The notes under the pieces: model-generated
The model's database searches: none
The model's input: the letters and a program-made list of their open reading frames with translations, nothing else
Told to the model about the DNA's origin: nothing
In this document: positions 1 to 64,000 of the stretch, piece by piece
How positions within the stretch are numbered: the stretch's first letter is position 1
How the letters are laid out: every line of letters starts with the position of its first letter
Made by a program: the position numbers and the translations under genes
Assembly: GCA_964564035.1 (NCBI GenBank)
Contig: CAZLZN010000004.1
Location: forward strand, 10,632-74,631
Length of the DNA: 64,000 nt
Direction: 5' to 3'
Origin: an uncultured Gammaproteobacteria bacterium
GTDB taxonomy: Bacteria; Patescibacteriota; Microgenomatia; Levybacterales; UBA12049

Positions 1-3000
1 AAAAAATTCTGGAAAAGTACAAAATTCAGGTTCTGGGCACGCCTATATCCGCAATACTCTTAACGGAGGACAGACAAAAATTCGCGAAGCATTTGAGCAA
101 AATAGGCATCCCTACCCCGGGATCCAAGGTAGCTACAAACCAAAAAGAAGCGATAAAAATTGTGGAGGAGATTGGATTTCCTGTCATGATACGCGCCGGA
201 TTTGCTTTGGGAGGACAGGGCAGCGGTGTCGCCAGGAACCATGCCGATCTTGAAAAAATAGTACAAAATGCACTGGCATTTGCTCCTCAGGTGCTGATCG
301 AAAAATATCTTCATCACTTCAAGGAAATTGAGTATGAAGTTGTGAGGGATAAATTTGATAACTGCATAACGGTCTGCAACATGGAAAATATGGATCCGCT
401 TGGTATTCATACCGGAGAGTCGGTGGTAGTGGCGCCAAGCCAAACGCTTACAAATGATGAATATCACGCACTGAGGACCGCGTCGATAGATATTGTAAGA
501 AGTCTCGGCATAATCGGAGAATGCAACGTGCAATTCGCGCTAAACCCCCACCCGCAACGCCGGCAAGCTGATTTACGTGGCGGGCGGGCCAACTCACGTA
601 CAAATTCTTCTAATTCTTCAAGCACAATCGACTATTATGTTATCGAGGTAAACGCCCGCCTGTCGCGCTCGAGCGCGCTTGCTTCCAAAGCCACCGGCTA
701 TCCGCTGGCATATATCGCGGCCAAGCTCGCTCTCGGCTATAACTTAACAAATCTGCAGAATAAGGTCACGGGAGTAACTCAGGCCTGTTTTGAACCCGCG
801 CTTGATTATATTGTAGTCAAAATACCGAGATGGGATTTTGAGAAATTCAAGGGCGCAAGCCAAAAACTCGGAAGCAGTATGAAGTCTGTAGGCGAAGTAA
901 TGGGAATCGGGCGGACATTTGAAGAGGCTTATCAAAAAGCTATACGAATGCTCGATCTGGAATTTGAAGGAGCTACGTCAGAGAGACTATTTGACGAAGA
1001 AGATAATATCAGGACGCACTTAAGCGATGCCACTCCAAAGCGAATGTTTTTGCTCGCAAAAGCCCTGCGCGGCGGCATAACTATAGATGAGATTTATAAG
1101 CTTTCGGGAGTTGATCCATGGTTTCTGAATAGAATTAAAAATATAGTTGACGCAGAGGAGTCGCTCAGGAAAAGATATGAAAAATATGCAGGCGCCAAAA
1201 AAATTAAATCGATAGATCTCAGCAAAATATTAGATCGCGGACAGCTTCTGAGCTTGAAGCAATTGGGTTTCTCGGATAAAAAGATCGGGGAACTGACTGG
1301 GACTACAGGGCTTGAAATAAGAAAATTCAGAAAAAGCCTGACCGTCATTCCGTCCATCCTTCAAATCGATACTCTGGCCGCGGAATTTCCGGCAAAAACA
1401 AATTATTTGTATATGACATACAACGCAAACCATAGCGATATAAAAAATATCGGTAAGGGAGGGATAATAGTCTTGGGCTCCGGGCCATACCGAATAGGTT
1501 CGTCGGTCGAGTTCGATTGGTGCAGTGTCAATACAATATTCGGACTTAAGGAATACGGAAAAAAATCAGTAGTAATTAATTGTAATCCGGAAACAGTTTC
1601 AACGGATTATGACATTTCGGACAGATTATATTTTGAAGAGCTAACTTTTGAGAGGATAACCGATATTTATGAATTTGAGTCGCCTCTGGGAATTATCGTA
1701 TCTGTCGGCGGTCAAACCCCGAATAACAGGGCAAAGGCTTTGCATGATTTTGGACTTAAGATACTCGGCACGAATCCTAATGACATTGACAGGGCTGAAA
1801 ACAGAAGTAAGTTCTCGGCAATGCTTGACCAGCTAAACATCAAACAACCGGCGTGGGAAGCGTTTTCTACACTCGAAGACGCCGAGAGGTTTGCCGAAAA
1901 AGTCGGATTTCCAGTAATCATCAGGCCATCATATGTGCTGTCCGGGGCGGCCATGAATTTATGCTTCAGCAATAAAGACTTGGAAAAATATATAAATGAA
2001 GCAACCAAAATATCGCAGGAATATCCTGTTACGGTATCAAAGTTTTTCGACCGGGCAAAAGAAATTGAACTGGATGCTGTCGCGCAAAACGGTGAGGTAA
2101 AAGCCGCAATAATATCCGAACATATCGAATATGCAGGTGTTCATTCGGGAGACGCGAGCATAATGCTTCCGCCTCAAACTCTCCGGCGTGACATGCAAAA
2201 TAGAATGCACGCGGCAGGGGAGAACATCGCGAAAGTCCTCAAAATAACAGGGCCGTTTAATATACAGTTTTTACTTAAAGATGATGAGATTTATATAATA
2301 GAGACAAACTTGAGAGCGTCGAGAACTTTTCCTTTTATCGCAAAAGTGACAGGGGTTAACCTGATTACTTTATTTACAAAATCTTTGTTTGAAAAATATA
2401 TTCCGAAAGTAGCAATGCCTATTTATAAATTTTGCGCTGTTAAAGTTCCGCAGTTTTCTTTCGCCAGGCTTACCGGCGCGGAGCCAAAGGTCGGAATCGA
2501 AATGGCCTCGACAGGAGAAGTGGCGTGCTTCGGCGAAGACATAGAAGAAGCTTATTTGAAAGCTCTGCTTTCAGTTTCGCCAAAAATTCCTGAAAAGGGG
2601 ATTTTTGTCAGTATAGGCGGAGATGATAAAAAGGCGGCATTTTTGAAAACTGCCAAATTATTACCTGAACTCAAAAGGCCAATCTATGCTACAGAAAAAA
2701 CTCATAAATTTTTGACCGAAAACGGTATTAGAGCAAAGATGCTTTATAAAATCCATGAGCAAAAGTCGCCAAACATAATTGATGAATTCCAGGCGAATAA
2801 AATTGACCTCTGCATAAATATTACAGATAAAAATGTTAAGAAAGAGGTTAATGACGATTACATGATCAGACGAACAGCCGCCGATAATAATATCTTTGTA
2901 TTTACAAAGATCAAAACGACACAGCTCTTTATTTCCTCCATGGTCAAAAAAGGGTTGAGTGGTCTCAAAATCAAATCATGGAACGATTATTTGAAAGCCA

Positions 3001-3005
3001 CTTGA
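1..3005 (+). CDS. carB: carbamoyl-phosphate synthase large subunit (5' end outside window)
   Basis: The frame of ORF 93..3005 stays open back to nt 3 (KILEKYKIQVLGTPISAILLTEDRQKF..), so the TTG at 93 is internal. Two ATP-grasp halves are present (..YYVIEVNARLSRSSALASKATGYPLA.. and ..IYIIETNLRASRTFPFIAKVTG..), plus a C-terminal MGS-like domain. TGA stop at 3003-3005. Confidence 0.95.
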   Translation, partial: KILEKYKIQVLGTPISAILLTEDRQKFAKHLSKIGIPTPGSKVATNQKEAIKIVEEIGFPVMIRAGFALGGQGSGVARNHADLEKIVQNALAFAPQVLIEKYLHHFKEIEYEVVRDKFDNCITVCNMENMDPLGIHTGESVVVAPSQTLTNDEYHALRTASIDIVRSLGIIGECNVQFALNPHPQRRQADLRGGRANSRTNSSNSSSTIDYYVIEVNARLSRSSALASKATGYPLAYIAAKLALGYNLTNLQNKVTGVTQACFEPALDYIVVKIPRWDFEKFKGASQKLGSSMKSVGEVMGIGRTFEEAYQKAIRMLDLEFEGATSERLFDEEDNIRTHLSDATPKRMFLLAKALRGGITIDEIYKLSGVDPWFLNRIKNIVDAEESLRKRYEKYAGAKKIKSIDLSKILDRGQLLSLKQLGFSDKKIGELTGTTGLEIRKFRKSLTVIPSILQIDTLAAEFPAKTNYLYMTYNANHSDIKNIGKGGIIVLGSGPYRIGSSVEFDWCSVNTIFGLKEYGKKSVVINCNPETVSTDYDISDRLYFEELTFERITDIYEFESPLGIIVSVGGQTPNNRAKALHDFGLKILGTNPNDIDRAENRSKFSAMLDQLNIKQPAWEAFSTLEDAERFAEKVGFPVIIRPSYVLSGAAMNLCFSNKDLEKYINEATKISQEYPVTVSKFFDRAKEIELDAVAQNGEVKAAIISEHIEYAGVHSGDASIMLPPQTLRRDMQNRMHAAGENIAKVLKITGPFNIQFLLKDDEIYIIETNLRASRTFPFIAKVTGVNLITLFTKSLFEKYIPKVAMPIYKFCAVKVPQFSFARLTGAEPKVGIEMASTGEVACFGEDIEEAYLKALLSVSPKIPEKGIFVSIGGDDKKAAFLKTAKLLPELKRPIYATEKTHKFLTENGIRAKMLYKIHEQKSPNIIDEFQANKIDLCINITDKNVKKEVNDDYMIRRTAADNNIFVFTKIKTTQLFISSMVKKGLSGLKIKSWNDYLKAT

Positions 3006-3030
3006 AATTTAGCTAAAAATATCCTATAAT

Positions 3031-3696
3031 ATGCCAATGAGAAAACTGTTAGCCATATTCGCACTTTTTTTATCGGTCTTTTTTATATTCAGCCTCAAAG
3101 CTGAAGCGAATGAGGGAGTGATCGAGCTTGACAGTGCCAGAGATACAAATCCCAGATGTTTTGTGATGTCAACGCTTGTAAACCGCTCTAGGACATATAA
3201 TCTCCTAGTAACTTGCAAGAATCTTATTTACCCGGTCGAGGATAACGGCAGATATTATATTCTATGGTCAGTTCCTGAGCCGGATCCGGATAAGCGCGAA
3301 AATGATAGACAAAACGAACGCGCAGAACGGCCGGAACGAATAGGGGATATAAAATTCGGCAAAGAGATGTTCAAGACGAGAAAACCTTTTAGTGAACTTT
3401 TTATAACTGTCGAGAACGAAAGATCACCCAGAGAGCCATCAAATAACAGGATAATGGAAGGCTTCGTTGATAATGTTGATTTTTTGGATAGCACTGGACT
3501 TGAAGACGAAGAGGAATCACAACTGACGCCTACACCATCGATTTCGCCTGCTTTATCGGTGACTCCGACTAAAGAGCCTGAGAATCGAAGCGGAGGGATT
3601 TTCCCCGCAGTTATTACAATAATTGTGCTCGTAATAACGATAATATTTATTATGGGAATCGTAATATATATCGTAAATAAAGTCCGCAATTCCTGA
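3031..3696 (+). CDS. hypothetical surface-anchored protein (signal-like N-terminus, C-terminal TM helix)
   Basis: N-terminus MPMRKLLAIFALFLSVFFIFSLKAEA, an acidic and Pro/Thr/Ser-rich linker, and a C-terminal hydrophobic helix AVITIIVLVITIIFIMGIVIYIV. No family recognised. Confidence 0.6.
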   Translation: MPMRKLLAIFALFLSVFFIFSLKAEANEGVIELDSARDTNPRCFVMSTLVNRSRTYNLLVTCKNLIYPVEDNGRYYILWSVPEPDPDKRENDRQNERAERPERIGDIKFGKEMFKTRKPFSELFITVENERSPREPSNNRIMEGFVDNVDFLDSTGLEDEEESQLTPTPSISPALSVTPTKEPENRSGGIFPAVITIIVLVITIIFIMGIVIYIVNKVRNS

Positions 3697-3733
3697 TCAT
3701 TGTCAATTGGTGATTTAATTGTATAATTGATTT

Positions 3734-4783
3734 ATGATCAGACTTCCGGGACTTATTGACCCTCACGTGCACCTCAGGGATCCGGGACAAACCAACAAAG
3801 AAGATTTCGAAACAGGGAGCAAAGCAGCTATCGCGGGGGGTTTTACAACAATTCTGGATATGCCGAATAATGCCGTGCCAATTACTTCAGGGCGTCTGCT
3901 AAATGAGAAAATTAAAATTGCCGAAAAAAAGATTTATTGCGATACGGGTTTTCATTTCGGGTCGCTGGGAGATAATTTCGATGAGTTCAAGAAAGTACAG
4001 GATAAAGTATTTGGTTTGAAAATATATTTGAATGTCACTACAGGCAATTTTCTGGTCGATGAAAATGTGTTTGAAAAAATATGCCAAAATTGGCCCGCGC
4101 AAAAACCTATTTTGGTTCACGCGGAACAGGATGTTCTGGAATCTATTCTGAAAATTGCCGAGGAAAATAATCAGAGAATTCACGTCTGTCATATAAGCTC
4201 CAAAAGCGAACTGGATATTATTTTGAAGGCAAAAGAAAAATATTCCAAAATTACGTGCGGCGTAACCCCGCATCATCTTTTTTTGAATAAAAATGATCTT
4301 TCGCGAATTGGTTCTTACGGCAATGTAAAGCCTTTTCTGAAAACCCCGGAGGATAATAAATATTTATGGGAAAATCTGAAATATATCGATATAATTGAAT
4401 CCGACCATGCACCGCATACAAAGGAGGAAAAGACAAGCAGTAATCCGCCGTTTGGAATCGCGAATCTGGAAACTACACTCGCGCTCCTTGTTACAGAGTT
4501 AAATAATAATAAAATCTCAATTGATGAAATTTTGAGACTGTGTTATTTTGGCCCGGCGAAAATTTTCGGGATAACACGCAATGAAAAAGATACTTTCGTG
4601 CAGGTTGATGAAAGCGAGGAATGGACAGTCGACAGCAGTAAGTTTTTTACAAAGTGCAAAACTTCTCCATATAACGGGATGAAATTGAGGGGGAGAGTGA
4701 AAGAGGTTACGATACGAGGCCATATGGTTTTTGAAGGCGGGAAGTTTCTACTAGATCAGGGAATTGGAAAAATTTTAAAATAG
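3734..4783 (+). CDS. pyrC: dihydroorotase
   Basis: Amidohydrolase metal-ligand motifs are present: LIDPHVHLRDPG near the N-terminus, then ..ILVHAEQ.., ..HVCHISS.. and ..ESDHAPH... It lies in a pyrimidine gene neighbourhood. Confidence 0.9.
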   Translation: MIRLPGLIDPHVHLRDPGQTNKEDFETGSKAAIAGGFTTILDMPNNAVPITSGRLLNEKIKIAEKKIYCDTGFHFGSLGDNFDEFKKVQDKVFGLKIYLNVTTGNFLVDENVFEKICQNWPAQKPILVHAEQDVLESILKIAEENNQRIHVCHISSKSELDIILKAKEKYSKITCGVTPHHLFLNKNDLSRIGSYGNVKPFLKTPEDNKYLWENLKYIDIIESDHAPHTKEEKTSSNPPFGIANLETTLALLVTELNNNKISIDEILRLCYFGPAKIFGITRNEKDTFVQVDESEEWTVDSSKFFTKCKTSPYNGMKLRGRVKEVTIRGHMVFEGGKFLLDQGIGKILK

Positions 4784-4829
4784 AAAAAGTATTGTTAGGA
4801 ATTAATTTAAATGCTAGAATAATCTTCAT

Positions 4830-5048
4830 ATGAAAAAGCAAAGTCTAAATATAATTTCGTGGAAAGAGGACAACATATATATTGCCAAATTATTAGAGCT
4901 TGAACTTGCCAGTCAGGGTAAAACGCAGAAGGAGGCAATAAAAAATCTGTAAGAAGCTTTTAGTCTTTACCTTGAAGATGAAGATACAAGTAAGTTACAA
5001 TTACCCGACATAAAGGAACTGTCTACTCAAATCTTCTCTATTCATTGA
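4830..5048 (+). pseudogene. HicB/UPF0150-like antitoxin gene interrupted by an in-frame TAA
   Basis: ATG 4830 gives MKKQSLNIISWKEDNIYIAKLLELELASQGKTQKEAIKNL, then TAA (4950-4952). The same frame continues EAFSLYLEDEDTSKLQLPDIKELSTQIFSIH to TGA 5046-5048. Read through, it matches the HicB N-domain pattern (..G.T..EA..N..EA..LYLE..). No HicA partner is adjacent. Confidence 0.6.
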
Positions 5049-5084
5049 TGAGCAAGCTTTATTCCGGTCAAAATCATTTATAGT

Positions 5085-6161
5085 ATGAAGACGCCATTTT
5101 ACGATCCGGGGAAAACTTATGATGAAAATTATGACAAGGGGCCGTTTGGGGCTTTTGCCGATAATGAGGTATTTGAGCAAAAAGGAGAGCCAAGGTATGA
5201 TTTTCTGGGTCAAAAAGTGCATCTGCCTTTTGGGATTCCGGCCGGACCGATACTCAATAGCAAATATGTAAAAGCCGCGTTTGAAAAAGGATTTGATCTG
5301 GTTGTATACAAAACAATAAGAAGTGATATATTCCCGTGCCACCCGCTTCCAAATATCGTCCCTCTGGATGTGGAGGGGGATTTGTCATTAAAAAAGCTTC
5401 AGGAACCGTTAGTAACTAAAGATAAATATGATGAGCCTCTAACAATCACAAATTCGTTCGGGGTTCCGTCGAAAAAAGCCGCAGTATGGCAGGATGATGT
5501 CAGAAAAGCGCTTTCGTACGCAGGACGAGGTCAAGTGCTGATACTAAGCTTTATGGGGACAGTTAGACCCAATCAAACTCAGGACGAGTTTGTCGCCGAC
5601 TATATTCTGGCCGGTCAATTGGCGCTCGCGACCGGCGTAAAGATAATAGAGGCCAATTTGTCCTGTCCCAATATCGGCAATGAAGGATTGGTATGCTACA
5701 ACCTGGACGTGACCGAGAAAATCGCTAAAGGTCTTAAAAAGATAAAAAAGGATGTTCCTCTTATTTTGAAAGTCGGGTATTATCAGGATGATAAGCAAAT
5801 TTTCAGACTTGCTAAAATCGCGCATAAATACGCGGATTCTATAGCGGTCATAAATACCCTGCAGGGGACAATTGTTGATAAAAACGGTGATCAGGCGCTA
5901 CCCGGAAAAAACAGATTGCGATCGGGCGTTTGCGGCGCGGCAATCAAGTGGGCCGGGATCGAAATGGTTAAAAAGTTGACCAAGATCAGATCGGGTGAAA
6001 AATATAACTTTTCTATTGAGGGAATCGGCGGCGTTATGACGCCCAGTGATTATGTGGATTACAAAAAGGCCGGGGCAGATTCGGTTATGTCTGCAACAGG
6101 CGCAATGTGGAATCCATATCTCGCGCAAGAAATAAAAAATTCAATCAGAGGGGCTGAGTAG
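5085..6161 (+). CDS. pyrD: dihydroorotate dehydrogenase family protein (class 1-like, Cys active site)
   Basis: DHO_dh TIM-barrel motifs: ..NSFGVPS.., ..IEANLSCPN.. (class 1 Cys loop), and ..GIGGV..DYVDY..AGADSV... Located in the pyr neighbourhood. Confidence 0.85.
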   Translation: MKTPFYDPGKTYDENYDKGPFGAFADNEVFEQKGEPRYDFLGQKVHLPFGIPAGPILNSKYVKAAFEKGFDLVVYKTIRSDIFPCHPLPNIVPLDVEGDLSLKKLQEPLVTKDKYDEPLTITNSFGVPSKKAAVWQDDVRKALSYAGRGQVLILSFMGTVRPNQTQDEFVADYILAGQLALATGVKIIEANLSCPNIGNEGLVCYNLDVTEKIAKGLKKIKKDVPLILKVGYYQDDKQIFRLAKIAHKYADSIAVINTLQGTIVDKNGDQALPGKNRLRSGVCGAAIKWAGIEMVKKLTKIRSGEKYNFSIEGIGGVMTPSDYVDYKKAGADSVMSATGAMWNPYLAQEIKNSIRGAE

Positions 6162-6918
6162 GGACCGGTGTATAAGTGGGCAAAAATCTAGGCGCCTTAT
6201 CATAGCCGAAAATAATCACTATGTCCGCGTCATTAGGTCTGATTTCTCCCGCCGGATAATTAGAAATTTCTATTCCCATAGAATCCGCCAATTCCTGAGC
6301 ATCCGCTCGAGCATTTTGGTTAACCGGGATCACAACCGATGACGAATATGTGTTTACCGATGCGTTTTCGCGCCTCAGGATCAGAGCGTCAGGAAGAGCC
6401 AATTTGACGTCCTGCTCATATGTATTGGTCAAGCCGGACACTGCGGTTCCGTTTCTCAAAACAATTTTTGTTTGCTCCGCTTCGCTTGCTTTTGCCTGAT
6501 CTATACCGTTATTTATGTTCATGCTTAGCGAGGTCACTTCAATCAATTTACCCGTAGACGGGCGATAAAGGTAAGCCTTGCGGGATTTTTCGTAAATCAG
6601 CACCTTATCGCCGTTTTCGCTTCTGATAAAAAACTCCTGATCCTTGAGCTTGGCTTTATCGGACACAGTAGCCAGGACAGGCTCTTCGCCAACCGGCAAC
6701 TCGATCAGACGGGAAATTTTGGCAGTCAGCATTCTGGCTTCTTCCAGAGCCGCTTCCTGTGAGTTTTTTTTCAGATTCTGATACTGACTATAGAAATAGT
6801 ATGAGGGAATAAAGGCCAAAATTATTATAGCGACTGCGGATATCGAAATTATAATAGTTATTTTCTTATTTAGTTTTGGTTTGAATTTTTGGATTTTGGA
6901 ATATAATCGCCTGAGCAT
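6145..6918 (-). CDS. membrane-anchored LytR_C domain protein
   Basis: The C-terminal part (KIVLRNGTAVSGLTNTYEQ..ADAQELADSMGI..DADIVIIFGYD) looks like a LytR_C domain. There is an N-terminal signal-anchor helix. I prefer ATG 6918 (MLRRLYSKIQKF..) to the TTG at 6984 used by the ORF track. The 3' end overlaps pyrD by 17 nt (convergent). Confidence 0.65.
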   Translation of the reverse strand: MLRRLYSKIQKFKPKLNKKITIIISISAVAIIILAFIPSYYFYSQYQNLKKNSQEAALEEARMLTAKISRLIELPVGEEPVLATVSDKAKLKDQEFFIRSENGDKVLIYEKSRKAYLYRPSTGKLIEVTSLSMNINNGIDQAKASEAEQTKIVLRNGTAVSGLTNTYEQDVKLALPDALILRRENASVNTYSSSVVIPVNQNARADAQELADSMGIEISNYPAGEIRPNDADIVIIFGYDKAPRFLPTYTPVPTQPL

Positions 6919-7021
6919 AGCTAAATAATCATAATAACTATAAAATAAAAAGTCAATTTGAATCAACAGCTTGACAAACGGCAATACATGAGCTTATTAT
7001 TAAAATAGAGTTAACTCATAT

Positions 7022-10000
7022 ATGATTCACTTGCTCAAATTCTTATATCTCCTGCCATTTAATCTTCTTATTTTCACCCTCATCACTTCCTCAATAATAC
7101 CTTCCGTTCACGCGGCGGACGGCACAGGCACGTGGACACAGATTTCCGATATGCCATCATCTCATTCCAATGCAAGCGGTATAATTACTTTAAATAGCGG
7201 AAAGGTACTTATAACTACGGGTACAGGCCAGAACGGAATTACAAGCAAAAGCGAGCTGTTTGATCCATTGACACGCACATGGTCCTCAACCGGAGACGTT
7301 AATGAGGGGCGTAATTTATACGGCAATGCAATTGTAAAGCTACCTGATGGGAATATAATGATTGCAGGCGGTGAAGGACCGGGTGTTACAGATATAGGAT
7401 CGGTTGAGATCTATGATCCACAAACAGAAAGCTGGTCATTTACTGATCCTCTAGCAACACCCAGGCGTTACGCAGCTATAGTTCTTGAAAACGGCAAAGT
7501 GCTTGTTACGGCGGGCGCCAATGGAATTCCAAATAATGACCGTTTTCTCTCCTCAACCGAAATTTATGATCCGGCAACAGACACATGGTCATCCTCGGGC
7601 GCTCTGAATGTAGCCCGTGAAGGAGTAATCGATATTGTTTTACTCAAAAACGGAAAAGTACTTCTCGCAGGAGGATATACCCTAAATGATAAAATGACAA
7701 ACATCGCTGAAATATATGATCCGGCTACCGGAATTTGGTCAACATCACAAATACCTGTTGAGGGCGGCTGGAGCGGAGGCTCTATGACTGTTCTTGAAAA
7801 CGGCAAAGTACTACTGGCCGGAGGAGTAATTGGCTACTGGACAAATAATACTACAGCTACAAATAAATCGTGGCTTTACGATCCATCCAACAACACTTGG
7901 TCCATGACAGGCTCTATGAGTACAAACCGTAACGGACATAGCAGTGCGCTTCTCGCCGACGGTAAAGTATTGATGATAGGTGGAGGATCAAATCAAACAA
8001 ATATATATGATCCGGCACGCGGAACATGGGCTCTTTCAAAGACTACCAAATATCCGGCGTACAATGGCATCGCTAGCCTGCAAAATGGCGATGTGCTTGC
8101 AATAGGAGGAGATCCTGAGGGTAAATCCGCCGAGCTATTCACAAACGAGCCTGTTCTTCCGACACCGACAAGCACCCCAACCCCCACAGCAACTCCTACT
8201 CCTACCCCCAAACTCCCGGTCATCCTGATACCGGGCATCATGGGAAGTGAATTTGAAGTGAAAGAAACAATTGCTAATTCAGGGATAAAACAGTGCCTCA
8301 ATCCGCTTGAGGATTATGAGTATAATCAAGGAGATACTGTGTGGCTTAATCAGGATATTAATATACTCAGAGATAATATTTTATGCGGTAAATATCTTGA
8401 CATATTAAAAATGGATGAGAATGGCAACGAGATATATCCACAAATAGGATTAAAAAATAATTTGGTAACAGCAAAAATTTTTGAACAGCATATTGGCTAC
8501 TACGATACCATTCCTTTCTTTTTGGAAAAAGGGTACATGCTTAACAAAGACTTCTTCATTTTTCCCTATGACTGGCGCAAAGACCTGACAGATAATATAT
8601 TTCTGCTCGATGAAAAAATAAATAACGCCACAACCAGCGCCGGAACAACCAAAGCACAAATTGTTGCCCACAGCATGGGTGGACTTATAGCGCGTGACTT
8701 TATCCGCGACCCTGAACGTGCTGAGAAAGTAGATGCCATAATTGAACTCGGTACGCCTCATGCAGGAACACCAGCCTTTCTTGCACATTTACTATATGAT
8801 AAATGCATTAAGCACTTTGGAGTTTGCATAATTAATGGAGAGAAGATTAACAGTCTTGTACAGAACTTTCCCGGTGCTCACCAGCTCATGCCTAGTAAAC
8901 TATATTATGAACTATACTTTCGTCCTCAAGATTATCCGTTTAAAGACAGCCGGGATATTGACGGAAACGGAGTAAAAGACGCATTAAATTACGATCAAGC
9001 AAATATATTGTTATCTAATTTGGGAAAGAACATGAATCTGATTAACAAAGCCGAATTGTACCACGATTCACTGGACACAACATATGGCAATACTAATGGT
9101 GTAAAAACCTATATAATTGCAGGCTCTGGGCAGCCAACCATTGGACAGATCCATGATTATTACGGTTTTACTCTCTGGAATAACAGGTTAGAGCTTCCCT
9201 TTGGAGAGCCAAAATTAGATGCAGATGCGATAAACGGAGATGATACAGTGCCGATTCTGAGCGCTACCCTTGGAAAACTTAGTAATGTCTTTTATGTGAA
9301 TCAGGGCCATAACAGCCTCCCGACAGGAACTGCTATGAGTTTGGCCTACAATCTTCTTACTGCTCAATCTACCGATATTCCGGGAGTAAGCACAATACCT
9401 TTCGCATTTAGCGGACAAATAATATCTGTACATAGCCCTGTCCTTCTTCACGCGTACGACAGCGAAGGACGCCATACCGGCCCCAGAGATGACGGAACAA
9501 TTGAGCTAGGTATCCCCGGCTCGTCCTATGACTATCTGAGGGATTCTAAATTTATCTATCTGCCGGAAGGCGAAAACTATAATATCAAAACAAAAGCAAC
9601 AGACGAGGGAAGCTTTGACCTCAAGATCAAGAAATACTCGGAAAGCGCTCTAACCAAAGAACATATCTTCCTAGCTATTCCTCAGACAGATGAAACAACG
9701 TCTTTCATGGTGCTAAATACAGATACTCCTGAACTTCAGGTGGATAAGGATAACAACGGCACAGTAGACCTTACTCTCACCTCGTCAAGCACTCTCACAG
9801 GCGATGATCTTACTGACACTCAAGCCCCTGTCACAACAGCTGCGCTAAACGGATCACAAGGCGCAAATGACTGGCACACATCAGATGTAACACTTTCATT
9901 TACAGGTGAAGACTCGGGCGCAGGAATACTAAAGACGTATTATTACAAGGACACGGATCAAGTCCTGCATGATGCAGACGCGCCAATAACTATCAATACC

Positions 10001-10564
10001 GAAGGTATAACTAAGCTCCGTTACTTCTCAATTGACAGAGCAGGAAATATGGAAGAGTCTAAAGAAATAACAATCAAAATAGATAAAACAGCGCCCGAGC
10101 TTATCATGCAGTTTGATCCTCAAACAAAAAAACTTGTAGGATCGGGAGAAGACATACATAGCGGAATTGAAAACGTAAATCAAACACAAACAGATTTAAC
10201 CGTAACAGACAAAGCAGGAAACACCTCACAATTTAGCTTTACATCTAAAACTGCAACAGTTCTGAAAATAACTACTCAGACAATGACTATTACAGAGCTC
10301 AAATATAACGATATTACAACGACTATCCCGAAAAGCTCGATCGCTGTAGCATGGACAGCGGGTAGCACAAATGAAATCAAATATCTGCTTCAGACATATC
10401 TTATCTCAAAACAGGAAGGAATCATTGCTCTTTACAATGCCGAAAAAAGCAAAACAACATCAATTGAGAAAACCGTCGGAAGCAATGTTACAAAAACAAC
10501 CGCGCCGGATATGAGTATCATAAAACTCAAATGCATTAACGGCTCGGTTAAGCTTTCATACTAG
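7022..10564 (+). CDS. large secreted multidomain protein: Kelch-type beta-propeller + LCAT/PGAP1-like alpha/beta-hydrolase lipase + Ig-like C-terminal domains
   Basis: Signal peptide (..IIPSVHAADG). Repeated ..YDP.T..WS..G.. Kelch-like blades. PT linker (PTPTSTPTPTATPTPTP). Lipase core: LPVILIPGIMGSEF, nucleophile elbow AHSMGG, then GDDTVP and NQGHNSLP as candidate Asp/His. The C-terminus has ..D.QAPVT..SGAGI..Y..IDRAGN.E..IDKTAPE.. Ig-like repeats. Confidence 0.8.
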   Translation: MIHLLKFLYLLPFNLLIFTLITSSIIPSVHAADGTGTWTQISDMPSSHSNASGIITLNSGKVLITTGTGQNGITSKSELFDPLTRTWSSTGDVNEGRNLYGNAIVKLPDGNIMIAGGEGPGVTDIGSVEIYDPQTESWSFTDPLATPRRYAAIVLENGKVLVTAGANGIPNNDRFLSSTEIYDPATDTWSSSGALNVAREGVIDIVLLKNGKVLLAGGYTLNDKMTNIAEIYDPATGIWSTSQIPVEGGWSGGSMTVLENGKVLLAGGVIGYWTNNTTATNKSWLYDPSNNTWSMTGSMSTNRNGHSSALLADGKVLMIGGGSNQTNIYDPARGTWALSKTTKYPAYNGIASLQNGDVLAIGGDPEGKSAELFTNEPVLPTPTSTPTPTATPTPTPKLPVILIPGIMGSEFEVKETIANSGIKQCLNPLEDYEYNQGDTVWLNQDINILRDNILCGKYLDILKMDENGNEIYPQIGLKNNLVTAKIFEQHIGYYDTIPFFLEKGYMLNKDFFIFPYDWRKDLTDNIFLLDEKINNATTSAGTTKAQIVAHSMGGLIARDFIRDPERAEKVDAIIELGTPHAGTPAFLAHLLYDKCIKHFGVCIINGEKINSLVQNFPGAHQLMPSKLYYELYFRPQDYPFKDSRDIDGNGVKDALNYDQANILLSNLGKNMNLINKAELYHDSLDTTYGNTNGVKTYIIAGSGQPTIGQIHDYYGFTLWNNRLELPFGEPKLDADAINGDDTVPILSATLGKLSNVFYVNQGHNSLPTGTAMSLAYNLLTAQSTDIPGVSTIPFAFSGQIISVHSPVLLHAYDSEGRHTGPRDDGTIELGIPGSSYDYLRDSKFIYLPEGENYNIKTKATDEGSFDLKIKKYSESALTKEHIFLAIPQTDETTSFMVLNTDTPELQVDKDNNGTVDLTLTSSSTLTGDDLTDTQAPVTTAALNGSQGANDWHTSDVTLSFTGEDSGAGILKTYYYKDTDQVLHDADAPITINTEGITKLRYFSIDRAGNMEESKEITIKIDKTAPELIMQFDPQTKKLVGSGEDIHSGIENVNQTQTDLTVTDKAGNTSQFSFTSKTATVLKITTQTMTITELKYNDITTTIPKSSIAVAWTAGSTNEIKYLLQTYLISKQEGIIALYNAEKSKTTSIEKTVGSNVTKTTAPDMSIIKLKCINGSVKLSY

Positions 10565-10643
10565 ACAAAAGATTATGACAATAAACATTTACAAAGAGAG
10601 GGGGTGGACTAAATTATTAAGGTAAACACTTAATAAAATCGTT

Positions 10644-10925
10644 ATGAGTGGCTCACCAATTGACAGTCCTAGTTTCGCAATTATAGTAATCTATTCATTA
10701 GTAGTCGCTCTTATAATCCCATTTCTCGTCGGATTCTTTATTTCTTTTTTTATTCTGAAGCGTGTTTTTATAGATAAAAAAAGCAAAAAGTACCCAATAA
10801 ATAAAAATATTCACATATTAATTATTTTGCTCGTTTCCGGGTTATTTGGATGGCTAACAGTAATATTTTTAGGAAACTATTTCGGAGATATTGGTAATTA
10901 TGTTATCGAATTTACATCAAAATAA
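10644..10925 (+). CDS. small membrane protein, paralog 1 of a local family
   Basis: Two or three TM helices. Shares the motif IPFLVGFFISFFILKRVFIDKKSKKY with ORF 11118..11384 (TPFLVGSLLSFFILKRIFIDKKKKKY). Confidence 0.6.
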   Translation: MSGSPIDSPSFAIIVIYSLVVALIIPFLVGFFISFFILKRVFIDKKSKKYPINKNIHILIILLVSGLFGWLTVIFLGNYFGDIGNYVIEFTSK

Positions 10926-11117
10926 TTGACGTATAATTACCTCGCCGAGCGCGATTACCACGCCATACGAGCATCACGGAACACACGGAAGCATGGATTA
11001 TGCTTGAGAAGATAAACAGGAATTAGTAATCCTGCAACTATTTACGGAGCAAGGAAGACTGAAGTATGGATATTAAGTTTATCAATAAATAGATCAAATG
11101 AGGAGAGGTGATAGCAT

Positions 11118-11384
11118 ATGTTTTTTCCTGGTGAGGAGGGGATTGTATTGATAATCATTGTTGGGTTTCTCTTCGCGATACTAACTCCGTTTCTTGTCGG
11201 ATCTTTACTTTCTTTTTTTATACTGAAACGAATTTTTATCGACAAAAAAAAGAAAAAGTATTTAAAAGACAAACAAGCGCGAATCATAATTTCAATATTT
11301 ATATCAATATTATTTGGATACTTATCAATTGTATTTTTTGGTGAAGAAATAAATAAATATATTATTAATTTATTATCGAGATAA
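11118..11384 (+). CDS. small membrane protein, paralog 2
   Basis: Paralog of 10644..10925 (same PFLVG..SFFILKR.FIDKK.KKY core). A strong SD-like GAGGAGAGGTGA lies 6 nt upstream of the ATG. Confidence 0.6.
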   Translation: MFFPGEEGIVLIIIVGFLFAILTPFLVGSLLSFFILKRIFIDKKKKKYLKDKQARIIISIFISILFGYLSIVFFGEEINKYIINLLSR

Positions 11385-11508
11385 CTACTACCTACTATAC
11401 ATCTGATAATTTGCCTTAGATTTAAGTATAAAATACTAATATTATGTAATATACGGGGAGAGGAGGTGAAGCAAATTATTAGGTAATTAAACCTTAATTT
11501 AAAAAATT

Positions 11509-11753
11509 ATGACTTTAGGATATGGATATGGTATAGCAGTAATATATTCAATTGTAGCGTCCTTGTAATTCCCTTTCTAGTCGGATTCTTTATTTCATTT
11601 TTTATACTGAAGTGCATTCTGTCTCACAAAAAGAATAGATTTTATGTAAGATCACCTAAAAAACGTATTGTATTAGTGCTTGCTCTTGCATCTATAATTG
11701 GATTTTTGTGTTTTTATATACCATACACTTTACGGTTATCGGGATATTTATGA
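11509..11753 (+). pseudogene. small membrane protein, paralog 3, frameshifted
   Basis: ATG 11509 runs into TAA at 11566-11568. The conserved core (VIPFLVGFFISFFILKC..) is read in another frame up to TGA 11751-11753. Alignment to paralog 1 DNA shows a 1-nt deletion (gtagtcgctctt vs gtagcgtcctt). The upstream leader is homologous to that of paralog 1. Confidence 0.55.
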
Positions 11754-11761
11754 TATATAGT

Positions 11762-11984
11762 GATGATGCTATCCAGATCTGGAACGTACTCTTGACCTGC
11801 CCGGTAATAATCAACGCCTATGTGATAAACAGGACAACCACACAGGCCCCAAAGAGGACGGTGCATTAGAAGTCGGTAGCCCCGGTTCGTCATATGACTA
11901 TCTAAGAGGTTCTAAATTTATTGATCTTCCGGAAGGCGGAAACTACACTGTCCAAAACAAAAGCAACAAATGAGGGAAGCTGTG
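11762..11984 (+). pseudogene. decayed fragment homologous to the lipase-domain region of the 7022..10564 gene
   Basis: The DNA aligns by eye to ~9239..9620 of the large gene, with an internal deletion. For example, ccccggttcgtcatatgactatctaagaggttctaaatttattgatcttccggaaggcggaaactac matches ccccggctcgtcctatgactatctgagggattctaaatttatctatctgccggaaggcgaaaactat. The fragment contains stops and has no start. Confidence 0.6.
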
Positions 11985-12059
11985 AAAACTCATACTGTAA
12001 ACGGCATGTTTTTTGCTGCAGCACAAGCTACCACAGGTGGGATATAGAAAATTCGACCC

Positions 12060-14501
12060 TTGATGTCCGCTAAACGACTAGCCATTATCGTCTTGATATG
12101 TGCTATTTGTATCTTGTATGCTGTATGTATGAAGCTGAAGATTCTTCTGGGCCTGGTATTAGTTTTTGTTTTTCTAGGCTCAAAAAATTTTGCATACTCA
12201 CAAAATATAAATATTACCGCATCAGTCAATCCCGACGCGAACGATCTGCAGTTTGATTTTGAAGCCTTAACAGCACAGGAAGTTTTCCCGCAAAACTCTA
12301 CTATTGAATATCAGTTAACTTACGGCTCCAATGCGTTTTCTCCGATACCAATAACTCTGGAGGCAAACTGGGAAGAGGGGACTATCGAGAATACAATGAC
12401 GTCAGTTGGGGTTGTTAATTATGTTGATGGCAGTGCAACAAATGCATATGGAAATACTCAGCCCGTTATAGATTTGATAAATAACAGAATTACCTGGACA
12501 ATTTCGTCCTACCCGGGTCAGACAAATGATGAGATAGTAAAATATAGCGTTAGGACTAATAACTCTTACAAGGGGAGCAATTTGGTAAATTTCTTAAATA
12601 AAGCAAAGCTAACTTCTGTAAGCCTGGAGCTTGCCGAAATAAGTATAGGAAAAAAATATTTATATAACTCATCACTTGAGCCGGCCGCAACTCTTGCGCC
12701 GACCTCAAATCAGGCTTCTCAGAATTCAACCAATGCAACTAATACTCCGGTGCCTGCTATAAATAATCTAAGCCCAACTCTGCCGATCAGGACGCCTGCC
12801 GGTTTTAAGCCGCAAATTACCCAAATCTTACTGCGAACTGTTACGGCTAATATGCTGAAAATTTATATAGAGACGGATACTGGTTCAAGAATGAATTTAT
12901 TTTTTGGGCACGATAAAAGAAGCCTTAATCGGATAATCAATAATCAGCGCTTTACTACAAATAATGAATTTATTATTGAAGATTTGGAACCAGATACCGA
13001 GTACTTTATTATGATTGAAGCGGCAAATCGAAGAGGCGAAGTATTTAAATCAGATATATATACTTTTAGAACTGCAAAAGCATCTGACTACATTAGTATT
13101 GCGGGGAACTCGATAATTATAACCAGCGAAAATAATATACTTACAAATCCCAAGAATCTGGAGGCGAGCAGCATAGGTAATTTACCGGTAATAGTATTGC
13201 CGTCTAACCAAATTTTTGAATTTAAATTCAATCTAGACCGTCTAATCTCTACAAAAAGGGTGCAGATTTTTATCCGCAATAAAGATGTTCTGGGTATAAA
13301 TACGTATTCAAATATGCACAATATGGGCGGGATAATCGCTATAGATGCCATAGAAATATCGCAGGGTGTTTATGCGGGATCCCTAAGCACCCCTGATGCT
13401 CCGGGAAATTATGAGGTAATAGCCAGAATATCCGACCGGGACGGGAATATTATTGAACAAAAATTGGCTGACCTGAGGGTGTCAAAAAAAATGAAAGTAA
13501 TCAATTCCAGTACTAAAAAACCGGTTGAGGGAGCAAGGATCTATTTGAGTTATTTTAATCCAACAAGTAAAAACTATGTGATGCTGCCCTCTCAATTGTT
13601 TCGCTTTAAAAATCCTATGCATACAAACATAAATGGCGAATTAGATATTGCGCTTGCAGAGGGTAAATACCTGGCAGAAGTCAGCGCGATCGGGTATGAA
13701 AATAATAAAACCGAGTTTGTTATCGGAATGAATCCAAACGAGGATTATCCGGAAATTGTGCTCAAGGAGGAACCGTTTAATATATTATCTACATCAATAC
13801 ACTTCTGGTCGATTTTTATAGATGCAGTTAGCGAGACTAAGCAGTATATACAAAATTTATCAAATTCCAACAGGTTTTTTGAATTTAATGCTTTGATTTC
13901 ACTGGGGATTCTTGTCGTTTTTACGATGTACTCATTTTTATCAAAATTTAACATACCATTAGGCTCATTTTTTGCCTATATTACGCATCATACAAAAACC
14001 GCCGCGGGCGATGCCGGTTCACGCGGAATCATTTGGTATAAGCTCTATGATAATATTGTTAAACACGAAATAAGCGGAGCAGATGTTTATTTGATTGATA
14101 AAAATAAAAACAAGGTGTTGAATCACATTAAAACGGATAGTAAAGGCGAATTCAGGCTAGGAGTAATTTGGGACCGGGACTACTTGATTGAAATCATGAA
14201 AGACGGCTATCAACCGTTATTCTACGACGTGGAGCATGCCAAGCCGGATAATGATCACCCAAGCATTATATTCTATAATGATAAAATTTCGATAAATAAA
14301 GCCGTAAAGAACTTAAAAAGAGTATTTAAGAATTTCGCAGGATTTATTTTCGAAATACTTCTCTCAGCTTCTCTGATATTTGAACTATCACTAGGGCTCA
14401 GCCTAGGGTGGATGAAAACTTTGCCATTTATCACTGTTTCAATAATTAATATTCTTATATGGTTTTTGATACTTTATTCTAAAAGACAAGTGTATCGGTA
14501 A
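12060..14501 (+). CDS. large surface/membrane protein with FN3-like and carboxypeptidase-regulatory-like domains and C-terminal TM helices
   Basis: The start is more likely ATG 12129 (MKLKILLGLVLVFVFLGSKNFAYSQ signal peptide). FN3-like segment ..LEPDTEYFIMIEAANRRGEVFKSDIYTFRT... CarboxypepD_reg-like segments (..GARIYLSYFNP..NGELDIALAEGKYLAEVSAIGYE.. and ..GADVYLIDKNK..TDSKGEFRL..). Several hydrophobic helices. Confidence 0.75.
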   Translation: MMSAKRLAIIVLICAICILYAVCMKLKILLGLVLVFVFLGSKNFAYSQNINITASVNPDANDLQFDFEALTAQEVFPQNSTIEYQLTYGSNAFSPIPITLEANWEEGTIENTMTSVGVVNYVDGSATNAYGNTQPVIDLINNRITWTISSYPGQTNDEIVKYSVRTNNSYKGSNLVNFLNKAKLTSVSLELAEISIGKKYLYNSSLEPAATLAPTSNQASQNSTNATNTPVPAINNLSPTLPIRTPAGFKPQITQILLRTVTANMLKIYIETDTGSRMNLFFGHDKRSLNRIINNQRFTTNNEFIIEDLEPDTEYFIMIEAANRRGEVFKSDIYTFRTAKASDYISIAGNSIIITSENNILTNPKNLEASSIGNLPVIVLPSNQIFEFKFNLDRLISTKRVQIFIRNKDVLGINTYSNMHNMGGIIAIDAIEISQGVYAGSLSTPDAPGNYEVIARISDRDGNIIEQKLADLRVSKKMKVINSSTKKPVEGARIYLSYFNPTSKNYVMLPSQLFRFKNPMHTNINGELDIALAEGKYLAEVSAIGYENNKTEFVIGMNPNEDYPEIVLKEEPFNILSTSIHFWSIFIDAVSETKQYIQNLSNSNRFFEFNALISLGILVVFTMYSFLSKFNIPLGSFFAYITHHTKTAAGDAGSRGIIWYKLYDNIVKHEISGADVYLIDKNKNKVLNHIKTDSKGEFRLGVIWDRDYLIEIMKDGYQPLFYDVEHAKPDNDHPSIIFYNDKISINKAVKNLKRVFKNFAGFIFEILLSASLIFELSLGLSLGWMKTLPFITVSIINILIWFLILYSKRQVYR

Positions 14502-14512
14502 ATTGTCGAAAG

Positions 14513-15508
14513 TTAGCGGTCTATAGTAGATACATATTTATATATAGTCCTGGATAAATGTTTCATTCTTTCGCGTGCTGTATTTTCGTCACTTACCGAA
14601 AACATGCACAATAAATACGGCCTTCTGGGTTCATAAACAATTCCACAATCCCTGAAGCCCTGAGTGCCGTCTTTGGCTTCAAAGTCACCAATCTTATGCG
14701 CTACAGGAATTTGAGGGGGGACGCCAGCGGCAAGCTTATCCGAGAATTTGGTTTTTGTAAGTAAGTCCAAAATTTCATTCGAAGAATCTTTGCTCAAAAC
14801 TGACGAGAAATAAAGCGCTTTCAGAATGGATGAGTAGTTCTTAGCCGATATCAACGCTCCGGCGTTATCTGATCTAAGATCAATATCCAAAGCCTGGTAA
14901 ACTTCATTGAAGTCTTCATCTTTGATATACGGAGATAGCATTTTTACTGCGGTATTATCGGATTCTTCAAGTGTTAGCCGAACAACCTCCGATGTTTTTA
15001 ATTTCGTCCCTACTCCTCTCTGCCATAAATCACCAAAGTTTTTATCGATGTGTTCTTCCATCAATACAAGCTCGGGATCTCCCTGCATTTTGGTTCTTTC
15101 TTTGTAATGATAATATGCCATAACTACAGGAACTTTGAATAGAGACGCGGCGTAAAACTCGACTTTCTCATTTACGCCAATTGATGTGCCGGTTGGGAGA
15201 TATTCAAAATAAAAGCCAAAAGTGAGACCATACGGTTTCACCTGCTCACGAAGCTGCGTTCTGAGTTCGAGATAATTTATCAATAGATCCTGGGGAAATT
15301 CCTGATGTATTCTTTTTGAAAGTAATGGATATTTTAGCTCTGCGGCAGATACATTGTTTGCCTGATTAACTTCATCATGGTTGCTGAAATAATATATAAT
15401 AAAACCGATATTGGCAAGCAAGCTGAGGGTTAGTATATAAAGAAAAATATTTTTTTTACGCATAAAAACCGGATGGTTGGCATAGAACTCAGGCCTTAAC
15501 ATCCTCAT
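14513..15508 (-). CDS. membrane-anchored serine hydrolase, class A beta-lactamase-like fold
   Basis: N-terminal TM helix. SxxK (AASLFKV), SDN (EESDNTA) and a KTG-like HKIGD motif occur in the expected order. Confidence 0.7.
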   Translation of the reverse strand: MRMLRPEFYANHPVFMRKKNIFLYILTLSLLANIGFIIYYFSNHDEVNQANNVSAAELKYPLLSKRIHQEFPQDLLINYLELRTQLREQVKPYGLTFGFYFEYLPTGTSIGVNEKVEFYAASLFKVPVVMAYYHYKERTKMQGDPELVLMEEHIDKNFGDLWQRGVGTKLKTSEVVRLTLEESDNTAVKMLSPYIKDEDFNEVYQALDIDLRSDNAGALISAKNYSSILKALYFSSVLSKDSSNEILDLLTKTKFSDKLAAGVPPQIPVAHKIGDFEAKDGTQGFRDCGIVYEPRRPYLLCMFSVSDENTARERMKHLSRTIYKYVSTIDR

Positions 15509-15562
15509 CGATATTTATTATAATCATAAATGTGATGATTTATAAACAGGTAAAATAAGTTC

Positions 15563-16384
15563 ATGAATTTTCTCTATAAACTACAAGCCCTTTCAATAAA
15601 AAACAACTCGCTTGTTTGCGTAGGACTCGACAGTGACGCTAATAAAATACCACAGCAAATTAAAAAAGGTGATTATTCAATTTTTGAATTTAATAAGAGA
15701 ATTATTGACAGTACTCATGACCTTGTATGCGCATATAAGCCGAATTCTGCTTTCTATGAAGCATTTGGAAATAAGGGTCTGGTCGAGTTAAAGATGACTT
15801 GTGATTATATTAAGCATAAATATTCGGAAATACCAATAATCCTGGACGCGAAACGCGCGGATATTGGAAATACAAACAAAGGTTATATCAGATATGCATT
15901 TGATTATCTGGCTGCGGATGCGATTACTTTGAATCCTTATCTTGGCCGCGAGGCTCTAGCGCCGTTTCTTAATCTTTCGGAGAAAGGATGTGTTATTTTA
16001 TGTAAGACGTCTAATGCGGGGGCAGGGGAGCTTCAAGATTTGATTGTGGAGGGCGAACCGTTATATTTAAGAGTTGCCAAAAAAGTCTCATCAGAATGGA
16101 ACAAGAATAATAATTGCCTACTTGTAGCAGGCGCCACTTATCCTACCGAACTTAAGGCTATAAGAGAGGCGGCGGGGGATATGTTTTTGCTCGTTCCTGG
16201 TGTAGGCGCGCAAGGAGGGGATATAAAATCATTTGTTACAGCAGGTTTAAATTCCAAAAACTCAGGCTTGATTATTAATTCTTCAAGAGCTATTATTTAC
16301 GCATCAAGCGGGGAGGATTTTGCGATTAAAGCGCGTGAAGAAGCAAAGAAATTAAGAGATCAGATCAATAAATATCGAATCTGA
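15563..16384 (+). CDS. pyrF: orotidine 5'-phosphate decarboxylase (type 2)
   Basis: ..VCVGLDSD.., ..ILDAKRADIGNT.., and ..LLVPGVGAQGG... Adjacent to pyrE. Confidence 0.9.
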   Translation: MNFLYKLQALSIKNNSLVCVGLDSDANKIPQQIKKGDYSIFEFNKRIIDSTHDLVCAYKPNSAFYEAFGNKGLVELKMTCDYIKHKYSEIPIILDAKRADIGNTNKGYIRYAFDYLAADAITLNPYLGREALAPFLNLSEKGCVILCKTSNAGAGELQDLIVEGEPLYLRVAKKVSSEWNKNNNCLLVAGATYPTELKAIREAAGDMFLLVPGVGAQGGDIKSFVTAGLNSKNSGLIINSSRAIIYASSGEDFAIKAREEAKKLRDQINKYRI

Positions 16385-16409
16385 AAGCCTTAATTAATGA
16401 TTCTAACTT

Positions 16410-17042
16410 ATGGATAACGAGGTTTTAGAAATACTTAAAAAGACAAATACGATTAACGACAATAGTCATTTTGTTTATACATCAGGCAAGCATGCCAAGT
16501 CTTACGTTAATAAAGACGCGATTTTTCCTCATACCAAATACACATCGAGAATCGCGGAGCTTATTGCCGAAAAATTCCGGGACTCTGCAATTGACGTAGT
16601 TGCAGGGCCATCGCTCGGAGGAATTATTTTGTCACAGTGGACAGCCTATCATCTGTCTAAATTAAAGAGCAAAGAAATTCTCAGTGTCTATACAGAAAAA
16701 ACCACTGACAAAGACCAGATATTAACGAGGGGATATGATAAGCTGGTAAAGAATAAAAACGTACTTATAGTTGAGGATATTGTTACAACAGGCGGTTCTG
16801 TAAAAAAAGTTATTAAGAGTATTTTAAGAGCCGGAGGTAAAGTTACAGCGGTTTGTTCAATTGTTAATAAAGATCCAGAACATATTGATCCTGATTATAT
16901 CGGCGCTCCATATGTTTATTTAACGACTTATGACACGCAGGTTTATGATGAAAAAGATTGTCCGCTTTGTAGACAGAATATTCCTATAAATACAACTCTT
17001 GGACATGGAAAAAAATATCTGGAAGGTAAAATAGGTAATTGA
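16410..17042 (+). CDS. pyrE: orotate phosphoribosyltransferase
   Basis: PRPP-binding loop VLIVEDIVTTGGS in a type I PRTase fold. Follows pyrF. Confidence 0.85.
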   Translation: MDNEVLEILKKTNTINDNSHFVYTSGKHAKSYVNKDAIFPHTKYTSRIAELIAEKFRDSAIDVVAGPSLGGIILSQWTAYHLSKLKSKEILSVYTEKTTDKDQILTRGYDKLVKNKNVLIVEDIVTTGGSVKKVIKSILRAGGKVTAVCSIVNKDPEHIDPDYIGAPYVYLTTYDTQVYDEKDCPLCRQNIPINTTLGHGKKYLEGKIGN

Positions 17043-17073
17043 CAAAAGTGAAAAAATATCGTTCAATAGTATT

Positions 17074-17835
17074 ATGCATACTGCCAGCCGACCAATAATC
17101 GTTTCGCTTGTAACAGTTTTATTTGTTTTTATATGTCTTACCTTATTTTTTAAGCTTTTCGGTCCCATCCCGTTTTTTGTCCAGAATGTAACTACGACTA
17201 AAGAGTCACTTTTCATGGCTGAGGGCACCGGTGAAGTTACGATAATTCCGGACACAGCGCTTATCTCATTTGGTGTTACAAAAACAGCTTCAACAGTCGA
17301 ACAGGCTAAAAACGATGTAAATACTATATCTAATAAAATTACAGAGGATTTGAAAAAGCTTGGTGTGGATGTCAAGAATATTAAGACCACAAATTACTCG
17401 GTTAATCCGCAATATGACTATTCCAGAGGGGGCCAAAGGATAACAGGGTACACTGTTGATACCAATATTCAAGTTAAGCTGCAACCAATTGACAAAGCAA
17501 ATGATGCTGTCGATATCGCGACAGCAGACGGCGCAAACCAAGTAGGTGGTATCCAGTTCGTCGTTGACGATAAAAAACAAAAAGAACTGGAAAATGAAGC
17601 GAGAAAGCTTGCGATCGAGGACGCCAAAGACAAAGCAAAAAGTATTGCCGATGCAGCGGGAATTAAGTTGGGTAGAATTGTCGATGTGAGAGTGAACCCG
17701 ATCAATAATTTTGCTCCAATGCCGGTCATGAGAGATCTTGCAATGGGTAACGCAGAAAAAGCTCCCGAGACACAGCTTAATCCCGGCGAGAACAAGGTCA
17801 TGATGACCGTCAGCCTCTCCTACGAGACCTATTAA
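17074..17835 (+). CDS. SIMPL domain (DUF541) protein
   Basis: N-terminal TM helix, then a pattern typical of SIMPL/26 kDa periplasmic immunogenic proteins (..GYTVDTNIQVKL.. ..AKDKAKSIADAAGIKLGRIV..LNPGE..V..V..). Confidence 0.8.
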   Translation: MHTASRPIIVSLVTVLFVFICLTLFFKLFGPIPFFVQNVTTTKESLFMAEGTGEVTIIPDTALISFGVTKTASTVEQAKNDVNTISNKITEDLKKLGVDVKNIKTTNYSVNPQYDYSRGGQRITGYTVDTNIQVKLQPIDKANDAVDIATADGANQVGGIQFVVDDKKQKELENEARKLAIEDAKDKAKSIADAAGIKLGRIVDVRVNPINNFAPMPVMRDLAMGNAEKAPETQLNPGENKVMMTVSLSYETY

Positions 17836-18115
17836 TATTTGTCATTTGCCATTGATCCATCCGGCATTTGCTTATAATTTATTTAATAAACTGCGACTGA
17901 AATTGTTTGTGATTTATTGGAAATATTTTACTTACAATCATGCATTAATGCCTGATCTGAATATATATATTATTTCGTGAATAATCTAAGCGCGTTTATA
18001 TACATTAGAATAAGTAAACTAGAGAGATGGGGGGTAATTATATTTGGGGGATATAATCTATGACTTAACCATTCATCGTTAACAAAGCCGCGGAGAGTAT
18101 TGTAGAATTTAAAAT

Positions 18116-19048
18116 TCACTTGTTTCCGGAATGGAATGTTTTGTGAACTTCTCTTAACTGCTTGTTTGTAATGTGTGTATATATTTGGGTAGTCGCGATG
18201 TTTTTGTGACCGAGCATTTCCTGTACGGATCTAATATCAGCCCCATTGGTCAGTAGATCAGTCGCGAAACTATGTCTCAAAGTATGAACAGTCGCATCAA
18301 CAGGTAAGCGCGCAAGTTTAACATATTTTTTGATTATCCGCTCAACGCTTCTGGGGGTAAGCCTCATCTTCTCTCCGCGGTTTTCTTCATTTTTTTTACC
18401 TGAATAGCGGATAAATAATGGCCTATACGGATCCAGTCTGATTTTCAGATAATTGCCGATCCAGTCCGCAGCCCTGTCGGAAATAAAAACAATTCTCGAT
18501 TTGCCGCCTTTGCCAATCACACCGAATTCTCGTCTTTCTAGATTGATTTGTTCATGATTGAGTTTGGTTAATTCACTCACGCGAAGTCCGGTTGAAAATA
18601 GAAGCTCCATTATTGCCCTGTCCCGGGTGCCTTCTTCCGTTGATGTATCAGGCATTGTAACCAGGCGGTCTATTTGTTCACGCTCTAAAAACTTCAAACT
18701 GCGGCTTTCTGTTTTGGGCAGATCTATCTTGGAGGGCTCAAGCGTATTAATATCATTTTTGATAAGAAATCTGAGAAACGACCTGAGGGCGATAACGTAA
18801 TAATTTTGAGTAACCTTTTTGAGACCTTTTTCTTTGGCGTCTTTTACATTTGATAAATATACCCTATATTTTCTAATACTTTGTAAATTCAAATCAGCCA
18901 GTGTTTTTTGAGGCATTTCGCGCTTAAACCAATTCTCAAAAACCACCAAATAATGCCTGTAGTCTCTGATCGTAAGTTTGCTGCAATTTTTTTCTATCTC
19001 CAGATACTCCAGGAAATTCTGTATGTGTTCTTTTAGCGGATCATTCAT
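18116..19048 (-). CDS. tyrosine site-specific recombinase, XerC/XerD family
   Basis: N-terminal SAM-like core-binding domain. C-terminal catalytic motifs ..GLRVSEL.., ..HTLRHSFATDLLTNGADIRSVQEMLGHKNIATTQIYTH... Confidence 0.9.
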   Translation of the reverse strand: MNDPLKEHIQNFLEYLEIEKNCSKLTIRDYRHYLVVFENWFKREMPQKTLADLNLQSIRKYRVYLSNVKDAKEKGLKKVTQNYYVIALRSFLRFLIKNDINTLEPSKIDLPKTESRSLKFLEREQIDRLVTMPDTSTEEGTRDRAIMELLFSTGLRVSELTKLNHEQINLERREFGVIGKGGKSRIVFISDRAADWIGNYLKIRLDPYRPLFIRYSGKKNEENRGEKMRLTPRSVERIIKKYVKLARLPVDATVHTLRHSFATDLLTNGADIRSVQEMLGHKNIATTQIYTHITNKQLREVHKTFHSGNK

Positions 19049-19157
19049 AGTTTAAAAGACGGCTGATTTAGATAACTTTAACTGATACCTGACAAAAAAG
19101 TCAATATTTTGTTTGATTTCTGTCAAGTAGTTTAATTTTATTTAATTTAATCTTAGG

Positions 19158-21164
19158 ATGCCAAAATTATACTTTTTTATGATTTACCCGGCAATTGATA
19201 GTTCGACAACTATTTTTCAAAGGAGGGGAGAGAGAAAAATAATTTTTAAAGAAATTGTTGAATTATCCCCATTGCCGGTATTGATTGTGAATGCTGCTAC
19301 AAATGAGATTGAATACGCTAATGGTGCATGGGAACAGGCAACCGGATACACACTGGACGAAGTAAAGGGTAGAAATCCCAATATTCTAAAAAGCGGCCGA
19401 ACACCAAAGGAAATTCATAACCAAATCCGCAAGCACCTGAGAGAAGGCAGAATTTATAAAACAGAACTGTTATTTGATAAACGCAAAGACGGAAGCGAAT
19501 TTCAATTATCATCTACTTTTTATCCAATCCAACAGGATGAGAGAAATATTTTTTATGTACAGATAGAGCATGATATAACTGCGCGAAAAATTAAAGAAAA
19601 ATTCAAAACAATGCATATTAATATCGCGCTTTTACTTGCCGCGTCTGAAGACATTCTGAGTGCGGTACCTAAGACGCTTGAATATTTGTGCGAAGGAACA
19701 GGTTGGGAAATTGGGGAGCTGTGGCTTCTATCACGTGACAGCCGGGAGATGCAGTATGTTGGTGCGTGGCATAGTCCCAATTTAAATGTAAAAGAATACA
19801 TTGATAAAACTACTATCAAAACTTTTATGAAAGGAAAAGGCTTACCGGGTCGTGTATGGCAAACGGGAAAACCTGCATGGTATATAAATTCTCCGAATAA
19901 TTTATTTTTTAAAAATATTGAGAAATCATTTTCTTTCGGAATAAATACAGCTTTAGCATTTCCAATTCAAATAAATTTAAAAACTACAGGTGTACTAACA
20001 TTTTTTGCACGAGAAACTCATAAGCCGGACAATGAACTGCTTGAAACAATGAATATCCTGGGCAATCATCTCGGGCATTTCATTGAGCATAAACGTATGG
20101 AAGAAAAACTGGCTAATATGACCGTGAAACAGCGCTTGCTTCTTAATGCGATCGGACAAGGCGTATATGGAGTAGATACCAAAGGCAAACTGACGTTTAT
20201 TAACCCAGCTGCCGAAAATATGCTCGGATGGAGCACCGATGAACTTAAAGGCAAACGAATACACGATATTATTCATCACACAAAATCAGATACCGTAACG
20301 CCTTTAAAATATTATCAGTGTCCGAATGTAAAGGTCAGAAAAAAAATAGGAAATCCAATACAAATTGATAAAGAAATATTTTGGAGGAAAGACGGAACTT
20401 ATTTTCCGGTAGAGTATGTAGTAACACCAATCCCTGAAAACAACAAAATTATCGGATCTGTTGTTACGTTCAGCGACATAACAAAAAGAAAACAGCTGGA
20501 AGAACTAAAAAAAGAGTTTTTGGCAACAGCGGCACATGAACTGAAAACTCCTATTACGTCATTAAAACTGCTGAGTCAATTACAACTAACAAAAATTAAA
20601 AATAATAAACCTGTAAATATTGAAGAGATGGCAAAAATAAATAATGAGCTTGAACGATTGACGCGAATAATAAACGATATTTTAGATGATCAAAGAATTG
20701 AAACCGGAAAGTTAAGTATTACAAAAAATAAAATAGATTTGTCTGTCTTGGTCAAAGATACAGTCGATCAAATTTCCAGTATATTCGGTAAAGTAAAAAT
20801 AATTTGCAAAGTCACACCCGGCATACTCGTGTTCGCGGATAGCGACAGGATCAGACAAGTAGTAACAAATTTGCTTACAAACGCAATCAAATATTCTTCC
20901 GATGATTCCGAAATTTTGGCCGAAGTTAAAAAAGCCAACAATAAGGCTCTGGTATCTATTTCTGATAAAGGGATAGGGATAAGTTCGGGGAAACAAGAAA
21001 AAATATTTGACCGCTTCTTTCAAATTCAGGAGGGCAAATCCGGATTTGGGCTCGGCCTTTACATATCAAAACAAATAATTAATCTGCATAATGGAAAAAT
21101 TTGGGTAAAATCAAGAGAAGGGGAGGGGAGTACTTTCCATTTCACGCTCACGCTGTTACAATAA
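19158..21164 (+). CDS. sensor histidine kinase (PAS-GAF-PAS-HisKA-HATPase_c), no adjacent response regulator
   Basis: H-box AAHELKTPITSL. N/G boxes ..LTNAIKYS.., ..DKGIGIS.., ..GFGLGLYISK... Upstream PAS (..GRNPNILKSG..) and GAF-like segments. The exact start is uncertain. Confidence 0.85.
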   Translation: MPKLYFFMIYPAIDSSTTIFQRRGERKIIFKEIVELSPLPVLIVNAATNEIEYANGAWEQATGYTLDEVKGRNPNILKSGRTPKEIHNQIRKHLREGRIYKTELLFDKRKDGSEFQLSSTFYPIQQDERNIFYVQIEHDITARKIKEKFKTMHINIALLLAASEDILSAVPKTLEYLCEGTGWEIGELWLLSRDSREMQYVGAWHSPNLNVKEYIDKTTIKTFMKGKGLPGRVWQTGKPAWYINSPNNLFFKNIEKSFSFGINTALAFPIQINLKTTGVLTFFARETHKPDNELLETMNILGNHLGHFIEHKRMEEKLANMTVKQRLLLNAIGQGVYGVDTKGKLTFINPAAENMLGWSTDELKGKRIHDIIHHTKSDTVTPLKYYQCPNVKVRKKIGNPIQIDKEIFWRKDGTYFPVEYVVTPIPENNKIIGSVVTFSDITKRKQLEELKKEFLATAAHELKTPITSLKLLSQLQLTKIKNNKPVNIEEMAKINNELERLTRIINDILDDQRIETGKLSITKNKIDLSVLVKDTVDQISSIFGKVKIICKVTPGILVFADSDRIRQVVTNLLTNAIKYSSDDSEILAEVKKANNKALVSISDKGIGISSGKQEKIFDRFFQIQEGKSGFGLGLYISKQIINLHNGKIWVKSREGEGSTFHFTLTLLQ

Positions 21165-21206
21165 ACCAAATAATCTCATCTAACGGATTATTCCTCTTTT
21201 ATAAAT

Positions 21207-22643
21207 ATGATTAGCGATCAATATCAGGATTGCCTGAAATACATAGATAAGTATTGGGAAAGGATTATTTTCAGGCCATCCAAAATGAAGCTCAGAAGCG
21301 GGTTAAAAAATGTACCCATCCTTATATCCAGCGTTAATCATAAGCTTTTTAAAAATAAAAAAATTAACAGGCTGTATGTTGAAATCCCCCATTATTATTT
21401 TGTTCCGAATGACAGAAAGTTCAAATATATTTTCTATTGGGATAGTTATTTTATGTTCAAGGGATTAGTCGGAACTAAACGTGAATGGCTTATGAAGGAA
21501 ATGGTCGAGAATTTTATATATCTATTTAACTATCTTCAGATAGTGCCTAATTTCAGCTCCAGGGCCGCGCTGGGACGCTCACAGCCGCCGTTCCTGTCTT
21601 CTATGATACTTGAGACATACAAGGCCCCCATAAACCGCAATAACTATTACAATTACGTAGGCAGTCTCCGGGGATTTATATACAGATTGTATTACAAGAG
21701 ATGGCTCAATAGATCAATGGATATAGCAAGGCAGGAGTATGAACTTGTCTGGATCGATAAAGACTGCTCATATAATCACAGTGTGCCCGGATATAAGCTA
21801 TCACGATACGGCGACCGGGACATAGGCTACGCGCACTCATCCGAGCTTGAATCAGGATGGGATATGACATCGAGATTTTACAGTAGATGTAATGAGTTTT
21901 TACCTGTTGATCTGAACTCTTATCTATATAAATATGAAATGGATTTTGCGGAATCCGCAAAAATTCTGGAAAACAAAGAAGATTTTGATTATTGGACTAA
22001 AAAAGCAAAAGAGAGACAAAGTGAGATAAATAAATATATGTGGGATGAACATACAGGGTTTTTTTATGATTACGGTTATTATTATAAAAGGCTTAGTAAA
22101 TTCTTATCTCTGGCCGGTTTTATGCCAATGTGGGCCGGGATAGCAACACCCGAGCAAGCCGAGCGCATGGTTAAAAAACTGCCAAAATTTGAAACCAAAT
22201 ACGGTCTTGCCATAACAGCTAAGGAGTCGCTCGCGCATCAAATAGATCTATCTAAAATTCAAACAAGGTTCAGATCCGCGATTGAATCTATTATTAAGCC
22301 CAAACAGTGGGATTATCCGAATATATGGTCTCCGCTTGAATATCTGACTGTTATTGGCTTACTGCGGTATGGATATATAAACGAGGCAAAAAGAATCATG
22401 ACTAATTCTATAAATGCTCATGCCGCCGCATATAGAAAGCACAAAACTTTTTTTGAAAAGCTAAATGGCGAAACCGGTGAATCCGGCTCAGGGGCTTTGT
22501 ACCGCGACCAGGACGGCTTTGGCTGGACAAATGCTGTATTTTACCGTTATATAAAACTACTTGAAGATATAGAGAGCTTAAAAACTATTTATGAAGAACC
22601 TCTTCAAGCCGAGCCTCCATATAACCTGGCTATCCTACACTAA
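21207..22643 (+). CDS. alpha,alpha-trehalase (GH37), cytoplasmic type
   Basis: Trehalase signature-like motifs PNDRKFKYIFYWDSYF and QWDYPNIWSPL, plus RSQPPFLSSM. No signal peptide. Confidence 0.85.
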   Translation: MISDQYQDCLKYIDKYWERIIFRPSKMKLRSGLKNVPILISSVNHKLFKNKKINRLYVEIPHYYFVPNDRKFKYIFYWDSYFMFKGLVGTKREWLMKEMVENFIYLFNYLQIVPNFSSRAALGRSQPPFLSSMILETYKAPINRNNYYNYVGSLRGFIYRLYYKRWLNRSMDIARQEYELVWIDKDCSYNHSVPGYKLSRYGDRDIGYAHSSELESGWDMTSRFYSRCNEFLPVDLNSYLYKYEMDFAESAKILENKEDFDYWTKKAKERQSEINKYMWDEHTGFFYDYGYYYKRLSKFLSLAGFMPMWAGIATPEQAERMVKKLPKFETKYGLAITAKESLAHQIDLSKIQTRFRSAIESIIKPKQWDYPNIWSPLEYLTVIGLLRYGYINEAKRIMTNSINAHAAAYRKHKTFFEKLNGETGESGSGALYRDQDGFGWTNAVFYRYIKLLEDIESLKTIYEEPLQAEPPYNLAILH

Positions 22644-23370
22644 TCCGACTCCCCTGCCTGAACCAAAGCGGGGAGAGGAGCACGGCAGGAATTACGAAGC
22701 TAATAAAAAAGCAGACAACTGTTCTTTGTGAAAAAAATGTTAAATATAGTCCCATAATATGTTATTGTGAATGTAACGAGTTAATTAAAAAAGGTACATG
22801 AATAACGGGAGAGCATTAATATACGACGCGGTATCATACGAATAATTAATTTAATTTTGAGGCATAAATGATAAAAATATTTAAGAGCTCCCCCGGCTTT
22901 CGTGCCTGCATGACGTCGTAAAAGTATTATTGTGCGACGTGATAAGATTGTTGTCCTCCGGTGCCTACCGGGCTTATTTTAATCGTATTTAAGTACGATG
23001 TATTTCTAATCATAAAAGACGGGAGAATTGCTTCCGAATGACGAATGACTACTGGCCATGACCGAAAAACGTATATTTTTAATTCAAGTACAATTGTTAA
23101 ATTACGGCTTACCTCCGACGTAAGAGCGGTCTATTATGTAGGTAAACACAGCAAGTCTTAAGCGCCTGCCGATTGTCCAGAAATTTATTAAATTTAAAAT
23201 TTTGTATACACATGTATAGAGAAGGCGTTATATTATGCGAAATTTATTTGCTTGCCAATAATGGTCAATATATTGTTTTTGAGTAAATGTTTTGTTTATT
23301 AAATGGTTCGTTGTAGCTCCTAAATATTTGAGGGGCCTTGTAGGGCTTTATATTGACAAGTAGTTTTAGG

Positions 23371-23382
23371 TTGATATATCAA
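23371..23382. repeat. perfect 12-bp palindrome TTGATATATCAA (copy 1), inside a ~38-bp repeat unit
   Basis: TTGATATATCAA is its own reverse complement. The unit ggttgatatatcaatctaaactcgttattttagcttca (23369-23406) recurs as gcttgatatatcaatataaacatgctattttgaggcta (23744-23781). A TTGACA hexamer lies at 23353-23358, so the palindrome overlaps a possible -10. Confidence 0.7.
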
Positions 23383-23745
23383 TCTAAACTCGTTATTTTA
23401 GCTTCATTAATAATATACATCTTATAAATTGGGCTTTCGTATTTTTTTCGAGCGACTCGAAACGCGCTATCAAGAGTACAACGAGATCAATATTTGTTAT
23501 TGTAAGACCATGTTTATTTATAAGATTAAGTATAAAAATATATCAAGATAATATTAAACTAGTTAACCAGTGAGAGTAAAATACATTTTATAGCTTAACA
23601 AGATAATAACTAATGATCAATAGTTTAGCTTGTAATTACGATATAAAGTTATATTTCTGAGGCTAATTTTCGATAATTTATTAGAATATATATTTTAAGC
23701 TTCCTCAATAAGCTATAGGAAAAGTAAATTCTCGTGCAATTTTGC

Positions 23746-23757
23746 TTGATATATCAA
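23746..23757. repeat. perfect 12-bp palindrome TTGATATATCAA (copy 2)
   Basis: An identical 12-mer lies 375 bp from copy 1, with similar flanks (see copy 1). Confidence 0.7.
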
Positions 23758-23947
23758 TATAAACATGCTATTTTGAGGCTAATATTTTCAAATTAATGCT
23801 TTTTTGTTACGGAGAGCAGTATCTGTGTTGTACGAGCTGAGAGCACACGTGGTCTTATAGTATATAGGCTTTAATGCAAACAGGCTTATTTAAGGCTATT
23901 TCTATGCTATTAGCACTGTGAAAAGTAGTAATATAGGCTGTGAAAAG

Positions 23948-23956
23948 TTATCCACA
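23948..23956 (+). promoter_or_regulatory. perfect DnaA-box consensus TTATCCACA, flanked by repeats
   Basis: TTATCCACA at 23948-23956. It is immediately preceded by the direct repeat ctgtgaaaagt (23916-23926 and 23938-23948). It is followed by the tandem 10-mer aactatatca x2 (23958-23977). This is the only perfect box I found, so its function is unproven. Confidence 0.3.
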
Positions 23957-24051
23957 TAACTATATCAAACTATATCATTTATGTTATAGGATCTACTCTA
24001 TTTTGATTATACTACTCTCTTATACTCTCTCCTCTTCCCTGCTCTTTTAGC

Positions 24052-24903
24052 TCATCCTGAAAAAACTATTAAAACAAAAATAACAATGAAACCAACCCAT
24101 GCATATTCCCATAAAATTCCTTTGAAAAATCTTTTTTCGAACCATATATGAGAGAGTCCGGCGACTATATAGAAAAAGCCTGTCAGGAAGAGCGATATAA
24201 TAGCCGGCTTGCTGGGCCAAAACCATAATATTGCGGCTAACTCTACAATGCATAGGGTTAATGCCAAAACCCAAATTGCCAAAGGTTGAGTGATTTTCTG
24301 AAGCGCATAGGTCCATAAAGAATGATAAAAAAGCAGATAAGTATACGCGAATAATAATAGCAATATCGGAAGTATGTTGACGCGCAGAGTATACAGTACG
24401 TTGGTTAACAGAAAAAAAGATACCAGGGTGACTACGAAGGAAACAATTCTGGCACCGGACAGTAAAGCAATAGTACGAGTTGAAGAGACAACCAAAATAT
24501 TTTGACTGAGGTAAAGTGAGTAAAGACCGAACGCGTATACAACTGCTAAAATAATTTTATAAATAAAATTCGGCGTCAAAAAGCAAAACAGGCCGAATGA
24601 TAAACTATAAAAGAATGGCAAAATAAAAATTTCATACATGAATTTATCTTTGATGTCTTTGTATAGGCCCCAAAAGAGGAAAGCATCTGTCAGGATAGCG
24701 AGTATAAACGATGTAATAATTCCCGATCTGTTGAACTGGAATTCTGTAAAAAGAAGACCAATAGTTAATATAAGGACACCGATAACGAACTTCTGTCTCT
24801 TCCCTATTGTTATGCTTAGTGACTTTCTAGCTCTTTTGGTTCTTGTCAGCAGTTTGCCAATATTCAGAAAATTACCGGCTGTAGTTCTATTTTTTAGACT
24901 CAT
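24052..24903 (-). CDS. hypothetical polytopic membrane protein
   Basis: 283 aa with roughly eight hydrophobic helices. No recognised motif. Confidence 0.6.
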   Translation of the reverse strand: MSLKNRTTAGNFLNIGKLLTRTKRARKSLSITIGKRQKFVIGVLILTIGLLFTEFQFNRSGIITSFILAILTDAFLFWGLYKDIKDKFMYEIFILPFFYSLSFGLFCFLTPNFIYKIILAVVYAFGLYSLYLSQNILVVSSTRTIALLSGARIVSFVVTLVSFFLLTNVLYTLRVNILPILLLLFAYTYLLFYHSLWTYALQKITQPLAIWVLALTLCIVELAAILWFWPSKPAIISLFLTGFFYIVAGLSHIWFEKRFFKGILWEYAWVGFIVIFVLIVFSG

Positions 24904-24918
24904 TAATTATATTTTAAA

Positions 24919-25653
24919 TCAATTTTCAGCAATATCAAAATTTGTATAAACTTTCTGTATATCGTTTAAGTCTTCCATTTTCTCTATAAATGCTATAGTT
25001 TTGTCTATGATCGACTTGTCGCCTACAGTCATTAACGTCAGCGGTTTATAGGTTAACTCAGCTTGTTTTATTTTGATACCGCCTGTTTGCAGAGCAGTTC
25101 TGATCTTATCCAGTTCTTCCGGCTTGGTATAAATTACCACTTCACTCCCCTCTTCTTCTACATCCTGCGCTCCTGCGTCAACTGCGGTTAAAAAAATATC
25201 ATCAAATGATTTATTTTCTTTGTCTATTATTAAAATCCCCGCTCTCTGGAACTGGTACATAACTGAGCCTTGGGCGCCCATAGTGCCCCCGTTCTTGTCG
25301 AACGCATTTTTTACTTCGGCTACAGTTCTTTGTTTATTGTCGGTCAAGCCTTCAACGACCACTGAAATACCGCCCGGACCAAAGCCTTCATAAACTACCT
25401 CTTCCAAGCTTGTGTCTTGCTTACCTGAGGCCCTGGCGATAGCGCGCTCAATATTGTCTTTGGGCATATTTGAATTTCTGGCCGCTTCTATCGCGATCCT
25501 GAGCCGGAAATTACTTTCAGGGTCCGCGATGTTTCCGCCTTGTTTAACGGCCATAGTAATAGCGTTCGAGAGCTTGGTAAAGGCCTGTCCGCGCTTCATG
25601 TCGTTCGCACCTTTTTGGCGCTTGATCGTTGACCACTTTGAATGTCCTGACAT
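24919..25653 (-). CDS. yebC: YebC/PmpR family DNA-binding transcriptional regulator
   Basis: N-terminus MSGHSKWSTIKRQKGANDMKRGQAFTKL is the family hallmark. I start at this Met (25653) rather than the ORF-track Met at 25662. Confidence 0.9.
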   Translation of the reverse strand: MSGHSKWSTIKRQKGANDMKRGQAFTKLSNAITMAVKQGGNIADPESNFRLRIAIEAARNSNMPKDNIERAIARASGKQDTSLEEVVYEGFGPGGISVVVEGLTDNKQRTVAEVKNAFDKNGGTMGAQGSVMYQFQRAGILIIDKENKSFDDIFLTAVDAGAQDVEEEGSEVVIYTKPEELDKIRTALQTGGIKIKQAELTYKPLTLMTVGDKSIIDKTIAFIEKMEDLNDIQKVYTNFDIAEN

Positions 25654-25724
25654 AATTCTCAATTATAACTTTCCGTATTGACATTTGCAATAAATGGTTG
25701 TAGAATCTCATGCAACCCTAAGAC

Positions 25725-26417
25725 ATGACTTATCTGAAATCTCAAGCCATTCAGACTGCCTTGGCAGGAGATTGGGAAAATGCTATATCATTAAATCAGC
25801 AAATTCTTATTGAAGAGCCTGAAGATATAGATACCCTCAACCGCTTAGCCTACGCATATCTCAGCCAAGGATGTATCAAGGAATCCAAAACTATCTACCA
25901 AAGAGTACTGACTCTTGACATGAAAAATCCAATAGCGCTTAGGAACCTCAAGAGATTAAATGAATCTAATGTAAAAAAAGTAAATTGTCTGGTTAGTAAT
26001 TTGTTCATTGAGGAACCGGGAAAGACAAAGGTAATTGAGCTTATAAATGTTGCGGATAAAAAAATCGTAGCACATCTGAGACCCGGTGAGAAGCTTTTGC
26101 TAAGTATAAAAAGGATGAAAATATTTGCTTTGGATCAGGAAAATAATTATATCGGTATGCTTCCTGATGACGTTTGTAAAAGACTGATTAAATTCATTAA
26201 CGGCGGAAACAAATACGAAGCTTATGCGAGGACAACAGACAGCAACAGGCTTAGTATTTTTATAAGAGAGCTGAAAAGAGTAAAGCGATATGAAAATCAG
26301 CCTTCATTTGTGTACTCGGACAAACCAAAGATTTCTCTGGACAACAATATAAATACCTTAAAAAGTCAGTCAAACAGCAAGAACGGTAAAAGCTCCAATG
26401 TAGAAAGTTCCGCTTAA
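25725..26417 (+). CDS. hypothetical protein with N-terminal TPR-like repeats
   Basis: TPR-like helices (..GDWENAISLNQQIL..DIDTLNRLAYAYLSQG..ESKTIYQRVLTLD..). A TTGACA-N17-TAGAAT promoter-like sequence lies at 25677-25705. Confidence 0.6.
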   Translation: MTYLKSQAIQTALAGDWENAISLNQQILIEEPEDIDTLNRLAYAYLSQGCIKESKTIYQRVLTLDMKNPIALRNLKRLNESNVKKVNCLVSNLFIEEPGKTKVIELINVADKKIVAHLRPGEKLLLSIKRMKIFALDQENNYIGMLPDDVCKRLIKFINGGNKYEAYARTTDSNRLSIFIRELKRVKRYENQPSFVYSDKPKISLDNNINTLKSQSNSKNGKSSNVESSA

Positions 26418-27235
26418 AATATATTTGTTTTTTTATTATCCTCGCCTACTGTGATCACAATATTGGCTATGCCTTGTTTAGGCAATTTTTCGAGCTTGAA
26501 CTGCAGTAATTTAGCTATTTTGTTTAGAGTATAAGAATCTTCCTGATCATAATATGATATTTTCGAAACCGCGGATGTTTCCGGCGCAGTTTGAATTGAT
26601 ACTATATTGCCGCCCATATTTGTTAAAACTCTTTCAAGCCTCGCGCCGAGGCCTGTGACGCCAGCCGCGTTTATTATCTGCAAGCTTAAGTTTTCACTCG
26701 CGATCTTCTCATCCGGAAAAAGCAAGGCTATATTTTTATCTATATCCGAACGGCTGACATTTTTACCGATCTCCCGAATGTTAATTGTGCTTGATGGTAT
26801 TTTAGTTGAGTATAGCCATATCTGAAACATGTCATATGCTGTGATATTTTTTTTGCTTGTATGCAACTGCCAAAATACAGACTGAATTACGGCGGGCACA
26901 GGATCATCCAGATCGGGAAGCGAATCCGACATTATATAGCCGTCGGGAATTAAGCCTAACCGCGCGTTCATCTTATCAACCTGTATAAGAAAATCCGGCC
27001 TGATTTTCAATATAGACAGAGACGATGTTGAAGGTTCGAATGAAATTATTCCTTTTAATTTTCCTTCGTGAGCCATTGCCACTGTAAAGCGATTTTCGCC
27101 GTCGAAATTACTATTATTTATTACTGAAATTGCCCTAAATATAAAAGCGGTAATAATCAAAGACAAGACAAGCGCGAAGTAGACCAAAAGCATTTTCAGA
27201 CTTGTTCCTTCGCGGGTATTTTTTTTATTTTTCAT
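26414..27235 (-). CDS. membrane-anchored LytR_C domain protein
   Basis: N-terminal TM helix. The C-terminus LSLQIINAAGVTGLGARLERVLTNMGGNIVSIQTAPETSAVSKISYYD matches the LytR_C pattern. Confidence 0.65.
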   Translation of the reverse strand: MKNKKNTREGTSLKMLLVYFALVLSLIITAFIFRAISVINNSNFDGENRFTVAMAHEGKLKGIISFEPSTSSLSILKIRPDFLIQVDKMNARLGLIPDGYIMSDSLPDLDDPVPAVIQSVFWQLHTSKKNITAYDMFQIWLYSTKIPSSTINIREIGKNVSRSDIDKNIALLFPDEKIASENLSLQIINAAGVTGLGARLERVLTNMGGNIVSIQTAPETSAVSKISYYDQEDSYTLNKIAKLLQFKLEKLPKQGIANIVITVGEDNKKTNIF

Positions 27236-27986
27236 ATATCGCTTCCCATGGGTCAGTTAAAGAGCTCAACTCCGGCGGAAGAGGACTCTCAAATGTCATT
27301 TTAATGCCGCTGCGGGGGTGAAGCAGCGCAAGTTTGGCGGCATGAAGAAATACTCTTCCCAGTATTTTGCGGTCACTTCGCGCTGTTTTACGTCCGGCAT
27401 ATAAAAAATCCGAGAAAATCGGCCGGCCTATATATTTGAGATGAACTCTGATCTGATGCGTGCGGCCTGATTTGGGATACAGCTCAACTAGTGAATATTT
27501 TTCGTTTTTCTTGTCTTTAAATATTTTTAATACTTCGTAGTGGGTTATGGATTCCCGCCCGCCGGGTACTACACCGAACTGCATTCTGCTCCATTCCAGC
27601 CTGCCGACAGGAACATTGATCTCCCCTATTCTGGGCGCGATTTCACCATGTGAAAGCGCGATATATGTTTTTTCTATTATTCTTTCTTTGAACTGCCGCT
27701 GGAGTTCTAAAAAAGAAGCGGGATCTTTGGCCAAAACTAAAACGCCTGAGGTTTCTTTATCAATCCTATGCACTACTCCCCCTCTTTTAAAAAAGTCATT
27801 GCCGTATTCACCGACCGGCAAAGGCTTTTCATCCGCTGGATCCATTTTCAAATTTATCTTTTTTTCCGCCCAATCCTGAACTGTAATTTCATTTCTTGTC
27901 GTATCCGCCCTGTTAACCGTAATACCGGCAGGCTTATCGATAATCAAAATAAAATCGTCTTCAAAAATAATTTTGATATCATTCAT
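27225..27986 (-). CDS. RluA family pseudouridine synthase
   Basis: ..IIDKPAGITV.., ..HRIDKETSGVLVLAK.. (catalytic Asp) and ..GRTHQIRVHL... The start could instead be ATG 28013; ATG 27986 avoids overlap with the upstream gene. Confidence 0.9.
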   Translation of the reverse strand: MNDIKIIFEDDFILIIDKPAGITVNRADTTRNEITVQDWAEKKINLKMDPADEKPLPVGEYGNDFFKRGGVVHRIDKETSGVLVLAKDPASFLELQRQFKERIIEKTYIALSHGEIAPRIGEINVPVGRLEWSRMQFGVVPGGRESITHYEVLKIFKDKKNEKYSLVELYPKSGRTHQIRVHLKYIGRPIFSDFLYAGRKTARSDRKILGRVFLHAAKLALLHPRSGIKMTFESPLPPELSSLTDPWEAIYEK

Positions 27987-27987
27987 A

Positions 27988-28668
27988 TTAATTTGCTTTT
28001 CGCTTAATAGCATATTTGCGGTCTATGCGGATAATGATGATTATACCGGCGATCAGAATTAACAATAAAAGCAAATCTTCAAGGGATATAATAAATTTTT
28101 TGTCAACGATGCGCAGTATAACGACAGCAAGCAGGCTTGCCGATGAAAATAGTGTCATGAAAAAACTACTGACAGTCCCCTCTCTGAGCTTGTTTTTATT
28201 AATTCCGGGAAGAAGATATTTCCAAAATAAAAAGCCCGTAACCGTATAAAAAATCCCAAGTACTAAGAAAATATAAATAACCGGAGATTTTAAGAATATC
28301 GTGTTCAACAGGTACCATAAAGGCAGGGCAGATAGATACGAAATGCTGACATAATCAAACATCCTGCCAAGAGGATATTTTTTGTTTTTTCCAATAATAT
28401 AAAAAGAAAGAAAACTGCCGATAAAAAAGATCGTCAAGGAAAAAGATAATCCCGAATTATAACTAAAAGGAGAGGGTATTTTTATGCTGTCTAATAAAAA
28501 CGAAAACAAACCGGTCAGTATCAAGCCCATTAAAGTTCCTAAAAAAGAAAAATCGAAAACCTGTTCCATGGAAATATTTTTCCTGATCAAAATATAATCA
28601 TCTTTGCACAATAAATAAATCGTGAAAATAAATATAATAAAACAAATTATTCCAATAATTATTTGCAT
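27988..28668 (-). CDS. hypothetical polytopic membrane protein
   Basis: 226 aa, six or seven hydrophobic helices, no diagnostic motif. An Lgt-like role was considered but not supported. Confidence 0.55.
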   Translation of the reverse strand: MQIIIGIICFIIFIFTIYLLCKDDYILIRKNISMEQVFDFSFLGTLMGLILTGLFSFLLDSIKIPSPFSYNSGLSFSLTIFFIGSFLSFYIIGKNKKYPLGRMFDYVSISYLSALPLWYLLNTIFLKSPVIYIFLVLGIFYTVTGFLFWKYLLPGINKNKLREGTVSSFFMTLFSSASLLAVVILRIVDKKFIISLEDLLLLLILIAGIIIIIRIDRKYAIKRKAN

Positions 28669-28672
28669 ATTT

Positions 28673-29938
28673 TTATCTGAAGACTACTCTAAGTATACCA
28701 AGTGACAAAAGAAAAAAACCTATACCGGTAAGTACTGCACCTACTCCGATAATATCAGCCAAACCGCCTACAATTATTACGGGCAAGAGTGAAAGTACGC
28801 CCACAAAGGCATTGAGAAATCCGTAAACCTTGCCTCTGAATTCTTCATTAGTTTTTTCCTGTAAAATTGTATTTGCAGGTACAAATACCAAAGAATTGGA
28901 AACACCGAGTATGAACGCTACAAAAACAACGATATGTAAAATATCTATTTCCAGAATTCCCGGTAAATATTGATTCAGGGTTATAACAAAGTCCCTAGAG
29001 GCAACTTTGGAGCCATATGGAAGAAGAAGCATTGACGCTGAAGACAAAAAAATGCCGATTGTTATGAGTATATTTTTGGGATGATTTTGAAAATAATATA
29101 TTAACACAGCGGCACCTGCAACAGTACCAAGCGCAGCAGGGGCGACGAAAAGCAAAGGAAACTGCACAATCGGGATCTTGAGAACTGAGGCCGCGTATCC
29201 CGGCGCTATAGTCGCTACAACAAGGATCAAGGTCTGAGTCAAGGCGAGAAAAAATATTGACGTGAGGACATCTTTGGTTCTGGACATCAGTGACATTGTG
29301 TATTTTAGATCCTCAAAGATATTTGCTTCTTCAAATGCTTTTTCCAAATGGATATTTTTGGCGTATTTGAGTTTTATGAAGAAAATAAAAATTGAAGAAA
29401 TTACAAGCAAAACGGACAAAAGCATTACGGCGCCCATTGAGCCGAGAAGTATTATAAGCGGGCCGGCTAAAACATATGAAATGAGAATCGATCCGTATAT
29501 TGCCATGCCAAACAGCGCATTGGCCGAATACAGATTTTTTTTCTCGACAATCAACGGCAAAATCGGAAGCTCCGCGGGGATGAAAAATTGTGTAATAAAT
29601 GAAAATATAAACGATACCGTATAAAGAAAAAACAAATTATCAACATTAAATGCCAATATAATCAGCAACAAAGAGCGGGCTATATTTACGGTAATGAGTA
29701 CTTTTTTTTTATTCCATCTGTCAACGAATGCTCCGGCTATAATACCGAATATTATTGAGGGAACAGTTATGGTCAGCACCACCAGTGCATCGGCAGTATT
29801 CGATTTAGTTAGTTCAAAAACTATAAGTATGATGGTAAAGTTGAAAATGTGGGTTGCAATGAGAGTGAATATCTCGCCTATCCAAGCATATAGAAAGGAC
29901 CTTTCAGAAAGGGCGCTGAATAGATTATTGGTTTTCAT
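28673..29938 (-). CDS. MFS transporter
   Basis: 421 aa with ~12 TM helices. Has the loop motif ..GAFVDRWNKKKV.. typical of MFS loop 2-3. Confidence 0.8.
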   Translation of the reverse strand: MKTNNLFSALSERSFLYAWIGEIFTLIATHIFNFTIILIVFELTKSNTADALVVLTITVPSIIFGIIAGAFVDRWNKKKVLITVNIARSLLLIILAFNVDNLFFLYTVSFIFSFITQFFIPAELPILPLIVEKKNLYSANALFGMAIYGSILISYVLAGPLIILLGSMGAVMLLSVLLVISSIFIFFIKLKYAKNIHLEKAFEEANIFEDLKYTMSLMSRTKDVLTSIFFLALTQTLILVVATIAPGYAASVLKIPIVQFPLLFVAPAALGTVAGAAVLIYYFQNHPKNILITIGIFLSSASMLLLPYGSKVASRDFVITLNQYLPGILEIDILHIVVFVAFILGVSNSLVFVPANTILQEKTNEEFRGKVYGFLNAFVGVLSLLPVIIVGGLADIIGVGAVLTGIGFFLLSLGILRVVFR

Positions 29939-29953
29939 GTTGGAACTTACAAA

Positions 29954-30508
29954 TCAGGCTTTTTCGCAATAGGCCCCGGTCCTTGTGTCCACGCGGATTG
30001 ATTCTCCGGTGTCAATAAAAAGAGGCACTTTGGTTTTGATGCCGTTTTCAAGCATTGCCTCTTTGAAGACATTGGTAGCTGAATTGCCTTTGATACCCGG
30101 CGCGGTTTCGGCAACTTTGAAAACCATTTTGGGCGGCAGTAGAACGGATAGAGGCTCCCCTTCCATTATGCTAACAGTGAAGGTTTCGCCTTCTTTCAGA
30201 TATAAATAATCGGGAACTATTTTAAGCGGAATATTTACTTGCTCATACGTCTTTGGATCCATAAAATATACAAAATCTTCGTCACGATACAAATACTGCA
30301 TATCTTTTTTGTTCACCATTACTTCGTCAACGCGAGCACCGTTAATATAGCTTTTATCGATGATGGATCCTGATTTTACATTGCGGACTTTGACTTTGAT
30401 GTTTGCGCTGCCCCGGCCCATTTTAATATGTTCGTATGAAATTACCGTATAGTAACTGCCGTCTTCTTTGTATGTTGTTCCTGCTCTAAGCTCTGTAACT
30501 GAAATCAT
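29954..30508 (-). CDS. efp: elongation factor P
   Basis: MISVTELRAGTTY..YEHIKMGRGSANIKVKVRNVKSG.. The 184-aa three-domain EF-P layout. Confidence 0.95.
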   Translation of the reverse strand: MISVTELRAGTTYKEDGSYYTVISYEHIKMGRGSANIKVKVRNVKSGSIIDKSYINGARVDEVMVNKKDMQYLYRDEDFVYFMDPKTYEQVNIPLKIVPDYLYLKEGETFTVSIMEGEPLSVLLPPKMVFKVAETAPGIKGNSATNVFKEAMLENGIKTKVPLFIDTGESIRVDTRTGAYCEKA

Positions 30509-30515
30509 AAGATTA

Positions 30516-30543
30516 ATTTATCATTTGCCATTTGCCATTTGTT
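30516..30543. repeat. heptamer array atttatc atttgcc atttgcc atttgtt, directly upstream of the efp start
   Basis: Four 7-nt units in phase, starting 8 nt from the efp start codon (30508). Confidence 0.7.
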
Positions 30544-30638
30544 CTAAATTGGGCGAAGTAATTCAGGCAAATAAAATGAGTACGTTATATTTTAGCATTT
30601 TAGACAAAAATTTTAAATACCTCATCAATTGAAGATTT

Positions 30639-32156
30639 TTACTTCCTGAGGTAGTTCAGGAGCATGCGTACCCCGAAGCCTGTTGCGCCTTTGGGACTGA
30701 TGTCGCTTGCTTTGGATTGGAATGCTGATCCGGCGATGTCTAAATGAGCCCATGGCACATCTGACACAAACTCTTCTAAAAATAATGCTGCAGTTATCGT
30801 ACCGCCGTATCTGGTGTTTGGAATATTACAAATATCCGCGATGTCGCTTTTGTTCATTTTCTTATATTCTTCAACGAGCGGCAGTTCCCAGATTTTTTCT
30901 CCGGCTTCAAATGCTGAGGATTTGAGTTTGCGTGCCAAATCGGCATTGTTTGAAAATAACGCGCTTATATCCGGCCCCAGCGCAACCATAACTGCCCCGG
31001 TGAGAGTTGCGAGGTCTACAATTTCAGTTGCACCTTTCTGTACTGCATAACTGAGACTGTCAGCCAATGTTACCCTGCCTTCAGCATCGGTATCAAGAAT
31101 TTCAATCGTTTTACCGTTGAGGGCTTTTGCTACGTCGCCGGGAAGCGTCGAGTCTGCAGAGATCAAGTTCGGGGTGGCCGCAATCAAGCCTAACACATCA
31201 TGATCAGGTGCAATCTCCGAGATAACCGAAAATACCCCTAAGACAGCGGCAGCGCCTGCCATGTCCATTTTCATATCGATCATACTGCTTCCTGTTTTGA
31301 CATTTATGCCTCCGGAATCAAACGTAATCCCCTTGCCTACCAGCGCGATTTTCTTTTTTGATTTTTTATTTTCCGGAATATATTCAAGGTGGATAAACTT
31401 AGGCGGGATCTTGCTATGAGCGGCTTTGGCTATAGAAAAGAAAGCTCCCATCCCCATTTTGCGGACCTGTTCTATGTCCATGATTTTGCATATTATATGA
31501 TTTGGATTTTTTTTTGCTATATCAAGCGCAATATTTGCCAGGTACTCCGGAGTCGCTATAGCAGCTTGTTCATTTACCAGATCGCGTGCCAAAACTGCAG
31601 CCTTTGAATATAATTTCGCCTCTTTTATAGCGGATTCCATGACTTTCTTATCACCCTCCCCGCTATATGAGATAATTACCGACGCGAAATCACGTTCATT
31701 TTCGGTTTTTTTGTATTTGGCAAATTCGTATTTTCCGAGCATAAAACCTTCTGTGAACGCATGTATGATAGTTTTTAAATCGAATAACTTTTTGAAATCA
31801 TCGGGTATACTCAATGAAGCGGAATCAATTTTGTTTTTAAAATTTTGTGTAAATTTACCGGCCGCGCGTCTAAGAACATCTGCTGTGAAGTTAGATTTTT
31901 TTCCAAGACCGATCAATACAATACGTGAGTATAGGGTTTGTTTTGAGGTAATAATCGTCAGAATATCGCCTGTTTTTGCTTTGTATTTATCCAGTTCGCA
32001 AATTTTTGAGATCTGAGAATTAAGATCTGTATCAAGTTTTTTGAAATCTTCAAAATATGTAATTGTGCCGTTTTTGTCCGCACTTTCGAATACAAAAAGC
32101 AGAAGAGCGTCTGAGGAAATGTTGTCGATTTTATGGGAAGTTAATTCGAAATTCAT
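30639..32156 (-). CDS. pepA: leucyl aminopeptidase (M17)
   Basis: ..VGKGITFDSGG.., ..DTDAEGRVTLAD.. and ..GATGFGVR... Start set at MNFELTSHKI (32156). The ORF-track extension to 32375 runs antisense through the tRNA-Leu gene. Confidence 0.9.
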   Translation of the reverse strand: MNFELTSHKIDNISSDALLLFVFESADKNGTITYFEDFKKLDTDLNSQISKICELDKYKAKTGDILTIITSKQTLYSRIVLIGLGKKSNFTADVLRRAAGKFTQNFKNKIDSASLSIPDDFKKLFDLKTIIHAFTEGFMLGKYEFAKYKKTENERDFASVIISYSGEGDKKVMESAIKEAKLYSKAAVLARDLVNEQAAIATPEYLANIALDIAKKNPNHIICKIMDIEQVRKMGMGAFFSIAKAAHSKIPPKFIHLEYIPENKKSKKKIALVGKGITFDSGGINVKTGSSMIDMKMDMAGAAAVLGVFSVISEIAPDHDVLGLIAATPNLISADSTLPGDVAKALNGKTIEILDTDAEGRVTLADSLSYAVQKGATEIVDLATLTGAVMVALGPDISALFSNNADLARKLKSSAFEAGEKIWELPLVEEYKKMNKSDIADICNIPNTRYGGTITAALFLEEFVSDVPWAHLDIAGSAFQSKASDISPKGATGFGVRMLLNYLRK

Positions 32157-32231
32157 GGATTTTATTCTAGCATTTTCGGTGCTAAAAATAAAGATAAATG
32201 CTATAATAAATTGATTTTTTAAAAGATTTAG

Positions 32232-32316
32232 GCCGAGGTGGTGGAATGGCAGACACGAAGGTCTCAAAAACCTTTGAGGATTACACCTCGTGGGGGTTCG
32301 ACTCCCCCTCTCGGCA
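32232..32316 (+). tRNA. tRNA-Leu (anticodon CAA), class II with long variable arm
   Basis: Acceptor GCCGAGG/TCTCGGC. D arm GTG-GAATGGCAGA-CAC. Anticodon stem-loop AAGGT-CTCAAAA-ACCTT. Variable arm with GAGG..CCTC stem. T arm GGGGG-TTCGACT-CCCCC. Discriminator A. CCA is not encoded. Confidence 0.9.
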
Positions 32317-32358
32317 CAAATTGGGGAGGAGAAGTTTATCCTGAGCCAGGCCGAAGGA

Positions 32359-32375
32359 ACTCCCCCTCTCGGCAC
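32359..32375 (+). repeat. 17-nt exact duplicate of the tRNA-Leu 3' end (actccccctctcggcac)
   Basis: 32301-32317 (T-arm 3' half plus acceptor 3' strand) is repeated exactly at 32359-32375, abutting the stop codon of the convergent gene. Confidence 0.85.
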
Positions 32376-33938
32376 TCAGGTATTTGCTATCTCGTGGAAG
32401 TTAACTTTGTCGATCGCGACCCACGGGGCGTGGGTTATCTCATCTGATGCCCAGTTGATAGTCGGTTTTTGGTTGTCCGCAATACCTATAATATTTTTTG
32501 CCATTTGTCCTATATTGTCTTCAAGGCGCAGAGTATTCGGCAAGATCGGATCAGCTAATTTGCCATTTTTTATGGTGTAACACTCCGCAATAGCTGTACC
32601 TGTAATAATCCCTGAAGAGTATCCGCCTATCGGATAGGTGTACCATAATCTTCCGATAAAAATCCCGTCTTCGACTTTTTTCAGTAATTCTTCAGGCGAA
32701 TCGGGTTTGGGAGAGTCGATAACTAAATTAGTGGCATGAATTCCGACTGTTGCCGACGCGACTCTACCTCCTCCCCTCGCAAAACGAAACCCGTTGCGGG
32801 GATCGAGAGCTTGTCTAATCGCGTGCGGGTCCGCGCCCAATATTTGATGTGCACGATCATTTTTGCCTAATAATTTATTCAGAGTCCTGCTGTCCGAGAG
32901 GTAACCTACTAATTTGCCGCTATCTATAAGAAGCGTTTTGCCTGCAGGATAGCCTTCGCAGGTAATTTTTTTACTTCCCGCTCCACCGGGCAATGTAGAG
33001 TCATCATAAATTGTAAGTAATTTTGAAGCAACTTGCTTGCCGTATTTGCCGGTAAATAATGAAGCTCCGAGATCAAGCATTCCCAGATTTAAGTGCGGTG
33101 CGTATAAACTGCCAAATAGTTCTGTTACGGCCTGATGCCCGAACACTACTTTGTATTTTCCGCCTTTTATTCTTTGCCCGCCTATGCCGTTTATTGCCGA
33201 CAGCGAAGCCTGCTTACCATAGTCATAAGCCGAATAATCAACTCCCTGAAGTATTTGCGCCCCCCATGCTGAGCCTTTGGATTTTTCTTTTTCTAGCATG
33301 GCCGTTATAAAAGTCAGGACTATTTGGGTTTCATCATAATCAAGAATGCCGCTTGTTGTTGCCAAAGCCATGCGTTCTTTGATAATGAAATTGTCGCCAT
33401 TTAAAATAAACGCTATATCGCCCAAGTCGAGATTTTTTTGTTTCGCGTAAGCTTCAAGAGGTTCGATCGCGCCCTCTACAGTTTCCCAGCCTAGTTTTAC
33501 TATCAGCTCGGATTCTTCCTGGTGGCTTAAGTCGCGTTTGGGATTTTTAAGGGTGCTCTCCGGTGAAGGAGTATTTTTTTCGCTTTTGATATCATCGGGC
33601 TTGAGAAAACCGTTAAAATCTTTGTCTTCGACGGCGTCGCGCCTGGCTTTTTCTATAGCCCGTTTTACGGCATCTTTGGATAATTCATTGGCTTCGTGGC
33701 CCATGCCGAGCATTCTTTTACCGTCTTTCTCGAACCAAATTTCAACACTGACTCCGAAATCGGAATCCGACTTGGGCTCTTCCAACCCCGAGCAGGGCAA
33801 ATGAGTCATGTAAACGATCCTGCCGATTATACGCTCATTGGCTGAGGCATAAACAACGCCTTCCAAAATACCTTTTTCTTTTTTCAGGATCTCGAGACCT
33901 TCTTTTGTAATTTTTTTAAGTGTATTAATGTCTACCAT
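32376..33938 (-). CDS. TldD/PmbA family metallopeptidase (PmbA/TldE-like partner)
   Basis: 520 aa. Family-typical C-terminal region (..GRLWYTYPIGG..GIITGT..) without the HExxxH motif. Lies 4 nt downstream of the TldD-like gene. Confidence 0.8.
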   Translation of the reverse strand: MVDINTLKKITKEGLEILKKEKGILEGVVYASANERIIGRIVYMTHLPCSGLEEPKSDSDFGVSVEIWFEKDGKRMLGMGHEANELSKDAVKRAIEKARRDAVEDKDFNGFLKPDDIKSEKNTPSPESTLKNPKRDLSHQEESELIVKLGWETVEGAIEPLEAYAKQKNLDLGDIAFILNGDNFIIKERMALATTSGILDYDETQIVLTFITAMLEKEKSKGSAWGAQILQGVDYSAYDYGKQASLSAINGIGGQRIKGGKYKVVFGHQAVTELFGSLYAPHLNLGMLDLGASLFTGKYGKQVASKLLTIYDDSTLPGGAGSKKITCEGYPAGKTLLIDSGKLVGYLSDSRTLNKLLGKNDRAHQILGADPHAIRQALDPRNGFRFARGGGRVASATVGIHATNLVIDSPKPDSPEELLKKVEDGIFIGRLWYTYPIGGYSSGIITGTAIAECYTIKNGKLADPILPNTLRLEDNIGQMAKNIIGIADNQKPTINWASDEITHAPWVAIDKVNFHEIANT

Positions 33939-33942
33939 AAAT

Positions 33943-35508
33943 TTAGTTTCCGCGCGCTATTTTGGCAAGACCACGAGCGGTCGGGCCGCCGTTTCCTACC
34001 TGCTTGGACTGCATGGGCTGTCCTTTGCCGCAATTCGGGATCGGGAATATTTTGAAATCAGTCCCCAGTGCGTCAATTGACATAAAAAAGCTTTTTGAAT
34101 CGTTTGTTATCCTTCCGTTTCTGTAGACCTGCCCTAATTTTCCATTTTTAATTTCGTATATTAGTCTGGGTGCAATCTGGAAATTTTCTCTGGATTCTGA
34201 AATGGACGGGATCCTGTGGCCGACGGCATAGAAGCCGTTTTCAACTTCGGATATTATTTTGGATGGATTGCTTCTGCCCGGGGCAATTGCTGACACCGAC
34301 ATGCGGATTACAGGCACTACAGAGGCGTCGTTAGCTTTGTAGTGGCCATTGGGTTCAGCGCCATAAATTGATGCTGTTGCCCTGCTATTCATGAAATCCT
34401 GATAAACGCCGTCTTTGATATGATATACGCGTTTTGCCTTGGTGCCTTCGTCGTCGAACATATAATGGCCGTAACCGCCTTTGAGATTCGGGTCTGAAAA
34501 TGCTGTCAATATAGGAGAACCGACCATTTTGCCGACCATATTGTTCTGCATATCATTGAAAAACCAGGATCTTCCCGCGTAGCCGGTTTCCCATTTCAGC
34601 GCACGGTCAAGCTCCGAGGGGTGCCCGATAATTTCGTGAGCAAACAGAGCGACAAGGTCGGGGTCCAAAACTACCGTAACAGGTTTTTCCGTCGCGGGAG
34701 CTGGTTTGGCATTACAAAGCAAAACGGTTTCGTTGGCGATTTGCGCCGCGAAATCTTCAAACCGCAGACCGTGAGCATTTTGCCCCTGTGTCAGTGCCTC
34801 AAGCCCTAATTGATTGCCGGTATGATGGTAGAGGTCAACAGGCATATCGCCTTTGTCATTGGCAGACACGACAAATACAGTACCGCCGCTTGAGCAGTAC
34901 CACTGATCTATTATTGAACCTTCGGATGAAATAAATAAATTTCTACTTATTGATGTACTCATCGCCACCTCAACGCGCTTAATAAAAGAATGATAATTTT
35001 TGGCAGCAGCAGCCGATCGCATCGCATATGATGTTATTTGTTCAGGCGTTACCGTACGGGGATCAATCTTGAATTCGGGTTCAACTATTGTATTGTGGAT
35101 TTCGATCGGAGCCAGATCTACGCCATGAATTGGCTTACCGAACAATTTATAGCTGTTTTTAAATACGGATTTATATTTGGAATTGTAGATCGAACGTTCT
35201 CTCGCGATCTGAATAGCATCAATAAGTACATTTTGAAAATTTTTAAAATCAATAAGACCTAGCGGTTTGCCATAAAAACCTGATGCGGTTATCGAATCAC
35301 CCGCTATAACACGAACTCCGAGAGATAGCCCCCAGTCTTTGCTCGCCTGACGAGGGCTTTCGTCTTCGACATAAGCTCCGACTCCTTCTGTTGCCTCGAG
35401 TCTGATATCCAGGTATTTTACATGCGCGGCTTTTTTGGCGTCAGACACGATATTTACAGCATCTTGTTTAATATTGTCTAAATCTGTAACCTGAAGGGCG
35501 TTTTGCAT
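33943..35508 (-). CDS. tldD: TldD family metallopeptidase
   Basis: The HExxxH-type motif FAHEIIGHPSELDR and overall family pattern (..GGTVFVVS.., ..PNCGKGQP..). Confidence 0.85.
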   Translation of the reverse strand: MQNALQVTDLDNIKQDAVNIVSDAKKAAHVKYLDIRLEATEGVGAYVEDESPRQASKDWGLSLGVRVIAGDSITASGFYGKPLGLIDFKNFQNVLIDAIQIARERSIYNSKYKSVFKNSYKLFGKPIHGVDLAPIEIHNTIVEPEFKIDPRTVTPEQITSYAMRSAAAAKNYHSFIKRVEVAMSTSISRNLFISSEGSIIDQWYCSSGGTVFVVSANDKGDMPVDLYHHTGNQLGLEALTQGQNAHGLRFEDFAAQIANETVLLCNAKPAPATEKPVTVVLDPDLVALFAHEIIGHPSELDRALKWETGYAGRSWFFNDMQNNMVGKMVGSPILTAFSDPNLKGGYGHYMFDDEGTKAKRVYHIKDGVYQDFMNSRATASIYGAEPNGHYKANDASVVPVIRMSVSAIAPGRSNPSKIISEVENGFYAVGHRIPSISESRENFQIAPRLIYEIKNGKLGQVYRNGRITNDSKSFFMSIDALGTDFKIFPIPNCGKGQPMQSKQVGNGGPTARGLAKIARGN

Positions 35509-35546
35509 ATCTCTTTTTTATCACAGACGTAATTATTATACAATGA

Positions 35547-36323
35547 TTATTTTAGTAAATATTTCTCAATAACATCTGCGACCCCGTCGTCTTCGACTGT
35601 GGGGGCAATGTAATCGGCAATTGCTTTGAGTTCCGGTACAGCATTTCCCATAGCCACGCGAAGTCCGCAGGCCATCAGGAGAGGGAAATCGTTATAGCCG
35701 TCCCCTACTCCGATTATTTCATGAGTTTCGATACCCAAAAATTTTGCTACTTCAAAAATCCCGTGCTGTTTGGATGCTTCGTTATGAGTTATGGATAGCC
35801 ACACAACTTCCGGATTTGTCCAGCTTACGGTTTTATGGACTGCAAGTTCATTGTATTTTCTGAGTTGTTTCACGAATAAGTCGCTTTGGTCGACCGGTAC
35901 ATCCACAATCGAGATCTGCATCGGATTAATTGGAGAATTATTTTTATCATAGACGATATTTTCCAGATAATAATCGTTGTCGTCGATCCAAATCTCAAAG
36001 TTGTTATTCATTTTTTCAATTATTTCATTCGCAATTGCTGTCGGGATAAATTTGGACCACAATATTTGACCTGTACTCATGTCACGGATTTCAGCTCCTC
36101 CGGAAACAACTGACGGGCCTTTTAAATCCAGAGCATGAGCAATTTGCCGTGTATGCGCATACCGTCTCGCGGTTGCCAAGCTGATATGTACTAAGCTGTT
36201 TGCTTTTGTAACTGCATTAATTACAGCAGGCGATGGCTTGCCGGTTCTTCCATTTGGAACCGTCGTACCGTCTATGTCCAGCATGAGCGCTTTATATTTT
36301 TTATTGTTTTTAATTATTATCAT
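35547..36323 (-). CDS. Cof-type HAD-IIB phosphatase
   Basis: Motif I MLDIDGTTV and motif IV GVGDGYNDFPLL. Confidence 0.85.
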   Translation of the reverse strand: MIIIKNNKKYKALMLDIDGTTVPNGRTGKPSPAVINAVTKANSLVHISLATARRYAHTRQIAHALDLKGPSVVSGGAEIRDMSTGQILWSKFIPTAIANEIIEKMNNNFEIWIDDNDYYLENIVYDKNNSPINPMQISIVDVPVDQSDLFVKQLRKYNELAVHKTVSWTNPEVVWLSITHNEASKQHGIFEVAKFLGIETHEIIGVGDGYNDFPLLMACGLRVAMGNAVPELKAIADYIAPTVEDDGVADVIEKYLLK

Positions 36324-36371
36324 CTATGTATATCCGAGTATAATGGTATACAGGAAAAATTATTAACAAAA

Positions 36372-36962
36372 CTAAAGTATTTTTAAACCGAATTTATGTA
36401 ACTCCTTTGCTAGTGCAAATAATGGAAGGCCGACTATATTGAAATAATCACCTTCAATTTTTTCTACAAAAACCGATGCTTTCCCTTGTATCGCATAAGC
36501 GCCTGCTTTGTCCGATAATTTTTCGGACCTGGCGTAACTGTTTATTTCGCGGTCGCGGATTTTTCTAAAATAAACGTTTGTAATTTCCGATTTAGTAATT
36601 TTTTTGTTTGATTTTGAATCTATAACAGTAAAAGCTGTAATGACCTGATGTTTCCTACCGCTTAGTTTTTTCAGCATTATTTTCGCGTCAATAATATTTT
36701 TGGGTTTACCCAGGACTTCGTCCCCTACCGCAATTATCGTGTCGGCTGCAATTATTATAAAGTCGCCAATGTTTTTCCGTTTATAAACTTCGTAAACAGC
36801 GTCTGCTTTCAATTCCGAAAGATTTTCAGCCTGCCCCCTGGGTTTTAGCCGCGGGTTTAAGGTTTCTTTAACGGAACTAGGAAATACAATAAAATTTAAT
36901 CCGATTTGTTTGAGCAAGGATTTACGGCGGGGAGATTTTGATGCGAGGATTATCTGTGTCAT
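36372..36962 (-). CDS. maf: Maf family nucleoside triphosphate pyrophosphatase
   Basis: IILASKSPRRKSLLKQIGL.. ..AADTIIAV.. ..KAGAYAIQG... Confidence 0.9.
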   Translation of the reverse strand: MTQIILASKSPRRKSLLKQIGLNFIVFPSSVKETLNPRLKPRGQAENLSELKADAVYEVYKRKNIGDFIIIAADTIIAVGDEVLGKPKNIIDAKIMLKKLSGRKHQVITAFTVIDSKSNKKITKSEITNVYFRKIRDREINSYARSEKLSDKAGAYAIQGKASVFVEKIEGDYFNIVGLPLFALAKELHKFGLKIL

Positions 36963-37029
36963 ATAAAAAATATTATACTATAAATATATAGATATTTATT
37001 TAATATAAAAATTTATATATACTTATAAT

Positions 37030-37923
37030 ATGTCTGAAATTGGCGTTAAGGGTGAGGGTATAATTGATTCTATTGATAATCAAGGAAATAATCCGGAGCA
37101 AAATCGTTTACACAATGAATTACCTAAAATGATAATTGCAGGTAAGGATGAGGCTAATCCCCATGATTCCCTAGTAGCAATAGCACGTTTTGAGACGAAA
37201 GAACAGGGTGAAAATAATAAACTCCCGGTTCCGGTATATGATGCTAATTCACAAATAAAACCCCCTTATAACGAAGAGGATAGTTACTATAGAAATCCTG
37301 GACTATACGCAATAGCAGTTGAATATACAAGGCAAGCGCATGAATTAGCCGCTAAAACAGATATACCTATAACTGCTTCCGGAGGACTAGGACTTGAATG
37401 GGCTGTAGACCATACGCCAAATGAAATTGGCAGCCATTTTGATGTTCATGGCTTTGGAGCAAAAACGGATTTATCAGATCTTGATAAAATTCTTACGGAC
37501 GGCATCCATTCTGACCGAACTTTATTTACTATGCCTTTTATACGCGGTGAAGAAGGAATGGAGGCGTTTGGCGCAGAATTACCTAAAAGAGAAAGAGGTA
37601 TATATTTAATTTCGGATTATGGTAAGAAAATAACTGAAAAGGACGGCGGAATAAAATATGTAGGCGTAGGTGAGGAGTACGTAAACGCAATTGATGAAAT
37701 GAAAAGGCAGTGGCCCGGAGTTGAGATTGTCCCCTGGCATGATCTACCGAAGGTTTTGACAGAGAGTTATAACTTACATACCGGAGAGAATAAGTCTTAT
37801 CAAGCACTGAACGAAGAAAATAAACCGCGTTATACACCTAAAAAATTTAGAGCTTCAGTTTCCAATGATGATAAACCAGTCCTTATTCCAGGCGCGAGTT
37901 CCGAGGGCAACGAGGTGTGGTAG
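37030..37923 (+). CDS. hypothetical protein (orphan, opposite strand to neighbours)
   Basis: 297-aa ORF with no TM or signal and no motif I recognise. A TATAAT directly abuts the ATG in a very AT-rich upstream region. Confidence 0.55.
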   Translation: MSEIGVKGEGIIDSIDNQGNNPEQNRLHNELPKMIIAGKDEANPHDSLVAIARFETKEQGENNKLPVPVYDANSQIKPPYNEEDSYYRNPGLYAIAVEYTRQAHELAAKTDIPITASGGLGLEWAVDHTPNEIGSHFDVHGFGAKTDLSDLDKILTDGIHSDRTLFTMPFIRGEEGMEAFGAELPKRERGIYLISDYGKKITEKDGGIKYVGVGEEYVNAIDEMKRQWPGVEIVPWHDLPKVLTESYNLHTGENKSYQALNEENKPRYTPKKFRASVSNDDKPVLIPGASSEGNEVW

Positions 37924-37955
37924 AACAGCACAATATAAATTTGTTAATTTAAATA

Positions 37956-39062
37956 TTAATTAAAAGAAGTTTTTAGAAGATTTTGCTTATCATACCTTAA
38001 AATTGCTAATTCTATTAACCTGTCGATTAAATCTGAATAATTTAAACCGCTTGCTTCCCAAAGCTTGGGATACATCGAGATATTAGTAAATCCGGGAATG
38101 GGGTTTATTTCATTAATAAATGGTTTGTTTTGTTTGTTAACAAAAAAATCCACGCGTGAAAAACCCTCACAACAAAGTGTTTTAAATGTCTTTATGGCAA
38201 GCTCTTGAATTTGCTTTGTAAGTTTTTGAGGGAGTTTGGCGGGTATTTCTATTGAAGCCCCTTGTTCATCAATATACTTTGCCTCATAGTCATAAAATTC
38301 ATGTGTTGGAATTACTTCTCCAAGAACTGAAGCTTTTGGGTTATCATTTCCCAGAATCCCGCATTCAATTTCGCGGCCGTCTATAAATTCTTCAAATAAT
38401 ATTTTTGTATCATACTGAAAAACGGTATCAACTGCCTTTTTAAAGTCTTCTTTGTTTTTTACTTTGCTTACACCTACTGATGATCCAAGCGTTGGAGGTT
38501 TACAGAAAAACGGCAACCCGAGTTTTTTAACAATTGCGTTGAAATTTATATTGTCTTTTTCATAATACTGAAATACTAAAAAATCAGGAACGGGCAGGCC
38601 TGAATCACGAAGTAATCTTTTGGCGACATCCTTGTCCATTGTAATTGCTGAACCCAATATCGAAGGGCCCACAAAGGGGATATTCAATAGCTTCAATAAT
38701 CCCTGTATTGTCCCGTCTTCGATGTTCGGGCCATGAACCACCGGAAAGATCACGTCTATTTTTCCGATATTGTATTGATCGGAAATTGTTACTAATTGTC
38801 CATTTTTATCGGCGGGGGTAATCGCTATTGGCTTTGCAGAGCTATTAAGAGATATTAATTTTGGATTTTCGGAATTTAAAAGATATCTTGCTTCATCTTG
38901 CAGCATCCACCGTCCGTTTTTATCGATACCGATTAATACAGCTTCATACTTGCTTCTGTCTAGCGAATTTATAACATTTTTCGCCGATTGAAGTGATACT
39001 TCGTGCTCCGCGGATTTGCCGCCGAAAAGAATCGCAACTTTTATTTTTTGATTACCTGCCAT
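37956..39062 (-). CDS. ddl: D-alanine--D-alanine ligase
   Basis: ..VAILFGGKSAEHEVSLQSA.. and an ATP-grasp C-terminal part (..EINPIPGFT..SMYPKLW..). Confidence 0.95.
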   Translation of the reverse strand: MAGNQKIKVAILFGGKSAEHEVSLQSAKNVINSLDRSKYEAVLIGIDKNGRWMLQDEARYLLNSENPKLISLNSSAKPIAITPADKNGQLVTISDQYNIGKIDVIFPVVHGPNIEDGTIQGLLKLLNIPFVGPSILGSAITMDKDVAKRLLRDSGLPVPDFLVFQYYEKDNINFNAIVKKLGLPFFCKPPTLGSSVGVSKVKNKEDFKKAVDTVFQYDTKILFEEFIDGREIECGILGNDNPKASVLGEVIPTHEFYDYEAKYIDEQGASIEIPAKLPQKLTKQIQELAIKTFKTLCCEGFSRVDFFVNKQNKPFINEINPIPGFTNISMYPKLWEASGLNYSDLIDRLIELAILRYDKQNLLKTSFN

Positions 39063-40203
39063 AAATGTAAGTATTGGTGCCGTTTAAATAATTGGAAAAT
39101 CTCTCCATTCCCGCGACCAAGTTCTCTTCCCGTCTGCCAAAACAAATCCTAACATGCCCCTCTCCCCCGGGACCGAAGTCACTGCCGGGGACGACCGCTA
39201 CTTTGGCAGTTTTTAATAGGTCCATGCAGAAAGCTTGTGTGTTGTTTATACCTTTTAGTTTGGGGAAAAAATAGTATGACCCTTTGGGCATAGTATAACT
39301 AATCATGCCGTTGAGGCGGTCCAAATACTCTGCCACCAGCAGTCTGTGTTTTTTATATATTTCTAAATTGTTGGCTAGAATTTCGTTCTGATTTTTGATT
39401 GCCGAAATCGCGGCATATTGGGAAACAACCGGCGCGCAATTGACAATCGAATCATGAACGGGAAGTATTTTTTCAATAACCGAAATATCGGAGTGCAGAT
39501 ATCCGATCCTCCAGCCTGTCAGCGAAAAATCTTTTGAGAAGCTAACAACTCTGATAACATTTTTTTTAAATTCTTTTTCAGTAGCCGGGGTATAAAAATC
39601 CGCGTCGTCGAATATCATATTTTTATATACCTCATCAACTATTAGAAAAATTTTTAATTCCTTGGCGAGTTTTGCCAGTTCGATCAGGGTTTCCCGGGAA
39701 TATACGGATCCGGTCGGATTATTAGGGTTGCAGAGCAAAATTGCGGCTGTTCTTTTGGATATTGTTTTTTTTAGCAATTTTAAATCCAGTTCCCAGTTTC
39801 TTATTTCATTTAGAGGAACAGGCAATGCTTTGCCGCCTGCCATTTTGACGATTCTGAAATATGCAGAATACGCGGGTGTCGGTATGATCACTTCGTTTTT
39901 TGATTTTTTTAAAATACTTAAGAATACAGAACTTAGTCCTTCTATCGCGCCGGCTGTGACCATTATTTCGTCACTTGAGTAATTCATCTTCTCCTCGGAC
40001 AATGACTTACTAATGATATTTCTCAGCTCGATCACTCCTCGGGGGTCGGAATATTTATCTACTAAATTTGAGGAGATCGCGCTAAAAACATCCTCCCGGA
40101 TTATATTTTCGGAGTTCATATACGGGATTCCCTGACTCAAGGAAATTATACCTTCATTATATCTCGCGTAATTTTCCATTTGTTTTATAGCATTCAATTT
40201 CAT
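39052..40203 (-). CDS. class I/II pyridoxal-phosphate-dependent aminotransferase
   Basis: ..NPNNPTG.. and PLP-lysine motif SFSKDFSLTGWRIGY. Overlaps ddl by 11 nt (operon). Confidence 0.9.
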   Translation of the reverse strand: MKLNAIKQMENYARYNEGIISLSQGIPYMNSENIIREDVFSAISSNLVDKYSDPRGVIELRNIISKSLSEEKMNYSSDEIMVTAGAIEGLSSVFLSILKKSKNEVIIPTPAYSAYFRIVKMAGGKALPVPLNEIRNWELDLKLLKKTISKRTAAILLCNPNNPTGSVYSRETLIELAKLAKELKIFLIVDEVYKNMIFDDADFYTPATEKEFKKNVIRVVSFSKDFSLTGWRIGYLHSDISVIEKILPVHDSIVNCAPVVSQYAAISAIKNQNEILANNLEIYKKHRLLVAEYLDRLNGMISYTMPKGSYYFFPKLKGINNTQAFCMDLLKTAKVAVVPGSDFGPGGEGHVRICFGRREENLVAGMERFSNYLNGTNTYIYGR

Positions 40204-40206
40204 TGA

Positions 40207-40325
40207 GAATTAAGAATTAAGAATTAAGAATTAAGAGTTTAGAATTCAGAAGTAAATTTAGAATGTAGAATAATTTTAAACTCTAAATTCTATCTGAATT
40301 TTGAATTATGAATTCTAAATTTGAT
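40207..40325. repeat. 119-bp array with strict 7-nt periodicity (gaattaa x4, then ~13 degenerate heptads); the halves are partly inverted
   Basis: In one phase from 40207: gaattaa x4, gagttta, gaattca, gaagtaa, atttaga, atgtaga, ataattt, taaactc, taaattc, tatctga, attttga, attatga, attctaa, atttgat. It starts 4 nt from the aminotransferase start codon. agagtttagaatt can pair with aattttaaactct. Confidence 0.8.
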
Positions 40326-40336
40326 TATAAAATGTA

Positions 40337-40352
40337 TTTGAATATATTCAAA
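40337..40352. promoter_or_regulatory. perfect 16-bp palindrome TTTGAATATATTCAAA in a divergent promoter region
   Basis: Self-complementary 16-mer ~110 nt upstream of the TrmB-like regulator gene (40461). An operator-like role is inferred only. Confidence 0.4.
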
Positions 40353-40460
40353 AATTTTATAATTTTATAAGCGCTCCAGCTTTGAATCAGCCTCACATAA
40401 ATATTCGTCCAATTGTGGTAGATTTTGTAATGAAATAAGATTATAATACGTCCAAGATCT

Positions 40461-41213
40461 ATGGACAAAATTATCAGAGACGCGCTGACTGATCTGGGGT
40501 GTTCGGATAAAGAGATAAAGTTTTTCATCACAAATTACCGTTCAGGCGCGCTTACAATCAATGAAATAGCTAAAATAGCAAAGATCGAGAGATCTACCGC
40601 CTATTTGATAGCCCAAAGCCTCATTAGCAAGGGCCTGATTATTGAGGACTTGAAACAATATAAAAAATCACTCGTGACTATTGAGCCGAAAACACTTCTT
40701 CGAATGCTGTCCGCGAAACAAAGACAAATCGGGAGACATGAACTGACGCTTAAGGAAAATCTAAGCGCGCTTGAGTCCCTTTATTTGACATCAGAATACA
40801 GACCGACGGTCAAAACTTATGACGGAAATAACGGTTTACTCGCGATTTGGAAAGATATTTTGTCAAAATCCCAGGAGGTTCTGCTTTGGACAAATCAGGA
40901 TACCGAGAGTAATTTTTTTACGAAGAATTATCATCATCTTTTTATCAAAGAAAGGTTTAAAAAGAATATACCTGTTCGCGTACTGGCTGTTAATAATTCA
41001 AAAGGACAGGAGCTTATCAAAAACGATAGTGAATCGCTTAGAAAAACAAAAATTCTCCCGGATGGCGTAGTATTCAGCGCGGAAACATATATTTACGGCG
41101 ATAAGGTCGCTATTCTGGACTATAATAAAGACATAATTGGCGTAATTATTAAAAGCGATCAGATTGCCGGATCGCAGAGGGCAATATTCGAGATGAACTG
41201 GGGAGTTTTATAA
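40461..41213 (+). CDS. TrmB-like helix-turn-helix transcriptional regulator
   Basis: The N-terminal winged-HTH (..LGCSDKEIKFFITNYRSGALTINEIAKIAKIERSTAYLIAQSLISKGLI..) resembles the TrmB family. The C-terminal domain is unassigned. Confidence 0.7.
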   Translation: MDKIIRDALTDLGCSDKEIKFFITNYRSGALTINEIAKIAKIERSTAYLIAQSLISKGLIIEDLKQYKKSLVTIEPKTLLRMLSAKQRQIGRHELTLKENLSALESLYLTSEYRPTVKTYDGNNGLLAIWKDILSKSQEVLLWTNQDTESNFFTKNYHHLFIKERFKKNIPVRVLAVNNSKGQELIKNDSESLRKTKILPDGVVFSAETYIYGDKVAILDYNKDIIGVIIKSDQIAGSQRAIFEMNWGVL

Positions 41214-42536
41214 TGACCGTCTGCGTTTTTTGTCCCAAAAATCTCCTCTTCTCGGCAATAAATCCGCATCCTTTTTTTCATTTAATAAACTTTCAATTAT
41301 ATCTTCCAAATACATAGACGCGGAGGCCTTGAATAAAATCCTCTCCCCTCCCCTGATGTTTTCTTTTATAAAATCTAATACTTCTTCGCGATTCGAAAAT
41401 TTAATCACTTGATCATTTGACCCTTTTTCATTTTTAATTTTTGAATTATTATTTTGATCTTTGATCTTTGATCTTTGATCTAATATTTGGAAGGTATATT
41501 CCCCTACTCTCTTCCCTACCAAAATAATCCGCTCCAAATCCATCTCACTCAACAACCTGCCCAGCTTCTCATGCTCTTCACGCTCCTTCTCTCCAAGCTC
41601 GAGCATGTCGCCCAGTACTACCCATTTTTTATCTCCGGGCATTTTGGAGAACATGTCCAGAACTGCTTTCATGGAAGACAGATTGGCGTTGTAGGAGCTG
41701 TCGATAAGCAGAGTGTTTTTTATGCCTTGTAAAATATTGCTTCTGCCGGGCGGCATTTTTAACCGGCTAAATTTCTTATCAAAAGGTAATTTCAAATACC
41801 CGCACACCTCGCGGCACATGACGATCGAATAGAATATCTCTTCGGGTAATAACTGACTAAATTTATATTCTTCACCTTTTATTTCAAATATCGTGCTGTT
41901 TGTGGTCAAATTATATTTGTTTAAATAAATCTCTTTTGATACCTCTATGACTTGATTCCTGCTTCGCACTACATGCTTCTTCATGAACTCCGAATCAGCG
42001 TTGATCACAGACAAACTTTGACAGCGTTCAAGAAAATGTCCGAAGTCATGCGCAATCGCTTCATCTACTGATTTAAAACCTAAATGCTTGATTTTTAAAG
42101 CCTGTTCAAAATTCTGGCTGTGCGTTCTGCCGACACTTGTCCAAAGCACGACTTCGGGTTTGAGAAATTCAGCCAGGAATTTACCTTCTCCCCATCTGTC
42201 GGTATCTGCTTCTGCTACGAATATTTTTTCATGAGGGGGGTTTTTAAATGAGTTAATAGGCGCTGTTAAGAACAATTTCAGCCATTCTACATAGCTGAAG
42301 GTTTCTCTATGCAGATCCAGGATGAAAAACGGTATTCCGTACGCGCTGTTCGCGTGATGTGAGTAAACAGCCTTGTCGCCCAGCTGGGATTCAAGCATAT
42401 GCAGGAGAGTTGTTTTTCCGCTAGAACCGGTTACGACAACTACTCTAGGACTCCATCTGCGAAGCTTTATCCCCGCCCAGAATCGGAAATATTTTGCGAT
42501 AAATAAATAGAGTGATTTTTTGAGTTTGTTTATCAT
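41208..42536 (-). CDS. murF: Mur ligase family protein (MurF-like)
   Basis: P-loop VVVVTGSSGKTT, Mur ligase central and C-terminal patterns (..IDSSYNAN.., ..VLGDMLELG..). Contains the low-complexity insert DQRSKIKDQNNNSKIKNEKGS. Confidence 0.8.
   Translation of the reverse strand: MINKLKKSLYLFIAKYFRFWAGIKLRRWSPRVVVVTGSSGKTTLLHMLESQLGDKAVYSHHANSAYGIPFFILDLHRETFSYVEWLKLFLTAPINSFKNPPHEKIFVAEADTDRWGEGKFLAEFLKPEVVLWTSVGRTHSQNFEQALKIKHLGFKSVDEAIAHDFGHFLERCQSLSVINADSEFMKKHVVRSRNQVIEVSKEIYLNKYNLTTNSTIFEIKGEEYKFSQLLPEEIFYSIVMCREVCGYLKLPFDKKFSRLKMPPGRSNILQGIKNTLLIDSSYNANLSSMKAVLDMFSKMPGDKKWVVLGDMLELGEKEREEHEKLGRLLSEMDLERIILVGKRVGEYTFQILDQRSKIKDQNNNSKIKNEKGSNDQVIKFSNREEVLDFIKENIRGGERILFKASASMYLEDIIESLLNEKKDADLLPRRGDFWDKKRRRSL
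41424..41481. repeat. 7-nt-periodic array inside the murF-like CDS (ends with ttgatct x4)
   Basis: In phase: tttttca tttttaa tttttga attatta ttttgat ctttgat ctttgat ctttgat. On the coding strand this encodes the Lys/Asn/Gln-rich insert. Confidence 0.8.
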
Positions 42537-42669
42537 TTTTGTTTTAGGAAAAAGCCCGGACAGAGTACATTCTCAGCGATAAGGTATTATACTATATAAT
42601 TTGTTATTAAGCTTAATTTTTTGGTAATTCACGAAAATATTAAGTTTATGTAATAAAATCACTATAGGC

Positions 42670-42699
42670 TTGACATTTGGTAATGTGTCGTGCTAAAAT
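42670..42699 (+). promoter_or_regulatory. sigma70-type promoter (TTGACA-N18-TAAAAT), 8 nt upstream of ATG 42708
   Basis: ttgaca at 42670-42675 and taaaat at 42694-42699. There is no SD, and only gacaacat separates the -10 from the ATG, which suggests a leaderless or near-leaderless mRNA. Confidence 0.6.
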
Positions 42700-42707
42700 G
42701 ACAACAT

Positions 42708-43118
42708 ATGCCAAGCTTGAGAGAAATGGGGATACGACCTGATGTAAACGGCCTTAGATTGGTAAGACCAGACAAAAGTGCAAAAGTTGTTAAGGTGACT
42801 GAGTCTCCCATAGTGGGCGATGAGCGTAAATTATTTAATTTCAGAAAACCTGCAAAAAGAGAAAAGAAATCAGAATCTCCAGCGACAGTGAAACTAGAAG
42901 ATCCAACAGAAACCAAAGTAAGAAGCGTAGATGTTTATAGCAGATACGCAAGTAGAAAAGTGACCAAAGCTTTGGCCGAGCAACACCCTACGTTGAGAAA
43001 AGTGCATCTTATGAACGCCGCGGCAGCATTAGAACAGGCAAAAGTTGTAACACCAGGCGGCATAGATGAAATGCACAAGCTTCATACTATATATGAGGCG
43101 ATTAACACGCTGAAATAA
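42708..43118 (+). CDS. hypothetical basic protein (orphan operon gene 1)
   Basis: 136 aa with a Lys/Arg-rich, disordered-looking N-terminal half and a helical C-terminal half. No recognised motif. Its stop is 1 nt from the next ATG. Confidence 0.6.
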   Translation: MPSLREMGIRPDVNGLRLVRPDKSAKVVKVTESPIVGDERKLFNFRKPAKREKKSESPATVKLEDPTETKVRSVDVYSRYASRKVTKALAEQHPTLRKVHLMNAAAALEQAKVVTPGGIDEMHKLHTIYEAINTLK

Positions 43119-43119
43119 T

Positions 43120-43428
43120 ATGGCAGAGAATTTATTTAAGCAAATAACAAGGTATATAGGTTCAAATATTGTGCTTGAGTGCAATATCACCCGTGAACAA
43201 GAAGAAAAAACAAAAAAAGCCGCTCGCAGAAAAATATTCTACGACGACGAACATCGTTCCAGAAGCGGATTTAATGGAGACTCGCCGAGTACTTATGCTG
43301 CTGCAGAGGCGAATATCAAAGCTCTGAGAGCGTCTTTTGCTGATAGCGGGATAAAAGAATTACGAGAGATACCGGCAAAAGTAGATCGAGAGAGAATTTT
43401 AAATATTAGAAAACTGTTCGAGCATTGA
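43120..43428 (+). CDS. hypothetical protein (orphan operon gene 2)
   Basis: 102 aa, charged and helical. Translationally coupled spacing to gene 1 (TAA-t-ATG). Confidence 0.55.
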   Translation: MAENLFKQITRYIGSNIVLECNITREQEEKTKKAARRKIFYDDEHRSRSGFNGDSPSTYAAAEANIKALRASFADSGIKELREIPAKVDRERILNIRKLFEH

Positions 43429-43573
43429 CCCACTAATACCTTACTACCGAACCAATTCATTTATAATCTAAGCATCATATATATTTATCGTATTTATGAT
43501 AAAAAGATTACTTTATTTATGCGGCAGGGTTCATTGACAGCGCTAAGTTATTATAATAAGCTGAATAGAGATT

Positions 43574-45589
43574 ATGGAACAGGATAAAGGGCAAAAGGGA
43601 GAAATTTCGACGCCGCAAATCGATTTTAGTCTGGAGATGGTTCGAAACTCGGCGCTTGATCATAGATTGAGGGCCAAAGCAGCTGACGCGGTGATTCTGG
43701 GTTCCAGAATTGACAGCATAATTAGCTTATCTGAGATAAGCAACATTGAAGATATAACCGGAAAAGATGGCAGGTTCTATAGAGACCGAGCTCTTGAAAA
43801 GATATCCGATAAACTAAAAGATAAATCATTAAGTAAACCGGAGATAATAGAACTTCGAGAAATTGAGGCAAAAACAGCACTTCAGCAGGCATTGGAGCCT
43901 GAAGATAACTTTGACTGGCGCTCCAAGTTGAGCGACTTTGCCAACAATCAAGATCCTCAAATAGAAATAAACGAAAAAACCAGGTGTGAGCTGCGAAAAC
44001 TTGCGCATGGACCAACTGACACTGTTTGGACTGGCAGAATAAGATCTATAACACATAATCTGTTTACGGGAAAAGAAAATAATTTGTTTATTAAAGTTAT
44101 GCCGATCGTTACCAGGAATCCGGACGGATCACGTACGCCTTATAGCTATTACGCACAAGCTGTTGAGGCAACAATTGATGCGGAGATGCGGAGATCACCT
44201 AACCCTGATTATAAGCCGGTTTTGGAGAGCATGAAAGAACGTTTTTCCGAAGCATCGTATGAAAATCATACTGCATATCTTAAATCACTTGAACATATTA
44301 CCCCGGAAATGCGCGAGGCGCTGAGTGAAGATACTGAATACAGGACAGCTCTGGCAGAAAAATTTATGCAAAACAAAGAATTTCACAAGGCAGAGAGCCT
44401 GATGGATAAGCTTGCGAATAATGACAGAATAAGAGCTCTCAGGACGAGGAATTATCTTTTTCTGGCAGAGCAGGCAGATAAATCCGAAGACGCTTCCAAA
44501 TATATCAGAGAAGCGATGACAAGCTCCGTAGCACTTGAAGTCATACCTGTAATCGGGGGCGAAGGAATTGGTAAATACACCAGGGAAATTGCAAATAAAT
44601 ATCCTAATCAACCAGAACTTATTAGGCCACTACAGATTATGGAAGCCAGAAGCTTTTTGGGGCGCGCAAATCCCGATACGGAAGCGGCGGGCAGAAAAAT
44701 AAAAGAAGCACTTGGCGCACCGAACGATTTTGATATTTCTAATACCGATGTCTTTGTTGAAAAAACAGAACAAATAGTCGATAAAAAAGTCCGGCAGTCA
44801 TTGATTCTTGCTTCGATAGAATACTTATCAGCCAAATCCAAAACAGAAAGCGCGGAAAAGAGCGCCGGCAAATATACCGCACAAATTGAATCATTGGCGA
44901 CCCAATTACAGACGAGCTTCATGGAGTCTTATGCCGAAAAATCGACTGAGCGCAAACACGATAATCTGAGACTGGATGTATCGGATACGTTGAGCAGAGT
45001 TTGGGGTCTACAGGTTGAATCAGGCTGTGATATAACGCGGCTCAAGGAAAATATAATTCACGGTGCCGACAAATTGGGTCTAGATATCCCTGAAATACCT
45101 GCTATAAAGAGGATCAATGAATTAGAAGACAAAGTCCAGCAGGAAAGGCACAAATCAGAACTAACAGGCAGACTTTCGAGAATTACCGATAATCTCGATT
45201 CTGCAAGCATTGAAGATTTGAATTTTACATTGGGACATGCGGATAAAATTGAAAAAGAAAAATTGAAAGATATTACTGATAAAGCACGAAATAAAGTTGA
45301 AATATCCGATGGAGAGCTAAAAAATAACGGGATTGAAGTTATTAAATTACTTGATGCTTATATGACCCAGTTCCAAAATGCCCGAGCGGATGAGAAAGAG
45401 AGCCGCAGAATACCGGGTCTGATAAACAGTATATTGCCGTTTGCGCAGGCAGTCTACGCGGCAACATATCAAGACGAAGCCAAATCTCAAAAAATTGCGA
45501 AAGCTATTGTTGAATTAAATAATGCCAAGGATGTTTTGCCTACAGTTAAGAAGGGCGGGTCATTTTTCAGAAGATTTTTGAAGCGGTAA
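43574..45589 (+). CDS. hypothetical 671-aa all-helical cytoplasmic protein (orphan operon gene 3)
   Basis: Long ORF with coding-like composition. No TM, signal or catalytic motif recognised. Its stop is 2 nt from the convergent dnaB stop. Confidence 0.7.
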   Translation: MEQDKGQKGEISTPQIDFSLEMVRNSALDHRLRAKAADAVILGSRIDSIISLSEISNIEDITGKDGRFYRDRALEKISDKLKDKSLSKPEIIELREIEAKTALQQALEPEDNFDWRSKLSDFANNQDPQIEINEKTRCELRKLAHGPTDTVWTGRIRSITHNLFTGKENNLFIKVMPIVTRNPDGSRTPYSYYAQAVEATIDAEMRRSPNPDYKPVLESMKERFSEASYENHTAYLKSLEHITPEMREALSEDTEYRTALAEKFMQNKEFHKAESLMDKLANNDRIRALRTRNYLFLAEQADKSEDASKYIREAMTSSVALEVIPVIGGEGIGKYTREIANKYPNQPELIRPLQIMEARSFLGRANPDTEAAGRKIKEALGAPNDFDISNTDVFVEKTEQIVDKKVRQSLILASIEYLSAKSKTESAEKSAGKYTAQIESLATQLQTSFMESYAEKSTERKHDNLRLDVSDTLSRVWGLQVESGCDITRLKENIIHGADKLGLDIPEIPAIKRINELEDKVQQERHKSELTGRLSRITDNLDSASIEDLNFTLGHADKIEKEKLKDITDKARNKVEISDGELKNNGIEVIKLLDAYMTQFQNARADEKESRRIPGLINSILPFAQAVYAATYQDEAKSQKIAKAIVELNNAKDVLPTVKKGGSFFRRFLKR

Positions 45590-45591
45590 AA

Positions 45592-46917
45592 TTAATTTTC
45601 TGCCGGACGGGATTTTTCGATATTACTAAACCTGATCCTGTTACCCATAAACATGAGATCTATCTCCCCTGTCGGGCCGTTGCGGTGCTTGGCGATCAAT
45701 AATTTAACGGGAACCTGAGGAGTTGTGACTTCCGCGTCGGGGCGGTAAATAAACATAACAACGTCCGCGTCCTGCTCGATAGCGCCGGACTCACGAAGGT
45801 CTGCCAGCTGGGGACGACGCTCTCCCCTATGCTCGACGGCACGCGATAACTGTGACGCCGCGAGTACGGGGACGTTTAGCTCACGAGCGAGATTCTTGAG
45901 GGCCTGAGAGACCATTGAAACCTCCTGCACCCTATTGTCGTATTTCCGACCGGGATCGACGAGCTGTAAGTAATCGACGATCAAAAGCCCCAGTTTGTTT
46001 TCCATTTGCAGACGACGGGCTTTGCTTCTCATTTCAAGTATTGTTAGACCCGGGGTGTCATCTATATAAAGAGGCGCGTCCGCAAGCTCCCCCATTGCTT
46101 TGGAGAGCTTGATAAAGTCATCCTCAGTCAGGCGGCCTGTTTTGAGACGCCATGCATCGATATCCGATTGTGAAATCAAAAACCTGTCGACAAGCTCTTC
46201 CTTGCTCATTTCAAGTGAAAATATACCGACCGGGACTTTGTCACGAAGTGCTATGTGCTGTGCGATATTTAGTACAAGAGCGGTTTTGCCCTGACCCGGC
46301 CTTGCGGCGAGAATGAGTAAATTGCTTTTTTGCATACCGGACAAGATATTGTCCAAATCATAAAATCCCGTTCTGACTCCGCGCATTCCACTGCCATGTT
46401 TTTGAAGTTCATCAATTCTATCAAAACTTTCGGTAAGCGTTGACTTGATCGGGACAAAGCCTCCTTTGAGATGTTTTTGTGATATGGAAAAAATCGAAGA
46501 CTCGGCAACATCCAAAATTTCTTTGACATCTTTTTCCTCGGAATATCCCATTTCCATAACTCCGTTACCGGCATGGATAAGTTCTCTTTTGGTCGAGTTT
46601 TCTTTGACTATTTTGGCATAAGACTCGACATTGACCGCCGTTACGACGGAATCGGCTAGATCTGTAATATATTGTGTTTCTACTTTTTTGATAGTTTTGT
46701 TTTTTTTGATAGCTTCGGTGAGCGTGAGCAAGTCGATCGGTTGTCTTACTTCATAAAGTGCAAGCATTGCTTCATAAATTGCGGAGTTCATTTCCGAGTA
46801 AAAATCCTTGGGAAGAAGAATTTCGGACACCGGGACGATAGCGTCTTTGTCAATCAAAATCGCGCCCAGAACGTTCTGTTCGGCAGTTTCATTGTGAGGT
46901 AAGGATCGGATGGCCAT
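45592..46917 (-). CDS. dnaB: replicative DNA helicase
   Basis: N-terminus ..LPHNETAEQNVLGAIL... Walker A ARPGQGKTALVLN. ..LLIVDYLQL.. and ..SQLSRAVE.. motifs. No intein. Confidence 0.95.
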   Translation of the reverse strand: MAIRSLPHNETAEQNVLGAILIDKDAIVPVSEILLPKDFYSEMNSAIYEAMLALYEVRQPIDLLTLTEAIKKNKTIKKVETQYITDLADSVVTAVNVESYAKIVKENSTKRELIHAGNGVMEMGYSEEKDVKEILDVAESSIFSISQKHLKGGFVPIKSTLTESFDRIDELQKHGSGMRGVRTGFYDLDNILSGMQKSNLLILAARPGQGKTALVLNIAQHIALRDKVPVGIFSLEMSKEELVDRFLISQSDIDAWRLKTGRLTEDDFIKLSKAMGELADAPLYIDDTPGLTILEMRSKARRLQMENKLGLLIVDYLQLVDPGRKYDNRVQEVSMVSQALKNLARELNVPVLAASQLSRAVEHRGERRPQLADLRESGAIEQDADVVMFIYRPDAEVTTPQVPVKLLIAKHRNGPTGEIDLMFMGNRIRFSNIEKSRPAEN

Positions 46918-46920
46918 AAA

Positions 46921-46976
46921 TAAAAATCAAAACTCAAAGTGCAAAATGCAAAACTACAAATCAAAATTTAAAAACT
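46921..46976. repeat. heptamer array (taaaaat caaaact caaagtg caaaatg caaaact acaaatc aaaattt aaaaact) forming the dnaB 5' leader
   Basis: Eight 7-nt units in phase, beginning 4 nt from the dnaB start codon. No SD sequence is present. Confidence 0.8.
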
Positions 46977-47070
46977 AAATCCATATTCAAACTATTCATC
47001 ACTGCTTCAGATCAATGTGTTTTTTGGATGTTCAGGCTATTTGCTTAAATTGAAACGTATAATTTGCAAC

Positions 47071-47583
47071 TTATTCCAGTATTATTGTCTCCACTTCTTG
47101 CGGTAGTTTATCAAGAGTGATGACGTATTTATCGGTTGCTTGAGAGCTGCCTTTGCCGAATGAGGCAGCCAGATCTTTTGAGTGACTGCCATAAAAAAGA
47201 ACCGTATTGGAGGCAAGGGACGTAACAAATGAAGAGTTGGTCATGGCGTCAGCATAAGATATGACAATATTGTGTTCGTTTAATTTGTGCTGAAGTTTTT
47301 CGAGCGAAGTTATTGAGCCAAGCAGAATTTCGATGCCGTCAATAATAACGGTGTAGACCATACCGCTTGTGCTTCTGAGTCCGCTGATTTTCGCTCCGCC
47401 TACTTCATATTCTCCGGGGCCGTATATGAACAGCGTTTCGGGATTTTTGGCACTCAGCTTGTCTTGAGGAAGATTCAGCAGTATGACAGCCGGAGTATTT
47501 ATTTTGTCGGCAGAGTCTACAGCAATTGATACTTTTTTGCCTTTTATTTTTAAAGAATTACCATTTACGAGCGCAATTTCCAT
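47071..47583 (-). CDS. hypothetical protein (possibly a degenerate MBL-fold-like protein)
   Basis: 170 aa. ..IYGPGEYEVGGAKISGL.. resembles UPF0173/MBL-fold family members, but no HxHxDH motif is present. Confidence 0.5.
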   Translation of the reverse strand: MEIALVNGNSLKIKGKKVSIAVDSADKINTPAVILLNLPQDKLSAKNPETLFIYGPGEYEVGGAKISGLRSTSGMVYTVIIDGIEILLGSITSLEKLQHKLNEHNIVISYADAMTNSSFVTSLASNTVLFYGSHSKDLAASFGKGSSQATDKYVITLDKLPQEVETIILE

Positions 47584-47682
47584 GTATTACATCCTAACAT
47601 ATACTCCCCATTATTGACAATAGGATGCATTTGACGTATCATCAACTCGAGATTAATTTTTCTGCACCGCCGGTTATTTCCT

Positions 47683-48120
47683 ATGAAACTCGAGAAAGTT
47701 ATTTTGTCTGTTATTGCTATTATTGTCGGTCTTATCGCGGCCGCGATTGCCTTCTATTTGTATCAAATGACCAAGACGCTTCCTGAATCAGATAACAAAC
47801 CTATAACCGTAAATAATACAATAAACACCCCTACACCAACACCCAATGATGATAATTTTCTAACCGTAGACAATCCGAAAGACGAAAGCGTTTATGATAC
47901 TAAGACAATTAAAATATCGGGCAAGACTTTACCGAACTCGACAGTAATAGTTTCCAGCGAAAGCAACAGTCAGGTAGTAACTCCGGCGCAAAATGGAGAC
48001 TTCAGCTTGAATGAGACTATCGGAGAAGGGACGAGTATAATTAAAATAACGTCAATATTTCCAAACGGTGAAGAAAAACAAGTAACCAGAACGGTAACTT
48101 ATACTACATCTAATTTCTAA
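47683..48120 (+). CDS. hypothetical membrane-anchored extracytoplasmic protein
   Basis: N-terminal TM helix (VILSVIAIIVGLIAAAIAFYLY), a PTPTP linker and a beta-rich C-terminal domain. Confidence 0.6.
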   Translation: MKLEKVILSVIAIIVGLIAAAIAFYLYQMTKTLPESDNKPITVNNTINTPTPTPNDDNFLTVDNPKDESVYDTKTIKISGKTLPNSTVIVSSESNSQVVTPAQNGDFSLNETIGEGTSIIKITSIFPNGEEKQVTRTVTYTTSNF

Positions 48121-48122
48121 AT

Positions 48123-48896
48123 ATGAAAAAAATAATCGGAATAAATTTGATTTTGGTTTTAATTTTATTTACAAGCGCGTCTTGCGCCAAAGCGGCTGTA
48201 CCCTCGGAAAAACCTGTCGTCTCTACCGCATCGGCACAAAAGGATGTTGGAGAAAAATTGAATCAGCAAATCAATCAGTTAAAAGAGCGCATCGCGTCAC
48301 GCGTAGCAGAGCTTAATCTGGTTGAGAAGAGAGGGTTTATAGGAACAGTAACAGAAGCATCTGACACACAAGTCAAACTAACAGACTTAAATGGGAAAAC
48401 CAGATTCATTGACGTAGATGAGATAACAAAATTTACATCTCCGGATGACAAGAATTTTGGAATATCGGATCTCTCAAAAAATACCAGAGTCAGCGTAGTC
48501 GGACTTTATAACAAACAATCACAAAGAATATTAGCCCGATTTATCGATGAGGTTAGCATGCCGGCATTCTTGTCGGGAACTATAACAGAAGTTGATAAAA
48601 AGAATTTTGTAGTCACTATTTCGACTATGGATAATAAAGAAAAACGTATAGATATAGAAACGTCAACAAAGATCAATTCCTATTCAAAGGAATCAGATAT
48701 AGAGCGAAGCGGTTTTTCAAAGCTGCAAGCCGGGGACAGAATCATAGCGACCGGATTTGAGAATAAAAACGATAAAGATCTCTATACCGGCACATTGATC
48801 CTCCAGCTTCCGGATGCTCCTCAGGATCCAAAAATCAAACTAGCGCAACCAACAACTGCTGAAAAAACAAAAGCGGCTACAAAATCCGGGAGATAA
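48123..48896 (+). CDS. hypothetical secreted protein
   Basis: Signal peptide MKKIIGINLILVLILFTSASCAKA. Lies 2 nt after the previous gene. Confidence 0.6.
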   Translation: MKKIIGINLILVLILFTSASCAKAAVPSEKPVVSTASAQKDVGEKLNQQINQLKERIASRVAELNLVEKRGFIGTVTEASDTQVKLTDLNGKTRFIDVDEITKFTSPDDKNFGISDLSKNTRVSVVGLYNKQSQRILARFIDEVSMPAFLSGTITEVDKKNFVVTISTMDNKEKRIDIETSTKINSYSKESDIERSGFSKLQAGDRIIATGFENKNDKDLYTGTLILQLPDAPQDPKIKLAQPTTAEKTKAATKSGR

Positions 48897-48900
48897 ACAT

Positions 48901-49689
48901 TTAGGATCCGTGATTAATATAAGCAGTTTTTATAATCTCAGCAATCTCTTCAGGATCATCGGATAACTTAATCAAATTATAGTCATCCTCATTAATTTTC
49001 CCGGTCGCGAGGACTTTGTGCTTGATCCAATCGAGAAGTCCCGACCAGTAATCCTTGCCGAATAAAATAAGCGGGAAATTGTGAATTTTTTTTGTCTCAA
49101 TAAGAGTCAGTGACTCGAAAAGTTCATCCAGCGTACCGAAGCCGCCGGGGAAAATAACAAAAGCTTCGGCGTATTTTACGAACATCATTTTGCGGACAAA
49201 AAAATAATGGAATTTTATAGAAATGTCGAGATACTTATTTTCGGATTGCTCAAAGGGTAAATCAATATTACAGCCTATCGAAACACCTCCTGCTTCGCGG
49301 GCACCTTTGTTCGCGGCCTCCATGGCTCCGGGACCGCCGCCGGTAATGATACCAAATCCTGCCTGCGCGACCAGTTTGGCAGTGCGTGTAATTTTGTCAT
49401 ACATCGGATCTTCGCGGTCAAGTCTGGCGGAGCCAAAAAAGGTAACTGAGGGAGGAATGCTTGACAGAGCCCCATACCCGCTTACCATTTCGCTCATGAC
49501 ACGCAGTACCCGCCAGGGATCCGTCTCGGTAAAGTCCATATGCAGGAGTTTTTCTCGTTCATCTATTTCGTGATCAAGTTGTTCTCTAAATTCGGGACTA
49601 TCAATGTGGACCAAGGGTTTTTTTGGACGCCTGAGTGATTTTTCGTCTTCGGTGAGGTGTCTTCTGTCTGTTCGTCTAAACGAGGGCAT
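48901..49689 (-). CDS. LOG family (TIGR00730) nucleotide phosphoribohydrolase
   Basis: ..ITGGGPGAMEAANKGA.. and ..PGGFGTLDELFE.. motifs. Confidence 0.85.
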   Translation of the reverse strand: MPSFRRTDRRHLTEDEKSLRRPKKPLVHIDSPEFREQLDHEIDEREKLLHMDFTETDPWRVLRVMSEMVSGYGALSSIPPSVTFFGSARLDREDPMYDKITRTAKLVAQAGFGIITGGGPGAMEAANKGAREAGGVSIGCNIDLPFEQSENKYLDISIKFHYFFVRKMMFVKYAEAFVIFPGGFGTLDELFESLTLIETKKIHNFPLILFGKDYWSGLLDWIKHKVLATGKINEDDYNLIKLSDDPEEIAEIIKTAYINHGS

Positions 49690-49727
49690 GAATTAATTAT
49701 AGATCTTATTGAATACTATTTCTACTA

Positions 49728-50333
49728 TCAAGACCAAGACCTGAAGCCTTTGTCTAAGCGGCCAGGATAAGTTGCAAATCCGGGAACAGCATATATACCC
49801 GCAGTGCTAAAGGTTTTTAGAACTTCAGCTACACATCCGTATAAGTGGTATTTTTTTCTTAATGGATGACTATTACACAAAGGCATTGCGATATCTCTTC
49901 TTTTTAACCACAAATTACTGCCTGAAACTGTGGCCCTTCTAAGCCCTGCATCTTTTAATTTTCTGGAAAAGTCCAATAGATCGGTTCCCTGCGGCATAGG
50001 ATCTGCATGCTTAGTTTCCACCATATAAATATCAGCCGGCTCTACTTTCAGGCGTTTAAATATAACCCCCAAACCGTCGCTTATGGGATGACCTTCCATG
50101 AATACGATGGGTATTTTTAAACTTTGGTATTTTGAAACAGATTTTTCTAGTCTCTCTCTATAAACTGCATAATTATTAGTGAGACCATGCGTAATTTCAG
50201 GGAAAAAAGGATGAACGATAATTAATGCAGATCCATTTGAACTTTCTAAAGATTTCTGAAAATTCGCTATGCCTGCCGTATTTATTAGATCGCGCTTCTT
50301 ATCAACTAGCACTGATGCAGGTAACTTTTCCAT
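49728..50333 (-). CDS. hypothetical protein
   Basis: 201-aa ORF, no motif recognised. Confidence 0.5.
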   Translation of the reverse strand: MEKLPASVLVDKKRDLINTAGIANFQKSLESSNGSALIIVHPFFPEITHGLTNNYAVYRERLEKSVSKYQSLKIPIVFMEGHPISDGLGVIFKRLKVEPADIYMVETKHADPMPQGTDLLDFSRKLKDAGLRRATVSGSNLWLKRRDIAMPLCNSHPLRKKYHLYGCVAEVLKTFSTAGIYAVPGFATYPGRLDKGFRSWS

Positions 50334-50402
50334 GTCTCATAGTATATCTCATGACCGGCTTTTTGACAATTTATTCTTGAATTTGATAAAGTCATTCTAA
50401 AT

Positions 50403-51512
50403 ATGAACAGATATTTGAAGCAAAGAATATTTGAGCTTAGAAAACTAATGAATACCCAGGCGACCGGCGCTGTGCTAATCTCGTCGGTTCCCGACATAAT
50501 TTATTTGACTGATTTTTCCTATTTCTCAAACGCTGAGCGGGAGGGGTATTTATTTATTACAAAAAACGCGCAGTATATTTTGACCGACGGGCGGTATTCT
50601 CATGCAGTACGCGAAAATGTAAAAGACTTTGAACTGATCGAGATTAGCACGAAGAATAGATTTAATGACATAATAAAACGTCTATGTGACGATCATAAAA
50701 TAGAAAAGCTTGGGATTGACGAGCAAAGCCTAAGCGTTTTTGAGCATAAAAAACTTAATGGAATAAATACTCAGCATTTCACAATAAGTTCCTTAAGGGC
50801 AATTAAGGATGTTGCAGAAATTGAATGTATAAAAAAAGCATGCGAAATCGGAGACAGGGCTTTTTCGAAAATAGTAAATCATCTAAAGACCGGAATTACA
50901 GAGAAAGAAATTGAGATAAGTCTGGAAAGAATAATCAAAGAAGATATTGCGGAGTTTTCTTTTCCGGCAATTGTCGCGTTTGGTGAAAATTCTGCTGTTC
51001 CTCATCACAAAACAGGCAACCGGAAGCTGAAAATGAATGAGTTTGTGCTAATTGATTTTGGTGTTAAGTATAAAAATTATTGTTCGGACATGACAAGAAC
51101 GGTGTTCTACGGACGGGCAAGCGAGGAGCAAAAAAAGGTATATCAAACTGTTTTAGAAGCCCAACAAGAAGCAATTCAAATTTTCAATTTTCAATTTTCA
51201 ATTTTCAATAAAAAAAATAAATTACTAAAAGCATCAAAACTAGATAATGCTGCAAGAAGTTATATAATAGAACATGATTACTCCACAATCCCCCACTCAC
51301 TCGGGCACGGTATCGGGCTTGAAGTTCATGAATCGCCATCGTTGTCTCCGAATTCTAAAGACGAATTGAGGAACGGGATGGTTTTTTCGATCGAGCCGGG
51401 GATATATTTTCCCGGTAAATATGGAGTCAGGATTGAGGACTTGTACGCGGTGCAAGACGATAAACTAGTAAGCTTGACGAGGTCCGACAAGGAACTCATG
51501 AGCTTTATGTAA
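50403..51512 (+). CDS. pepP: Xaa-Pro aminopeptidase (M24B)
   Basis: Metal ligands are in the expected order: ..LIDFG..YCSDMTRT.., ..HSLGHGIGLEVHE.., ..FSIEPG.. and ..VRIEDL... Contains the odd insert IFNFQFSIFNKKNK. Confidence 0.9.
   Translation: MNRYLKQRIFELRKLMNTQATGAVLISSVPDIIYLTDFSYFSNAEREGYLFITKNAQYILTDGRYSHAVRENVKDFELIEISTKNRFNDIIKRLCDDHKIEKLGIDEQSLSVFEHKKLNGINTQHFTISSLRAIKDVAEIECIKKACEIGDRAFSKIVNHLKTGITEKEIEISLERIIKEDIAEFSFPAIVAFGENSAVPHHKTGNRKLKMNEFVLIDFGVKYKNYCSDMTRTVFYGRASEEQKKVYQTVLEAQQEAIQIFNFQFSIFNKKNKLLKASKLDNAARSYIIEHDYSTIPHSLGHGIGLEVHESPSLSPNSKDELRNGMVFSIEPGIYFPGKYGVRIEDLYAVQDDKLVSLTRSDKELMSFM
51174..51208. repeat. heptamer array inside pepP (attcaaa + ttttcaa x4)
   Basis: Exact ttttcaa x4 at 51181-51208, followed by an A8 run. 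Translated as FNFQFSIFN. Confidence 0.85.
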
Positions 51513-51791
51513 GAGCGTTTTTTTCCTCGGCAGCTCATGATGAAAACGCACTCTTTCTCTTCGAACGCTATACTTCGCGTAAAGCATTCCTGCATAATGG
51601 CCTGTGATATCGTGCTGATTAATTTCATCACGGCCTTTCAACTCTATGAAAGAACCTTTGTGGCTGTAAACTATAGTATCCGGAGATGTAACATTGAGGA
51701 GGTGATCTGACCAAGCCCTTTTTTTGCCGACCGGTAATTCCCTGGACCAAACGGGTAGTTTTCCTAAATAAAAAGTTTCGTGGATGCTCAT
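51465..51791 (-). CDS. hypothetical protein (weak call)
   Basis: 108-aa ORF divergent from hisS. Its last 48 nt overlap the pepP 3' end. No motif recognised. Confidence 0.3.
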   Translation of the reverse strand: MSIHETFYLGKLPVWSRELPVGKKRAWSDHLLNVTSPDTIVYSHKGSFIELKGRDEINQHDITGHYAGMLYAKYSVRRERVRFHHELPRKKTLLHKAHEFLVGPRQAY

Positions 51792-51963
51792 TGTGCCGCC
51801 TCCTCTTAGATATTTGGCAACAGCCTGATCATATCACAACTATGCAGTTTCGCAAGTAGTACTGTATTTCGCAAATTTTTACTATGCCATTTGCTAGAAA
51901 TAAAGTATTTTCAACGTATATCAGATTACAAGCCGAAAAACATTTACGAAATACAGCAATAGC

Positions 51964-53193
51964 ATGTATAATAATCTCATGATAACTCCTAAGACTCTCA
52001 AAGGATTCAGGGATTTTCTGCCAAATGAAGCGCGAAAAAGACAATATGTAATCGGTATTTTAAAGTCTGTTTTTGAGCTATATGGATTCGAGCCGCTCGA
52101 GACGCCCGTACTCGAGTATGAAGAGATACTGACAGGCAAATATGGCGATGAGGGAGATAAGCTGATGTACCGGTTTGAAGATCATGGCAAGCGCAGAGTA
52201 GCTATGAGATATGACCAAACAGTGCCGCTTGCACGGGTCGCTTCCCAACACCAGAATGAAATTGTTTTTCCTTTTAAAAGATACCAGATTTCTCCGGTGT
52301 GGAGAGCAGAAAATACGCAGAAGGGGCGGTATCGAGAGTTTTTGCAGTGCGATATTGATACCGTCGGAACCGATTCCATATTATCCGACGCGGAGATTAT
52401 CGCAACCGCAGCAAAAAGCTTGGAAAAACTAGGATTTAAAGAATACAGAATTCTTATAAATGACAGGAAAGTGTTTAAAGGGATAGATCTAAAAGCTGTT
52501 TTGATAATTGATAAGCTGAAAAAAATCGGTGAAGAGGGAGTCAAAAATCAGCTGAATGAAGCCGGGTTTGATCATAAATTATTTGATGAAGTAAAGAATT
52601 CTACAATAAGCGACGGGTTGTCTTCGATTATTCAGCTAGTCAAAAAATCAGGTATTGGAGAAAAAAATCTGGTTTACTCCCCTACTCTTGCCCGGGGGCT
52701 TGATTATTATACAGGTATGATTTTTGAGATAGAAATTGACGGTTTTGCTACCGGATCAATTGGCGGGGGGGGGCGATATAATAATTTGATAGGGATCTTC
52801 GCGGGGCATGAGATACCGGCTATCGGGTTTGCTTTCGGGTTTGACAGAACAATCGAAGCAATGGATGCGCTTAACCTTTTCCCCGAATATTTAGCAGAGT
52901 CATCATCTGGATTGCTTGTGACGATTTTTTCCGATGAGTTGAGAAATAAGTCATTGGAGATTTGCAATCAACTTCGCGCGAATAAAATTAATTGTGAAAT
53001 ATTTATGTGTGAGATCAAGGAAAAAAACCCGCTTGAGAAACAACTCAAATACGCAGATCAGAAAAAGATACCGTATGCTTTGATCGTAGGTCCTGAGGAA
53101 GCTGAAAAAAATGTGTATACTCTAAAAAATTTGAAAACACGCGAGCAGACGCAGTACAACGCCGATCAGCTAATTTCATTTCTCCGGAAATAA
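51964..53193 (+). CDS. hisS: histidine--tRNA ligase
   Basis: ..LKGFRDFLP.., ..YRFEDHGKRRVAMRYDQTVPLAR.., ..RYREFLQCDID.. and ..GGGGRYNNL... The start may be ATG 51979 (MITPKTLKG..), which lies 6 nt after a TATAAT (51967-51972). Confidence 0.95.
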   Translation: MYNNLMITPKTLKGFRDFLPNEARKRQYVIGILKSVFELYGFEPLETPVLEYEEILTGKYGDEGDKLMYRFEDHGKRRVAMRYDQTVPLARVASQHQNEIVFPFKRYQISPVWRAENTQKGRYREFLQCDIDTVGTDSILSDAEIIATAAKSLEKLGFKEYRILINDRKVFKGIDLKAVLIIDKLKKIGEEGVKNQLNEAGFDHKLFDEVKNSTISDGLSSIIQLVKKSGIGEKNLVYSPTLARGLDYYTGMIFEIEIDGFATGSIGGGGRYNNLIGIFAGHEIPAIGFAFGFDRTIEAMDALNLFPEYLAESSSGLLVTIFSDELRNKSLEICNQLRANKINCEIFMCEIKEKNPLEKQLKYADQKKIPYALIVGPEEAEKNVYTLKNLKTREQTQYNADQLISFLRK

Positions 53194-53223
53194 GTGCTAT
53201 ATTGGTATTAGTCTTCATTTTTT

Positions 53224-54168
53224 ATGAAATTATCCAAAATTCAGCTTGCGGTTATCGCCTTAATTATTACTAACATGATTTGGGGCGCGGCGTCGCCTAT
53301 TTTCAAATGGTCGCTTGAAGAGATTTCTCCTTTTACTCTCGCTTTTTTGAGATTTTCAATCGCGGCATTGATACTGCTTCCATTTATACGCAAAAATATG
53401 AAACTCAAGCGTGAGGATATTCCCTATATCGTATTTTTGTCGGTGATAGGTCTCACATTTCATATCGCGTATTATTTTACGGGACTGAGGCTGTCTTCGA
53501 GCATAAATGTTCCTATCATTTCGTCAGCGGCACCGATTTTTTTGATAATCGGTTCCACTTTGTTTCTGCATGAGAAGATCAAGAAAAAAGTAATATTCGG
53601 AATGACAGTAAGCCTGGCCGGCGTCGTCCTGATAATCCTGAGGCCTATATTTGAAACCGGTGTTGACAGTTCGCTGATCGGAAATTTGTTGTTTACAGTG
53701 TCGATGGGGCTTTCGGTATTTTATACTCTAATGCTGAAGGAAATTTCTCCAAAATACAACCCGCTGACGCTGACGTTTTGGATTTTTGTAATTTCATCAA
53801 TAAGTTTTATACCCCTCGTAATATTTGAAACCGGCGGCTTATATCTCAATTTTAGTTGGGACGCGAAATCTATGATCGGGATTGGATTCGGAGCGGTTTT
53901 ATGCTCTGTTGTCGCGTATTCGCTGCATGCATTCGCGATAAAATATATATCGGCAAGCGAAGTCGCGCTTTTTGCGTATGTTGATCCTGTTATCGCGATG
54001 CTTATCGCGAGGCCTTTGCTTGGCGAAACGATTACTTCAACATTCTTGGTTGGAGCGGTTCTTATATTTTTTGGGATTTTTTTGGCTGAAGGCCGACTTC
54101 ATTACCACCCAATACATTTGCTGAACCGTAAAGATTATTCGAATATGGATTTTAAAACTAAAGAATAA
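53224..54168 (+). CDS. DMT superfamily transporter (two EamA domains)
   Basis: 314 aa with 10 TM helices in an EamA-like duplicated pattern. Confidence 0.85.
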   Translation: MKLSKIQLAVIALIITNMIWGAASPIFKWSLEEISPFTLAFLRFSIAALILLPFIRKNMKLKREDIPYIVFLSVIGLTFHIAYYFTGLRLSSSINVPIISSAAPIFLIIGSTLFLHEKIKKKVIFGMTVSLAGVVLIILRPIFETGVDSSLIGNLLFTVSMGLSVFYTLMLKEISPKYNPLTLTFWIFVISSISFIPLVIFETGGLYLNFSWDAKSMIGIGFGAVLCSVVAYSLHAFAIKYISASEVALFAYVDPVIAMLIARPLLGETITSTFLVGAVLIFFGIFLAEGRLHYHPIHLLNRKDYSNMDFKTKE

Positions 54169-54471
54169 CTATTTTGCTTTGACGCCTTTGCGATCTAATC
54201 CGTAGCTAACGATACGTCTGCCGGTGTAATATTTAAGTAAACCTAACCAATATCTATCCATAGCGGTGTTATTCGCAGACAAACATATAGCGCCTTGGTT
54301 GTCTTTGTCTACCCCAGGCTCCATTGAAATTGCTCTTTCGCAATGATGAGTTACATAATCCAAGTCTTTAAACATAAATGTTCCAATAGCAAGCAATCCG
54401 GATGCCTGAATACCTGAGCCAACTGCAACAATTGACTTATTTAAGAATTCTCTTCTTGAAATTTTTTCCAT
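54169..54471 (-). CDS. small protein with twin-arginine (Tat) signal-like N-terminus
   Basis: Start taken at MEKISRREFLNKSIVAVGSGIQASGLLAIG (SRREFL matches S-R-R-x-F-L). ~100 aa with HHC and ICL Cys sites. The ORF-track start at 54540 would cover the rpmE promoter. Confidence 0.5.
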   Translation of the reverse strand: MEKISRREFLNKSIVAVGSGIQASGLLAIGTFMFKDLDYVTHHCERAISMEPGVDKDNQGAICLSANNTAMDRYWLGLLKYYTGRRIVSYGLDRKGVKAK

Positions 54472-54533
54472 ATCAGTTTTTTCATTGTAACAATTTAATA
54501 TATTAAAGTCAATACTATAAGCCTTTTTGAGGC

Positions 54534-54562
54534 TTGTCAATCGGATTTATTTCAGTTATAAT
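54534..54562 (+). promoter_or_regulatory. sigma70-type promoter TTGTCA-N17-TATAAT, 6 nt upstream of the rpmE ATG
   Basis: ttgtca at 54534-54539 and tataat at 54557-54562, followed by agtgac and then ATG 54569. No SD. Leaderless architecture is inferred. Confidence 0.6.
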
Positions 54563-54568
54563 AGTGAC

Positions 54569-54868
54569 ATGAAAACAGCAATACACCCTCAATTTTATGA
54601 CGAAGCGCAGGTAATATGCGTTTGCGGCAATAAGTTTACGACCGGATCGACGCAGGAAAAGATCCATGTCGAGTTGTGTCATAAATGCCACCCATTCTAT
54701 ACAGGAAACCAAAAATTTGTCGACACAGGATCCCTGATCAAAAAATTCCAGACAAAACAGGAAAACGCTCAAAAATATCAGACCACCAAGAAAAAGAAGA
54801 TCGAAGAGAAGAAGAAATCACAAGAAGGCCCCAAAACACTCCGCGAAATGCTCATGGGACTGAAGTAG
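54569..54868 (+). CDS. rpmE: 50S ribosomal protein L31 (Zn-ribbon type A) with Lys-rich C-terminal tail
   Basis: [36 protein letters not shown].. Started at Met 54569, not the upstream ORF-track codon 54527. Confidence 0.9.
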
Positions 54869-54933
54869 CATACCTCTAATCTATTCTAGAACTTTATAGA
54901 TCTGCTATGAAAAATAACCTTTCTCTTATAATA

Positions 54934-55056
54934 AAAAATCAAAATGCAAAATTAAAAACGCAAAATGCTAAATAACAACGTAATAGATAAAATAATTTTA
55001 TTTTTTTATATATAAACTGTTATTTTGCATTTTGCGCTTTACGCTTTTAAATTTTT
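54934..55056. repeat. two heptamer arrays in inverted orientation, forming a 19-bp-stem hairpin between rpmE and prfA
   Basis: A-rich heptads at 54934-54975 (aaaaatc aaaatgc aaaatta aaaacgc aaaatgc taaataa). T-rich heptads at 55021-55055 (tattttg cattttg cgcttta cgctttt aaatttt). Arm cgcaaaatgctaaataaca (54959-54977) is complementary to tgttattttgcattttgcg (55018-55036) at 18 of 19 positions. Confidence 0.8.
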
Positions 55057-55944
55057 ATGGCCGATTATAGATTAGTACAATTACAGGAGCTTGAACAGAA
55101 GATCGAAGAGACGAAAGTACTTCTCTCCGATCCAACCCTCGCGGAGCTAACACAGCAAGAGCTTGCTGAATTGGAGGCCCAAAAGAAAACGATCGAAGAG
55201 AGTCTGCAGGCATCCAAGGAGAAAAACGAAGATAATTTTGATGAGCGCAATATAATACTTGAAGTCAAGGGAGCGGCCGGAGGAGATGAGGCCAAGCTTT
55301 GGGCTGAAGAGCTTGTAAGAATGTATTCCAGATTTTCACAAAGAAGAGGCTTTGTGGTTGAGCGGCTCGACGAATATGTCATCAAACTTAGCGGCAGAAA
55401 CGCGTTCGGCGAGCTAAAATACGAGGCGGGAGTTCATAGAGTCCAGAGAATTCCTGCGACTGAAAAACGAGGAAGAGTACATACGTCGACGGCGACTGTT
55501 TCGATACTACCCGAACTTGAAGATATCGATCTGCATATTGCTCCGGAGGATATTGATTTTGAGGCATTCAGAAGCGGCGGACACGGCGGCCAGAATGTTA
55601 ATAAGGTTTCGACGGCTGTGAGGATCGTACATAAGCCGAGCGGGATTGTCGTTACAGCATCGGCTGAGCGGTCTCAGGGACAAAACCGGGAAAATGCAAT
55701 GAAATTGCTTCGCGCAAAACTTTGGGAGATAGAAGTCGAAAAACAGCAGACACAACTCGCCTCGCTAAGATCAACACAGGTCGGACGCGGAATGAGAGCC
55801 GAGAAGATAAAAACTTACAATTTCCCTCAAGATAGATTGACCGATCACAGAATTAACAGATCATGGAAAAATCTGCCGGAAATACTGGATGGAGATATAC
55901 CGAACGAGCATCCTCAGGACGAAGCGATAATAAAGACAGATTAA
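55057..55944 (+). CDS. prfA: peptide chain release factor 1 (compact, 295 aa)
   Basis: PAT tripeptide ([14 protein letters not shown]) and GGQ motif ([21 protein letters not shown]). The N-terminal domain is shorter than in E. coli RF1. Confidence 0.9.
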
Positions 55945-56633
55945 AATGCCTTGAGGTCGCGGGCTTTGTAATTTTCGATAAGCTCCAGATGATTCTTGTC
56001 TACAATTATTTTGGCGACGTGCCTGCCGCCTGCCAAATGAGGCATGACCACATAATCGGCACCTGCCTTGTACAAATCCATTGCATCAATTTTTTCCAAT
56101 GCGCTTACAACGACAATTGCCTTTTTGTTTCTGCGTTTCAAACTTTCGAGTATCAGTAAGTTATCTTCAACGTCCGGAACAGTCGAAACAATAATATGAG
56201 CGTGTTCAAGGCCGGCTATATCTTGAATATCCGTATCCGAGATGTCGCCGTAAACACAATCCACTTTGCCTGTTAATCTCTTGATAACTTCGGGATCAAA
56301 ATCTACCACCACGAGCTTGTGGTGATTGGTCTGAAGTGCTTCCATTATATGCTCCCCCATTCTGTTTGCACCTACTAAAATAATGTGATTTTTTAATTGA
56401 TCTTTATTTAATTCGATCTCGTGTATGTTTTTCCTTTCAAAAACATTAAGAGCAGGCTCTAAAAATTTATATAAACGCTTGCCGTTCATGATCATATAAG
56501 TAGACAAAACAAAAGTAATTGCTCCCGCTAAAGTAATAATAGATACCACCTCATCGGGAACATGGTTTATTTTGTTACCCATAAATACAACGATTATGCT
56601 GAACTCGGAAATTTGAGCAACTGTCAGACCCAC
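55941..56633 (-). CDS. C-terminal part of a Kef-type cation/proton antiporter (last TM helices + RCK/TrkA-N domain); split gene
   Basis: ..[15 protein letters not shown].. then Rossmann [17 protein letters not shown]. The ORF begins at an internal GTG and continues the upstream ORF after a frame change at the A7 tract (see findings). Confidence 0.75.
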
Positions 56634-57610
56634 GAGAAAAGATGTTTTTTTCTATAACCAAAAAAGCCAAGGATACTTGTTAAAATTATCGGATTTCCAA
56701 TCAGTACATATGCTGCCAGAATAACAGCAGGCAGCCATATTGCGCCTATGTTGTTTATAAGCAAACTCATTCCAAGCGTCACGAAGAAAATCGTTATAAA
56801 AAAATCTCTGAGCGCTTTGACTTTGGAGACAATCTGAAAATTTTCAGCGGAATTGGCGAGCGCGAGTCCAGCCAGAAATCCTCCGATCTCGATCGAGAAA
56901 CCTACGTACGGAGAGCTAACCAAGGCGGACATGCCGAAAGCCCACGCCAAGCTGAAGAGAAAAAGTATTTCGGACGAACGGGCGATTTTCTCGACAAGCT
57001 TGGGCAGAAGAGTATTGCTAAAAACTATGACCCAGCCGAATAGAACAATTGCCTTGAGAAATAGAAGCACAAAACTAACGACGCTAACCTGCTCTCCGCC
57101 ATTTTGGAAACCGGACAATATAATAAGCGCAAAAATCGCGACAAAATCCTGAACCAATAAAATTCCGACTGCAATTTTGCCATATAAACTGTTCAGATCT
57201 TTTTTGTCCGACAATAATTTCACAATGATAATCGTGCTTGAGAAAGTGAGCGCTATGGCCATATACAGAGACGTGAGTGACGAAAATCCGAGCGAGATAC
57301 AGATAAGATACCCTACTGCGGTTGTAAATAATATTTGTCCTGTGCCCGTTATTACAGCAACACGTCCTACGGAGCGCAATTCTTTTAGACGGAGCTCAAG
57401 TCCGAGCATGAAAAGCAGTAAAGTTATGCCTATTTGCCCTAGCGAACTCATAACTTCGCCGCTATCCAGCCTGATAAAACCTACCGGCCCAACAATAATG
57501 CCTGTTATAATATAGGCAAGAATTGCTGGCTGTTTGAAAAATTTGAATATAATGGATAGTACAGAGGCTATACAAATGATAATTGTAATTTCAAAAAAAA
57601 CTTTTTCCAT
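56624..57610 (-). CDS. N-terminal part of a Kef-type cation/proton antiporter (Na_H_Exchanger TM domain); split gene
   Basis: 328 aa with ~10 TM helices, typical CPA2 (..GIIVGPVGF.., ..LLFMLGLELRL..). Ends ..[11 protein letters not shown] just after an A7 run (plus-strand T7 at 56645-56651). Confidence 0.75.
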   Translation of the reverse strand: MEKVFFEITIIICIASVLSIIFKFFKQPAILAYIITGIIVGPVGFIRLDSGEVMSSLGQIGITLLLFMLGLELRLKELRSVGRVAVITGTGQILFTTAVGYLICISLGFSSLTSLYMAIALTFSSTIIIVKLLSDKKDLNSLYGKIAVGILLVQDFVAIFALIILSGFQNGGEQVSVVSFVLLFLKAIVLFGWVIVFSNTLLPKLVEKIARSSEILFLFSLAWAFGMSALVSSPYVGFSIEIGGFLAGLALANSAENFQIVSKVKALRDFFITIFFVTLGMSLLINNIGAIWLPAVILAAYVLIGNPIILTSILGFFGYRKKHLFSWV

Positions 57611-57988
57611 AGGCAGATAATTTTATTGTAGCACAATTATTGATCAGTAAATATAAAAAAAAGTAATATGATAAGGGTAAACGGTTCTAAAGCCGGCAAT
57701 AATTTATTCAAATGAAGATTTCAATTAGATTAATTTTCTGATTTTTCTTTGATATTTAATGAGCCTAGATGTGTTTGTAAATTCTTTTCTAATCTCAAAA
57801 ATGTTTTATCAATAATTTTTTCCAATTCAATTAATATTAGTTTTTTCTCCTTCGCGCTAAAATTAAACATAAAAAAAGTATAACAAGATAATTTTCAGTT
57901 ACAATATTGCAATTTGTATCATTTTATTTAATTAGACGACATCTTGCCCAGAATGATACATAATGATATAATTTGTACATATAATAAT

Positions 57989-58999
57989 ATGTCAAAAAGC
58001 GAATTAAAGCCTGGCGCCGGAAACCTGGAAAACACAACTAATCTTAAAGTGTTAGGAGTTAAACAAGTAGAATTTAGACGCGGAATAAAATTTGGCGACA
58101 TAAAACAAGTCGGGGAAGCCATGAAGACGCTGGCTTCCGGCTTACGCACTACTACCCTTAGGAGAGAAAGTAATATTACATTCATTAATGGAATAATAGA
58201 GTCCGCAAATAGTGCCATGGACACGCAAAAGGGTTTTTATAGTAATTTATTTTTAAGCGGGGCTGAAGGGACATCTTTTCAAAATTCGGGATTTGCTGTC
58301 CAACGCATTGACGATAGTGAGGGGTTTTTACTGCAAGTAACTCAGGGAATAAAGCCAAGTAAAAATGGTGATTATGATAGGCGAAGAGAAATTAAGCTCG
58401 CAAAGGAATTAACTGTTGAGAGAGCATTATTTTCGAGAGACGTTTTGATCACATTGGATCCTGAGGGGCAGAAATTTAACTTAGACATCGCAGAAGTGGC
58501 TAAACGATTGAATGAAGGTGGAGTCAGTAACATGCTTACAACTATTTATGCGGTGGATAATAAAAGTGACGGACAGCATAGAAACAACTTAATTGATGGT
58601 CGCAGAATAGTCGACCAGCTTTTTGACCCTGAAACTATTCATAAACATATTGAGCAAACTTTTAAAGATAAACAGCATTATAGCGCTGATTTGGGCCGCA
58701 TATCTGATAATTTAGTAGGGCATGTTGGATTAATTGGTGGACGAAGATTTAGATGGCATTTTAGAGGCAATACAGGAACAAGAGGAGCGGACCAATGGAC
58801 ACGCGATGACACTGTTATTTCGGGTCCTTCCGCAAAAGCAAAAGACAAGAGCGGATATAGGGCATATCTGGCAATTGGGTTGCACAGAAGAGCTCTAAAC
58901 TCACCCGATCATCTGATGCCACTAAATGATGAACAGTTAAAAACTACAGATGTATTTGTTGCAAAAACAAACAGTGCATTTCCGGTAACGTGCAGTTAG
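57989..58999 (+). CDS. hypothetical protein with Arg-rich C-terminal region (orphan)
   Basis: Start preferred at MSKSELKPG (57989), preceded by gatataat/tataat boxes; the ORF track starts at 57944. No TM or signal. ..GGRRFRWHFRGNTGTRGADQWTRDD... No family recognised. Confidence 0.6.
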   Translation: MSKSELKPGAGNLENTTNLKVLGVKQVEFRRGIKFGDIKQVGEAMKTLASGLRTTTLRRESNITFINGIIESANSAMDTQKGFYSNLFLSGAEGTSFQNSGFAVQRIDDSEGFLLQVTQGIKPSKNGDYDRRREIKLAKELTVERALFSRDVLITLDPEGQKFNLDIAEVAKRLNEGGVSNMLTTIYAVDNKSDGQHRNNLIDGRRIVDQLFDPETIHKHIEQTFKDKQHYSADLGRISDNLVGHVGLIGGRRFRWHFRGNTGTRGADQWTRDDTVISGPSAKAKDKSGYRAYLAIGLHRRALNSPDHLMPLNDEQLKTTDVFVAKTNSAFPVTCS

Positions 59000-59062
59000 A
59001 GACTCCAAATTTTACAAAATTATAAAAATAATCTACAATATCCCCCTGCGGCTAGTAGCGCA

Positions 59063-60541
59063 ATGCAAATAGCCAACAGCCAATATATGCTGCCGGAGAA
59101 AATTGCTTTTGTTGATATCGAAACGACGGGGTTGCGGGCCTTTTATGACCGCATAATTGAAATTGCAATACACCGCGTTGAGAACAATAAGATCTCACGA
59201 TCGTTCCATACACTTATAAACCCCCAATCTCATCTGCCGCCAGAAATCACCATGATAACAGGTATTACAGCCGGAGATCTGGAAAACGCGCCGACTTTCA
59301 GGCAAATAAAAGATGATGTCCTCGAAATCATGGACGGATGCGTCTTCGCTGCACACAACGTCAGATTTGATTATGGTTTTATCAAAAGCGAATTTCAGAG
59401 ACTTGAATATACTTTTAAAACCAAGCACTTTTGCACCGTACGTCTGTCGAGAGCGCTATATCCTCAATTTAAACATCATAATCTTGACAGTTTGATCGAA
59501 CGGTTTAAATTTGAGTGCGAAAATCGTCACCGAGCTTTTGATGACGCGAGAATTTTGTTTTCTTTTTATGAAAAAATTTTGGGAGAGTTTCCTATTGAAA
59601 AAATTGCCAAAGCTATCAATATCGGACTCAAAAAACCAAATGTTCCAATTAAGCTTAAAACCAATCTCAAAGATATTCCCGAAAAACCCGGAGTGTATAT
59701 TTTTTATGGTGATAACGGCACGCCATTGTATGTTGGTAAAAGTATAAATTTGTACGAGCGGGTGATGTCACATTTTTCGGCGGATATCCACTCCCCTGTC
59801 GAGATGAAAATTTCGCAACAGATTGAGAGCCTGGAGACCATTACGACTGCCGGAGAACTGGGGGCACTGCTTCTGGAATCAGAGCTTATAAAAAAGATGC
59901 TTCCTTTGTATAATAAAAAATCCAGGATAAAACATGAGCTCATTGCGCTGAAGAAGCAAATTAACAAGGAAGGATATGAAACGGCTCAATTAATGCCGAT
60001 TTCGAATCCCCAATTTGAATACAATACAGATAAAATGGACGAATTGTCCAGACTGTTTGGTTTTTTTAAATCGCGAAAGCAGGCTAAGAGTTTTCTTGCC
60101 GATGCTGCCAAAGAATACGGTTTGTGCGAGAAGCTGTTGGGACTTGAAAAAACAAACGGCGCCTGTTTTGCATATAGACTCGGCAGATGCCGCGGGGCAT
60201 GCACAGGACATGAACAAGCCGCTGCTTATAATATTCGTTTTCTGAGTGCGTTTGCGGGATTTAATATCAAGCCCTGGCCATTCCCCGGCATGATCGCGAT
60301 CGAAGAAGCTGATGGAAACGTAAAAGAATTGATTCTCGTCGACAAATGGTGTCTGCTGGGCAGGATCAAGCTAGATACGGCCGGCAATAGTAACGCTCAA
60401 ATATTGCCGAATACATACTTTGACCTCGATACATATAAGATCATAAAGCAGTATGTATACCGTGAGCAAAATTTGAATAAGATCAGGCTTTTAAAAGGTG
60501 ACGAGATTAACGCGCTTACGGGTAATTCCAGCGTATATTAG
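59063..60541 (+). CDS. DnaQ-like 3'-5' exonuclease fused to a GIY-YIG (UvrC/Cho-like) nuclease domain
   Basis: Exo motifs FVDIETTGL, FAAHNVRFDYGFI and HRAFDDARIL. GIY-YIG: PGVYIFYGDNGTPLYVGKSINLYERVMSHF. The same fusion type as mycobacterial Cho-like proteins (from memory). Confidence 0.85.
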   Translation: MQIANSQYMLPEKIAFVDIETTGLRAFYDRIIEIAIHRVENNKISRSFHTLINPQSHLPPEITMITGITAGDLENAPTFRQIKDDVLEIMDGCVFAAHNVRFDYGFIKSEFQRLEYTFKTKHFCTVRLSRALYPQFKHHNLDSLIERFKFECENRHRAFDDARILFSFYEKILGEFPIEKIAKAINIGLKKPNVPIKLKTNLKDIPEKPGVYIFYGDNGTPLYVGKSINLYERVMSHFSADIHSPVEMKISQQIESLETITTAGELGALLLESELIKKMLPLYNKKSRIKHELIALKKQINKEGYETAQLMPISNPQFEYNTDKMDELSRLFGFFKSRKQAKSFLADAAKEYGLCEKLLGLEKTNGACFAYRLGRCRGACTGHEQAAAYNIRFLSAFAGFNIKPWPFPGMIAIEEADGNVKELILVDKWCLLGRIKLDTAGNSNAQILPNTYFDLDTYKIIKQYVYREQNLNKIRLLKGDEINALTGNSSVY

Positions 60542-60566
60542 AAAATCGAATTATTTGCGGTTCTGA

Positions 60567-60734
60567 TTAATAGAAGAGCATTAGACCGAAAACTATAAGC
60601 ACAAATGCTCCACCGACGATCAAAATAAATTCTTTATCAACGCCCCAGACGTGGTTCTTGCTATTTGTTTTGACAGCTTTTACTGATTTTTTCGCGCTTA
60701 CGGCCTTTGCTTTTTTGGCAGTTTTTTTCTTCAC
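60567..60734 (-). CDS. small Lys-rich protein with C-terminal TM helix
   Basis: GTG start at 60734, preceded by GAGGAGGTGATAAC (strong SD). VKKKTAKKAKAVSAKKSVKAV.. then FILIVGGAFVLIVFGLMLFY. Confidence 0.55.
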   Translation of the reverse strand: MKKKTAKKAKAVSAKKSVKAVKTNSKNHVWGVDKEFILIVGGAFVLIVFGLMLFY

Positions 60735-60839
60735 GTTATCACCTCCTCTCATTATAATAATACTCATAAATGCACGATAATTGTCAAGAGGCTATAAGTT
60801 TAGGTATGGTGAATAAGAGTTGCGGCGGGAATAATATGA

Positions 60840-61613
60840 TTAATAATTAACGAATTTGGTGATGTTGGATTTTTTCTCAAGCTGAGCAAACCAATCCTGG
60901 GCTTTTTGAGGGAGCTGAGATTTTTTGAGTTGTTCACGAGCTTCTTTTCTGAGATCAGCTTCTTTTTTGTCTTTGGGTAAAAATTCTTTATTTTCCTCGA
61001 TATATTTGTCTACGTCCTGTTCGGAGACTTTGATTCCGTCGCCTACCATTTTGGTAACCAATAGATCCAGACGGACAATTCTTTGCAAGTCAGATCGTGT
61101 CATACCCTGAAGTTTGAGCATCTGATCAATATTTTGACCCTGAGAGGAAAGATTTTTTTCGATATCTTTGATCTGGTCATTTAGTTCTTTATCGCTTATG
61201 GTGATGTTTTGTTTACGCGCTTCCTGCTCAACAAGCACTGTCCTGACAGCAGAGTCCAAGACCTGCTTGCCGCTTGCCTTTTCTGCTTCGCTAACTATTT
61301 CGAGCCTGCTGATCGGCTGGCCGTTTACAACCGCGGCAACCAATAAGCCCCGGCCAAAATATAACAGTGCTCCGAGTGCGATTATTGCTACGGCAATTAT
61401 AAGTGTCGTTTTGTGAATTCTAAAAGCTTTCGGTCCGACTGTTGATTTTTCAGCTTGCGGCGCGCTATTGGCTTCGGCGGTTTCAGGTGTTTTTTTTACC
61501 GCAGCAGGTTTTATTGACTTGCTTCCGGTAGAGGCTTTAGCAGGTCTGGATTTTGCGGTCGAGCTGTTTTTTGCAGATACCGGAGTTTTTTTTGTTTTAG
61601 TTTTAGTCGCCAT
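60840..61613 (-). CDS. membrane-anchored SurA N-terminal-domain-like chaperone (no PPIase domain seen)
   Basis: Lys/Ala/Thr-rich N-terminus, a TM helix, then ..VVNGQPISRLEIVSEAEK..VLDSAVRTVLVEQEARK.., which resembles the SurA_N/PrsA N-domain. Confidence 0.6.
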   Translation of the reverse strand: MATKTKTKKTPVSAKNSSTAKSRPAKASTGSKSIKPAAVKKTPETAEANSAPQAEKSTVGPKAFRIHKTTLIIAVAIIALGALLYFGRGLLVAAVVNGQPISRLEIVSEAEKASGKQVLDSAVRTVLVEQEARKQNITISDKELNDQIKDIEKNLSSQGQNIDQMLKLQGMTRSDLQRIVRLDLLVTKMVGDGIKVSEQDVDKYIEENKEFLPKDKKEADLRKEAREQLKKSQLPQKAQDWFAQLEKKSNITKFVNY

Positions 61614-61712
61614 ATTTTGTAATGAATTGATAATTTGTTATATATTATTATATATTAACGATTAACCGAAATGCAATAGGAATTTCGACAGCATTTTAAG
61701 ATAAATCGGGAA

Positions 61713-62894
61713 TTACTGCTCTGATGCTGATTCCAGTGTTGCCGTCAGATCAAGGGTTTCGTCTCCTCTGTAAACAACAATAGCAATTGTATCGCCTACT
61801 TTTTTCTTGCTGATTATAGTTGAGAGCTGATTGTCTTCGGTAATTCTCTGACCGTCGATCCTGGTTATTATATCTCCGCGGCGGAGGCCCGCCTTGGACG
61901 CGGCGGAATCTGCAACAACTGTTTGTATATAAGCTCCTTCCGGTATTTCGTTTATGATCGCCAGATCTTTGGAAATCAGCCTGTATGTAATTCCTAAAAA
62001 GGGACGGTTGAACTGCCCGGTTTGGTTAAAATTGTCAAGCGAGTCCTTGATTATATTGATGGGAATGGCAAATCCGATATTTTCTCCACTGCTTGATACC
62101 GCGGTATTTACTCCAATTACCTGGCCTTTGGAATTCAGGAGCGGTCCGCCGCTGTTGCCGGGATTTATTGCGGCGTCTGTTTGTATAACATTGTCCAAAC
62201 GCTCGACGGAACCTTCGAAAGGACTGCCCGCCGTGATACCTCTGCCAAGTCCGGAGATAATACCAGTCGTCACTGTATTGCGGAATTCACCAAGAGCTGT
62301 TCCTATAGCCGCGACATACTGACCAACCTGCAATCGCGAGGAATCACCCAAATCTACGGGCTTTAGTTGTGTTCCCTGATTTTCAGAGGGATTAATTTTG
62401 AGGAGCGCAACGTCATTTAGGGGATCCCGGTATATCTGCGAAACGTTATATTTTTTGTCATCGCTTGTAACTACGAGATACTTGCCCTGCGGATCCGAGA
62501 CCACATGTTTGTTGGTTACAATCAATCCCTGATCAGTAATTATAAAACCTGTTCCGATATCCTGCGGTTCCTGCGGAGACAGGTCTTCTTCGCCAAATGG
62601 CAATCCAAAGAACGGATCAGGTCCGAATTCAAAAAACGGACTTCTTGCCTGGGGTCTGCCGGATAGATCTTCCGAGATGGTGACCACAGATGGCCCGACT
62701 TTTTTGACTATATCAATAGTTACCGATTCTTCCGAGAAAACCCTGACTGTTTCACGATCCTCTGTAATTGTTGGAATAAGCGCGCCTGTATTTTCGGAAA
62801 TGAAGTTGGATAATCCGGGTATATACCTCTGGCCGGAGCTTAGCAGATATAAAATTGCTATCAAAATAAAAGCTAATAACAAGAGTTTTCTCAT
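61713..62894 (-). CDS. HtrA/DegP family serine protease with PDZ domain
   Basis: Catalytic triad context TNKHVV, NDVALLK and GNSGGPLLN. C-terminal PDZ (..GLRRGDIITRIDGQ..). Confidence 0.9.
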   Translation of the reverse strand: MRKLLLLAFILIAILYLLSSGQRYIPGLSNFISENTGALIPTITEDRETVRVFSEESVTIDIVKKVGPSVVTISEDLSGRPQARSPFFEFGPDPFFGLPFGEEDLSPQEPQDIGTGFIITDQGLIVTNKHVVSDPQGKYLVVTSDDKKYNVSQIYRDPLNDVALLKINPSENQGTQLKPVDLGDSSRLQVGQYVAAIGTALGEFRNTVTTGIISGLGRGITAGSPFEGSVERLDNVIQTDAAINPGNSGGPLLNSKGQVIGVNTAVSSSGENIGFAIPINIIKDSLDNFNQTGQFNRPFLGITYRLISKDLAIINEIPEGAYIQTVVADSAASKAGLRRGDIITRIDGQRITEDNQLSTIISKKKVGDTIAIVVYRGDETLDLTATLESASEQ

Positions 62895-62903
62895 ATTGTA
62901 GAA

Positions 62904-64000
62904 CTAGTTTGCCTGATTTAAAGTCTCTTCAATTGCTTTTTCGAGCTGAATGTCGTGACTTTGATCTTTGGTGTCGGGTTCTATTTCGACATCCGGCTTC
63001 AGACCCTCCTGATGAACCCAAGTGCCATTGGGAGTCAGCCATTTGGCAATTGTGATATGAATTCCCGCTCCCCCGCCAAGATCTTCCGCCTGCTGGATAG
63101 TACCCTTGCCGAATGAGGTTTCGCCGACTAGCACGGCTCTATTATAATCCCGCAGTGCACCGGCAACAATTTCGCTCGCTGAGGCTGATCCCTTGTTGAT
63201 GAGTATCGTCAGGGGCACTTCATAAAGCAAACCCTGACCGGTCACCTTGAATGATGTCTGGTCTCCGTTTCGGTCTTCCTGTGAAACCACATAGCCTTCT
63301 TTGATAAATTCCGACGCGATGCTGACTGCATCCGTTAAATAACCTCCGGGGTTGTTTCTCAGATCGAATACTATTCCTTTTATTGATTTATCGGCTTTTA
63401 ACTGCCTGTCAGCTTCGGCTGTAATACTCTGCCATTCTTTGTTGGCCGTGTCCCCGAACTGAGAAAGCCTGATGTATATAATTTTGTTATTTATGTTCGG
63501 CTTGAGAACAGAAGAATCTTTTTTGATCTCGTCGATATCTTTGATGCTTTTGACCCAATATGTTACGCTTTTGACTTGGATAGTATCACGCACGATGTTT
63601 AGCTCCCTGGGCTGGGATTCGTCTTTGGGTAGTATTGTCAGGGTCACTTCCGTACCTTTTTCACCTCTTATGTGTTCGACTGCTTTGTTTAGTGACCATC
63701 CGCTTGTAATGTCATCATTTACTTTCAGTATCGCGTCTCCCGGGCGCAAACCTGCTTTTTTGGCGGGACTTCCGTCCAGCGGCGCGACTACTATGATCTG
63801 TTTTCCTTTCATACCGAGCTCTGCTCCAATGCCTTCAAATTTGCCGGCGAGTCCCTGTTTGAAGTCTGTATTTTTGGCAGGCGGCAGATAAACGGTATAT
63901 GGATCATCAAGACTATTTACCATACCCTCTATTGCGCCATTCAGGAACTCCTGACTATCGAGAGCATTTTTGTCATAGTAATTTTGGTTTATTTTATCAA
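62904..64000 (-). CDS. S41 carboxyl-terminal processing protease (5' end outside window)
   Basis: PDZ (..GLRPGDAILKVND..) and catalytic region ..INKGSASASEIVAGAL.. ..TFGKGT... The frame stays open upstream of Met 63923 to the window edge (..YYDKNALDSQEFLNGAIEG..). Confidence 0.9.
   Translation of the reverse strand, partial: DKINQNYYDKNALDSQEFLNGAIEGMVNSLDDPYTVYLPPAKNTDFKQGLAGKFEGIGAELGMKGKQIIVVAPLDGSPAKKAGLRPGDAILKVNDDITSGWSLNKAVEHIRGEKGTEVTLTILPKDESQPRELNIVRDTIQVKSVTYWVKSIKDIDEIKKDSSVLKPNINNKIIYIRLSQFGDTANKEWQSITAEADRQLKADKSIKGIVFDLRNNPGGYLTDAVSIASEFIKEGYVVSQEDRNGDQTSFKVTGQGLLYEVPLTILINKGSASASEIVAGALRDYNRAVLVGETSFGKGTIQQAEDLGGGAGIHITIAKWLTPNGTWVHQEGLKPDVEIEPDTKDQSHDIQLEKAIEETLNQAN

What the first reader, a model, noticed from the sequence alone, without database searches (positions are those of the whole stretch)
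22644..24051. 1.4 kb ORF-free AT-rich gap exactly at a convergent coding-strand switch
- The other gaps in this window are short. The next largest are ~675 bp (filled with pseudogene debris), ~380 bp and ~300 bp.
- This gap is 1408 bp with no ORF of 60 aa or more in any frame. My hand translations gave only 7-38 aa fragments without SD sequences.
- It lies between the stop of the + strand trehalase gene and the stop of a - strand membrane-protein gene.
- By my tally of called CDS lengths, about 85% of coding sequence to the left is on the + strand and about 65% to the right is on the - strand.
- That convergent polarity is what a replication terminus looks like, not an origin. A Xer-type recombinase gene sits 3.6 kb to the left.
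- However, I could not find a full dif site, and the region holds a perfect DnaA box plus iteron-like repeats.
- Alternatives are a large non-coding RNA locus, a plasmid-type replication or partition cassette, or a fully decayed mobile element.
- The sequence itself does not explain what this region does.
Basis: partly seen in the sequence, partly recalled or inferred. Interest (0 to 1): 0.75.

Follow-up and report, generated by a model that had tools for sequence, protein, structure and literature searches.

The report
Conserved Xer recombination-site region
The 1.4 kb gene-free stretch is not junk: it is a non-coding DNA region conserved across a whole group of ultra-small bacteria (Microgenomates), whose best-kept piece looks like the 28-bp target site of the nearby Xer recombinase, next to a conserved DnaA-binding box.

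Summary
The gap at 22644-24051 is real: it has no ORF over 46 aa, about 30% GC and no Rfam match.

It is conserved. A 0.7-1.4 kb ORF-free stretch follows the DUF5656 membrane-protein gene in nearly all of about 80 Levybacteria genomes. The same sequence blocks recur in the same order and on the same strand.

The most conserved block is at window 22913-22940. It is a 28-bp imperfect palindrome, ACGTCGCACAA-TAATAC-TTTTACGACGT, with 11-6-11 Xer/dif-type architecture.

In metagenomes, this motif always has a DUF5656 gene upstream (73/73). It nearly always has a Xer-type recombinase gene downstream on the same strand (67/72). Its left half-site recurs at the xer promoter in 84/115 loci.

In the window, the trehalase and histidine-kinase genes have been inserted between the site and xer (18116-19048).

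A perfect DnaA box lies upstream of the site in 108/153 loci, always in one orientation.

GC skew does not switch at the gap (57/58 loci). The classical replication-terminus reading therefore fails its own test. However, Microgenomates are reported to have skew that never switches.

RNA structure and hidden coding are not supported.

Best reading: a Xer recombination (dif-type) locus with accessory and regulatory DNA. Confidence is moderate.

The parts
22644..24051 (.). Whole ORF-free, AT-rich conserved non-coding region
   Evidence: An equivalent ORF-free stretch follows the DUF5656 gene in about 70 relatives.
22913..22940 (-). 28-bp core, read on the minus strand as ACGTCGCACAA-TAATAC-TTTTACGACGT. 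It has two 11-bp inverted arms (9/11 identical in the window) and a 6-bp asymmetric centre. This is the candidate Xer (dif-type) recombination site.
   Evidence: It is the only perfect inverted half-site pair in the window. It is nearly invariant across 182 distinct sequences. It is linked to DUF5656 and xer.
22885..22912 (-). Conserved tail of block b3 (CAGGC...GGGGGAG), downstream of the core on the minus strand
   Evidence: nhmmer block b3 was found in 73 loci.
22747..22757 (-). Block b4 (TTATGGGACTA; CCCCTACTATAGG in relatives), at a fixed distance from b3
   Evidence: Spacing of 163-197 nt from b3 in 58 loci. No conserved reading frame lies between them.
22646..22680 (.). GC-rich hairpin (CTCCCC...GGGGAG) at the trehalase end of the gap. 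It is terminator-like.
   Evidence: It is retained in L017, which lacks the trehalase gene.
23331..23457 (-). Block b2: GAAAAAAATACGAA, a GAAGCTAAAAT box and the palindrome TTTAGGTTGATA/TATCAATCTAAA (23365-23388)
   Evidence: Block b2 has 72 nhmmer hits (a few loci hit more than once, some on the opposite strand).
23740..23790 (+). Window-specific second copy of the b2 palindrome, with an inverted GAGGCTAA box
   Evidence: 83% identical direct repeat of 23365-23399. It is absent from the more distant relatives in alignment A2 (L016, L017, L018, L021; the close relative L014 has sequence there that is not recognisably the same).
23914..23997 (-). Block b1: CCTATAAC (-10-like), GATATAGTTT x2, a DnaA box and two CTTTTCACAG boxes
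   Evidence: Block b1 has 60 nhmmer hits (59 distinct loci).
23948..23956 (+). Perfect DnaA box TTATCCACA (TGTGGATAA on the minus strand)
   Evidence: It is present in one fixed orientation in 108/153 loci. The background is 12 boxes in 1.6 Mb.
23916..23947 (-). Two CTTTTCACAG boxes. Each matches the relaxed DnaA-box pattern TTWTNCACA at 8 of 9 positions.
   Evidence: TTTTCACA occurs at 1.59 per kb inside the element and 0.06 per kb outside.
24007..24046 (-). Purine-rich tract (GGGAAGAGGAGAG...) directly after the DUF5656 stop codon
   Evidence: Conserved in most loci.
22858..22869 (+). One of five GAGGCTAA-type boxes in the gap. The others are at 23395-23406 (-), 23571-23582 (+), 23658-23669 (+) and 23774-23785 (+).
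   Evidence: 5 of 12 window matches fall in the 1.4 kb gap. The motif is 25-fold enriched in the element across loci.
24052..24903 (-). DUF5656 gene, encoding a membrane protein with nine predicted long helices after a basic N-terminal tail (topology not tested). It is the invariable upstream partner of the element.
   Evidence: (73/73).
18116..19048 (-). Xer-type tyrosine recombinase gene, the downstream partner of the element
   Evidence: It lies downstream on the same strand in 67/72 loci.
19158..22643 (+). Histidine-kinase and trehalase genes, lying between the site and xer on the opposite strand. They are read here as later insertions.
   Evidence: They are absent in L017 and L021 and in distant lineages, where xer starts 250-1500 nt after the core. 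The trehalase GC3 skew is out of line with its neighbours in L018's genome.

Best explanation
The gap is a conserved cis-acting DNA locus. It belongs to a three-part module found across Microgenomates: the DUF5656 membrane-protein gene, then a non-coding region, then a Xer-type recombinase gene.

**Core site (inferred function).** The core of the locus is a 28-bp site at window 22913-22940. It has two 11-bp inverted arms and a 6-bp asymmetric centre. I infer that this is the recombination site of the neighbouring Xer recombinase. That would make it a dif-type site of a single-recombinase module, like XerS/difSL, XerH/difH or XerA/dif.

**Inferred mechanism.**
- Two Xer monomers bind the two arms.
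- Sister copies of the site synapse.
- Strand exchange across the 6-bp centre resolves chromosome dimers.
- In relatives, a single left-arm half-site sits on the xer promoter. This would let Xer regulate its own gene.

**Rest of the region (inferred function).** The remaining conserved pieces are a DnaA box with two related boxes, GAGGCTAA repeats, a 24-bp palindrome, purine tracts and AT-rich short repeats. I read these as accessory or regulatory protein-binding DNA, in the way that cer and psi carry accessory sequences beside their core.

**State in the window.** The trehalase and histidine-kinase genes were inserted between the site and xer.

**Shown versus inferred.**
- Shown: the conservation, the site architecture, the linkage to both genes, the recurrence of the half-site, and the intact catalytic residues of the recombinase.
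- Inferred: binding, recombination and the dimer-resolution role.
For: **Conservation of the region**
- An ORF-free stretch follows the DUF5656 gene in almost all of 80 genome loci.
- Blocks b1, b2 and b3 occur in the same order and on the same strand, with 60-73 nhmmer hits each.

**Architecture of the core**
- The core is an 11-6-11 imperfect palindrome. The consensus arms are 8/11 symmetric, and the window's arms are 9/11.
- It is the only perfect inverted half-site pair in the 64 kb window.
- Each metagenome contig carries exactly one match.

**Linkage to the two genes**
- DUF5656 lies upstream on the same strand in 73/73 loci, at protein identities down to about 25%.
- A Xer-like gene lies downstream on the same strand in 67/72 loci and is never upstream.
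- In distant lineages, xer starts only 250-1500 nt after the core.

**Half-site at the xer promoter**
- The left-arm half-site GTCG[CT]A[CGT]AAT lies within 200 nt upstream of the xer start in 84/115 loci. By my estimate about 0.2 loci would show this by chance.
- It either abuts a TTGACA -35 box or overlaps the -10 box.

**The recombinase**
- Its best solved relatives are XerD (1A0P) and XerA (4A8E). The R, K, H-x-x-R and H...Y motifs are present in the alignment.
- It scores 219.3 bits against the NCBIfam XerA model, whose cutoff is 220.

**Precedent**
- Single-recombinase Xer genes sit next to their dif site.
- cer is a 280-bp non-coding site with accessory sequences (PMC5357621).

**Alternatives that did not hold**
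- No RNA covariation was found.
- No Rfam family matched.
- No conserved ORF was found.
Against: **Position on the chromosome**
- GC skew does not switch at the site in 57/58 loci. Bacterial dif sites normally lie within about 1.4% of the genome from the skew shift point (PMC3025954).
- In the window genome, gyrB and gyrA lie about 31-36 kb away. The skew keeps one sign for at least 87 kb. On a classical bidirectional chromosome this position would be wrong for dif.

**Sequence and ascertainment**
- The arms resemble canonical dif only weakly.
- Near-invariance of the core in the 120 metagenome loci is partly by construction, because those loci were found by exact match to the motif.
- The window and its sister L014 lack the half-site at the xer promoter.

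**Untested points**
- Whether a genome has a second Xer gene or a second site could not be tested.
- The same DNA pattern would also fit an operator for another dimeric protein.
Confidence: 0.5

Rival explanations
1. Classical replication terminus. The gap would be where two converging forks meet, and that would explain the convergent gene orientation.
For: - Coding strand switches from 86% plus to 65% minus at the gap.
- The same convergent arrangement is seen in relatives: on the DUF5656 strand, 471 versus 97 genes to the left and 91 versus 252 to the right.
- A Xer gene and a dif-type site are present.
Against: - Strand-corrected GC skew has the same sign on both flanks in 38/42 loci. GC3 skew agrees in 57/58 loci.
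- In the window, GC3 skew is +0.09 for plus-strand genes and +0.08 for minus-strand genes across all 64 kb.
- Genes on the far side of the gap have the skew of lagging-strand genes.
Confidence: 0.05
2. Replication origin, or a joint origin/terminus region. DnaA would bind the conserved box cluster and open nearby AT-rich DNA, and the dif-type site would sit beside the origin. This would fit a chromosome that is replicated mostly in one direction.
For: - A perfect DnaA box occurs in one fixed orientation in 108/153 loci. It is about 70-fold enriched over the flanks, and it is accompanied by two TTTTCAC boxes in 132/153 loci.
- AT-rich short tandem repeats lie just after the core in many loci.
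- Some Microgenomates have a monotonic cumulative GC skew. Their origin and terminus have been proposed to be close together but have not been located (PMC7143001).
- In unidirectionally replicating Pseudoalteromonas chromids, dif2 lies 4-27 kb from ori2 (PMC7858055).
- gyrB, gyrA, dnaB and rpsR-ssb-rpsF, which are origin-proximal genes in Firmicutes and Actinobacteria (from my own knowledge), lie within about 20-45 kb.
- GC3 skew reaches 0.5-0.75 on both sides of the element in L018's genome.
Against: - There is only one perfect DnaA box.
- Only two DnaA-trio-like triplets adjoin it, whereas at least three are required (PMC8287927).
- No dnaA gene was found in any of about 200 loci.
- The skew has the opposite sign relative to the element in the window and in L014. 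The element therefore does not fix fork direction.
- A genome-wide skew pattern for Levybacteria could not be obtained. Three loci spanning 278 kb in OY970292.1 share one sign, which is not decisive.
Confidence: 0.15
3. A long non-coding RNA, or a long 3' UTR of the yebC-DUF5656 operon. It would be made from the minus strand, would end at the GC hairpin, and might act together with the DUF5656 membrane protein in the way OLE RNA acts with OapA.
For: - The region is strictly linked to a membrane-protein gene, always on the same strand.
- No terminator follows the DUF5656 stop codon, but a hairpin with a T-run closes the region in many loci.
- The b3-b4 spacing is fixed although the sequence between them varies.
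- The closing pair of the b3 stem tolerates U-G only on this strand.
Against: - RNAalifold finds only the invariant 5-bp stem.
- The flanking pairs do not exceed shuffled controls.
- Folding z-scores are -1.6 and -1.35 on the two strands.
- No Rfam family matched.
- The conserved blocks look like DNA sites: a DnaA box, palindromes, -10 and -35 hexamers, and a half-site reused at a promoter.
- The G>C excess of the region equals the mutational GC3 skew of its flanks.
Confidence: 0.1
4. A purely transcriptional control region. The 28-bp palindrome would be an operator for a dimeric regulator, for example YebC, that also controls the xer promoter. No recombination would occur at the site.
For: - The half-site recurs exactly at the xer promoter.
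- -10-like hexamers and a DnaA box are conserved.
- A YebC/PmpR-family DNA-binding regulator gene lies directly upstream in many loci.
Against: - The half-site centres are 17 bp apart. This fits tyrosine-recombinase cores (11-6-11) better than helix-turn-helix dimers, which usually need about 10 or 21 bp (my own knowledge).
- In most Levybacteria the site lies between convergent genes and kilobases from xer, yet it is kept intact.
- The asymmetric centre is also conserved.
Confidence: 0.15
5. Decayed mobile element or pseudogene debris.
For: The region is AT-rich, full of repeats and free of ORFs.
Against: - The position, order and sequence of the blocks are conserved in lineages whose DUF5656 proteins are only 25-77% identical.
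- The viral contig scan found no match.
- No conserved reading frame was found.
Confidence: 0.02

Closest known systems
Single-recombinase Xer modules: XerS/difSL (streptococci and lactococci), XerH/difH (Helicobacter and Campylobacter), XerA/dif (archaea)
   Same: - One Xer-family tyrosine recombinase gene is genetically linked to a 28-31 bp site.
- The site has two imperfect inverted arms of about 11 bp and a short centre (PMC5357621).
- Here the layout is 11-6-11, the same as archaeal dif. The protein scores at the XerA cutoff.
   Different: - The arm sequences are unrelated to difSL or difH and only weakly like canonical dif.
- The site lies in a 0.5-1.4 kb conserved non-coding region with a DnaA box and other motifs.
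- It is always preceded by a DUF5656 gene.
- It is not at a GC-skew switch.
- Binding and recombination have not been tested.
Plasmid Xer sites cer and psi with accessory sequences
   Same: A core of about 30 bp lies inside a non-coding region of a few hundred bp. The rest of that region binds accessory proteins such as ArgR, PepA and ArcA (PMC5357621). This would account for conserved motifs at fixed distances from the core.
   Different: - This locus is chromosomal, much longer and conserved across a phylum-level lineage.
- The accessory proteins are unknown.
- A PepA-family (M17) gene lies 6.5 kb away in the window, but only in the closest relatives.
oriC and non-origin DnaA-box clusters (datA and DARS in E. 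coli; DnaA-box clusters in B. subtilis)
   Same: An intergenic, AT-rich region carries a conserved high-affinity DnaA box and adjacent weaker boxes in fixed orientation.
   Different: - There is only one perfect box.
- The DnaA-trio rule is not met.
- There is no skew minimum.
- No dnaA gene is nearby.
- The resemblance to the DARS box arrangement rests on my memory only.
dif2 next to ori2 in unidirectionally replicating Pseudoalteromonas chromids; monotonic GC skew of Microgenomates Ch65, Collierbacteria and Beckwithbacteria
   Same: - A dif-type site lies close to origin-type features.
- The flanks show strong GC skew of the same sign (PMC7858055; PMC7143001).
   Different: - In the chromids the origin, the initiator and the replication direction were shown by experiment.
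- Here neither an origin nor genome-wide skew could be established.
OLE RNA with the membrane protein OapA
   Same: A large conserved non-coding region is tightly linked to a gene for a multi-pass membrane protein of unknown function.
   Different: There is no covariation, no Rfam match, and the conserved blocks are DNA-type motifs.

Membership tests
Xer/dif single-recombinase module | Xer-family tyrosine recombinase with the catalytic R-K-H-R-H/W-Y residues | tested here: met
   - Pfam matches Phage_integrase and the SAM-like N-terminal domain.
- Best solved relatives are XerD and XerA. RDRA..., GKGGK, HTLRH and LGH...IYTH are aligned.
- NCBIfam scores are XerC 251 bits, XerD 249 bits and XerA 219.3 bits. 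All are just below their equivalog cutoffs.
Xer/dif single-recombinase module | Site of 28-31 bp with two inverted arms of about 11 bp and a 6-11 bp central region | tested here: met
   ACGTCGCACAA-TAATAC-TTTTACGACGT at 22913-22940. The arms are 9/11 symmetric in the window and 8/11 in the consensus.
Xer/dif single-recombinase module | Site genetically linked to the recombinase gene | tested here: met
   The xer gene lies downstream on the same strand in 67/72 loci. In distant lineages it starts 250-1500 nt after the site.
Xer/dif single-recombinase module | One site per chromosome | tested here: inconclusive
   There is one site in the 64 kb window and one per contig in 120 metagenome contigs. 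Whole genomes could not be scanned.
Xer/dif single-recombinase module | Site lies at the replication terminus, at the GC-skew shift point | tested here: not met
   No sign change occurs in 57/58 loci or across the window. The test may lack power in a lineage with monotonic skew (PMC7143001).
Xer/dif single-recombinase module | Recombinase binds and recombines the site | not testable with these tools
   This needs a gel-shift and cleavage assay, or an in vivo plasmid-resolution assay.
Bacterial oriC | Cluster of DnaA boxes | tested here: inconclusive
   There is one perfect box and two boxes that match TTWTNCACA at 8 of 9 positions. All are conserved and in fixed orientation.
Bacterial oriC | DnaA-box, spacer, then at least three DnaA-trios (basal unwinding system) | tested here: not met
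   Only two trio-like triplets (TAG TAA) adjoin the box. The rule comes from PMC8287927.
Bacterial oriC | Cumulative GC-skew minimum | tested here: not met
   Both flanks have the same sign.
Bacterial oriC | Next to dnaA or dnaN (common but not universal) | tested here: not met
   No DnaA-like ORF was found in about 200 loci covering roughly 10 kb on each side. gyrB and gyrA lie 17-36 kb away.
Structured non-coding RNA | Conserved secondary structure supported by covariation | tested here: not met
   - Only an invariant 4-5 bp stem was found, with a single compensatory variant (TTCG/CGAA) in 182 sequences.
- The flanking pairs are at shuffle level.
- Folding z-scores are about -1.5.
Structured non-coding RNA | Match to a described RNA family | tested here: not met
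   Rfam 15 gave no match in the gap at gathering scores or at E-values up to 10.

The most novel reading that the evidence does not exclude
The element marks the place where replication of Microgenomates chromosomes both begins and ends. On this reading, a DnaA-box cluster and the Xer/dif site sit within about 0.5-1 kb of each other, beside gyrBA and dnaB. Most or all of the chromosome is copied by a single fork travelling in one direction. This would locate the origin and terminus that Kadnikov et al. (2020) proposed to be close together to explain monotonic GC skew. It would also explain why a dif-type site shows no skew switch.
Probability: 0.12. Interest if true: 0.85.

Novelty: new variant of a known kind. 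Interest (0 to 1): 0.6.

Why it matters
- **A candidate target site for candidate-phyla Xer proteins.** Xer-related recombinases of candidate phyla have been recognised as a separate 'Cand' subgroup (PMC8138268). I found no description of their target site. If the 28-mer is that site, it gives a sequence-defined landmark in the chromosomes of Microgenomates, which are uncultured bacteria.
- **An open question becomes testable.** The site is linked to a conserved DnaA box and shows no skew switch. The question raised by the monotonic GC skew of Microgenomates (PMC7143001) is where replication starts and ends, and whether it runs in one direction. That can now be tested on complete genomes and by read-depth profiles.
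- **A first functional lead for DUF5656.** The invariable linkage ties this membrane-protein family to chromosome recombination or segregation.

Tried and rejected
- **Known RNA families.** Rfam at gathering and permissive thresholds, and tRNA/tmRNA scans, found nothing in the gap.
- **Hidden small gene.** I tested for a hidden gene between b3 and b4. No reading frame is consistently open.
- **RNA structure.** RNAalifold on 57 sequences found only the invariant stem. Pair statistics on 182 sequences showed no covariation beyond base composition. The proposed helix between the G-run and a C/T-run about 70 nt downstream could not be separated from chance, because G-U pairing in pyrimidine-rich sequence always finds a partner. 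Folding z-scores were weak on both strands. One z-score script timed out.
- **General promoter motif.** GAGGCTAAAAT and CCTATAAT were tested as general promoter motifs. The first is specific to the element. The second occurs at chance frequency in the window.
- **b2 palindrome as dif.** Its second arm is poorly conserved in distant relatives.
- **Contig breaks as evidence of recombination.** Contigs do end at the core more often than expected: 6 within 30 nt against 1.5 expected. Two contigs of the window strain end at 22912-22915. However, identical sequence shared by co-occurring strains explains this more simply.
- **Viral or plasmid origin.** The viral contig scan gave no hits.
- **DUF5656 fold.** The model has a mean pLDDT of 79.5. 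It has no significant match in the PDB.
- **Genome-wide skew.** I tried to test genome-wide skew with distant loci. The HisS loci turned out to be syntenic with the element. One carB locus 250 kb away in OY970292.1 shares the skew sign, which is not decisive.
Full report
**1.

- Between the trehalase stop (22643) and the stop of the minus-strand 283-aa gene (24052), no frame has an ORF of 60 aa or more. The longest are 46, 41 and 40 aa.
- GC drops to 0.30.
- The next largest true gap is 675 bp.
- Coding length is 86% plus-strand to the left and 65% minus-strand to the right.
- The flanking genes are a trehalase, a PAS/GAF histidine kinase, a Xer-like integrase (18116-19048, minus strand), YebC and a DUF5656 membrane protein.
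- Record titles of relatives place the organism in Candidatus Levybacteria, part of the Microgenomates within the Patescibacteria (CPR).
- The same strain is 100% identical over this region in several public samples.

**2. The gap is a conserved element**

- Contigs encoding DUF5656 homologs at 73-95% identity carry an ORF-free stretch of 872-1362 bp at the same place. This includes a genome without the trehalase gene.
- A scan of one genome per species returned 80 loci. Nearly all that extend far enough have 0.7-1.4 kb without ORFs after DUF5656.
- Overall the gap evolves fast. It is 63% identical between strains whose DUF5656 proteins are 95% identical.
- It nevertheless contains short, strongly conserved blocks. 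Profile searches gave 60-73 hits per block, in the order b1-b2-b3 on the DUF5656 strand apart from a few secondary b2 hits.
- The blocks, listed in the order they occur on the DUF5656 (minus) strand:

| Block | Window position | Content |
|---|---|---|
| Purine tract | 24007-24046 | Directly follows the DUF5656 stop codon |
| b1 | 23914-23997 | A TATAAT-like hexamer, GATATAGTTT x2, TGTGGATAA (a perfect DnaA box) and two CTTTTCACAG boxes |
| b2 | 23331-23457 | GAAAAAAATACGAA, a GAGGCTAAAAT box and a 24-bp palindrome |
| b3 | 22885-22947 | The 28-bp core and a G-run |
| b4 | 22747-22757 | Lies 163-197 nt after b3 |
| Closing hairpin | 22646-22680 | GC-rich |

- GAGGCTAA boxes are 25-fold enriched in the element, and TTTTCACA boxes about 26-fold.

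**3. It is not an RNA gene or a hidden protein gene, as far as can be tested**

- Rfam finds nothing.
- No reading frame is consistently open between b3 and b4.
- RNAalifold on 57 sequences predicts only a 5-bp stem in b3.
- In 182 distinct sequences, the four core pairs are invariant, with one compensatory variant. The flanking pairs do not exceed shuffled controls.
- Folding z-scores are -1.6 and -1.35 on the two strands.
- The G>C excess of the region equals the mutational skew of its flanks.

**4. The key turn: a module with the xer gene**

- I scanned metagenome contigs for the b3 core.
- Every locus with at least 1.6 kb upstream has a DUF5656 homolog upstream on the same strand (73/73). 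Protein identity goes down to about 25%.
- Of 72 loci with at least 6 kb downstream, 67 have a Xer-like gene downstream. It is always on the same strand and never upstream.
- In distant lineages, xer begins only 250-1500 nt after b3.
- The ancestral layout is therefore DUF5656, then the non-coding region, then xer.
- In the window, the histidine-kinase and trehalase genes lie in between on the opposite strand. Their content varies among close relatives.
- In L018's genome, the trehalase has a GC3 skew out of line with its neighbours. This fits a later insertion.

**5. The b3 core has the form of a Xer site**

- On the DUF5656 strand, the consensus is ATGTCGCACAA-TAATAC-TTTTACGACGT. It has two 11-bp arms that are 8/11 inverted-identical (9/11 in the window) and a conserved asymmetric 6-bp centre.
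- This 11-6-11 layout is that of dif and of archaeal dif (PMC5357621).
- In the window, it is the only perfect inverted half-site pair.
- The left-arm half-site recurs within 200 nt upstream of the xer start in 84/115 loci. In distant lineages it abuts a TTGACA -35 box. In Levybacteria it overlaps the -10 box of an apparently leaderless xer mRNA.
- The window and L014 lack this half-site.
- The recombinase has the catalytic residues. Its closest solved relatives are XerD and XerA. It scores at the XerA cutoff.
- In known single-recombinase systems, the dif site is adjacent to the xer gene.
- Xer-related proteins of candidate phyla have been classed as a 'Cand' subgroup (PMC8138268). I found no description of their site.

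**6. The terminus test fails, with a caveat**

- Strand-corrected GC skew has the same sign on both flanks in 38/42 loci.
- The cleaner third-codon-position skew gives these values on the DUF5656 strand:

| Flank and gene strand | GC3 skew |
|---|---|
| Left, plus-strand genes | 0.146 |
| Left, minus-strand genes | 0.200 |
| Right, minus-strand genes | 0.146 |
| Right, plus-strand genes | 0.129 |

- Both flanks are positive in 55/58 loci. Both are negative in the window and L014.
- In the window, the plus strand is G-rich at third positions for genes on both strands across all 64 kb, and for a further 10 kb to the left.
- The gap is therefore not a skew extremum. Bacterial dif normally lies within about 1.4% of the genome from one (PMC3025954).
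- The caveat is that complete genomes of Microgenomates Ch65, Collierbacteria and Beckwithbacteria show monotonic cumulative skew. Their authors propose that origin and terminus lie close together, and they did not locate either (PMC7143001).
- Close relatives of the window organism have very strong same-sign GC3 skew, up to 0.5-0.75.
- In unidirectionally replicating Pseudoalteromonas chromids, dif2 lies 4-27 kb from ori2 (PMC7858055).

**7. Origin-type features**

- A perfect DnaA box lies between DUF5656 and b3 in 108/153 loci, always in one orientation. The background is 12 boxes in 1.6 Mb.
- It stands alone as a perfect box.
- The DnaA-trio rule is not met.
- No dnaA gene was seen in about 200 loci.
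- gyrB and gyrA lie 8-13 kb left of the window start (about 31-36 kb from the gap). In L018's genome they lie 17 kb from the element. The cluster is inverted between the two genomes, in step with the skew sign.
- dnaB and rpsR-ssb-rpsF lie on the other side of the element.
- I could not obtain genome-wide skew. Three loci spanning 278 kb of OY970292.1 share one sign.

**8. Verdict**

- The best-supported reading is a Xer recombination (dif-type) locus embedded in accessory or regulatory DNA. It forms a conserved module with DUF5656 and xer. Confidence is about 0.5.
- Binding, recombination and the dimer-resolution role are inferred.
- The classical terminus reading is contradicted.
- An origin, or a joint origin/terminus, remains possible and is the most interesting open reading.
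- An RNA reading and a plain operator reading are weaker alternatives.

Noticed in passing
window 1-64000, and L222 (10 kb to the left of the window): Third-codon-position GC skew is about +0.08 on the plus strand for genes on both strands, over at least 87 kb. In this genome, the DUF5656-side genes (yebC, efp and others) are therefore on the C-rich strand. In 55 of 58 related loci the reverse holds.
   Followed up: partly
L223 (L018's genome), 6500-23100: GC3 skew is extreme (-0.5 to -0.77) whatever the gene strand. It drops sharply over the gyrB/peptidase C1 segment (1-6500). This is the strand disparity reported for other Microgenomates, seen here in a close relative of the window organism.
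   Followed up: partly
L222 1-4943 versus L223 1-3164: The gyrB-pyrophosphatase-gyrA cluster is inverted between the window genome and L018's genome. In each genome it stays co-oriented with the fork direction implied by the skew.
   Followed up: no
window 10644-10925 and 11118-11384: Two paralogous small ORFs (93 and 88 aa, predicted membrane proteins sharing the FILKR.FIDKK motif) sit in an AT-rich stretch. A 675-bp ORF-free gap follows them.
   Followed up: no
window 30639-32155: This is a leucyl aminopeptidase (M17, PepA family) gene 6.5 kb from the element. In E. coli, PepA is an accessory factor of Xer recombination at cer and psi. The gene is nearby only in the closest relatives.
   Followed up: partly
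window 32200-32317: tRNA-Leu(CAA) is preceded by TGCTATAAT, an extended -10 promoter. This shows that the organism uses sigma-70-type -10 boxes.
   Followed up: no
window 22912-22915 (ends of contigs L009 and L011), and 81 complete metagenome contigs: Assembly contigs end at the edge of the 28-bp core more often than expected: 6 within 30 nt against 1.5 expected. The likely cause is that the core is identical among co-occurring strains and so breaks the assembly graph.
   Followed up: partly
loci L113, L194, L199, L207 and others, 200-300 nt after b3: In distant lineages, a conserved hairpin-like motif (GGCCTTAGAATCGATTTGGTGAAGCC, whose closing pairs vary) and repeated AAACCCGAA motifs lie between the core and xer. 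They are absent from the window.
   Followed up: no
L222 9664-9948: A gene for a 23S rRNA intervening-sequence protein (94 aa) sits between carA and carB, just left of the window start.
   Followed up: no
window 24052-24903: The DUF5656 protein models as nine long helices after a disordered basic N-terminal tail (mean pLDDT 79.5). It has no significant fold match in the PDB.
   Followed up: partly

What the first reader, a model, noticed from the sequence alone, without database searches (positions are those of the whole stretch)
23329..23980. Palindromes, TATATCA iteron-like repeats, TTTTGAGGC motifs and a DnaA box packed into ~650 bp
Directly visible in the sequence:
- The perfect 12-bp palindrome TTGATATATCAA occurs twice (23371-23382 and 23746-23757). 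Each copy sits in a ~38-bp unit that is about 80% identical by eye.
- The core TATATCA occurs five times (23375, 23539, 23750, 23961, 23971). The last two form the tandem 10-mer aactatatca x2.
- Immediately upstream of that tandem lies a perfect DnaA box TTATCCACA (23948-23956). It is preceded by ctgtgaaaagt x2 spaced 22 bp apart (TGTGAAAAG is a 6/9 match to the reverse DnaA box).
- The motif T-rich + TGAGG(C/G) occurs at 22858, 23329, 23658 and 23774.

A DnaA box next to short direct repeats and dimer-type palindromes is the grammar of replication origins and of plasmid iteron/partition or operator regions. No rep, par or regulator gene is adjacent. The first palindrome overlaps a possible -10 element 16 nt after a TTGACA.
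Basis: seen in the sequence. Interest (0 to 1): 0.65.

Follow-up and report, generated by a model that had tools for sequence, protein, structure and literature searches.

The report
Conserved non-coding motif locus, not origin
The repeats, palindromes and DnaA box are real and strongly conserved in a group of tiny-genome (Patescibacteria/Saccharimonadales-like) bacteria, but they are not a replication origin; they look most like regulated promoter/operator DNA in a 1.4-kb gene-free locus whose product is still unknown.

Summary
Every motif sits at the stated coordinates and is locally enriched. The region belongs to a 1,408-bp ORF-free gap (22644-24051) between two convergent genes: a trehalase-like hydrolase and DUF5656, which follows yebC.

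In 10 relatives fetched through the DUF5656 protein, the gap persists (0.8-2.7 kb). It carries the same motif blocks in the same order:
- A: inverted repeat
- B: palindrome, GAGGC motif and T-run
- C: GTGAAAAGT x2, TTATCCACA, ACTATATCA x2, TTATAGGAC and a C/T-rich box

Sequence between the blocks is unalignable.

The origin reading fails. Strand asymmetry at four-fold codon sites keeps the same sign on both sides in seven genomes. Only one perfect DnaA box exists, and one lineage has lost it. Flanking genes converge, and the window has no dnaA, dnaN or par gene. The same test excludes a terminus/dif site.

Several motifs flip orientation between lineages, so they are probably read as double-stranded DNA. 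In another lineage block C lies directly upstream of smpB. The ACTATATCA pair also sits 2-21 nt before gene starts in mobile-element contigs.

Best reading (about 0.4): DnaA-influenced, repressor-controlled promoters driving short unannotated transcripts. Function is unproven.

The parts
22644..24051 (.). Whole ORF-free gap between convergent genes: trehalase-like GH (21207-22643, +) and DUF5656 (24052-24903, -, followed by yebC).
   Evidence: ORF list and Pfam. No frame-specific conservation of small ORFs. The gap is retained at 0.8-2.7 kb in relatives.
22888..22894 (+). C-rich box (CTCCCCC; consensus CCTCCCC) about 20 nt upstream of block A.
   Evidence: Conserved column block in alignment A2 of 26 loci.
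22913..22940 (+). Block A: inverted repeat/hairpin ACGTCGTA-AAAGTATTATTG-TGCGACGT with a conserved 12-nt spacer.
   Evidence: Seventeen invariant columns in 26 loci. 96% of cells pair. One pair varies U.G 17 / U-A 5 / C-G 4 and is never broken, but this does not exceed the shuffles.
22957..22982 (+). Terminator-like hairpin plus T-run after block A (window-specific support only).
   Evidence: Searches find one in the window, L004 and L008. Across 26 loci it is no more frequent than on the reverse complement, 5/26 each.
23365..23388 (.). Block B1a: palindrome TTTAGGTTGA-TATA-TCAATCTAAA (family consensus TTTAGATTGA-N4-TCAATCTAAA).
   Evidence: The central 4 nt vary between genomes while the arms are conserved. 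L082 has symmetric CC/GG changes.
23371..23399 (+). Sigma-70-like hexamers TTGATA-17-TATTTT overlapping B1a.
   Evidence: Consensus scan, 9 of 12. In most relatives I read a hexamer with A at position 2 and T at position 6 at the same 16-17-nt spacing in the, 40 sequences. The scans of L004, L130 and L008 did not flag this site.
23393..23405 (.). Degenerate GAGGC motif (ATTTTAGCTTCAT; relatives TTTTAGCCTCAAAA, the reverse complement of TTTTGAGGCTAAAA).
   Evidence: The motif occurs in either orientation in different loci.
23435..23449 (+). Block B2: CTTTCGTATTTTTTTC (family GTTCGTATTTTTTTC).
   Evidence: Tested as an intrinsic terminator and not supported (mean z 0.09).
23740..23785 (+). Block B1b plus GAGGC motif: second palindrome unit (TTTTGCTTGATATATCAATATAAAC..TATTTTGAGGCTAAT), with hexamers TTGATA-17-TATTTT preceded by TG.
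   Evidence: A second unit of this kind also exists in L043, L063, L109, L073 and L132, so it is not merely a recent duplication.
23656..23664 (+). GAGGC motif copy (TTCTGAGGC). Further copies lie at 22856-22864 and, as TTTAAGGCT, at 23889-23897.
23918..23926 (+). Block C, G1: GTGAAAAGT.
   Evidence: One to three copies are present in every relative.
23940..23956 (+). Block C, G2 plus DnaA box: GTGAAAAGT|TATCCACA. cTGTGAAAAG is an inverted 8-of-9 box that directly abuts the perfect TTATCCACA.
   Evidence: The 17-mer is identical in L004, L005, L007, L008, L130, L132 and L133. The box is separated from G2 in L009 and L137 and lost in L135.
23959..23977 (+). Block C, T2: ACTATATCA-A-ACTATATCA, tandem with 10-bp period.
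   Evidence: It is inverted in L129. In IMG/VR contigs it lies 2-21 nt upstream of same-strand ORF starts and forms an array in L145.
23951..23978 (+). Sigma-70-like hexamers TCCACA-16-TATCAT. The -35 overlaps the DnaA box and the -10 lies in the second T repeat.
   Evidence: The same pair is flagged in L130, and GTGAAA-17-TATCAT in L004. The spacer is 14-16 nt in other relatives, so this is weak.
23984..23992 (.). Block C, P: TTATAGGAT (family TTATAGGAC, which is GTCCTATAAT on the - strand), at a fixed 4-7 nt after T2.
   Evidence: In other lineages it is a palindrome, CCTATAATATTATAGG, placed between the box and T2.
24003..24043 (+). C/T-rich tract with conserved core CCTCTTCCCTG (24031-24041), ending at the DUF5656 stop codon.
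   Evidence: In smpB-linked loci the same tract ends at the smpB start codon.

Best explanation
The flagged stretch is the central and right-hand part of a conserved, single-copy, non-coding locus specific to a Patescibacteria (Saccharimonadales-like) lineage.

I read its short motifs as sites recognised on double-stranded DNA by several proteins:
- DnaA at TTATCCACA, and possibly at the neighbouring box-like GTGAAAAGT repeats.
- An unknown factor at the tandem ACTATATCA pair.
- A dimeric factor at the palindrome TTTAGATTGA-N4-TCAATCTAAA.
- An unknown factor at the TTTGAGGCT motif.

Together these would form two or three regulated promoter/operator modules (blocks B1a, B1b and C) firing rightwards on the + strand. 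They would produce short unannotated transcripts. The one from block C would start near TTATAGGA and carry the conserved C-rich box CCUCUUCCCUG.

In a sister lineage the same block C is the upstream control region of smpB, the tmRNA partner. The DnaA box would couple this transcription to the replication cycle.

Shown:
- the motifs and their enrichment;
- deep conservation with fixed order;
- orientation flips of individual motifs;
- absence of a leading/lagging strand switch;
- position upstream of smpB and of mobile-element genes elsewhere.

Inferred:
- which proteins bind;
- that transcription starts here;
- the direction and the product.
For: **Conservation**
- The BLAST matches at block C (54-77 nt) are 83-93% identical to four relatives whose flanking DUF5656 proteins are only 57-77% identical. 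The rest of the gap is unalignable, with mean column identity 38%.
- All eleven protein-fetched loci that reach the region have the blocks in the order A, B1, B2, G, G, box, T2, P, C/T tract.

**Recognition as double-stranded DNA rather than RNA**
- T2 is inverted in L129. A third G copy is inverted in L062, L097 and L039. The GAGGC motif and P occur in either orientation.
- The spacer between B2 and G1 shows no excess folding energy in the window (z +0.29) or in most relatives.

**Promoter context**
- In L129, L062 and L039 block C lies directly upstream of smpB in the order G, box, T2, C/T tract, ATG. The G motif is 121 nt from the ATG in L039.
- The T2 17-mer lies 2-21 nt upstream of same-strand ORF starts in at least six non-coding IMG/VR hits.
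- Sigma-70-like hexamers sit at B1a, B1b and C in the window, and at C in L130 and L004.
- This genome uses canonical promoters: TTGTCA-17-TATAAT precedes rpmE.

**Single copy**
- GTGAAAAGT and the palindrome occur nowhere else in 64 kb.
Against: - No transcript data exist.
- The -35/-10 matches are only 9 of 12 in AT-rich DNA. The scan finds 17 promoter-like sites in the region against 8.6 expected.
- The TCCACA-to-TATCAW spacer is 14-16 nt in relatives, which is suboptimal.
- In the window-type loci nothing annotated lies downstream of block C. A rightward transcript would run antisense into DUF5656, and no + strand terminator was found there.
- Conservation of about eight different binding sites in fixed order over this divergence is unusual for an ordinary promoter. 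It is more typical of origins or structured RNAs.
- A subset of relatives (L015, L043, L119, L007) has strongly structured GC-rich stems with compensatory changes next to G1, which hints at an RNA component.
- The metagenome set was selected with the 17-mer, so it cannot be used to judge conservation of that 17-mer.
Confidence: 0.4

Rival explanations
1. The gap encodes one large, or several, structured non-coding RNAs on the + strand. The conserved blocks would be RNA junctions and loops, and the palindromes would be hairpins.
For: - Conserved blocks lie in fixed order and are separated by variable spacers.
- The block A hairpin pairs in 96% of cells, with a U.G/U-A/C-G pair that is never broken.
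- L082 has symmetric changes in B1.
- Hairpins of unrelated sequence are inserted at the same place between the box and T2 in L023, L073 and the type-2 loci.
- GC-rich nested stems with compensatory changes and z of -4 to -7 occur in L015, L043 and L119.
Against: - No Rfam family matches, even at E up to 10.
- The window's own spacer and most relatives show no excess stability.
- B1 asymmetries are G.T and A.C in similar numbers, so no strand is preferred.
- Covariation in block A does not exceed the shuffles.
- Motif orientation flips (T2, G, GAGGC, P) are incompatible with a single transcribed strand.
- No consistent terminator follows A or B2.
Confidence: 0.15
2. The locus is a non-origin DnaA-binding site that tunes replication initiation, in the manner of E. 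coli datA or DARS or the B. subtilis DnaA-box clusters. DnaA would assemble on the perfect box and the flanking GTGAAAAGT box-like repeats, helped by accessory proteins bound to the other motifs.
For: - A perfect DnaA box is conserved in 10 of 11 unbiased loci.
- The abutting inverted copy CTTTTCACA matches the relaxed consensus TT[A/T]TNCACA at 8 of 9.
- An oppositely oriented box pair plus a third box resembles the DARS core as described in PMC6868365.
- The locus is non-coding, single-copy, away from the skew switch and rich in other protein-site-like motifs.
Against: [quoted passage not shown] Here the gap is 0 bp, or 7-11 bp in L009 and L137.
- The perfect box is lost in L135 while the G repeats stay. 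The G motif may therefore belong to another protein.
- There are only 3-4 box-like sites.
Confidence: 0.15
3. The locus is a centromere-like or other architectural site. Short repeats bound by a small repressor or partition protein would organise or segregate the chromosome.
For: - Direct and inverted short repeats lie at helical-turn spacings (10 and 22 bp).
- The 8-mer CTATATCA forms an array of at least 11 copies in an ORF-poor stretch of a 103-kb IMG/VR contig.
- The G motif resembles a parS half-site, GTGAAAC (my own knowledge, not tested).
Against: - No parA or parB gene is nearby.
- The chromosome carries only two T copies.
- There is no canonical parS palindrome.
- The position upstream of smpB in another lineage fits a promoter better.
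Confidence: 0.07
4. The locus is a recombination site (dif-like or other) for the Xer-type tyrosine recombinase encoded 3-5 kb away. The B1 palindrome would be the core site.
For: - A 303-319-aa Phage_integrase/SAM_1 gene is syntenic next to the trehalase-like gene in the window, L004, L047, L109, L130, L132, L133, L135 and L137.
- B1 is a 24-26-bp palindrome with conserved arms and a variable centre.
- The flanking genes converge, as they do at a terminus.
Against: - There is no leading/lagging switch at the locus in seven genomes, so it is not the terminus.
- B1 is absent from L046 and L135 and half-lost in L007.
- Two or more copies sit in direct register in several genomes without deletion.
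- The arms are 10-4-10 rather than 11-6-11.
Confidence: 0.05
5. The locus is the chromosomal replication origin (oriC).
For: - A DnaA box with box-like repeats, an AT-rich gap (30% GC) and a T-rich 15-mer are present.
- The locus is deeply conserved and single-copy.
- Contigs often break here (L005, L006, L060, L075).
Against: - The replication-associated GC4 skew has the same sign on both sides:
  - window +0.08/+0.13
  - L004 -0.29/-0.28
  - L008 -0.12/-0.12
  - L130 -0.11/-0.27
  - L133 -0.24/-0.08
  - L103 -0.16/-0.29
  - L043 -0.17/-0.22
- A locus with a 5-box cluster and divergent genes does flip, from -0.14 to +0.32 (L096).
- There is one perfect box only, and it is lost in L135.
- The flanking genes converge.
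- No dnaA or dnaN lies in 64 kb.
Confidence: 0.04

Closest known systems
Bacterial oriC
   Same: It has a perfect DnaA box with nearby degenerate boxes, AT-rich DNA, short repeats and palindromes. It is single-copy and conserved.
   Different: It does not lie at the GC-skew switch, the flanking genes converge, and dnaA and dnaN are absent nearby. There is only one consensus box, which one lineage has lost, and no defined unwinding element adjoins the boxes.
Non-origin DnaA-box loci (E. coli DARS1/DARS2 and datA; B. subtilis DnaA-box clusters)
   Same: It is an intergenic, non-origin locus. A consensus box is flanked by an oppositely oriented weaker box and a third box, and sites for other proteins lie next to them.
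   Different: Box spacing is 0 bp rather than the conserved 5 bp of DARS. There are far fewer boxes than in datA or the B. subtilis clusters. There is no sequence homology and no evidence of DnaA nucleotide-state control.
Repressor-controlled sigma-70 promoters (palindromic operator over the -35/spacer; DnaA-box-regulated promoters such as dnaAp)
   Same: TTGATA-17-TATTTT is embedded in a palindrome. The DnaA box overlaps a -35-like hexamer upstream of a TATCAT -10-like hexamer. The same module precedes smpB in other genomes.
   Different: The window has no annotated downstream gene. The hexamers are weak and their spacing varies. The number of conserved sites is unusually high.
Iteron or heptad-repeat control regions of plasmids and phages (Rep iterons; omega/ParR-type repeat operators and centromeres)
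   Same: Short direct repeats are phased by one helical turn. The same 8-mer is arrayed in a mobile-element contig.
   Different: There are only two copies here. No rep or par gene is adjacent. BLAST finds no similarity to 72,556 plasmids or 50,697 phages.
C-rich-motif small RNAs (RsaE/RoxS type)
   Same: Conserved C-rich boxes (CCUCCCC, CCUCUUCCCUG) flank a conserved hairpin and could pair with G-rich ribosome-binding sites.
   Different: No Rfam match was found, no consistent terminator is present, and transcription is not shown. This is a resemblance from my own knowledge only.

Membership tests
oriC | Lies at the switch of leading/lagging strand composition (GC skew changes sign). | tested here: not met
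   Orientation-separated four-fold-site GC skew has the same sign on both sides in the window and six relatives. The positive control L096 flips.
oriC | Cluster of several DnaA boxes. | tested here: inconclusive
   There is one perfect box, and no other box with up to 1 mismatch lies in the gap. Two GTGAAAAGT repeats match the relaxed consensus at 8 of 9 when preceded by T. The perfect box is lost in L135.
oriC | Next to dnaA/dnaN or other origin-proximal genes, with genes diverging from it. | tested here: not met
   Pfam on all 49 ORFs of at least 150 aa found no DnaA, DnaN or ParAB. The flanking genes converge.
oriC | Coverage peak in growing populations. | not testable with these tools
   No read-mapping tool is available.
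Iteron plasmid origin / partition site | Adjacent rep or par gene. | tested here: not met
   The neighbours are a histidine kinase, a trehalase-like GH, DUF5656 and YebC.
Iteron plasmid origin / partition site | Array of at least 3-5 iterons of about 17-22 bp, or many short repeats. | tested here: not met
   There are two 10-bp repeats and two 9-bp repeats.
Iteron plasmid origin / partition site | Sequence similarity to known plasmids or phages. | tested here: not met
   No blastn match at E up to 0.01 in PLSDB or INPHARED.
dif / Xer site | Located at the replication terminus. | tested here: not met
   The skew test shows no sign change.
dif / Xer site | Single 28-31-bp site, with 11-bp arms around a 6-8-bp centre. 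| tested here: inconclusive
   B1 is 10-4-10 (or 9-6-9). It has two copies in the window and in several relatives, and is absent from L046 and L135.
DARS-type DnaA-reactivating sequence | Three DnaA boxes, with I and II oppositely oriented and separated by a conserved 5 bp (PMC6868365). | tested here: not met
   The opposite orientation is present, but the gap is 0 bp here and 7-11 bp in L009 and L137.
DARS-type DnaA-reactivating sequence | Promotes ADP release from DnaA. | not testable with these tools
   This needs a biochemical assay.
Sigma-70 promoter with operator | -35 and -10 hexamers 16-18 bp apart, conserved in position. | tested here: inconclusive
   The window has 9-of-12 matches at 23371-23399, 23746-23774 and 23951-23978. 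The block C pair recurs in L130 and L004. The block B hexamers recur by eye in most relatives but not in the scans. Background in AT-rich DNA is high.
Sigma-70 promoter with operator | Lies upstream of a transcribed gene. | tested here: inconclusive
   This holds in smpB-linked loci and in IMG/VR contigs. The window has no annotated downstream gene.
Any Rfam RNA family (tmRNA, RNase P, 6S, SRP, riboswitches, sRNAs) | Covariance-model match. | tested here: not met
   Nothing at gathering score in the window or in 15 relatives' elements. The only hits at E up to 5-10 are noise. ARAGORN finds no tmRNA.

The most novel reading that the evidence does not exclude
The locus is a Patescibacteria-specific, non-origin nucleoprotein site. 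DnaA and at least two lineage-specific DNA-binding proteins would assemble on it. One of those proteins has a site that mobile elements of these bacteria also carry in arrays. The site would act as a replication-cycle sensor or controller, comparable in role to datA, DARS or Vibrio crtS, and would link initiation status to trans-translation and translation-rescue genes (smpB, yebC and efp are its recurrent neighbours).
Probability: 0.12. Interest if true: 0.75.

Novelty: new variant of a known kind. Interest (0 to 1): 0.5.

Why it matters
These bacteria have genomes of about 0.9-1.1 Mb that are packed with genes. A 1-1.4-kb gene-free stretch, kept in the same place with the same eight or so sequence blocks across lineages whose neighbouring proteins are only 55-77% identical, is therefore under strong selection.

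No Rfam family, Pfam domain or paper that I could find accounts for it. If it is a set of regulated promoters for small RNAs, it would give the first handle on post-transcriptional control in this uncultured group. If it is a non-origin DnaA-binding control locus, it would extend a mechanism known mainly from E. coli and Bacillus to the candidate phyla radiation.

It is also a practical warning: a perfect DnaA box beside repeats is not enough to call an origin in these genomes.

Tried and rejected
1. **oriC and terminus/dif.** Rejected by four-fold-site GC skew. I first pooled genes, then separated them by orientation after seeing that in L135 and L137 the skew follows the coding strand.
2. 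**Hidden small proteins.** Six-frame tblastn of the gap against relatives' gaps matched only the DNA-conserved blocks, and in several frames at once.
3. **Known RNAs.**
   - Rfam gathering and E-value scans found nothing, and ARAGORN found nothing.
   - A divergent or permuted tmRNA was considered because L062 and L129 carry smpB plus tmRNA next to the element. No T-arm or acceptor features exist in the window gap.
   - RNase P-like and 16S 3'-end-like resemblances (GUGAAAAGUC, GUCGUAA..AUCAC) were judged numerology.
4. **B2 as an intrinsic terminator.** Mean folding z was 0.09.
5. **Block A as a terminated sRNA.** Terminator-like hairpins are no more common on the + strand than on the reverse complement, 5/26 each.
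6. **A structured RNA between B2 and G1.** This holds only in a GC-rich subset, not in the window.
7. **Long-range pairing of the two GAGGC motif orientations.** The orientation is inconsistent between loci.
8. **GTCCTATAAT as a leftward promoter.** No -35 is present, and its position and orientation vary.
9. **Plasmid or phage homology.** None was found. Block A has no match in IMG/VR.
10. **Neighbours of the L145 repeat array.** PHROGs gave nothing useful.
11. **Literature.**
    - Searches on CPR origins gave nothing relevant.
    - Searches on Patescibacteria ncRNA and oriC gave nothing relevant.
    - A DUF5656 search gave nothing relevant.
    - Searches on Saccharibacteria transcriptomes gave nothing relevant.
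Full report
**Setting**

The finding lies in a 1,408-bp stretch without any ORF of 60 aa or more (22644-24051). Its GC content is 30%, against about 40% for the window. The stretch is bounded by the 3' ends of two convergent genes. One is a trehalase/MGH1-like glycoside hydrolase (21207-22643, +). The other is a DUF5656 membrane protein (24052-24903, -), which follows yebC (24919-25662, -). A Xer-type tyrosine recombinase gene lies at 18116-19048.

Pfam scans of all 49 large ORFs found no dnaA, dnaN, parA/B, rep or smpB. dnaB is at 45592-46917. The organism is a Patescibacteria member. DUF5656 homologues are named 'Patescibacteria group bacterium' or 'Candidatus Saccharimonadales bacterium', and two related contigs are 894 kb and 1.14 Mb long.

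**Observation**

- The 12-bp palindrome occurs twice. With up to 1 mismatch there are 3 matches against 0.66 expected.
- Each palindrome sits inside a 35-nt direct repeat at 83% identity.
- TATATCA occurs 22 times in the window against 13.5 expected, and no shuffle reaches 22. Seven of the 22 lie in 650 bp.
- The two GTGAAAAGT copies are the only exact ones in 64 kb.
- TTATCCACA is the only perfect DnaA box in the window. Boxes with up to 1 mismatch are not enriched, and no other lies in the gap.

**Conservation**

Six loci from species-representative genomes, and six more fetched through exact DUF5656 homologues, all keep a 0.8-2.7-kb gene-free gap after DUF5656. Where the contig reaches the far side of the gap, the next gene is the trehalase-like gene, with a Xer-type gene beyond it.

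BLAST and MAFFT show that most of the gap is unalignable, with mean column identity 38%. Three islands are the exception, at 80-100% identity.
- **Block A** (window 22913-22940): an inverted repeat with a conserved 12-nt spacer, preceded by CCTCCCC.
- **Block B** (23365-23449): palindrome TTTAGATTGA-N4-TCAATCTAAA, then TTTTAGCCTCAAAA, then GTTCGTATTTTTTTC.
- **Block C** (23918-24043): GTGAAAAGT, GTGAAAAGT|TATCCACA, ACTATATCAAACTATATCA, TTATAGGAC and a C/T tract with core CCTCTTCCCTG.

A motif table for the eleven unbiased loci shows the same order everywhere. The perfect DnaA box is present in 10 of 11. L135 has GTGAAAAGTTCTACTTAAC instead.

The window's second palindrome unit (23740-23785) has counterparts in L043, L063, L109, L073 and L132, so it is an old feature rather than a recent duplication.

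A metagenome scan for the 17-mer GTGAAAAGTTATCCACA returned 120 loci. Most are chance hits or true multi-box origins of other bacteria. About 25 have the full block C architecture. That set cannot be used to judge conservation of the 17-mer itself.

**Is it an origin or terminus?**

I measured GC skew at four-fold degenerate third positions, expressed on the element's + strand.
- In the window it is positive on both sides.
- In L004 all 18 genes are negative whatever their orientation.
- In L135 and L137 the skew follows the coding strand, so I then separated genes by orientation and averaged the two classes.

The replication component has the same sign left and right in seven genomes:

| Locus | Left | Right |
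|---|---|---|
| window | +0.08 | +0.13 |
| L004 | -0.29 | -0.28 |
| L008 | -0.12 | -0.12 |
| L130 | -0.11 | -0.27 |
| L133 | -0.24 | -0.08 |
| L103 | -0.16 | -0.29 |
| L043 | -0.17 | -0.22 |

Three loci were uninformative, and none reverses. A locus with five DnaA boxes and divergent genes (L096) does reverse, from -0.14 to +0.32.

The other origin criteria also fail. There is a single consensus box, the flanking genes converge, and no origin genes are present. The oriC reading is therefore rejected. So is a terminus/dif reading, despite the nearby Xer-type gene and the dif-like shape of the palindrome.

**DNA sites or RNA?**

Evidence for RNA:
- The block A stem pairs in 96% of cells. One pair varies U.G 17 / U-A 5 / C-G 4 and is never broken.
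- L082 has symmetric changes in B1.
- Unrelated hairpins are inserted at the same spot between the box and T2.
- A GC-rich subset (L015, L043, L119, also L007) has nested stems with compensatory changes and z of -3.5 to -7.

Evidence against RNA:
- No Rfam family matches.
- The covariation in block A does not beat the shuffles.
- B1 asymmetries are G.T and A.C in similar numbers.
- The window's own spacer has z +0.29, and most relatives are near 0.
- Neither B2 nor the region after block A behaves as a terminator across the family.
- Individual motifs flip orientation. T2 is inverted in L129, a G copy is inverted in L062, L097 and L039, and the GAGGC motif and P occur both ways.

Orientation-independent short motifs are what double-stranded DNA sites for proteins look like.

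**Promoter context**

- In L129, L062 and L039 block C lies directly upstream of smpB (Pfam E 1e-43 to 1e-46). The order is G, box, T2, C/T tract, ATG, and tmRNA follows.
- The T2 17-mer has 29 exact hits in IMG/VR, most of them inside coding DNA. At least six non-coding hits sit 2-21 nt upstream of a same-strand ORF start.
- One 103-kb contig (L145) has at least 11 CTATATCA copies in a 2-kb ORF-poor stretch.
- The consensus scan flags TTGATA-17-TATTTT over both palindromes and TCCACA-16-TATCAT over the DnaA box and T2. The latter recurs in L130, and GTGAAA-17-TATCAT in L004.
- The genome uses canonical promoters: TTGTCA-17-TATAAT precedes rpmE.
- These hexamer matches are weak (9 of 12) in AT-rich DNA.

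**Interpretation**

The best-supported reading is that blocks B and C are regulated promoter/operator modules.
- The palindrome would be the operator of a dimeric repressor lying over a -35 and its spacer.
- The DnaA box and the box-like GTGAAAAGT repeats lie just upstream of, or over, a second promoter. Its -10 would lie in the T repeats. Its start would fall near TTATAGGA.
- That promoter would give a short + strand RNA carrying the conserved C-rich box. In the smpB-linked lineage the same module gives the smpB leader.
- This is inference. No transcript evidence is available, and nothing annotated lies downstream in the window.

The rivals are:
- structured ncRNA(s);
- a non-origin DnaA-binding control locus. 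The DARS core has three boxes with I and II opposite and 5 bp apart (PMC6868365). Here the opposite pair abuts, so membership fails while the analogy remains possible;
- a centromere-like site;
- a Xer-type recombination site;
- oriC.

**Novelty**

Plasmid and phage BLAST, Rfam, Pfam/PHROGs on the neighbours, and five literature searches found no description of this locus. It is a new, lineage-specific variant of known kinds of non-coding control DNA. It is notable for its size and conservation in a streamlined genome.

Noticed in passing
window 22888-22982: Block A lies outside the finding's coordinates. It comprises a C-rich box (CTCCCCC), the 28-nt inverted repeat ACGTCGTAAAAGTATTATTGTGCGACGT (17 invariant columns in 26 loci), a C/T-rich tract and, in this window, a terminator-like hairpin plus T-run. 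It is the most conserved piece of the gap.
   Followed up: yes
window 22650-22685: A hairpin, CTCCCCTGCC..GCGGGGAG, lies directly after the trehalase-like gene's stop codon. A CCCC..GGGG hairpin sits at the same place in L004, L007 and L008. It is probably that gene's terminator, although it has no T-run.
   Followed up: partly
L145 4630-5700 (IMGVR_UViG_3300037308_000134, 103 kb): An AT-rich, ORF-poor stretch of about 2 kb holds at least 11 copies of CTATATCA and variants (CTGTATCA, TTATATCA), including two T2-like pairs. This is an iteron-like array in a putative mobile element. PHROGs gave nothing useful for its neighbouring ORFs.
   Followed up: partly
L129 586-1689; L062 6369-7400; L039 3159-3717: In a different lineage, block C lies directly upstream of smpB, and a canonical tmRNA follows (Rfam 115-118 bits). 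ARAGORN missed both tmRNAs.
   Followed up: yes
window, whole 64 kb, compared with L004, L008, L103, L130 and L133: Four-fold-site GC skew on the element's + strand is positive in the window but negative in the relatives, although gene order is the same. The region is therefore inverted relative to the replication direction in this genome, and the 12 genes at 24-37 kb are head-on to replication.
   Followed up: partly
L005, L006/L134, L060, L075, L046, L073 (contig ends): Many metagenome contigs end inside or within a few hundred bases of the element. This suggests that assemblies break there, through strain variation, low complexity or coverage change.
   Followed up: no
window 54515-54575: A canonical promoter, TTGTCA-17-TATAAT, ends 7 nt before the ATG of rpmE (L31), so the mRNA is nearly leaderless. 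A small hairpin, AAGCCTttttGAGGCTT, precedes the promoter.
   Followed up: no
window 55057-55944: A release-factor ORF (PCRF plus RF-1 domains, 295 aa) starts only at PCRF profile position 43. Its N-terminus may be encoded upstream in another frame, as in the programmed frameshift of prfB.
   Followed up: no
window 32232-32317: tRNA-Leu(CAA) lies inside the N-terminal GTG extension of the mechanical ORF 30639-32375 (leucyl aminopeptidase). The real start is probably near 32150. The same tRNA is syntenic in L004, L008, L009 and L047.
   Followed up: no
window 10565-12059 and 42537-43573: Two further gaps of 1.0-1.5 kb contain no ORF of 150 aa or more and no Rfam hit. I did not examine them for conservation.
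   Followed up: no
L062 3818-3897; L129 4420-4502: AdoCbl-II riboswitch aptamer hits lie just above the gathering score (40.7 and 37.7 against 36.5) in the smpB-linked loci.
   Followed up: no
L137 104-2532: A large serine recombinase (Resolvase, Recombinase and Zn_ribbon_recom domains) and an HTH_7/GP3_package protein sit next to pepA. They probably belong to an integrated mobile element near the syntenic block.
   Followed up: no

What the first reader, a model, noticed from the sequence alone, without database searches (positions are those of the whole stretch)
40207..40325. 119-bp tract with strict 7-nt periodicity; type example of a dispersed heptamer-array family
- Starting 4 nt from the aminotransferase start codon, 17 consecutive heptads stay in one phase. 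The series runs gaattaa x4, gagttta, gaattca, gaagtaa, atttaga, atgtaga, and so on to attctaa, atttgat.
- The two halves are partly inverted (agagtttagaatt / aattttaaactct), so the tract can form a long hairpin or cruciform.
- Similar in-phase heptamer arrays occur at least at 17837-17871, 30516-30543, 41424-41481, 46921-46976, 51174-51208, 54934-54975 and 55021-55055.
- Several arrays have exactly four perfect units (gaattaa, ttgatct, ttttcaa).
- Unit sequences differ, but they share a form of 4-5 A or T followed by 2-3 variable bases.
- A 7-nt period matches neither the codon period nor the helical period.
- The arrays occur in both orientations relative to genes, which points to a DNA-level process or a DNA-binding ligand rather than an mRNA signal.
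- I do not recognise this as a described repeat family.
Basis: seen in the sequence. Interest (0 to 1): 0.6.

Follow-up and report, generated by a model that had tools for sequence, protein, structure and literature searches.

The report
Seven-base microsatellite filling a gene leader
The tract is a real seven-base tandem repeat that makes up the predicted untranslated leader of an aminotransferase gene in a Saccharibacteria (TM7) genome; it is a local example of the already documented excess of heptanucleotide repeats in some bacteria, so it is a new host for a known and still unexplained kind of repeat.

Summary
- 40206-40236 is a perfect (GAATTAA)4.4.
- The whole 119-nt tract has 68% identity at lag 7, against 35% when shuffled.
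- Period 7 is the only over-represented unit size in the window: 3 perfect arrays versus 0 at periods 5, 6 and 8-15, and 7-11 imperfect arrays versus 0.3-2.3 expected.

"Strict, one phase" is overstated. There are four breaks and one register shift.

The tract runs from a promoter conserved in relatives (TTGAAT-16-TATAAT, minus strand) to the aminotransferase start codon, so it is the inferred ~114-nt 5' leader. Close relatives carry heptamer arrays at the same sites with different unit numbers and sequences. One example is a clean two-unit difference upstream of efp. This fits replication slippage in unconstrained spacer DNA. The genome has almost no Shine-Dalgarno sites, so arrays can run up to start codons.

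Two of the listed arrays lie inside genes, where they encode lineage-specific loop insertions.

Heptamer excess, four-unit arrays, inverted pairs and variation at orthologous sites are already described for Xanthomonas, Nostoc and Beggiatoaceae. I rate this a new member of a known kind. I did not demonstrate copy-number polymorphism or any function.

The parts
40206..40236 (-). Perfect heptamer run: (GAATTAA)4.4 on the plus strand, (UUAAUUC)4 in aminotransferase mRNA sense. It ends 3 nt before the start codon.
   Evidence: 31-nt perfect period-7 run. Identical in independent contigs L001, L003, L004, L007, L009, L010, L106 and L108-L112 as far as those contigs reach.
40207..40255 (-). Array A: seven GAATTAA-type units (four perfect, then GAGTTTA, GAATTCA, GAAGTAA).
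   Evidence: TRF reports 40202-40255, period 7, 7.7 copies, 85% matches. Lag-7 identity 0.86.
40256..40294 (-). Degenerate middle part. It is still 7-periodic (lag-7 identity 0.59) but in a shifted register. It carries the arm 40272-40291 that is complementary to 40227-40246.
40295..40321 (-). Array B: TGAATTT, TGAATTA, TGAATTC, TAAATT (about 4 units). It lies at the promoter-proximal end of the leader.
   Evidence: TRF period 7, 4.0 copies. Score 11. Lag-7 identity 0.75.
40324..40351 (-). Inferred aminotransferase promoter, TTGAAT-16-TATAAT.
   Evidence: Consensus scan, 10 of 12 matches. The same arrangement is conserved in relatives L005 (TTGATA-16-TAAAAT) and L006 (TTGATA-16-TACAAT), read. 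The transcription start is not measured.
39052..40203 (-). Class I/II PLP aminotransferase gene served by the leader. It lies upstream of ddl in a cell-wall gene cluster.
   Evidence: Pfam PF00155, E = 2e-57. The N-terminus MKLNAIKQME is conserved in 35 homologues, so the ATG at 40203 is the true start.
30516..30543 (-). Heptamer array in the efp leader: GGCAAAT x3 in mRNA sense, ending about 8-14 nt before the ATG.
   Evidence: The window has exactly two more units than relative L005.
41424..41481 (-). Heptamer arrays inside the MurF-like ligase gene. GATCAAA x4 in sense encodes ..DQRSKIKDQ.., part of a 15-residue insertion specific to this genus.
   Evidence: Invariant in 7 same-species contigs.
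46921..46976 (-). Degenerate heptamer array (CAAAANN on the plus strand) in the dnaB leader. It ends 4 nt from the ATG.
   Evidence: Relative L005 has a different heptamer (nCTTTCn) at the same site, and the window carries a 21-nt (3-unit) insertion. L114 and L116 also have heptamer arrays upstream of dnaB.
51174..51209 (+). Perfect (TTTTCAA)4.4 inside the M24 peptidase gene. It encodes ..IFNFQFSIFN.. in a variable loop that is 3 residues longer than in orthologues.
54926..55056 (+). prfA (RF1) leader: TATAAT at 54926-54931, then (CAAAATG)n at 54934-54975 and the inverted (CATTTTG/CGCTTTA)n at 55021-55055. It ends 1 nt before the ATG and is predicted to form a long hairpin.
   Evidence: RNA fold z = -2.4, with 3 of 200 shuffles folding as well. 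RF1 assignment.
17837..17871 (.). Marginal 7-periodic stretch after the stop codon of the 17074-17835 gene.
   Evidence: Lag-7 identity 0.54. Not found by TRF or by my scans.

Best explanation
The tract is an AT-rich heptanucleotide microsatellite with decayed copies in both orientations. It occupies the whole inferred 5' untranslated leader of the aminotransferase mRNA in a Saccharibacteria (TM7) genome.

**How it arises (inferred from comparisons between relatives)**
- Slipped-strand mispairing during replication adds or removes whole 7-nt units.
- Point mutation then erodes the units.
- This lineage, like several other bacterial lineages, favours 7-nt units over other sizes.

**Why it sits there (inferred)**
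- The genome is compact, about 11% non-coding in this window.
- It almost entirely lacks Shine-Dalgarno sites.
- The stretch between the -10 box and the start codon is therefore nearly the only DNA free to vary, so arrays grow there and run right up to start codons.
- Stop-free units can also persist as insertions in surface loops of proteins.

**Effect on the cell**
- Probably small. The array changes leader length (about 114 nt here against about 64 and 51 nt in relatives).
- It can create an AU-rich hairpin that may modulate translation or mRNA stability.

**Shown:** periodicity, specificity for period 7, array turnover at orthologous sites, and location.
**Inferred:** the slippage mechanism, the transcription start, and near-neutrality.
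For: **Period-7 excess**
- It is specific against shuffles and against other periods.

**Unit-level differences at orthologous sites**
- efp leader: the window has 2 more units than L005.
- Aminotransferase leader: TTAATTC x4 in the window, CTAATTC/TTGATAC/TTGATTC/ATGATTC/TTAATTC in L005, and TTGATTC x2.5 in L006.
- dnaB leader: a different unit in L005, and a 21-nt indel.
- MurF array: degenerate in L005, homogenised to four perfect units in the window at equal length.

**Flanking constraint**
- The promoter and the TrmB-proximal part of the intergenic region are conserved while the array part is not.
- Only 3 of 54 genes have a Shine-Dalgarno-like motif, and many have a TATAAT-like box 0-15 nt from the ATG.

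**Location**
- 6 of 11 arrays lie in the 10.8% of the window that is non-coding (P = 5e-4).
- Across other genomes, array pairs abut stop codons (20) as often as start codons (16). They fill spacers rather than mark start codons.
- Coding arrays are lineage-specific loop insertions.

**Phylogenetic spread**
- The enrichment is strongest in this genus (window, and L005 with 4 arrays against 1.0 expected). It is weak or absent in more distant Saccharibacteria (L114, L116, L118, L070).
- Dense heptamer arrays also occur in unrelated control loci from Verrucomicrobiia and Syntrophorhabdaceae.

**Literature**
- Heptamer over-representation and the polymerase-slippage hypothesis are reported in PMC4692102, citing Mrazek et al. 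2007.
Against: - No copy-number polymorphism was seen. There were 0 indels in 113 kb of same-species contigs, and the efp, dnaB and MurF arrays are invariant in 6-9 samples.
- Slippage therefore shows only between species, not within this near-clonal population.
- Why 7 nt rather than 6 or 8 is not explained by anything I tested.
- Heptamer arrays persist upstream of dnaB in four taxa despite complete unit turnover.
- Inverted pairs have a consistent purine-first polarity, 21 of 23.
- These last two points hint at selection or a structured mechanism beyond neutral slippage.
Confidence: 0.68

Rival explanations
1. Functional RNA element. Mutually inverted heptamer arrays in the leader fold into a long AU-rich hairpin whose 3' arm abuts the start codon. 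The hairpin controls translation initiation, mRNA processing (for example by RNase III) or transcription termination. Unit number tunes the output, as in the Haemophilus influenzae hmw1A (ATCTTTC)n leader.
For: - The aminotransferase leader folds better than shuffles (z = -2.2, 4 of 200).
- The prfA leader has the same layout of -10 box, array, inverted array, ATG (z = -2.4, 3 of 200).
- L176 (GC 0.66) carries a perfect (GAATTAA)6, 50 nt, (TTAATTC)6 hairpin ending 7 nt before a GTG start.
- Inverted pairs outnumber direct pairs 22 to 8, and the purine-rich arm is 5' in 21 of 23.
- Xanthomonas has 70-75 such pairs per genome, and pair type is preserved between species (PMC4692102).
- The hmw1A precedent is described in PMC12721329.
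Against: - The shorter leaders of relatives L005 and L006 do not fold better than shuffles (z = -0.6 and -0.4).
- The dnaB leader is less structured than 199 of 200 shuffles, and the efp leader is average.
- Hairpin z-scores are modest, and GAATTC-like units are partly self-complementary.
- Coding and single arrays exist without partners.
- No Rfam family matches.
Confidence: 0.2
2. Phase-variable (contingency) locus. The perfect four-unit arrays change copy number at high frequency and switch or grade expression of the adjacent genes. For the two coding arrays, the switch would work by frameshifting MurF and the M24 peptidase.
For: - k=31 assemblies from at least 10 runs end exactly inside the two 31-nt perfect arrays (40206-40236 and 51179-51209).
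- The same assemblies read through the 29-nt array and all imperfect arrays.
- The M24 product is never found intact in those assemblies.
- The single mismatch between L002 and the window in 3.9 kb falls inside the array.
Against: - The contig breaks have a mundane explanation. (GAATTAA)5 occurs in more than 120 unrelated metagenome contigs, and AATTTTC arrays occur in others. The fully periodic 31-mer is therefore shared with other genomes and makes the assembly graph branch.
- No allele with a different unit number was recovered.
- Four units is short for a high switching rate.
- The genes are housekeeping (aminotransferase, efp, dnaB, prfA, murF), not surface or restriction genes.
Confidence: 0.08
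3. Binding-site array for a DNA-binding protein. The candidates are the divergently encoded TrmB-like regulator or a nucleoid protein, as with the TTTTGAT heptads bound by ToxR and H-NS in the Vibrio cholerae ctxAB promoter.
For: - The array lies in a divergent intergenic region next to a regulator gene.
- Units such as TTTTGAT and CTTTGAT occur at 41424-41481 and in the dnaB leader.
- The ctxAB precedent comes from the abstract of bioRxiv 10.1101/2021.05.14.444153.
Against: - Unit sequences differ between loci and change at orthologous sites.
- The array lies downstream of the conserved -10 box, not upstream of the -35.
- The conserved candidate operator (two CGTCCAA motifs) lies in the other, TrmB-proximal half of the spacer.
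- Some arrays are inside genes.
Confidence: 0.04

Closest known systems
Over-represented intergenic heptameric simple sequence repeats of bacteria (Mrazek, Guo and Shah 2007; GGGAATC in Xanthomonas and GGGGA(C/T)T in Nostoc, PMC4692102)
   Same: - Tandem 7-nt units, with period 7 singled out among unit sizes 4-11.
- Most arrays have about four units.
- Mostly intergenic and within 0-50 bp of gene ends.
- Frequent inverted (convergent) pairs.
- Present at orthologous sites in close relatives, with different lengths and sequences.
- Function unknown; polymerase slippage has been proposed.
   Different: - Units here are AT-rich and cannot form G-quadruplexes.
- Each locus has its own unit instead of one dominant genome-wide unit.
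- The host is a small-genome, roughly 40% GC Saccharibacterium, whereas the original survey linked long-unit repeats to large, GC-rich genomes.
TAACTGA direct repeats of marine Beggiatoaceae, some Cyanobacteria and Bacteroidetes (MacGregor 2015, PMC4679880)
   Same: - Heptamer arrays of 2-6 units ending a few nucleotides upstream of start codons.
- They occur in intergenic regions that lack Shine-Dalgarno sites and upstream of essential genes.
- Some copies lie inside genes.
   Different: - That system is one specific unit in one orientation, which suggests a sequence-specific RNA-binding factor.
- Here there are many units in both orientations.
- No TAACTGA arrays occur in the window.
Haemophilus influenzae hmw1A/hmw2A (ATCTTTC)n repeat in the 5' UTR (PMC12721329)
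   Same: A heptamer repeat is transcribed as part of a 5' leader and forms one arm of a long hairpin.
   Different: - hmw carries at least 11 units, has proven copy-number variation and RNase III processing, and controls an adhesin.
- Here there are four units, no observed variation, and housekeeping genes.
TTTTGAT heptad repeats of the Vibrio cholerae ctxAB promoter
   Same: An AT-rich 7-nt tandem unit of very similar sequence (TTTTGAT and CTTTGAT occur at 41424-41481).
   Different: - The ctx repeats lie upstream of the promoter and recruit ToxR and H-NS.
- The array here lies downstream of the -10 box or inside genes.
Cyanobacterial STRR heptanucleotide repeats (Calothrix/Anabaena; cited as reference 39 in PMC4692102 and known to me from Mazel et al. 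1990)
   Same: Tandem heptamers scattered through intergenic DNA, with unknown function.
   Different: - STRR has fixed GC-containing units (CCCCAGT, TTGGTCA, CAACAGT, from my own knowledge).
- Copy numbers are high.
- It is restricted to heterocystous cyanobacteria.

Membership tests
Bacterial heptameric simple sequence repeats (Mrazek 2007; Rehm 2015) | Head-to-tail tandem copies of a 7-nt unit | tested here: met
   TRF and my own run scans. Lag-7 identity is 0.68 over the tract.
Bacterial heptameric simple sequence repeats (Mrazek 2007; Rehm 2015) | Over-representation specific to unit size 7 relative to other long units and to shuffled sequence | tested here: met
   3 perfect arrays versus 0 at periods 5, 6 and 8-15. 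Imperfect arrays: 7 versus 0.33 and 11 versus 2.3. Only 64 kb plus a 21-kb relative were tested, not the whole genome.
Bacterial heptameric simple sequence repeats (Mrazek 2007; Rehm 2015) | Mainly intergenic, close to gene boundaries | tested here: met
   6 of 11 arrays lie in the 10.8% non-coding DNA (P = 5e-4). Four end within 14 nt of a start codon.
Bacterial heptameric simple sequence repeats (Mrazek 2007; Rehm 2015) | Same site in close relatives but with different length or sequence | tested here: met
   Aminotransferase, efp, dnaB and MurF sites compared between the window and L005/L006.
Bacterial heptameric simple sequence repeats (Mrazek 2007; Rehm 2015) | Frequent convergent inverted pairs | tested here: met
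   Window pairs at 40207-40255/40272-40321 and 54934-54975/55021-55055. Across all loci, 22 inverted versus 8 direct pairs, with the purine-rich arm first in 21 of 23.
TAACTGA repeat system (Beggiatoaceae) | Unit TAACTGA in forward orientation upstream of start codons | tested here: not met
   No TAACTGA array in the window. One 1-mismatch dimer was found, against 0.55 expected by chance.
Phase-variable contingency locus | Copy-number polymorphism within or between populations of one strain | tested here: inconclusive
   No indels in 113 kb from about 30 same-species contigs. The two 31-nt arrays are never spanned by k=31 contigs except in the interrupted L002 allele. The breaks can be explained by periodic k-mers shared with other genomes. 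Reads were not available.
Phase-variable contingency locus | Linked to surface, restriction-modification or host-interaction genes | tested here: not met
   The adjacent genes are an aminotransferase, efp, dnaB, prfA, a murF-like ligase and an M24 peptidase.
hmw-type 5' UTR repeat hairpin (H. influenzae) | Repeat transcribed in the 5' UTR and paired into a long hairpin cleaved by RNase III | tested here: inconclusive
   The promoter position implies transcription. The hairpin is predicted with z = -2.2 but is not conserved in L005 or L006. RNase III cleavage is not testable here.
MITE / REP-type dispersed element | Copies share a conserved core and terminal inverted repeats, with target-site duplications | tested here: not met
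   No conserved flank or core is shared between arrays in the window. Similarity between arrays is limited to unit-level resemblance, such as a 19-mer shared by the window dnaB leader and the L005 MurF array.
Known RNA families (Rfam 15) | Match at or above a family's gathering score | tested here: not met
   Only tRNA-Leu passes in the window. The tract and the L176 hairpin give only sub-threshold generic microRNA-precursor matches.

The most novel reading that the evidence does not exclude
Inverted pairs of heptamer arrays may be a distinct class of intergenic hairpin element found across phyla. On either strand the purine-rich arm is 5' and the pyrimidine/U-rich arm is 3'. The pairs fill spacers tightly between stop and start codons.

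The same units, for example (GAATTAA)n...(TTAATTC)n, recur from 18% to 69% GC genomes. Under this reading the pairs act as terminator, mRNA-stability or translation-control hairpins and grow by arm-by-arm slippage. The aminotransferase and prfA leaders of this Saccharibacterium would be AT-rich members of the class.
Probability: 0.15. Interest if true: 0.65.

Novelty: new member of a known kind. Interest (0 to 1): 0.33.

Why it matters
- It extends the unexplained bacterial bias towards 7-nt tandem repeats to the Candidate Phyla Radiation, and to an AT-rich, small, Shine-Dalgarno-poor genome. G-quadruplex explanations cannot apply there.
- It shows that whole 5' leaders and protein loop insertions can be built from such repeats and turn over between close relatives.
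- The side observations suggest a structured mechanism or function that could be tested. These are the same unit recurring in genomes of very different GC content, and a consistent purine-first polarity of inverted pairs.
- For annotation, it warns that k=31 assemblies break systematically at these arrays.

Tried and rejected
- **Single-protein scan of GTDB genomes** for the aminotransferase found nothing.
- **Indel-length spectrum from a 20.9-kb window/L005 alignment** (81.5% identity) was too noisy to test for an excess of multiples of 7.
- **Contig breaks as evidence of heterogeneity.** I first read the breaks at 40206-40236 and 51179-51209 as copy-number heterogeneity. I withdrew this after finding (GAATTAA)5 in more than 120 unrelated contigs.
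- **Flank-anchored search for alleles with 2-6 units** in JGI metagenomes found nothing.
- **Test for a start codon consistently following (TTAATTC)n.** 13 of 67 arrays in one orientation versus 8 of 68 in the other. This is not convincing.
- **Array pairs and gene ends.** Pairs abut stop codons as often as start codons.
- **Shared 19-mer** between the window dnaB leader and the L005 MurF array. I judged it compatible with chance, given the shared CAAAANN unit form.
- **HutP-like (UAG-N4)n and Shine-Dalgarno or anti-Shine-Dalgarno readings** were considered and dropped for lack of any consistent motif.
- **Mrazek et al. 2007** could not be read directly. It is cited through PMC4692102.
Full report
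**1. The observation**

The plus strand at 40207-40234 reads GAATTAA four times. The perfect period-7 run is 40206-40236, 31 nt.
- Tandem Repeats Finder reports 40202-40255 (period 7, 7.7 copies, 85% matches) and 40295-40322 (period 7, 4 copies).
Shuffles give 0.35 (none of 2000 reach 0.68), and lags 2-6 and 8-10 give 0.25-0.39.
- The tract is not one strict phase. Successive heptads share 7, 7, 7, 5, 5, 5, 1, 6, 2, 3, 6, 3, 4, 6, 5 and 4 bases. The GAAT motif moves from register 0 to register 5 near 40256.
- It is better described as several sub-arrays, the right-hand ones partly in inverse orientation.
- The inverted halves are real. The best arms are 40227-40246 and 40272-40291, 20 nt at 90% complementarity. 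Folding beats shuffles only modestly: DNA z = -1.8, RNA z = -2.2.

**2. More than chance, and specific to period 7**

- Perfect tandem runs of at least three copies number 3 at period 7: 40206-40236, 41453-41481 and 51179-51209. There are none at periods 5, 6 and 8-15, and none in 50 dinucleotide shuffles.
- Imperfect arrays number 7 at period 7, against 0.33 in shuffles that preserve local composition. Other non-harmonic periods sit near expectation; period 14 (5 arrays) is the second harmonic of the period-7 arrays.
- With a laxer threshold the count is 11 against 2.3.
  - 30516-30543, 41424-41481 and 51174-51208 are strong.
  - 46921-46976, 54934-54975 and 55021-55055 are weaker.
  - 17837-17871 is marginal.
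- Independent assemblies from more than ten sequencing runs carry the same arrays, so they are not an artefact of one assembly.

**3. Organism and setting**

- The aminotransferase's named homologues are from Candidatus Saccharimonadales/Saccharibacteria. The closest relatives (90%, 89% and 85% identity) are unnamed metagenome contigs.
- The neighbourhood is a cell-wall cluster: aminotransferase, ddl, a MurF-like ligase and a divergent TrmB-family regulator.
- The N-terminus MKLNAIKQME is conserved in 35 homologues, so the ATG at 40203 is the true start. The array ends 3 nt from it.
- Only 3 of 54 genes in the window have a Shine-Dalgarno-like motif. Many have a TATAAT-like box 0-15 nt from the ATG, which suggests leaderless or very short-leader mRNAs.

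**4. What the tract is**

- A promoter-like site, TTGAAT-16-TATAAT, lies on the minus strand at 40351-40324.
- The same arrangement is present in the 90% relative L005 (TTGATA-16-TAAAAT) and in the 85% relative L006 (TTGATA-16-TACAAT), as read.
- The half of the spacer next to the TrmB gene is also conserved. It includes two CGTCCAA motifs.
- The sequence between the -10 box and the ATG is not conserved, apart from its 7-nt periodicity.
The leader is about 114 nt here, about 64 nt in L005 and about 51 nt in L006. The transcription start is inferred, not measured.

**5. Evidence for gain and loss of whole units**

- Aminotransferase leader:
  - window: TTAATTC x4;
  - L005: CTAATTC TTGATAC TTGATTC ATGATTC TTAATTC;
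  - L006: TTGATTC x2.5.
- efp leader: the window has exactly two more GGCAAAT units than L005.
- dnaB leader: L005 has a different heptamer (nCTTTCn) in a 46-nt spacer, against 153 nt in the window. The alignment shows a 21-nt, three-unit insertion.
- More distant relatives L114 and L116 also carry unrelated heptamer arrays upstream of dnaB.
- MurF-like ligase:
  - The array region is a 15-residue insertion shared by the window and L005 and absent from L114 and L116.
  - L005 has degenerate units, and the window has four perfect GATCAAA units at the same total length.
- M24 peptidase: the array encodes IFNFQFSIFN in a variable loop that is 3 residues longer than in orthologues.
- The period-7 excess is strongest in this genus and weak or absent in Saccharibacteria at 42-58% aminotransferase identity.

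**6. Polymorphism was not demonstrated**

- About 30 same-species contigs are 99.2-100% identical to the window and show no indels in 113 kb.
- The efp, dnaB and MurF arrays are invariant.
- All k=31 contigs stop inside the two 31-nt perfect arrays. No intact M24 product is on record.
- One contig (L002) reads through an allele that is interrupted by a single substitution. That substitution is the only mismatch in 3.9 kb.
- I first took the breaks as a sign of heterogeneity. However, (GAATTAA)5 occurs in more than 120 unrelated metagenome contigs, and AATTTTC arrays occur in others.
- The fully periodic 31-mer is therefore shared with other genomes, which is enough to make the assembly graph branch.
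- A flank-anchored search for alleles with 2-6 units found nothing. Only read-level data can settle this.

**7. Why arrays abut start codons**

- Six of 11 arrays lie in the 10.8% non-coding DNA (P = 5e-4). Four end within 14 nt of a start codon.
- Across other genomes, inverted array pairs abut stop codons (20) as often as start codons (16), usually within 0-25 nt.
- (TTAATTC)n is not consistently followed by a start codon.
- The simplest reading is that arrays expand into whatever spacer DNA is unconstrained. In a genome without Shine-Dalgarno sites, nothing stops them from reaching the ATG.

**8. Structure and rival readings**

- Two leaders have the layout of -10 box, array, inverted array, ATG, and fold better than shuffles:
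  - aminotransferase leader, z = -2.2;
  - prfA leader at 54926-55056, z = -2.4.
- The dnaB leader is unusually unstructured and the efp leader is average. The short leaders of L005 and L006 show no significant fold.
- A regulatory hairpin like that of H. influenzae hmw1A (PMC12721329) therefore remains possible, at about 0.2, but is not required.
- A sequence-specific DNA-binding ligand is unlikely, because units differ between loci and turn over at orthologous sites.
- No Rfam family matches. No conserved mobile-element core links the arrays.

**9. Comparison with what is known**

- Over-representation of heptameric repeats among bacterial simple sequence repeats was reported in 2007. It was attributed tentatively to the length of DNA held by the polymerase active site (PMC4692102, citing Mrazek et al.).
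- For Xanthomonas GGGAATC and Nostoc GGGGA(C/T)T repeats, that paper describes:
  - a mode of four units;
  - 70-75 convergent inverted pairs per Xanthomonas genome;
  - most upstream arrays within 0-50 bp of the gene;
  - 83% presence at orthologous sites, with different lengths.
- TAACTGA repeats in Beggiatoaceae end a few nucleotides before start codons in regions without Shine-Dalgarno sites (PMC4679880).
- All defining features of the general class were met here.
- The differences are the AT-rich units that cannot form quadruplexes, the different unit at each locus, and the host lineage.
- My literature search found no report for Saccharibacteria.

**10. Side observations beyond the window**

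- Control loci fetched by chance showed dense heptamer arrays in a Verrucomicrobiia contig and a Syntrophorhabdaceae contig, mostly as inverted pairs.
- Across all loci held, neighbouring arrays of related unit are inverted 22 times and direct 8 times.
- The purine-rich arm is 5' in 21 of 23 inverted pairs (P = 7e-5). Excluding GAATTAA-type units, the split is 12 to 2 (P = 0.013).
- The AT-rich unit GAATTAA recurs in contigs of 18-69% GC. One example, L176, is a perfect 42-bp-arm hairpin filling an intercistronic spacer.
- These points support a more structured, cross-phylum phenomenon. I give that reading about 0.15.

**11. Verdict**

This is a real, non-random heptanucleotide microsatellite that forms a gene leader. 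It is one of several such arrays in a genus-level lineage of Saccharibacteria. It is best explained by slippage in unconstrained DNA (confidence about 0.68). It is a new member of a known kind. Its function, its copy-number dynamics and the reason for the 7-nt unit remain open.

Noticed in passing
window, all gene starts (for example 3031, 14513-15508, 36372-36962, 37030, 43574, 48901-49689): The genome is almost devoid of Shine-Dalgarno motifs: 3 of 54 genes have one. Many genes have a TATAAT-like box 0-15 nt upstream of the ATG, which suggests widespread leaderless or very short-leader mRNAs.
   Followed up: partly
L073 (Syntrophorhabdaceae CAXXUO010000003.1) 2965-3169, 5191-5343, 11523-11725, 16504-16868, 19311-19461; L072 (Verrucomicrobiia DASZPR010000003.1) 2468-2558, 8223-8398: Unrelated control loci carry dense heptamer arrays: 11 in 21 kb and 7 in 12.5 kb. 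They are arranged as inverted pairs that fill intergenic spacers, several of them between convergent genes.
   Followed up: partly
L125-L204; best example L176 1627-1749: Exact (GAATTAA)5 occurs in more than 120 metagenome contigs with GC from 0.18 to 0.69. Arrays reach more than 100 nt. In L176 (GC 0.66), (GAATTAA)6, 50 nt and (TTAATTC)6 fill the spacer between a stop codon and a GTG start. These contigs also hold about 80 further heptamer arrays of other units, some recurring between contigs (AATTTTC, AGTGAGG, GGTTTAA).
   Followed up: partly
all loci held, inverted heptamer-array pairs (list): Inverted pairs have a consistent polarity. The purine-rich array is 5' of the pyrimidine-rich array in 21 of 23 pairs (P = 7e-5), including both pairs in the window.
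   Followed up: partly
window 40206-40236 and 51179-51209; contigs L001, L003, L004, L007, L009, L010, L106, L108-L112, L119-L123: Logan k=31 contigs from many runs end exactly inside the two 31-nt perfect arrays. One 11,001-nt contig starts at the first array and, by coordinate arithmetic, ends in the second. The 29-nt array at 41453-41481 is read through in 6 of 7 contigs (L112 ends at its edge). This is a systematic assembly break at heptamer arrays.
   Followed up: yes
window 32232-32317 (+): tRNA-Leu(CAA) sits between the TldD/PmbA-like gene and the M17 peptidase. The mechanical ORF 30639-32375 over-extends across it. Gene calls on sister contigs start the peptidase downstream, giving 505 aa.
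   Followed up: partly
window 55057-55944 (+): The release factor is RF1-like but only 295 aa. It matches the RF1 models from about position 46-55 onwards, so the usual N-terminal ~50 residues are missing. The upstream 190 nt is array-filled leader, not coding sequence.
   Followed up: no
window 40405-40455: Two copies of CGTCCAA (TTGGACG on the other strand) are about 34 nt apart next to the TrmB-family gene start. They are conserved in L005 and L006 and overlap an ATTATAAT box. This is a candidate operator and promoter for the regulator.
   Followed up: no
L108-L110 1002-2192, versus window 41208-42536: In three same-species contigs the MurF-like gene is called as 396 aa instead of 442 aa. 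These contigs differ from the window by 0-25 substitutions, so the N-terminal part differs or is interrupted in some strains.
   Followed up: no
window 36970-37031: An AT-rich tandem repeat (period about 25, 2.4 copies, overlapping a (TA)n-like run) lies in the divergent spacer between maf and an unannotated 297-aa gene.
   Followed up: no
window 9472-9618 / 11838-11985 and 10705-11657: Diverged direct repeats are present: 124 nt at 78% identity and 33 nt at 91%. There are also three copies of a 101-nt segment (64-74%) spanning small ORFs at 10644-10925 and 11118-11384. This suggests a small paralogous gene family next to the 1180-aa protein.
   Followed up: no
window 23365-23399 and 23740-23774: Two 35-nt copies (83% identity) each contain the palindrome TTGATATATCAA. 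They lie in the 1.4-kb stretch 22644-24051 that has no ORF of 80 aa or more.
   Followed up: no
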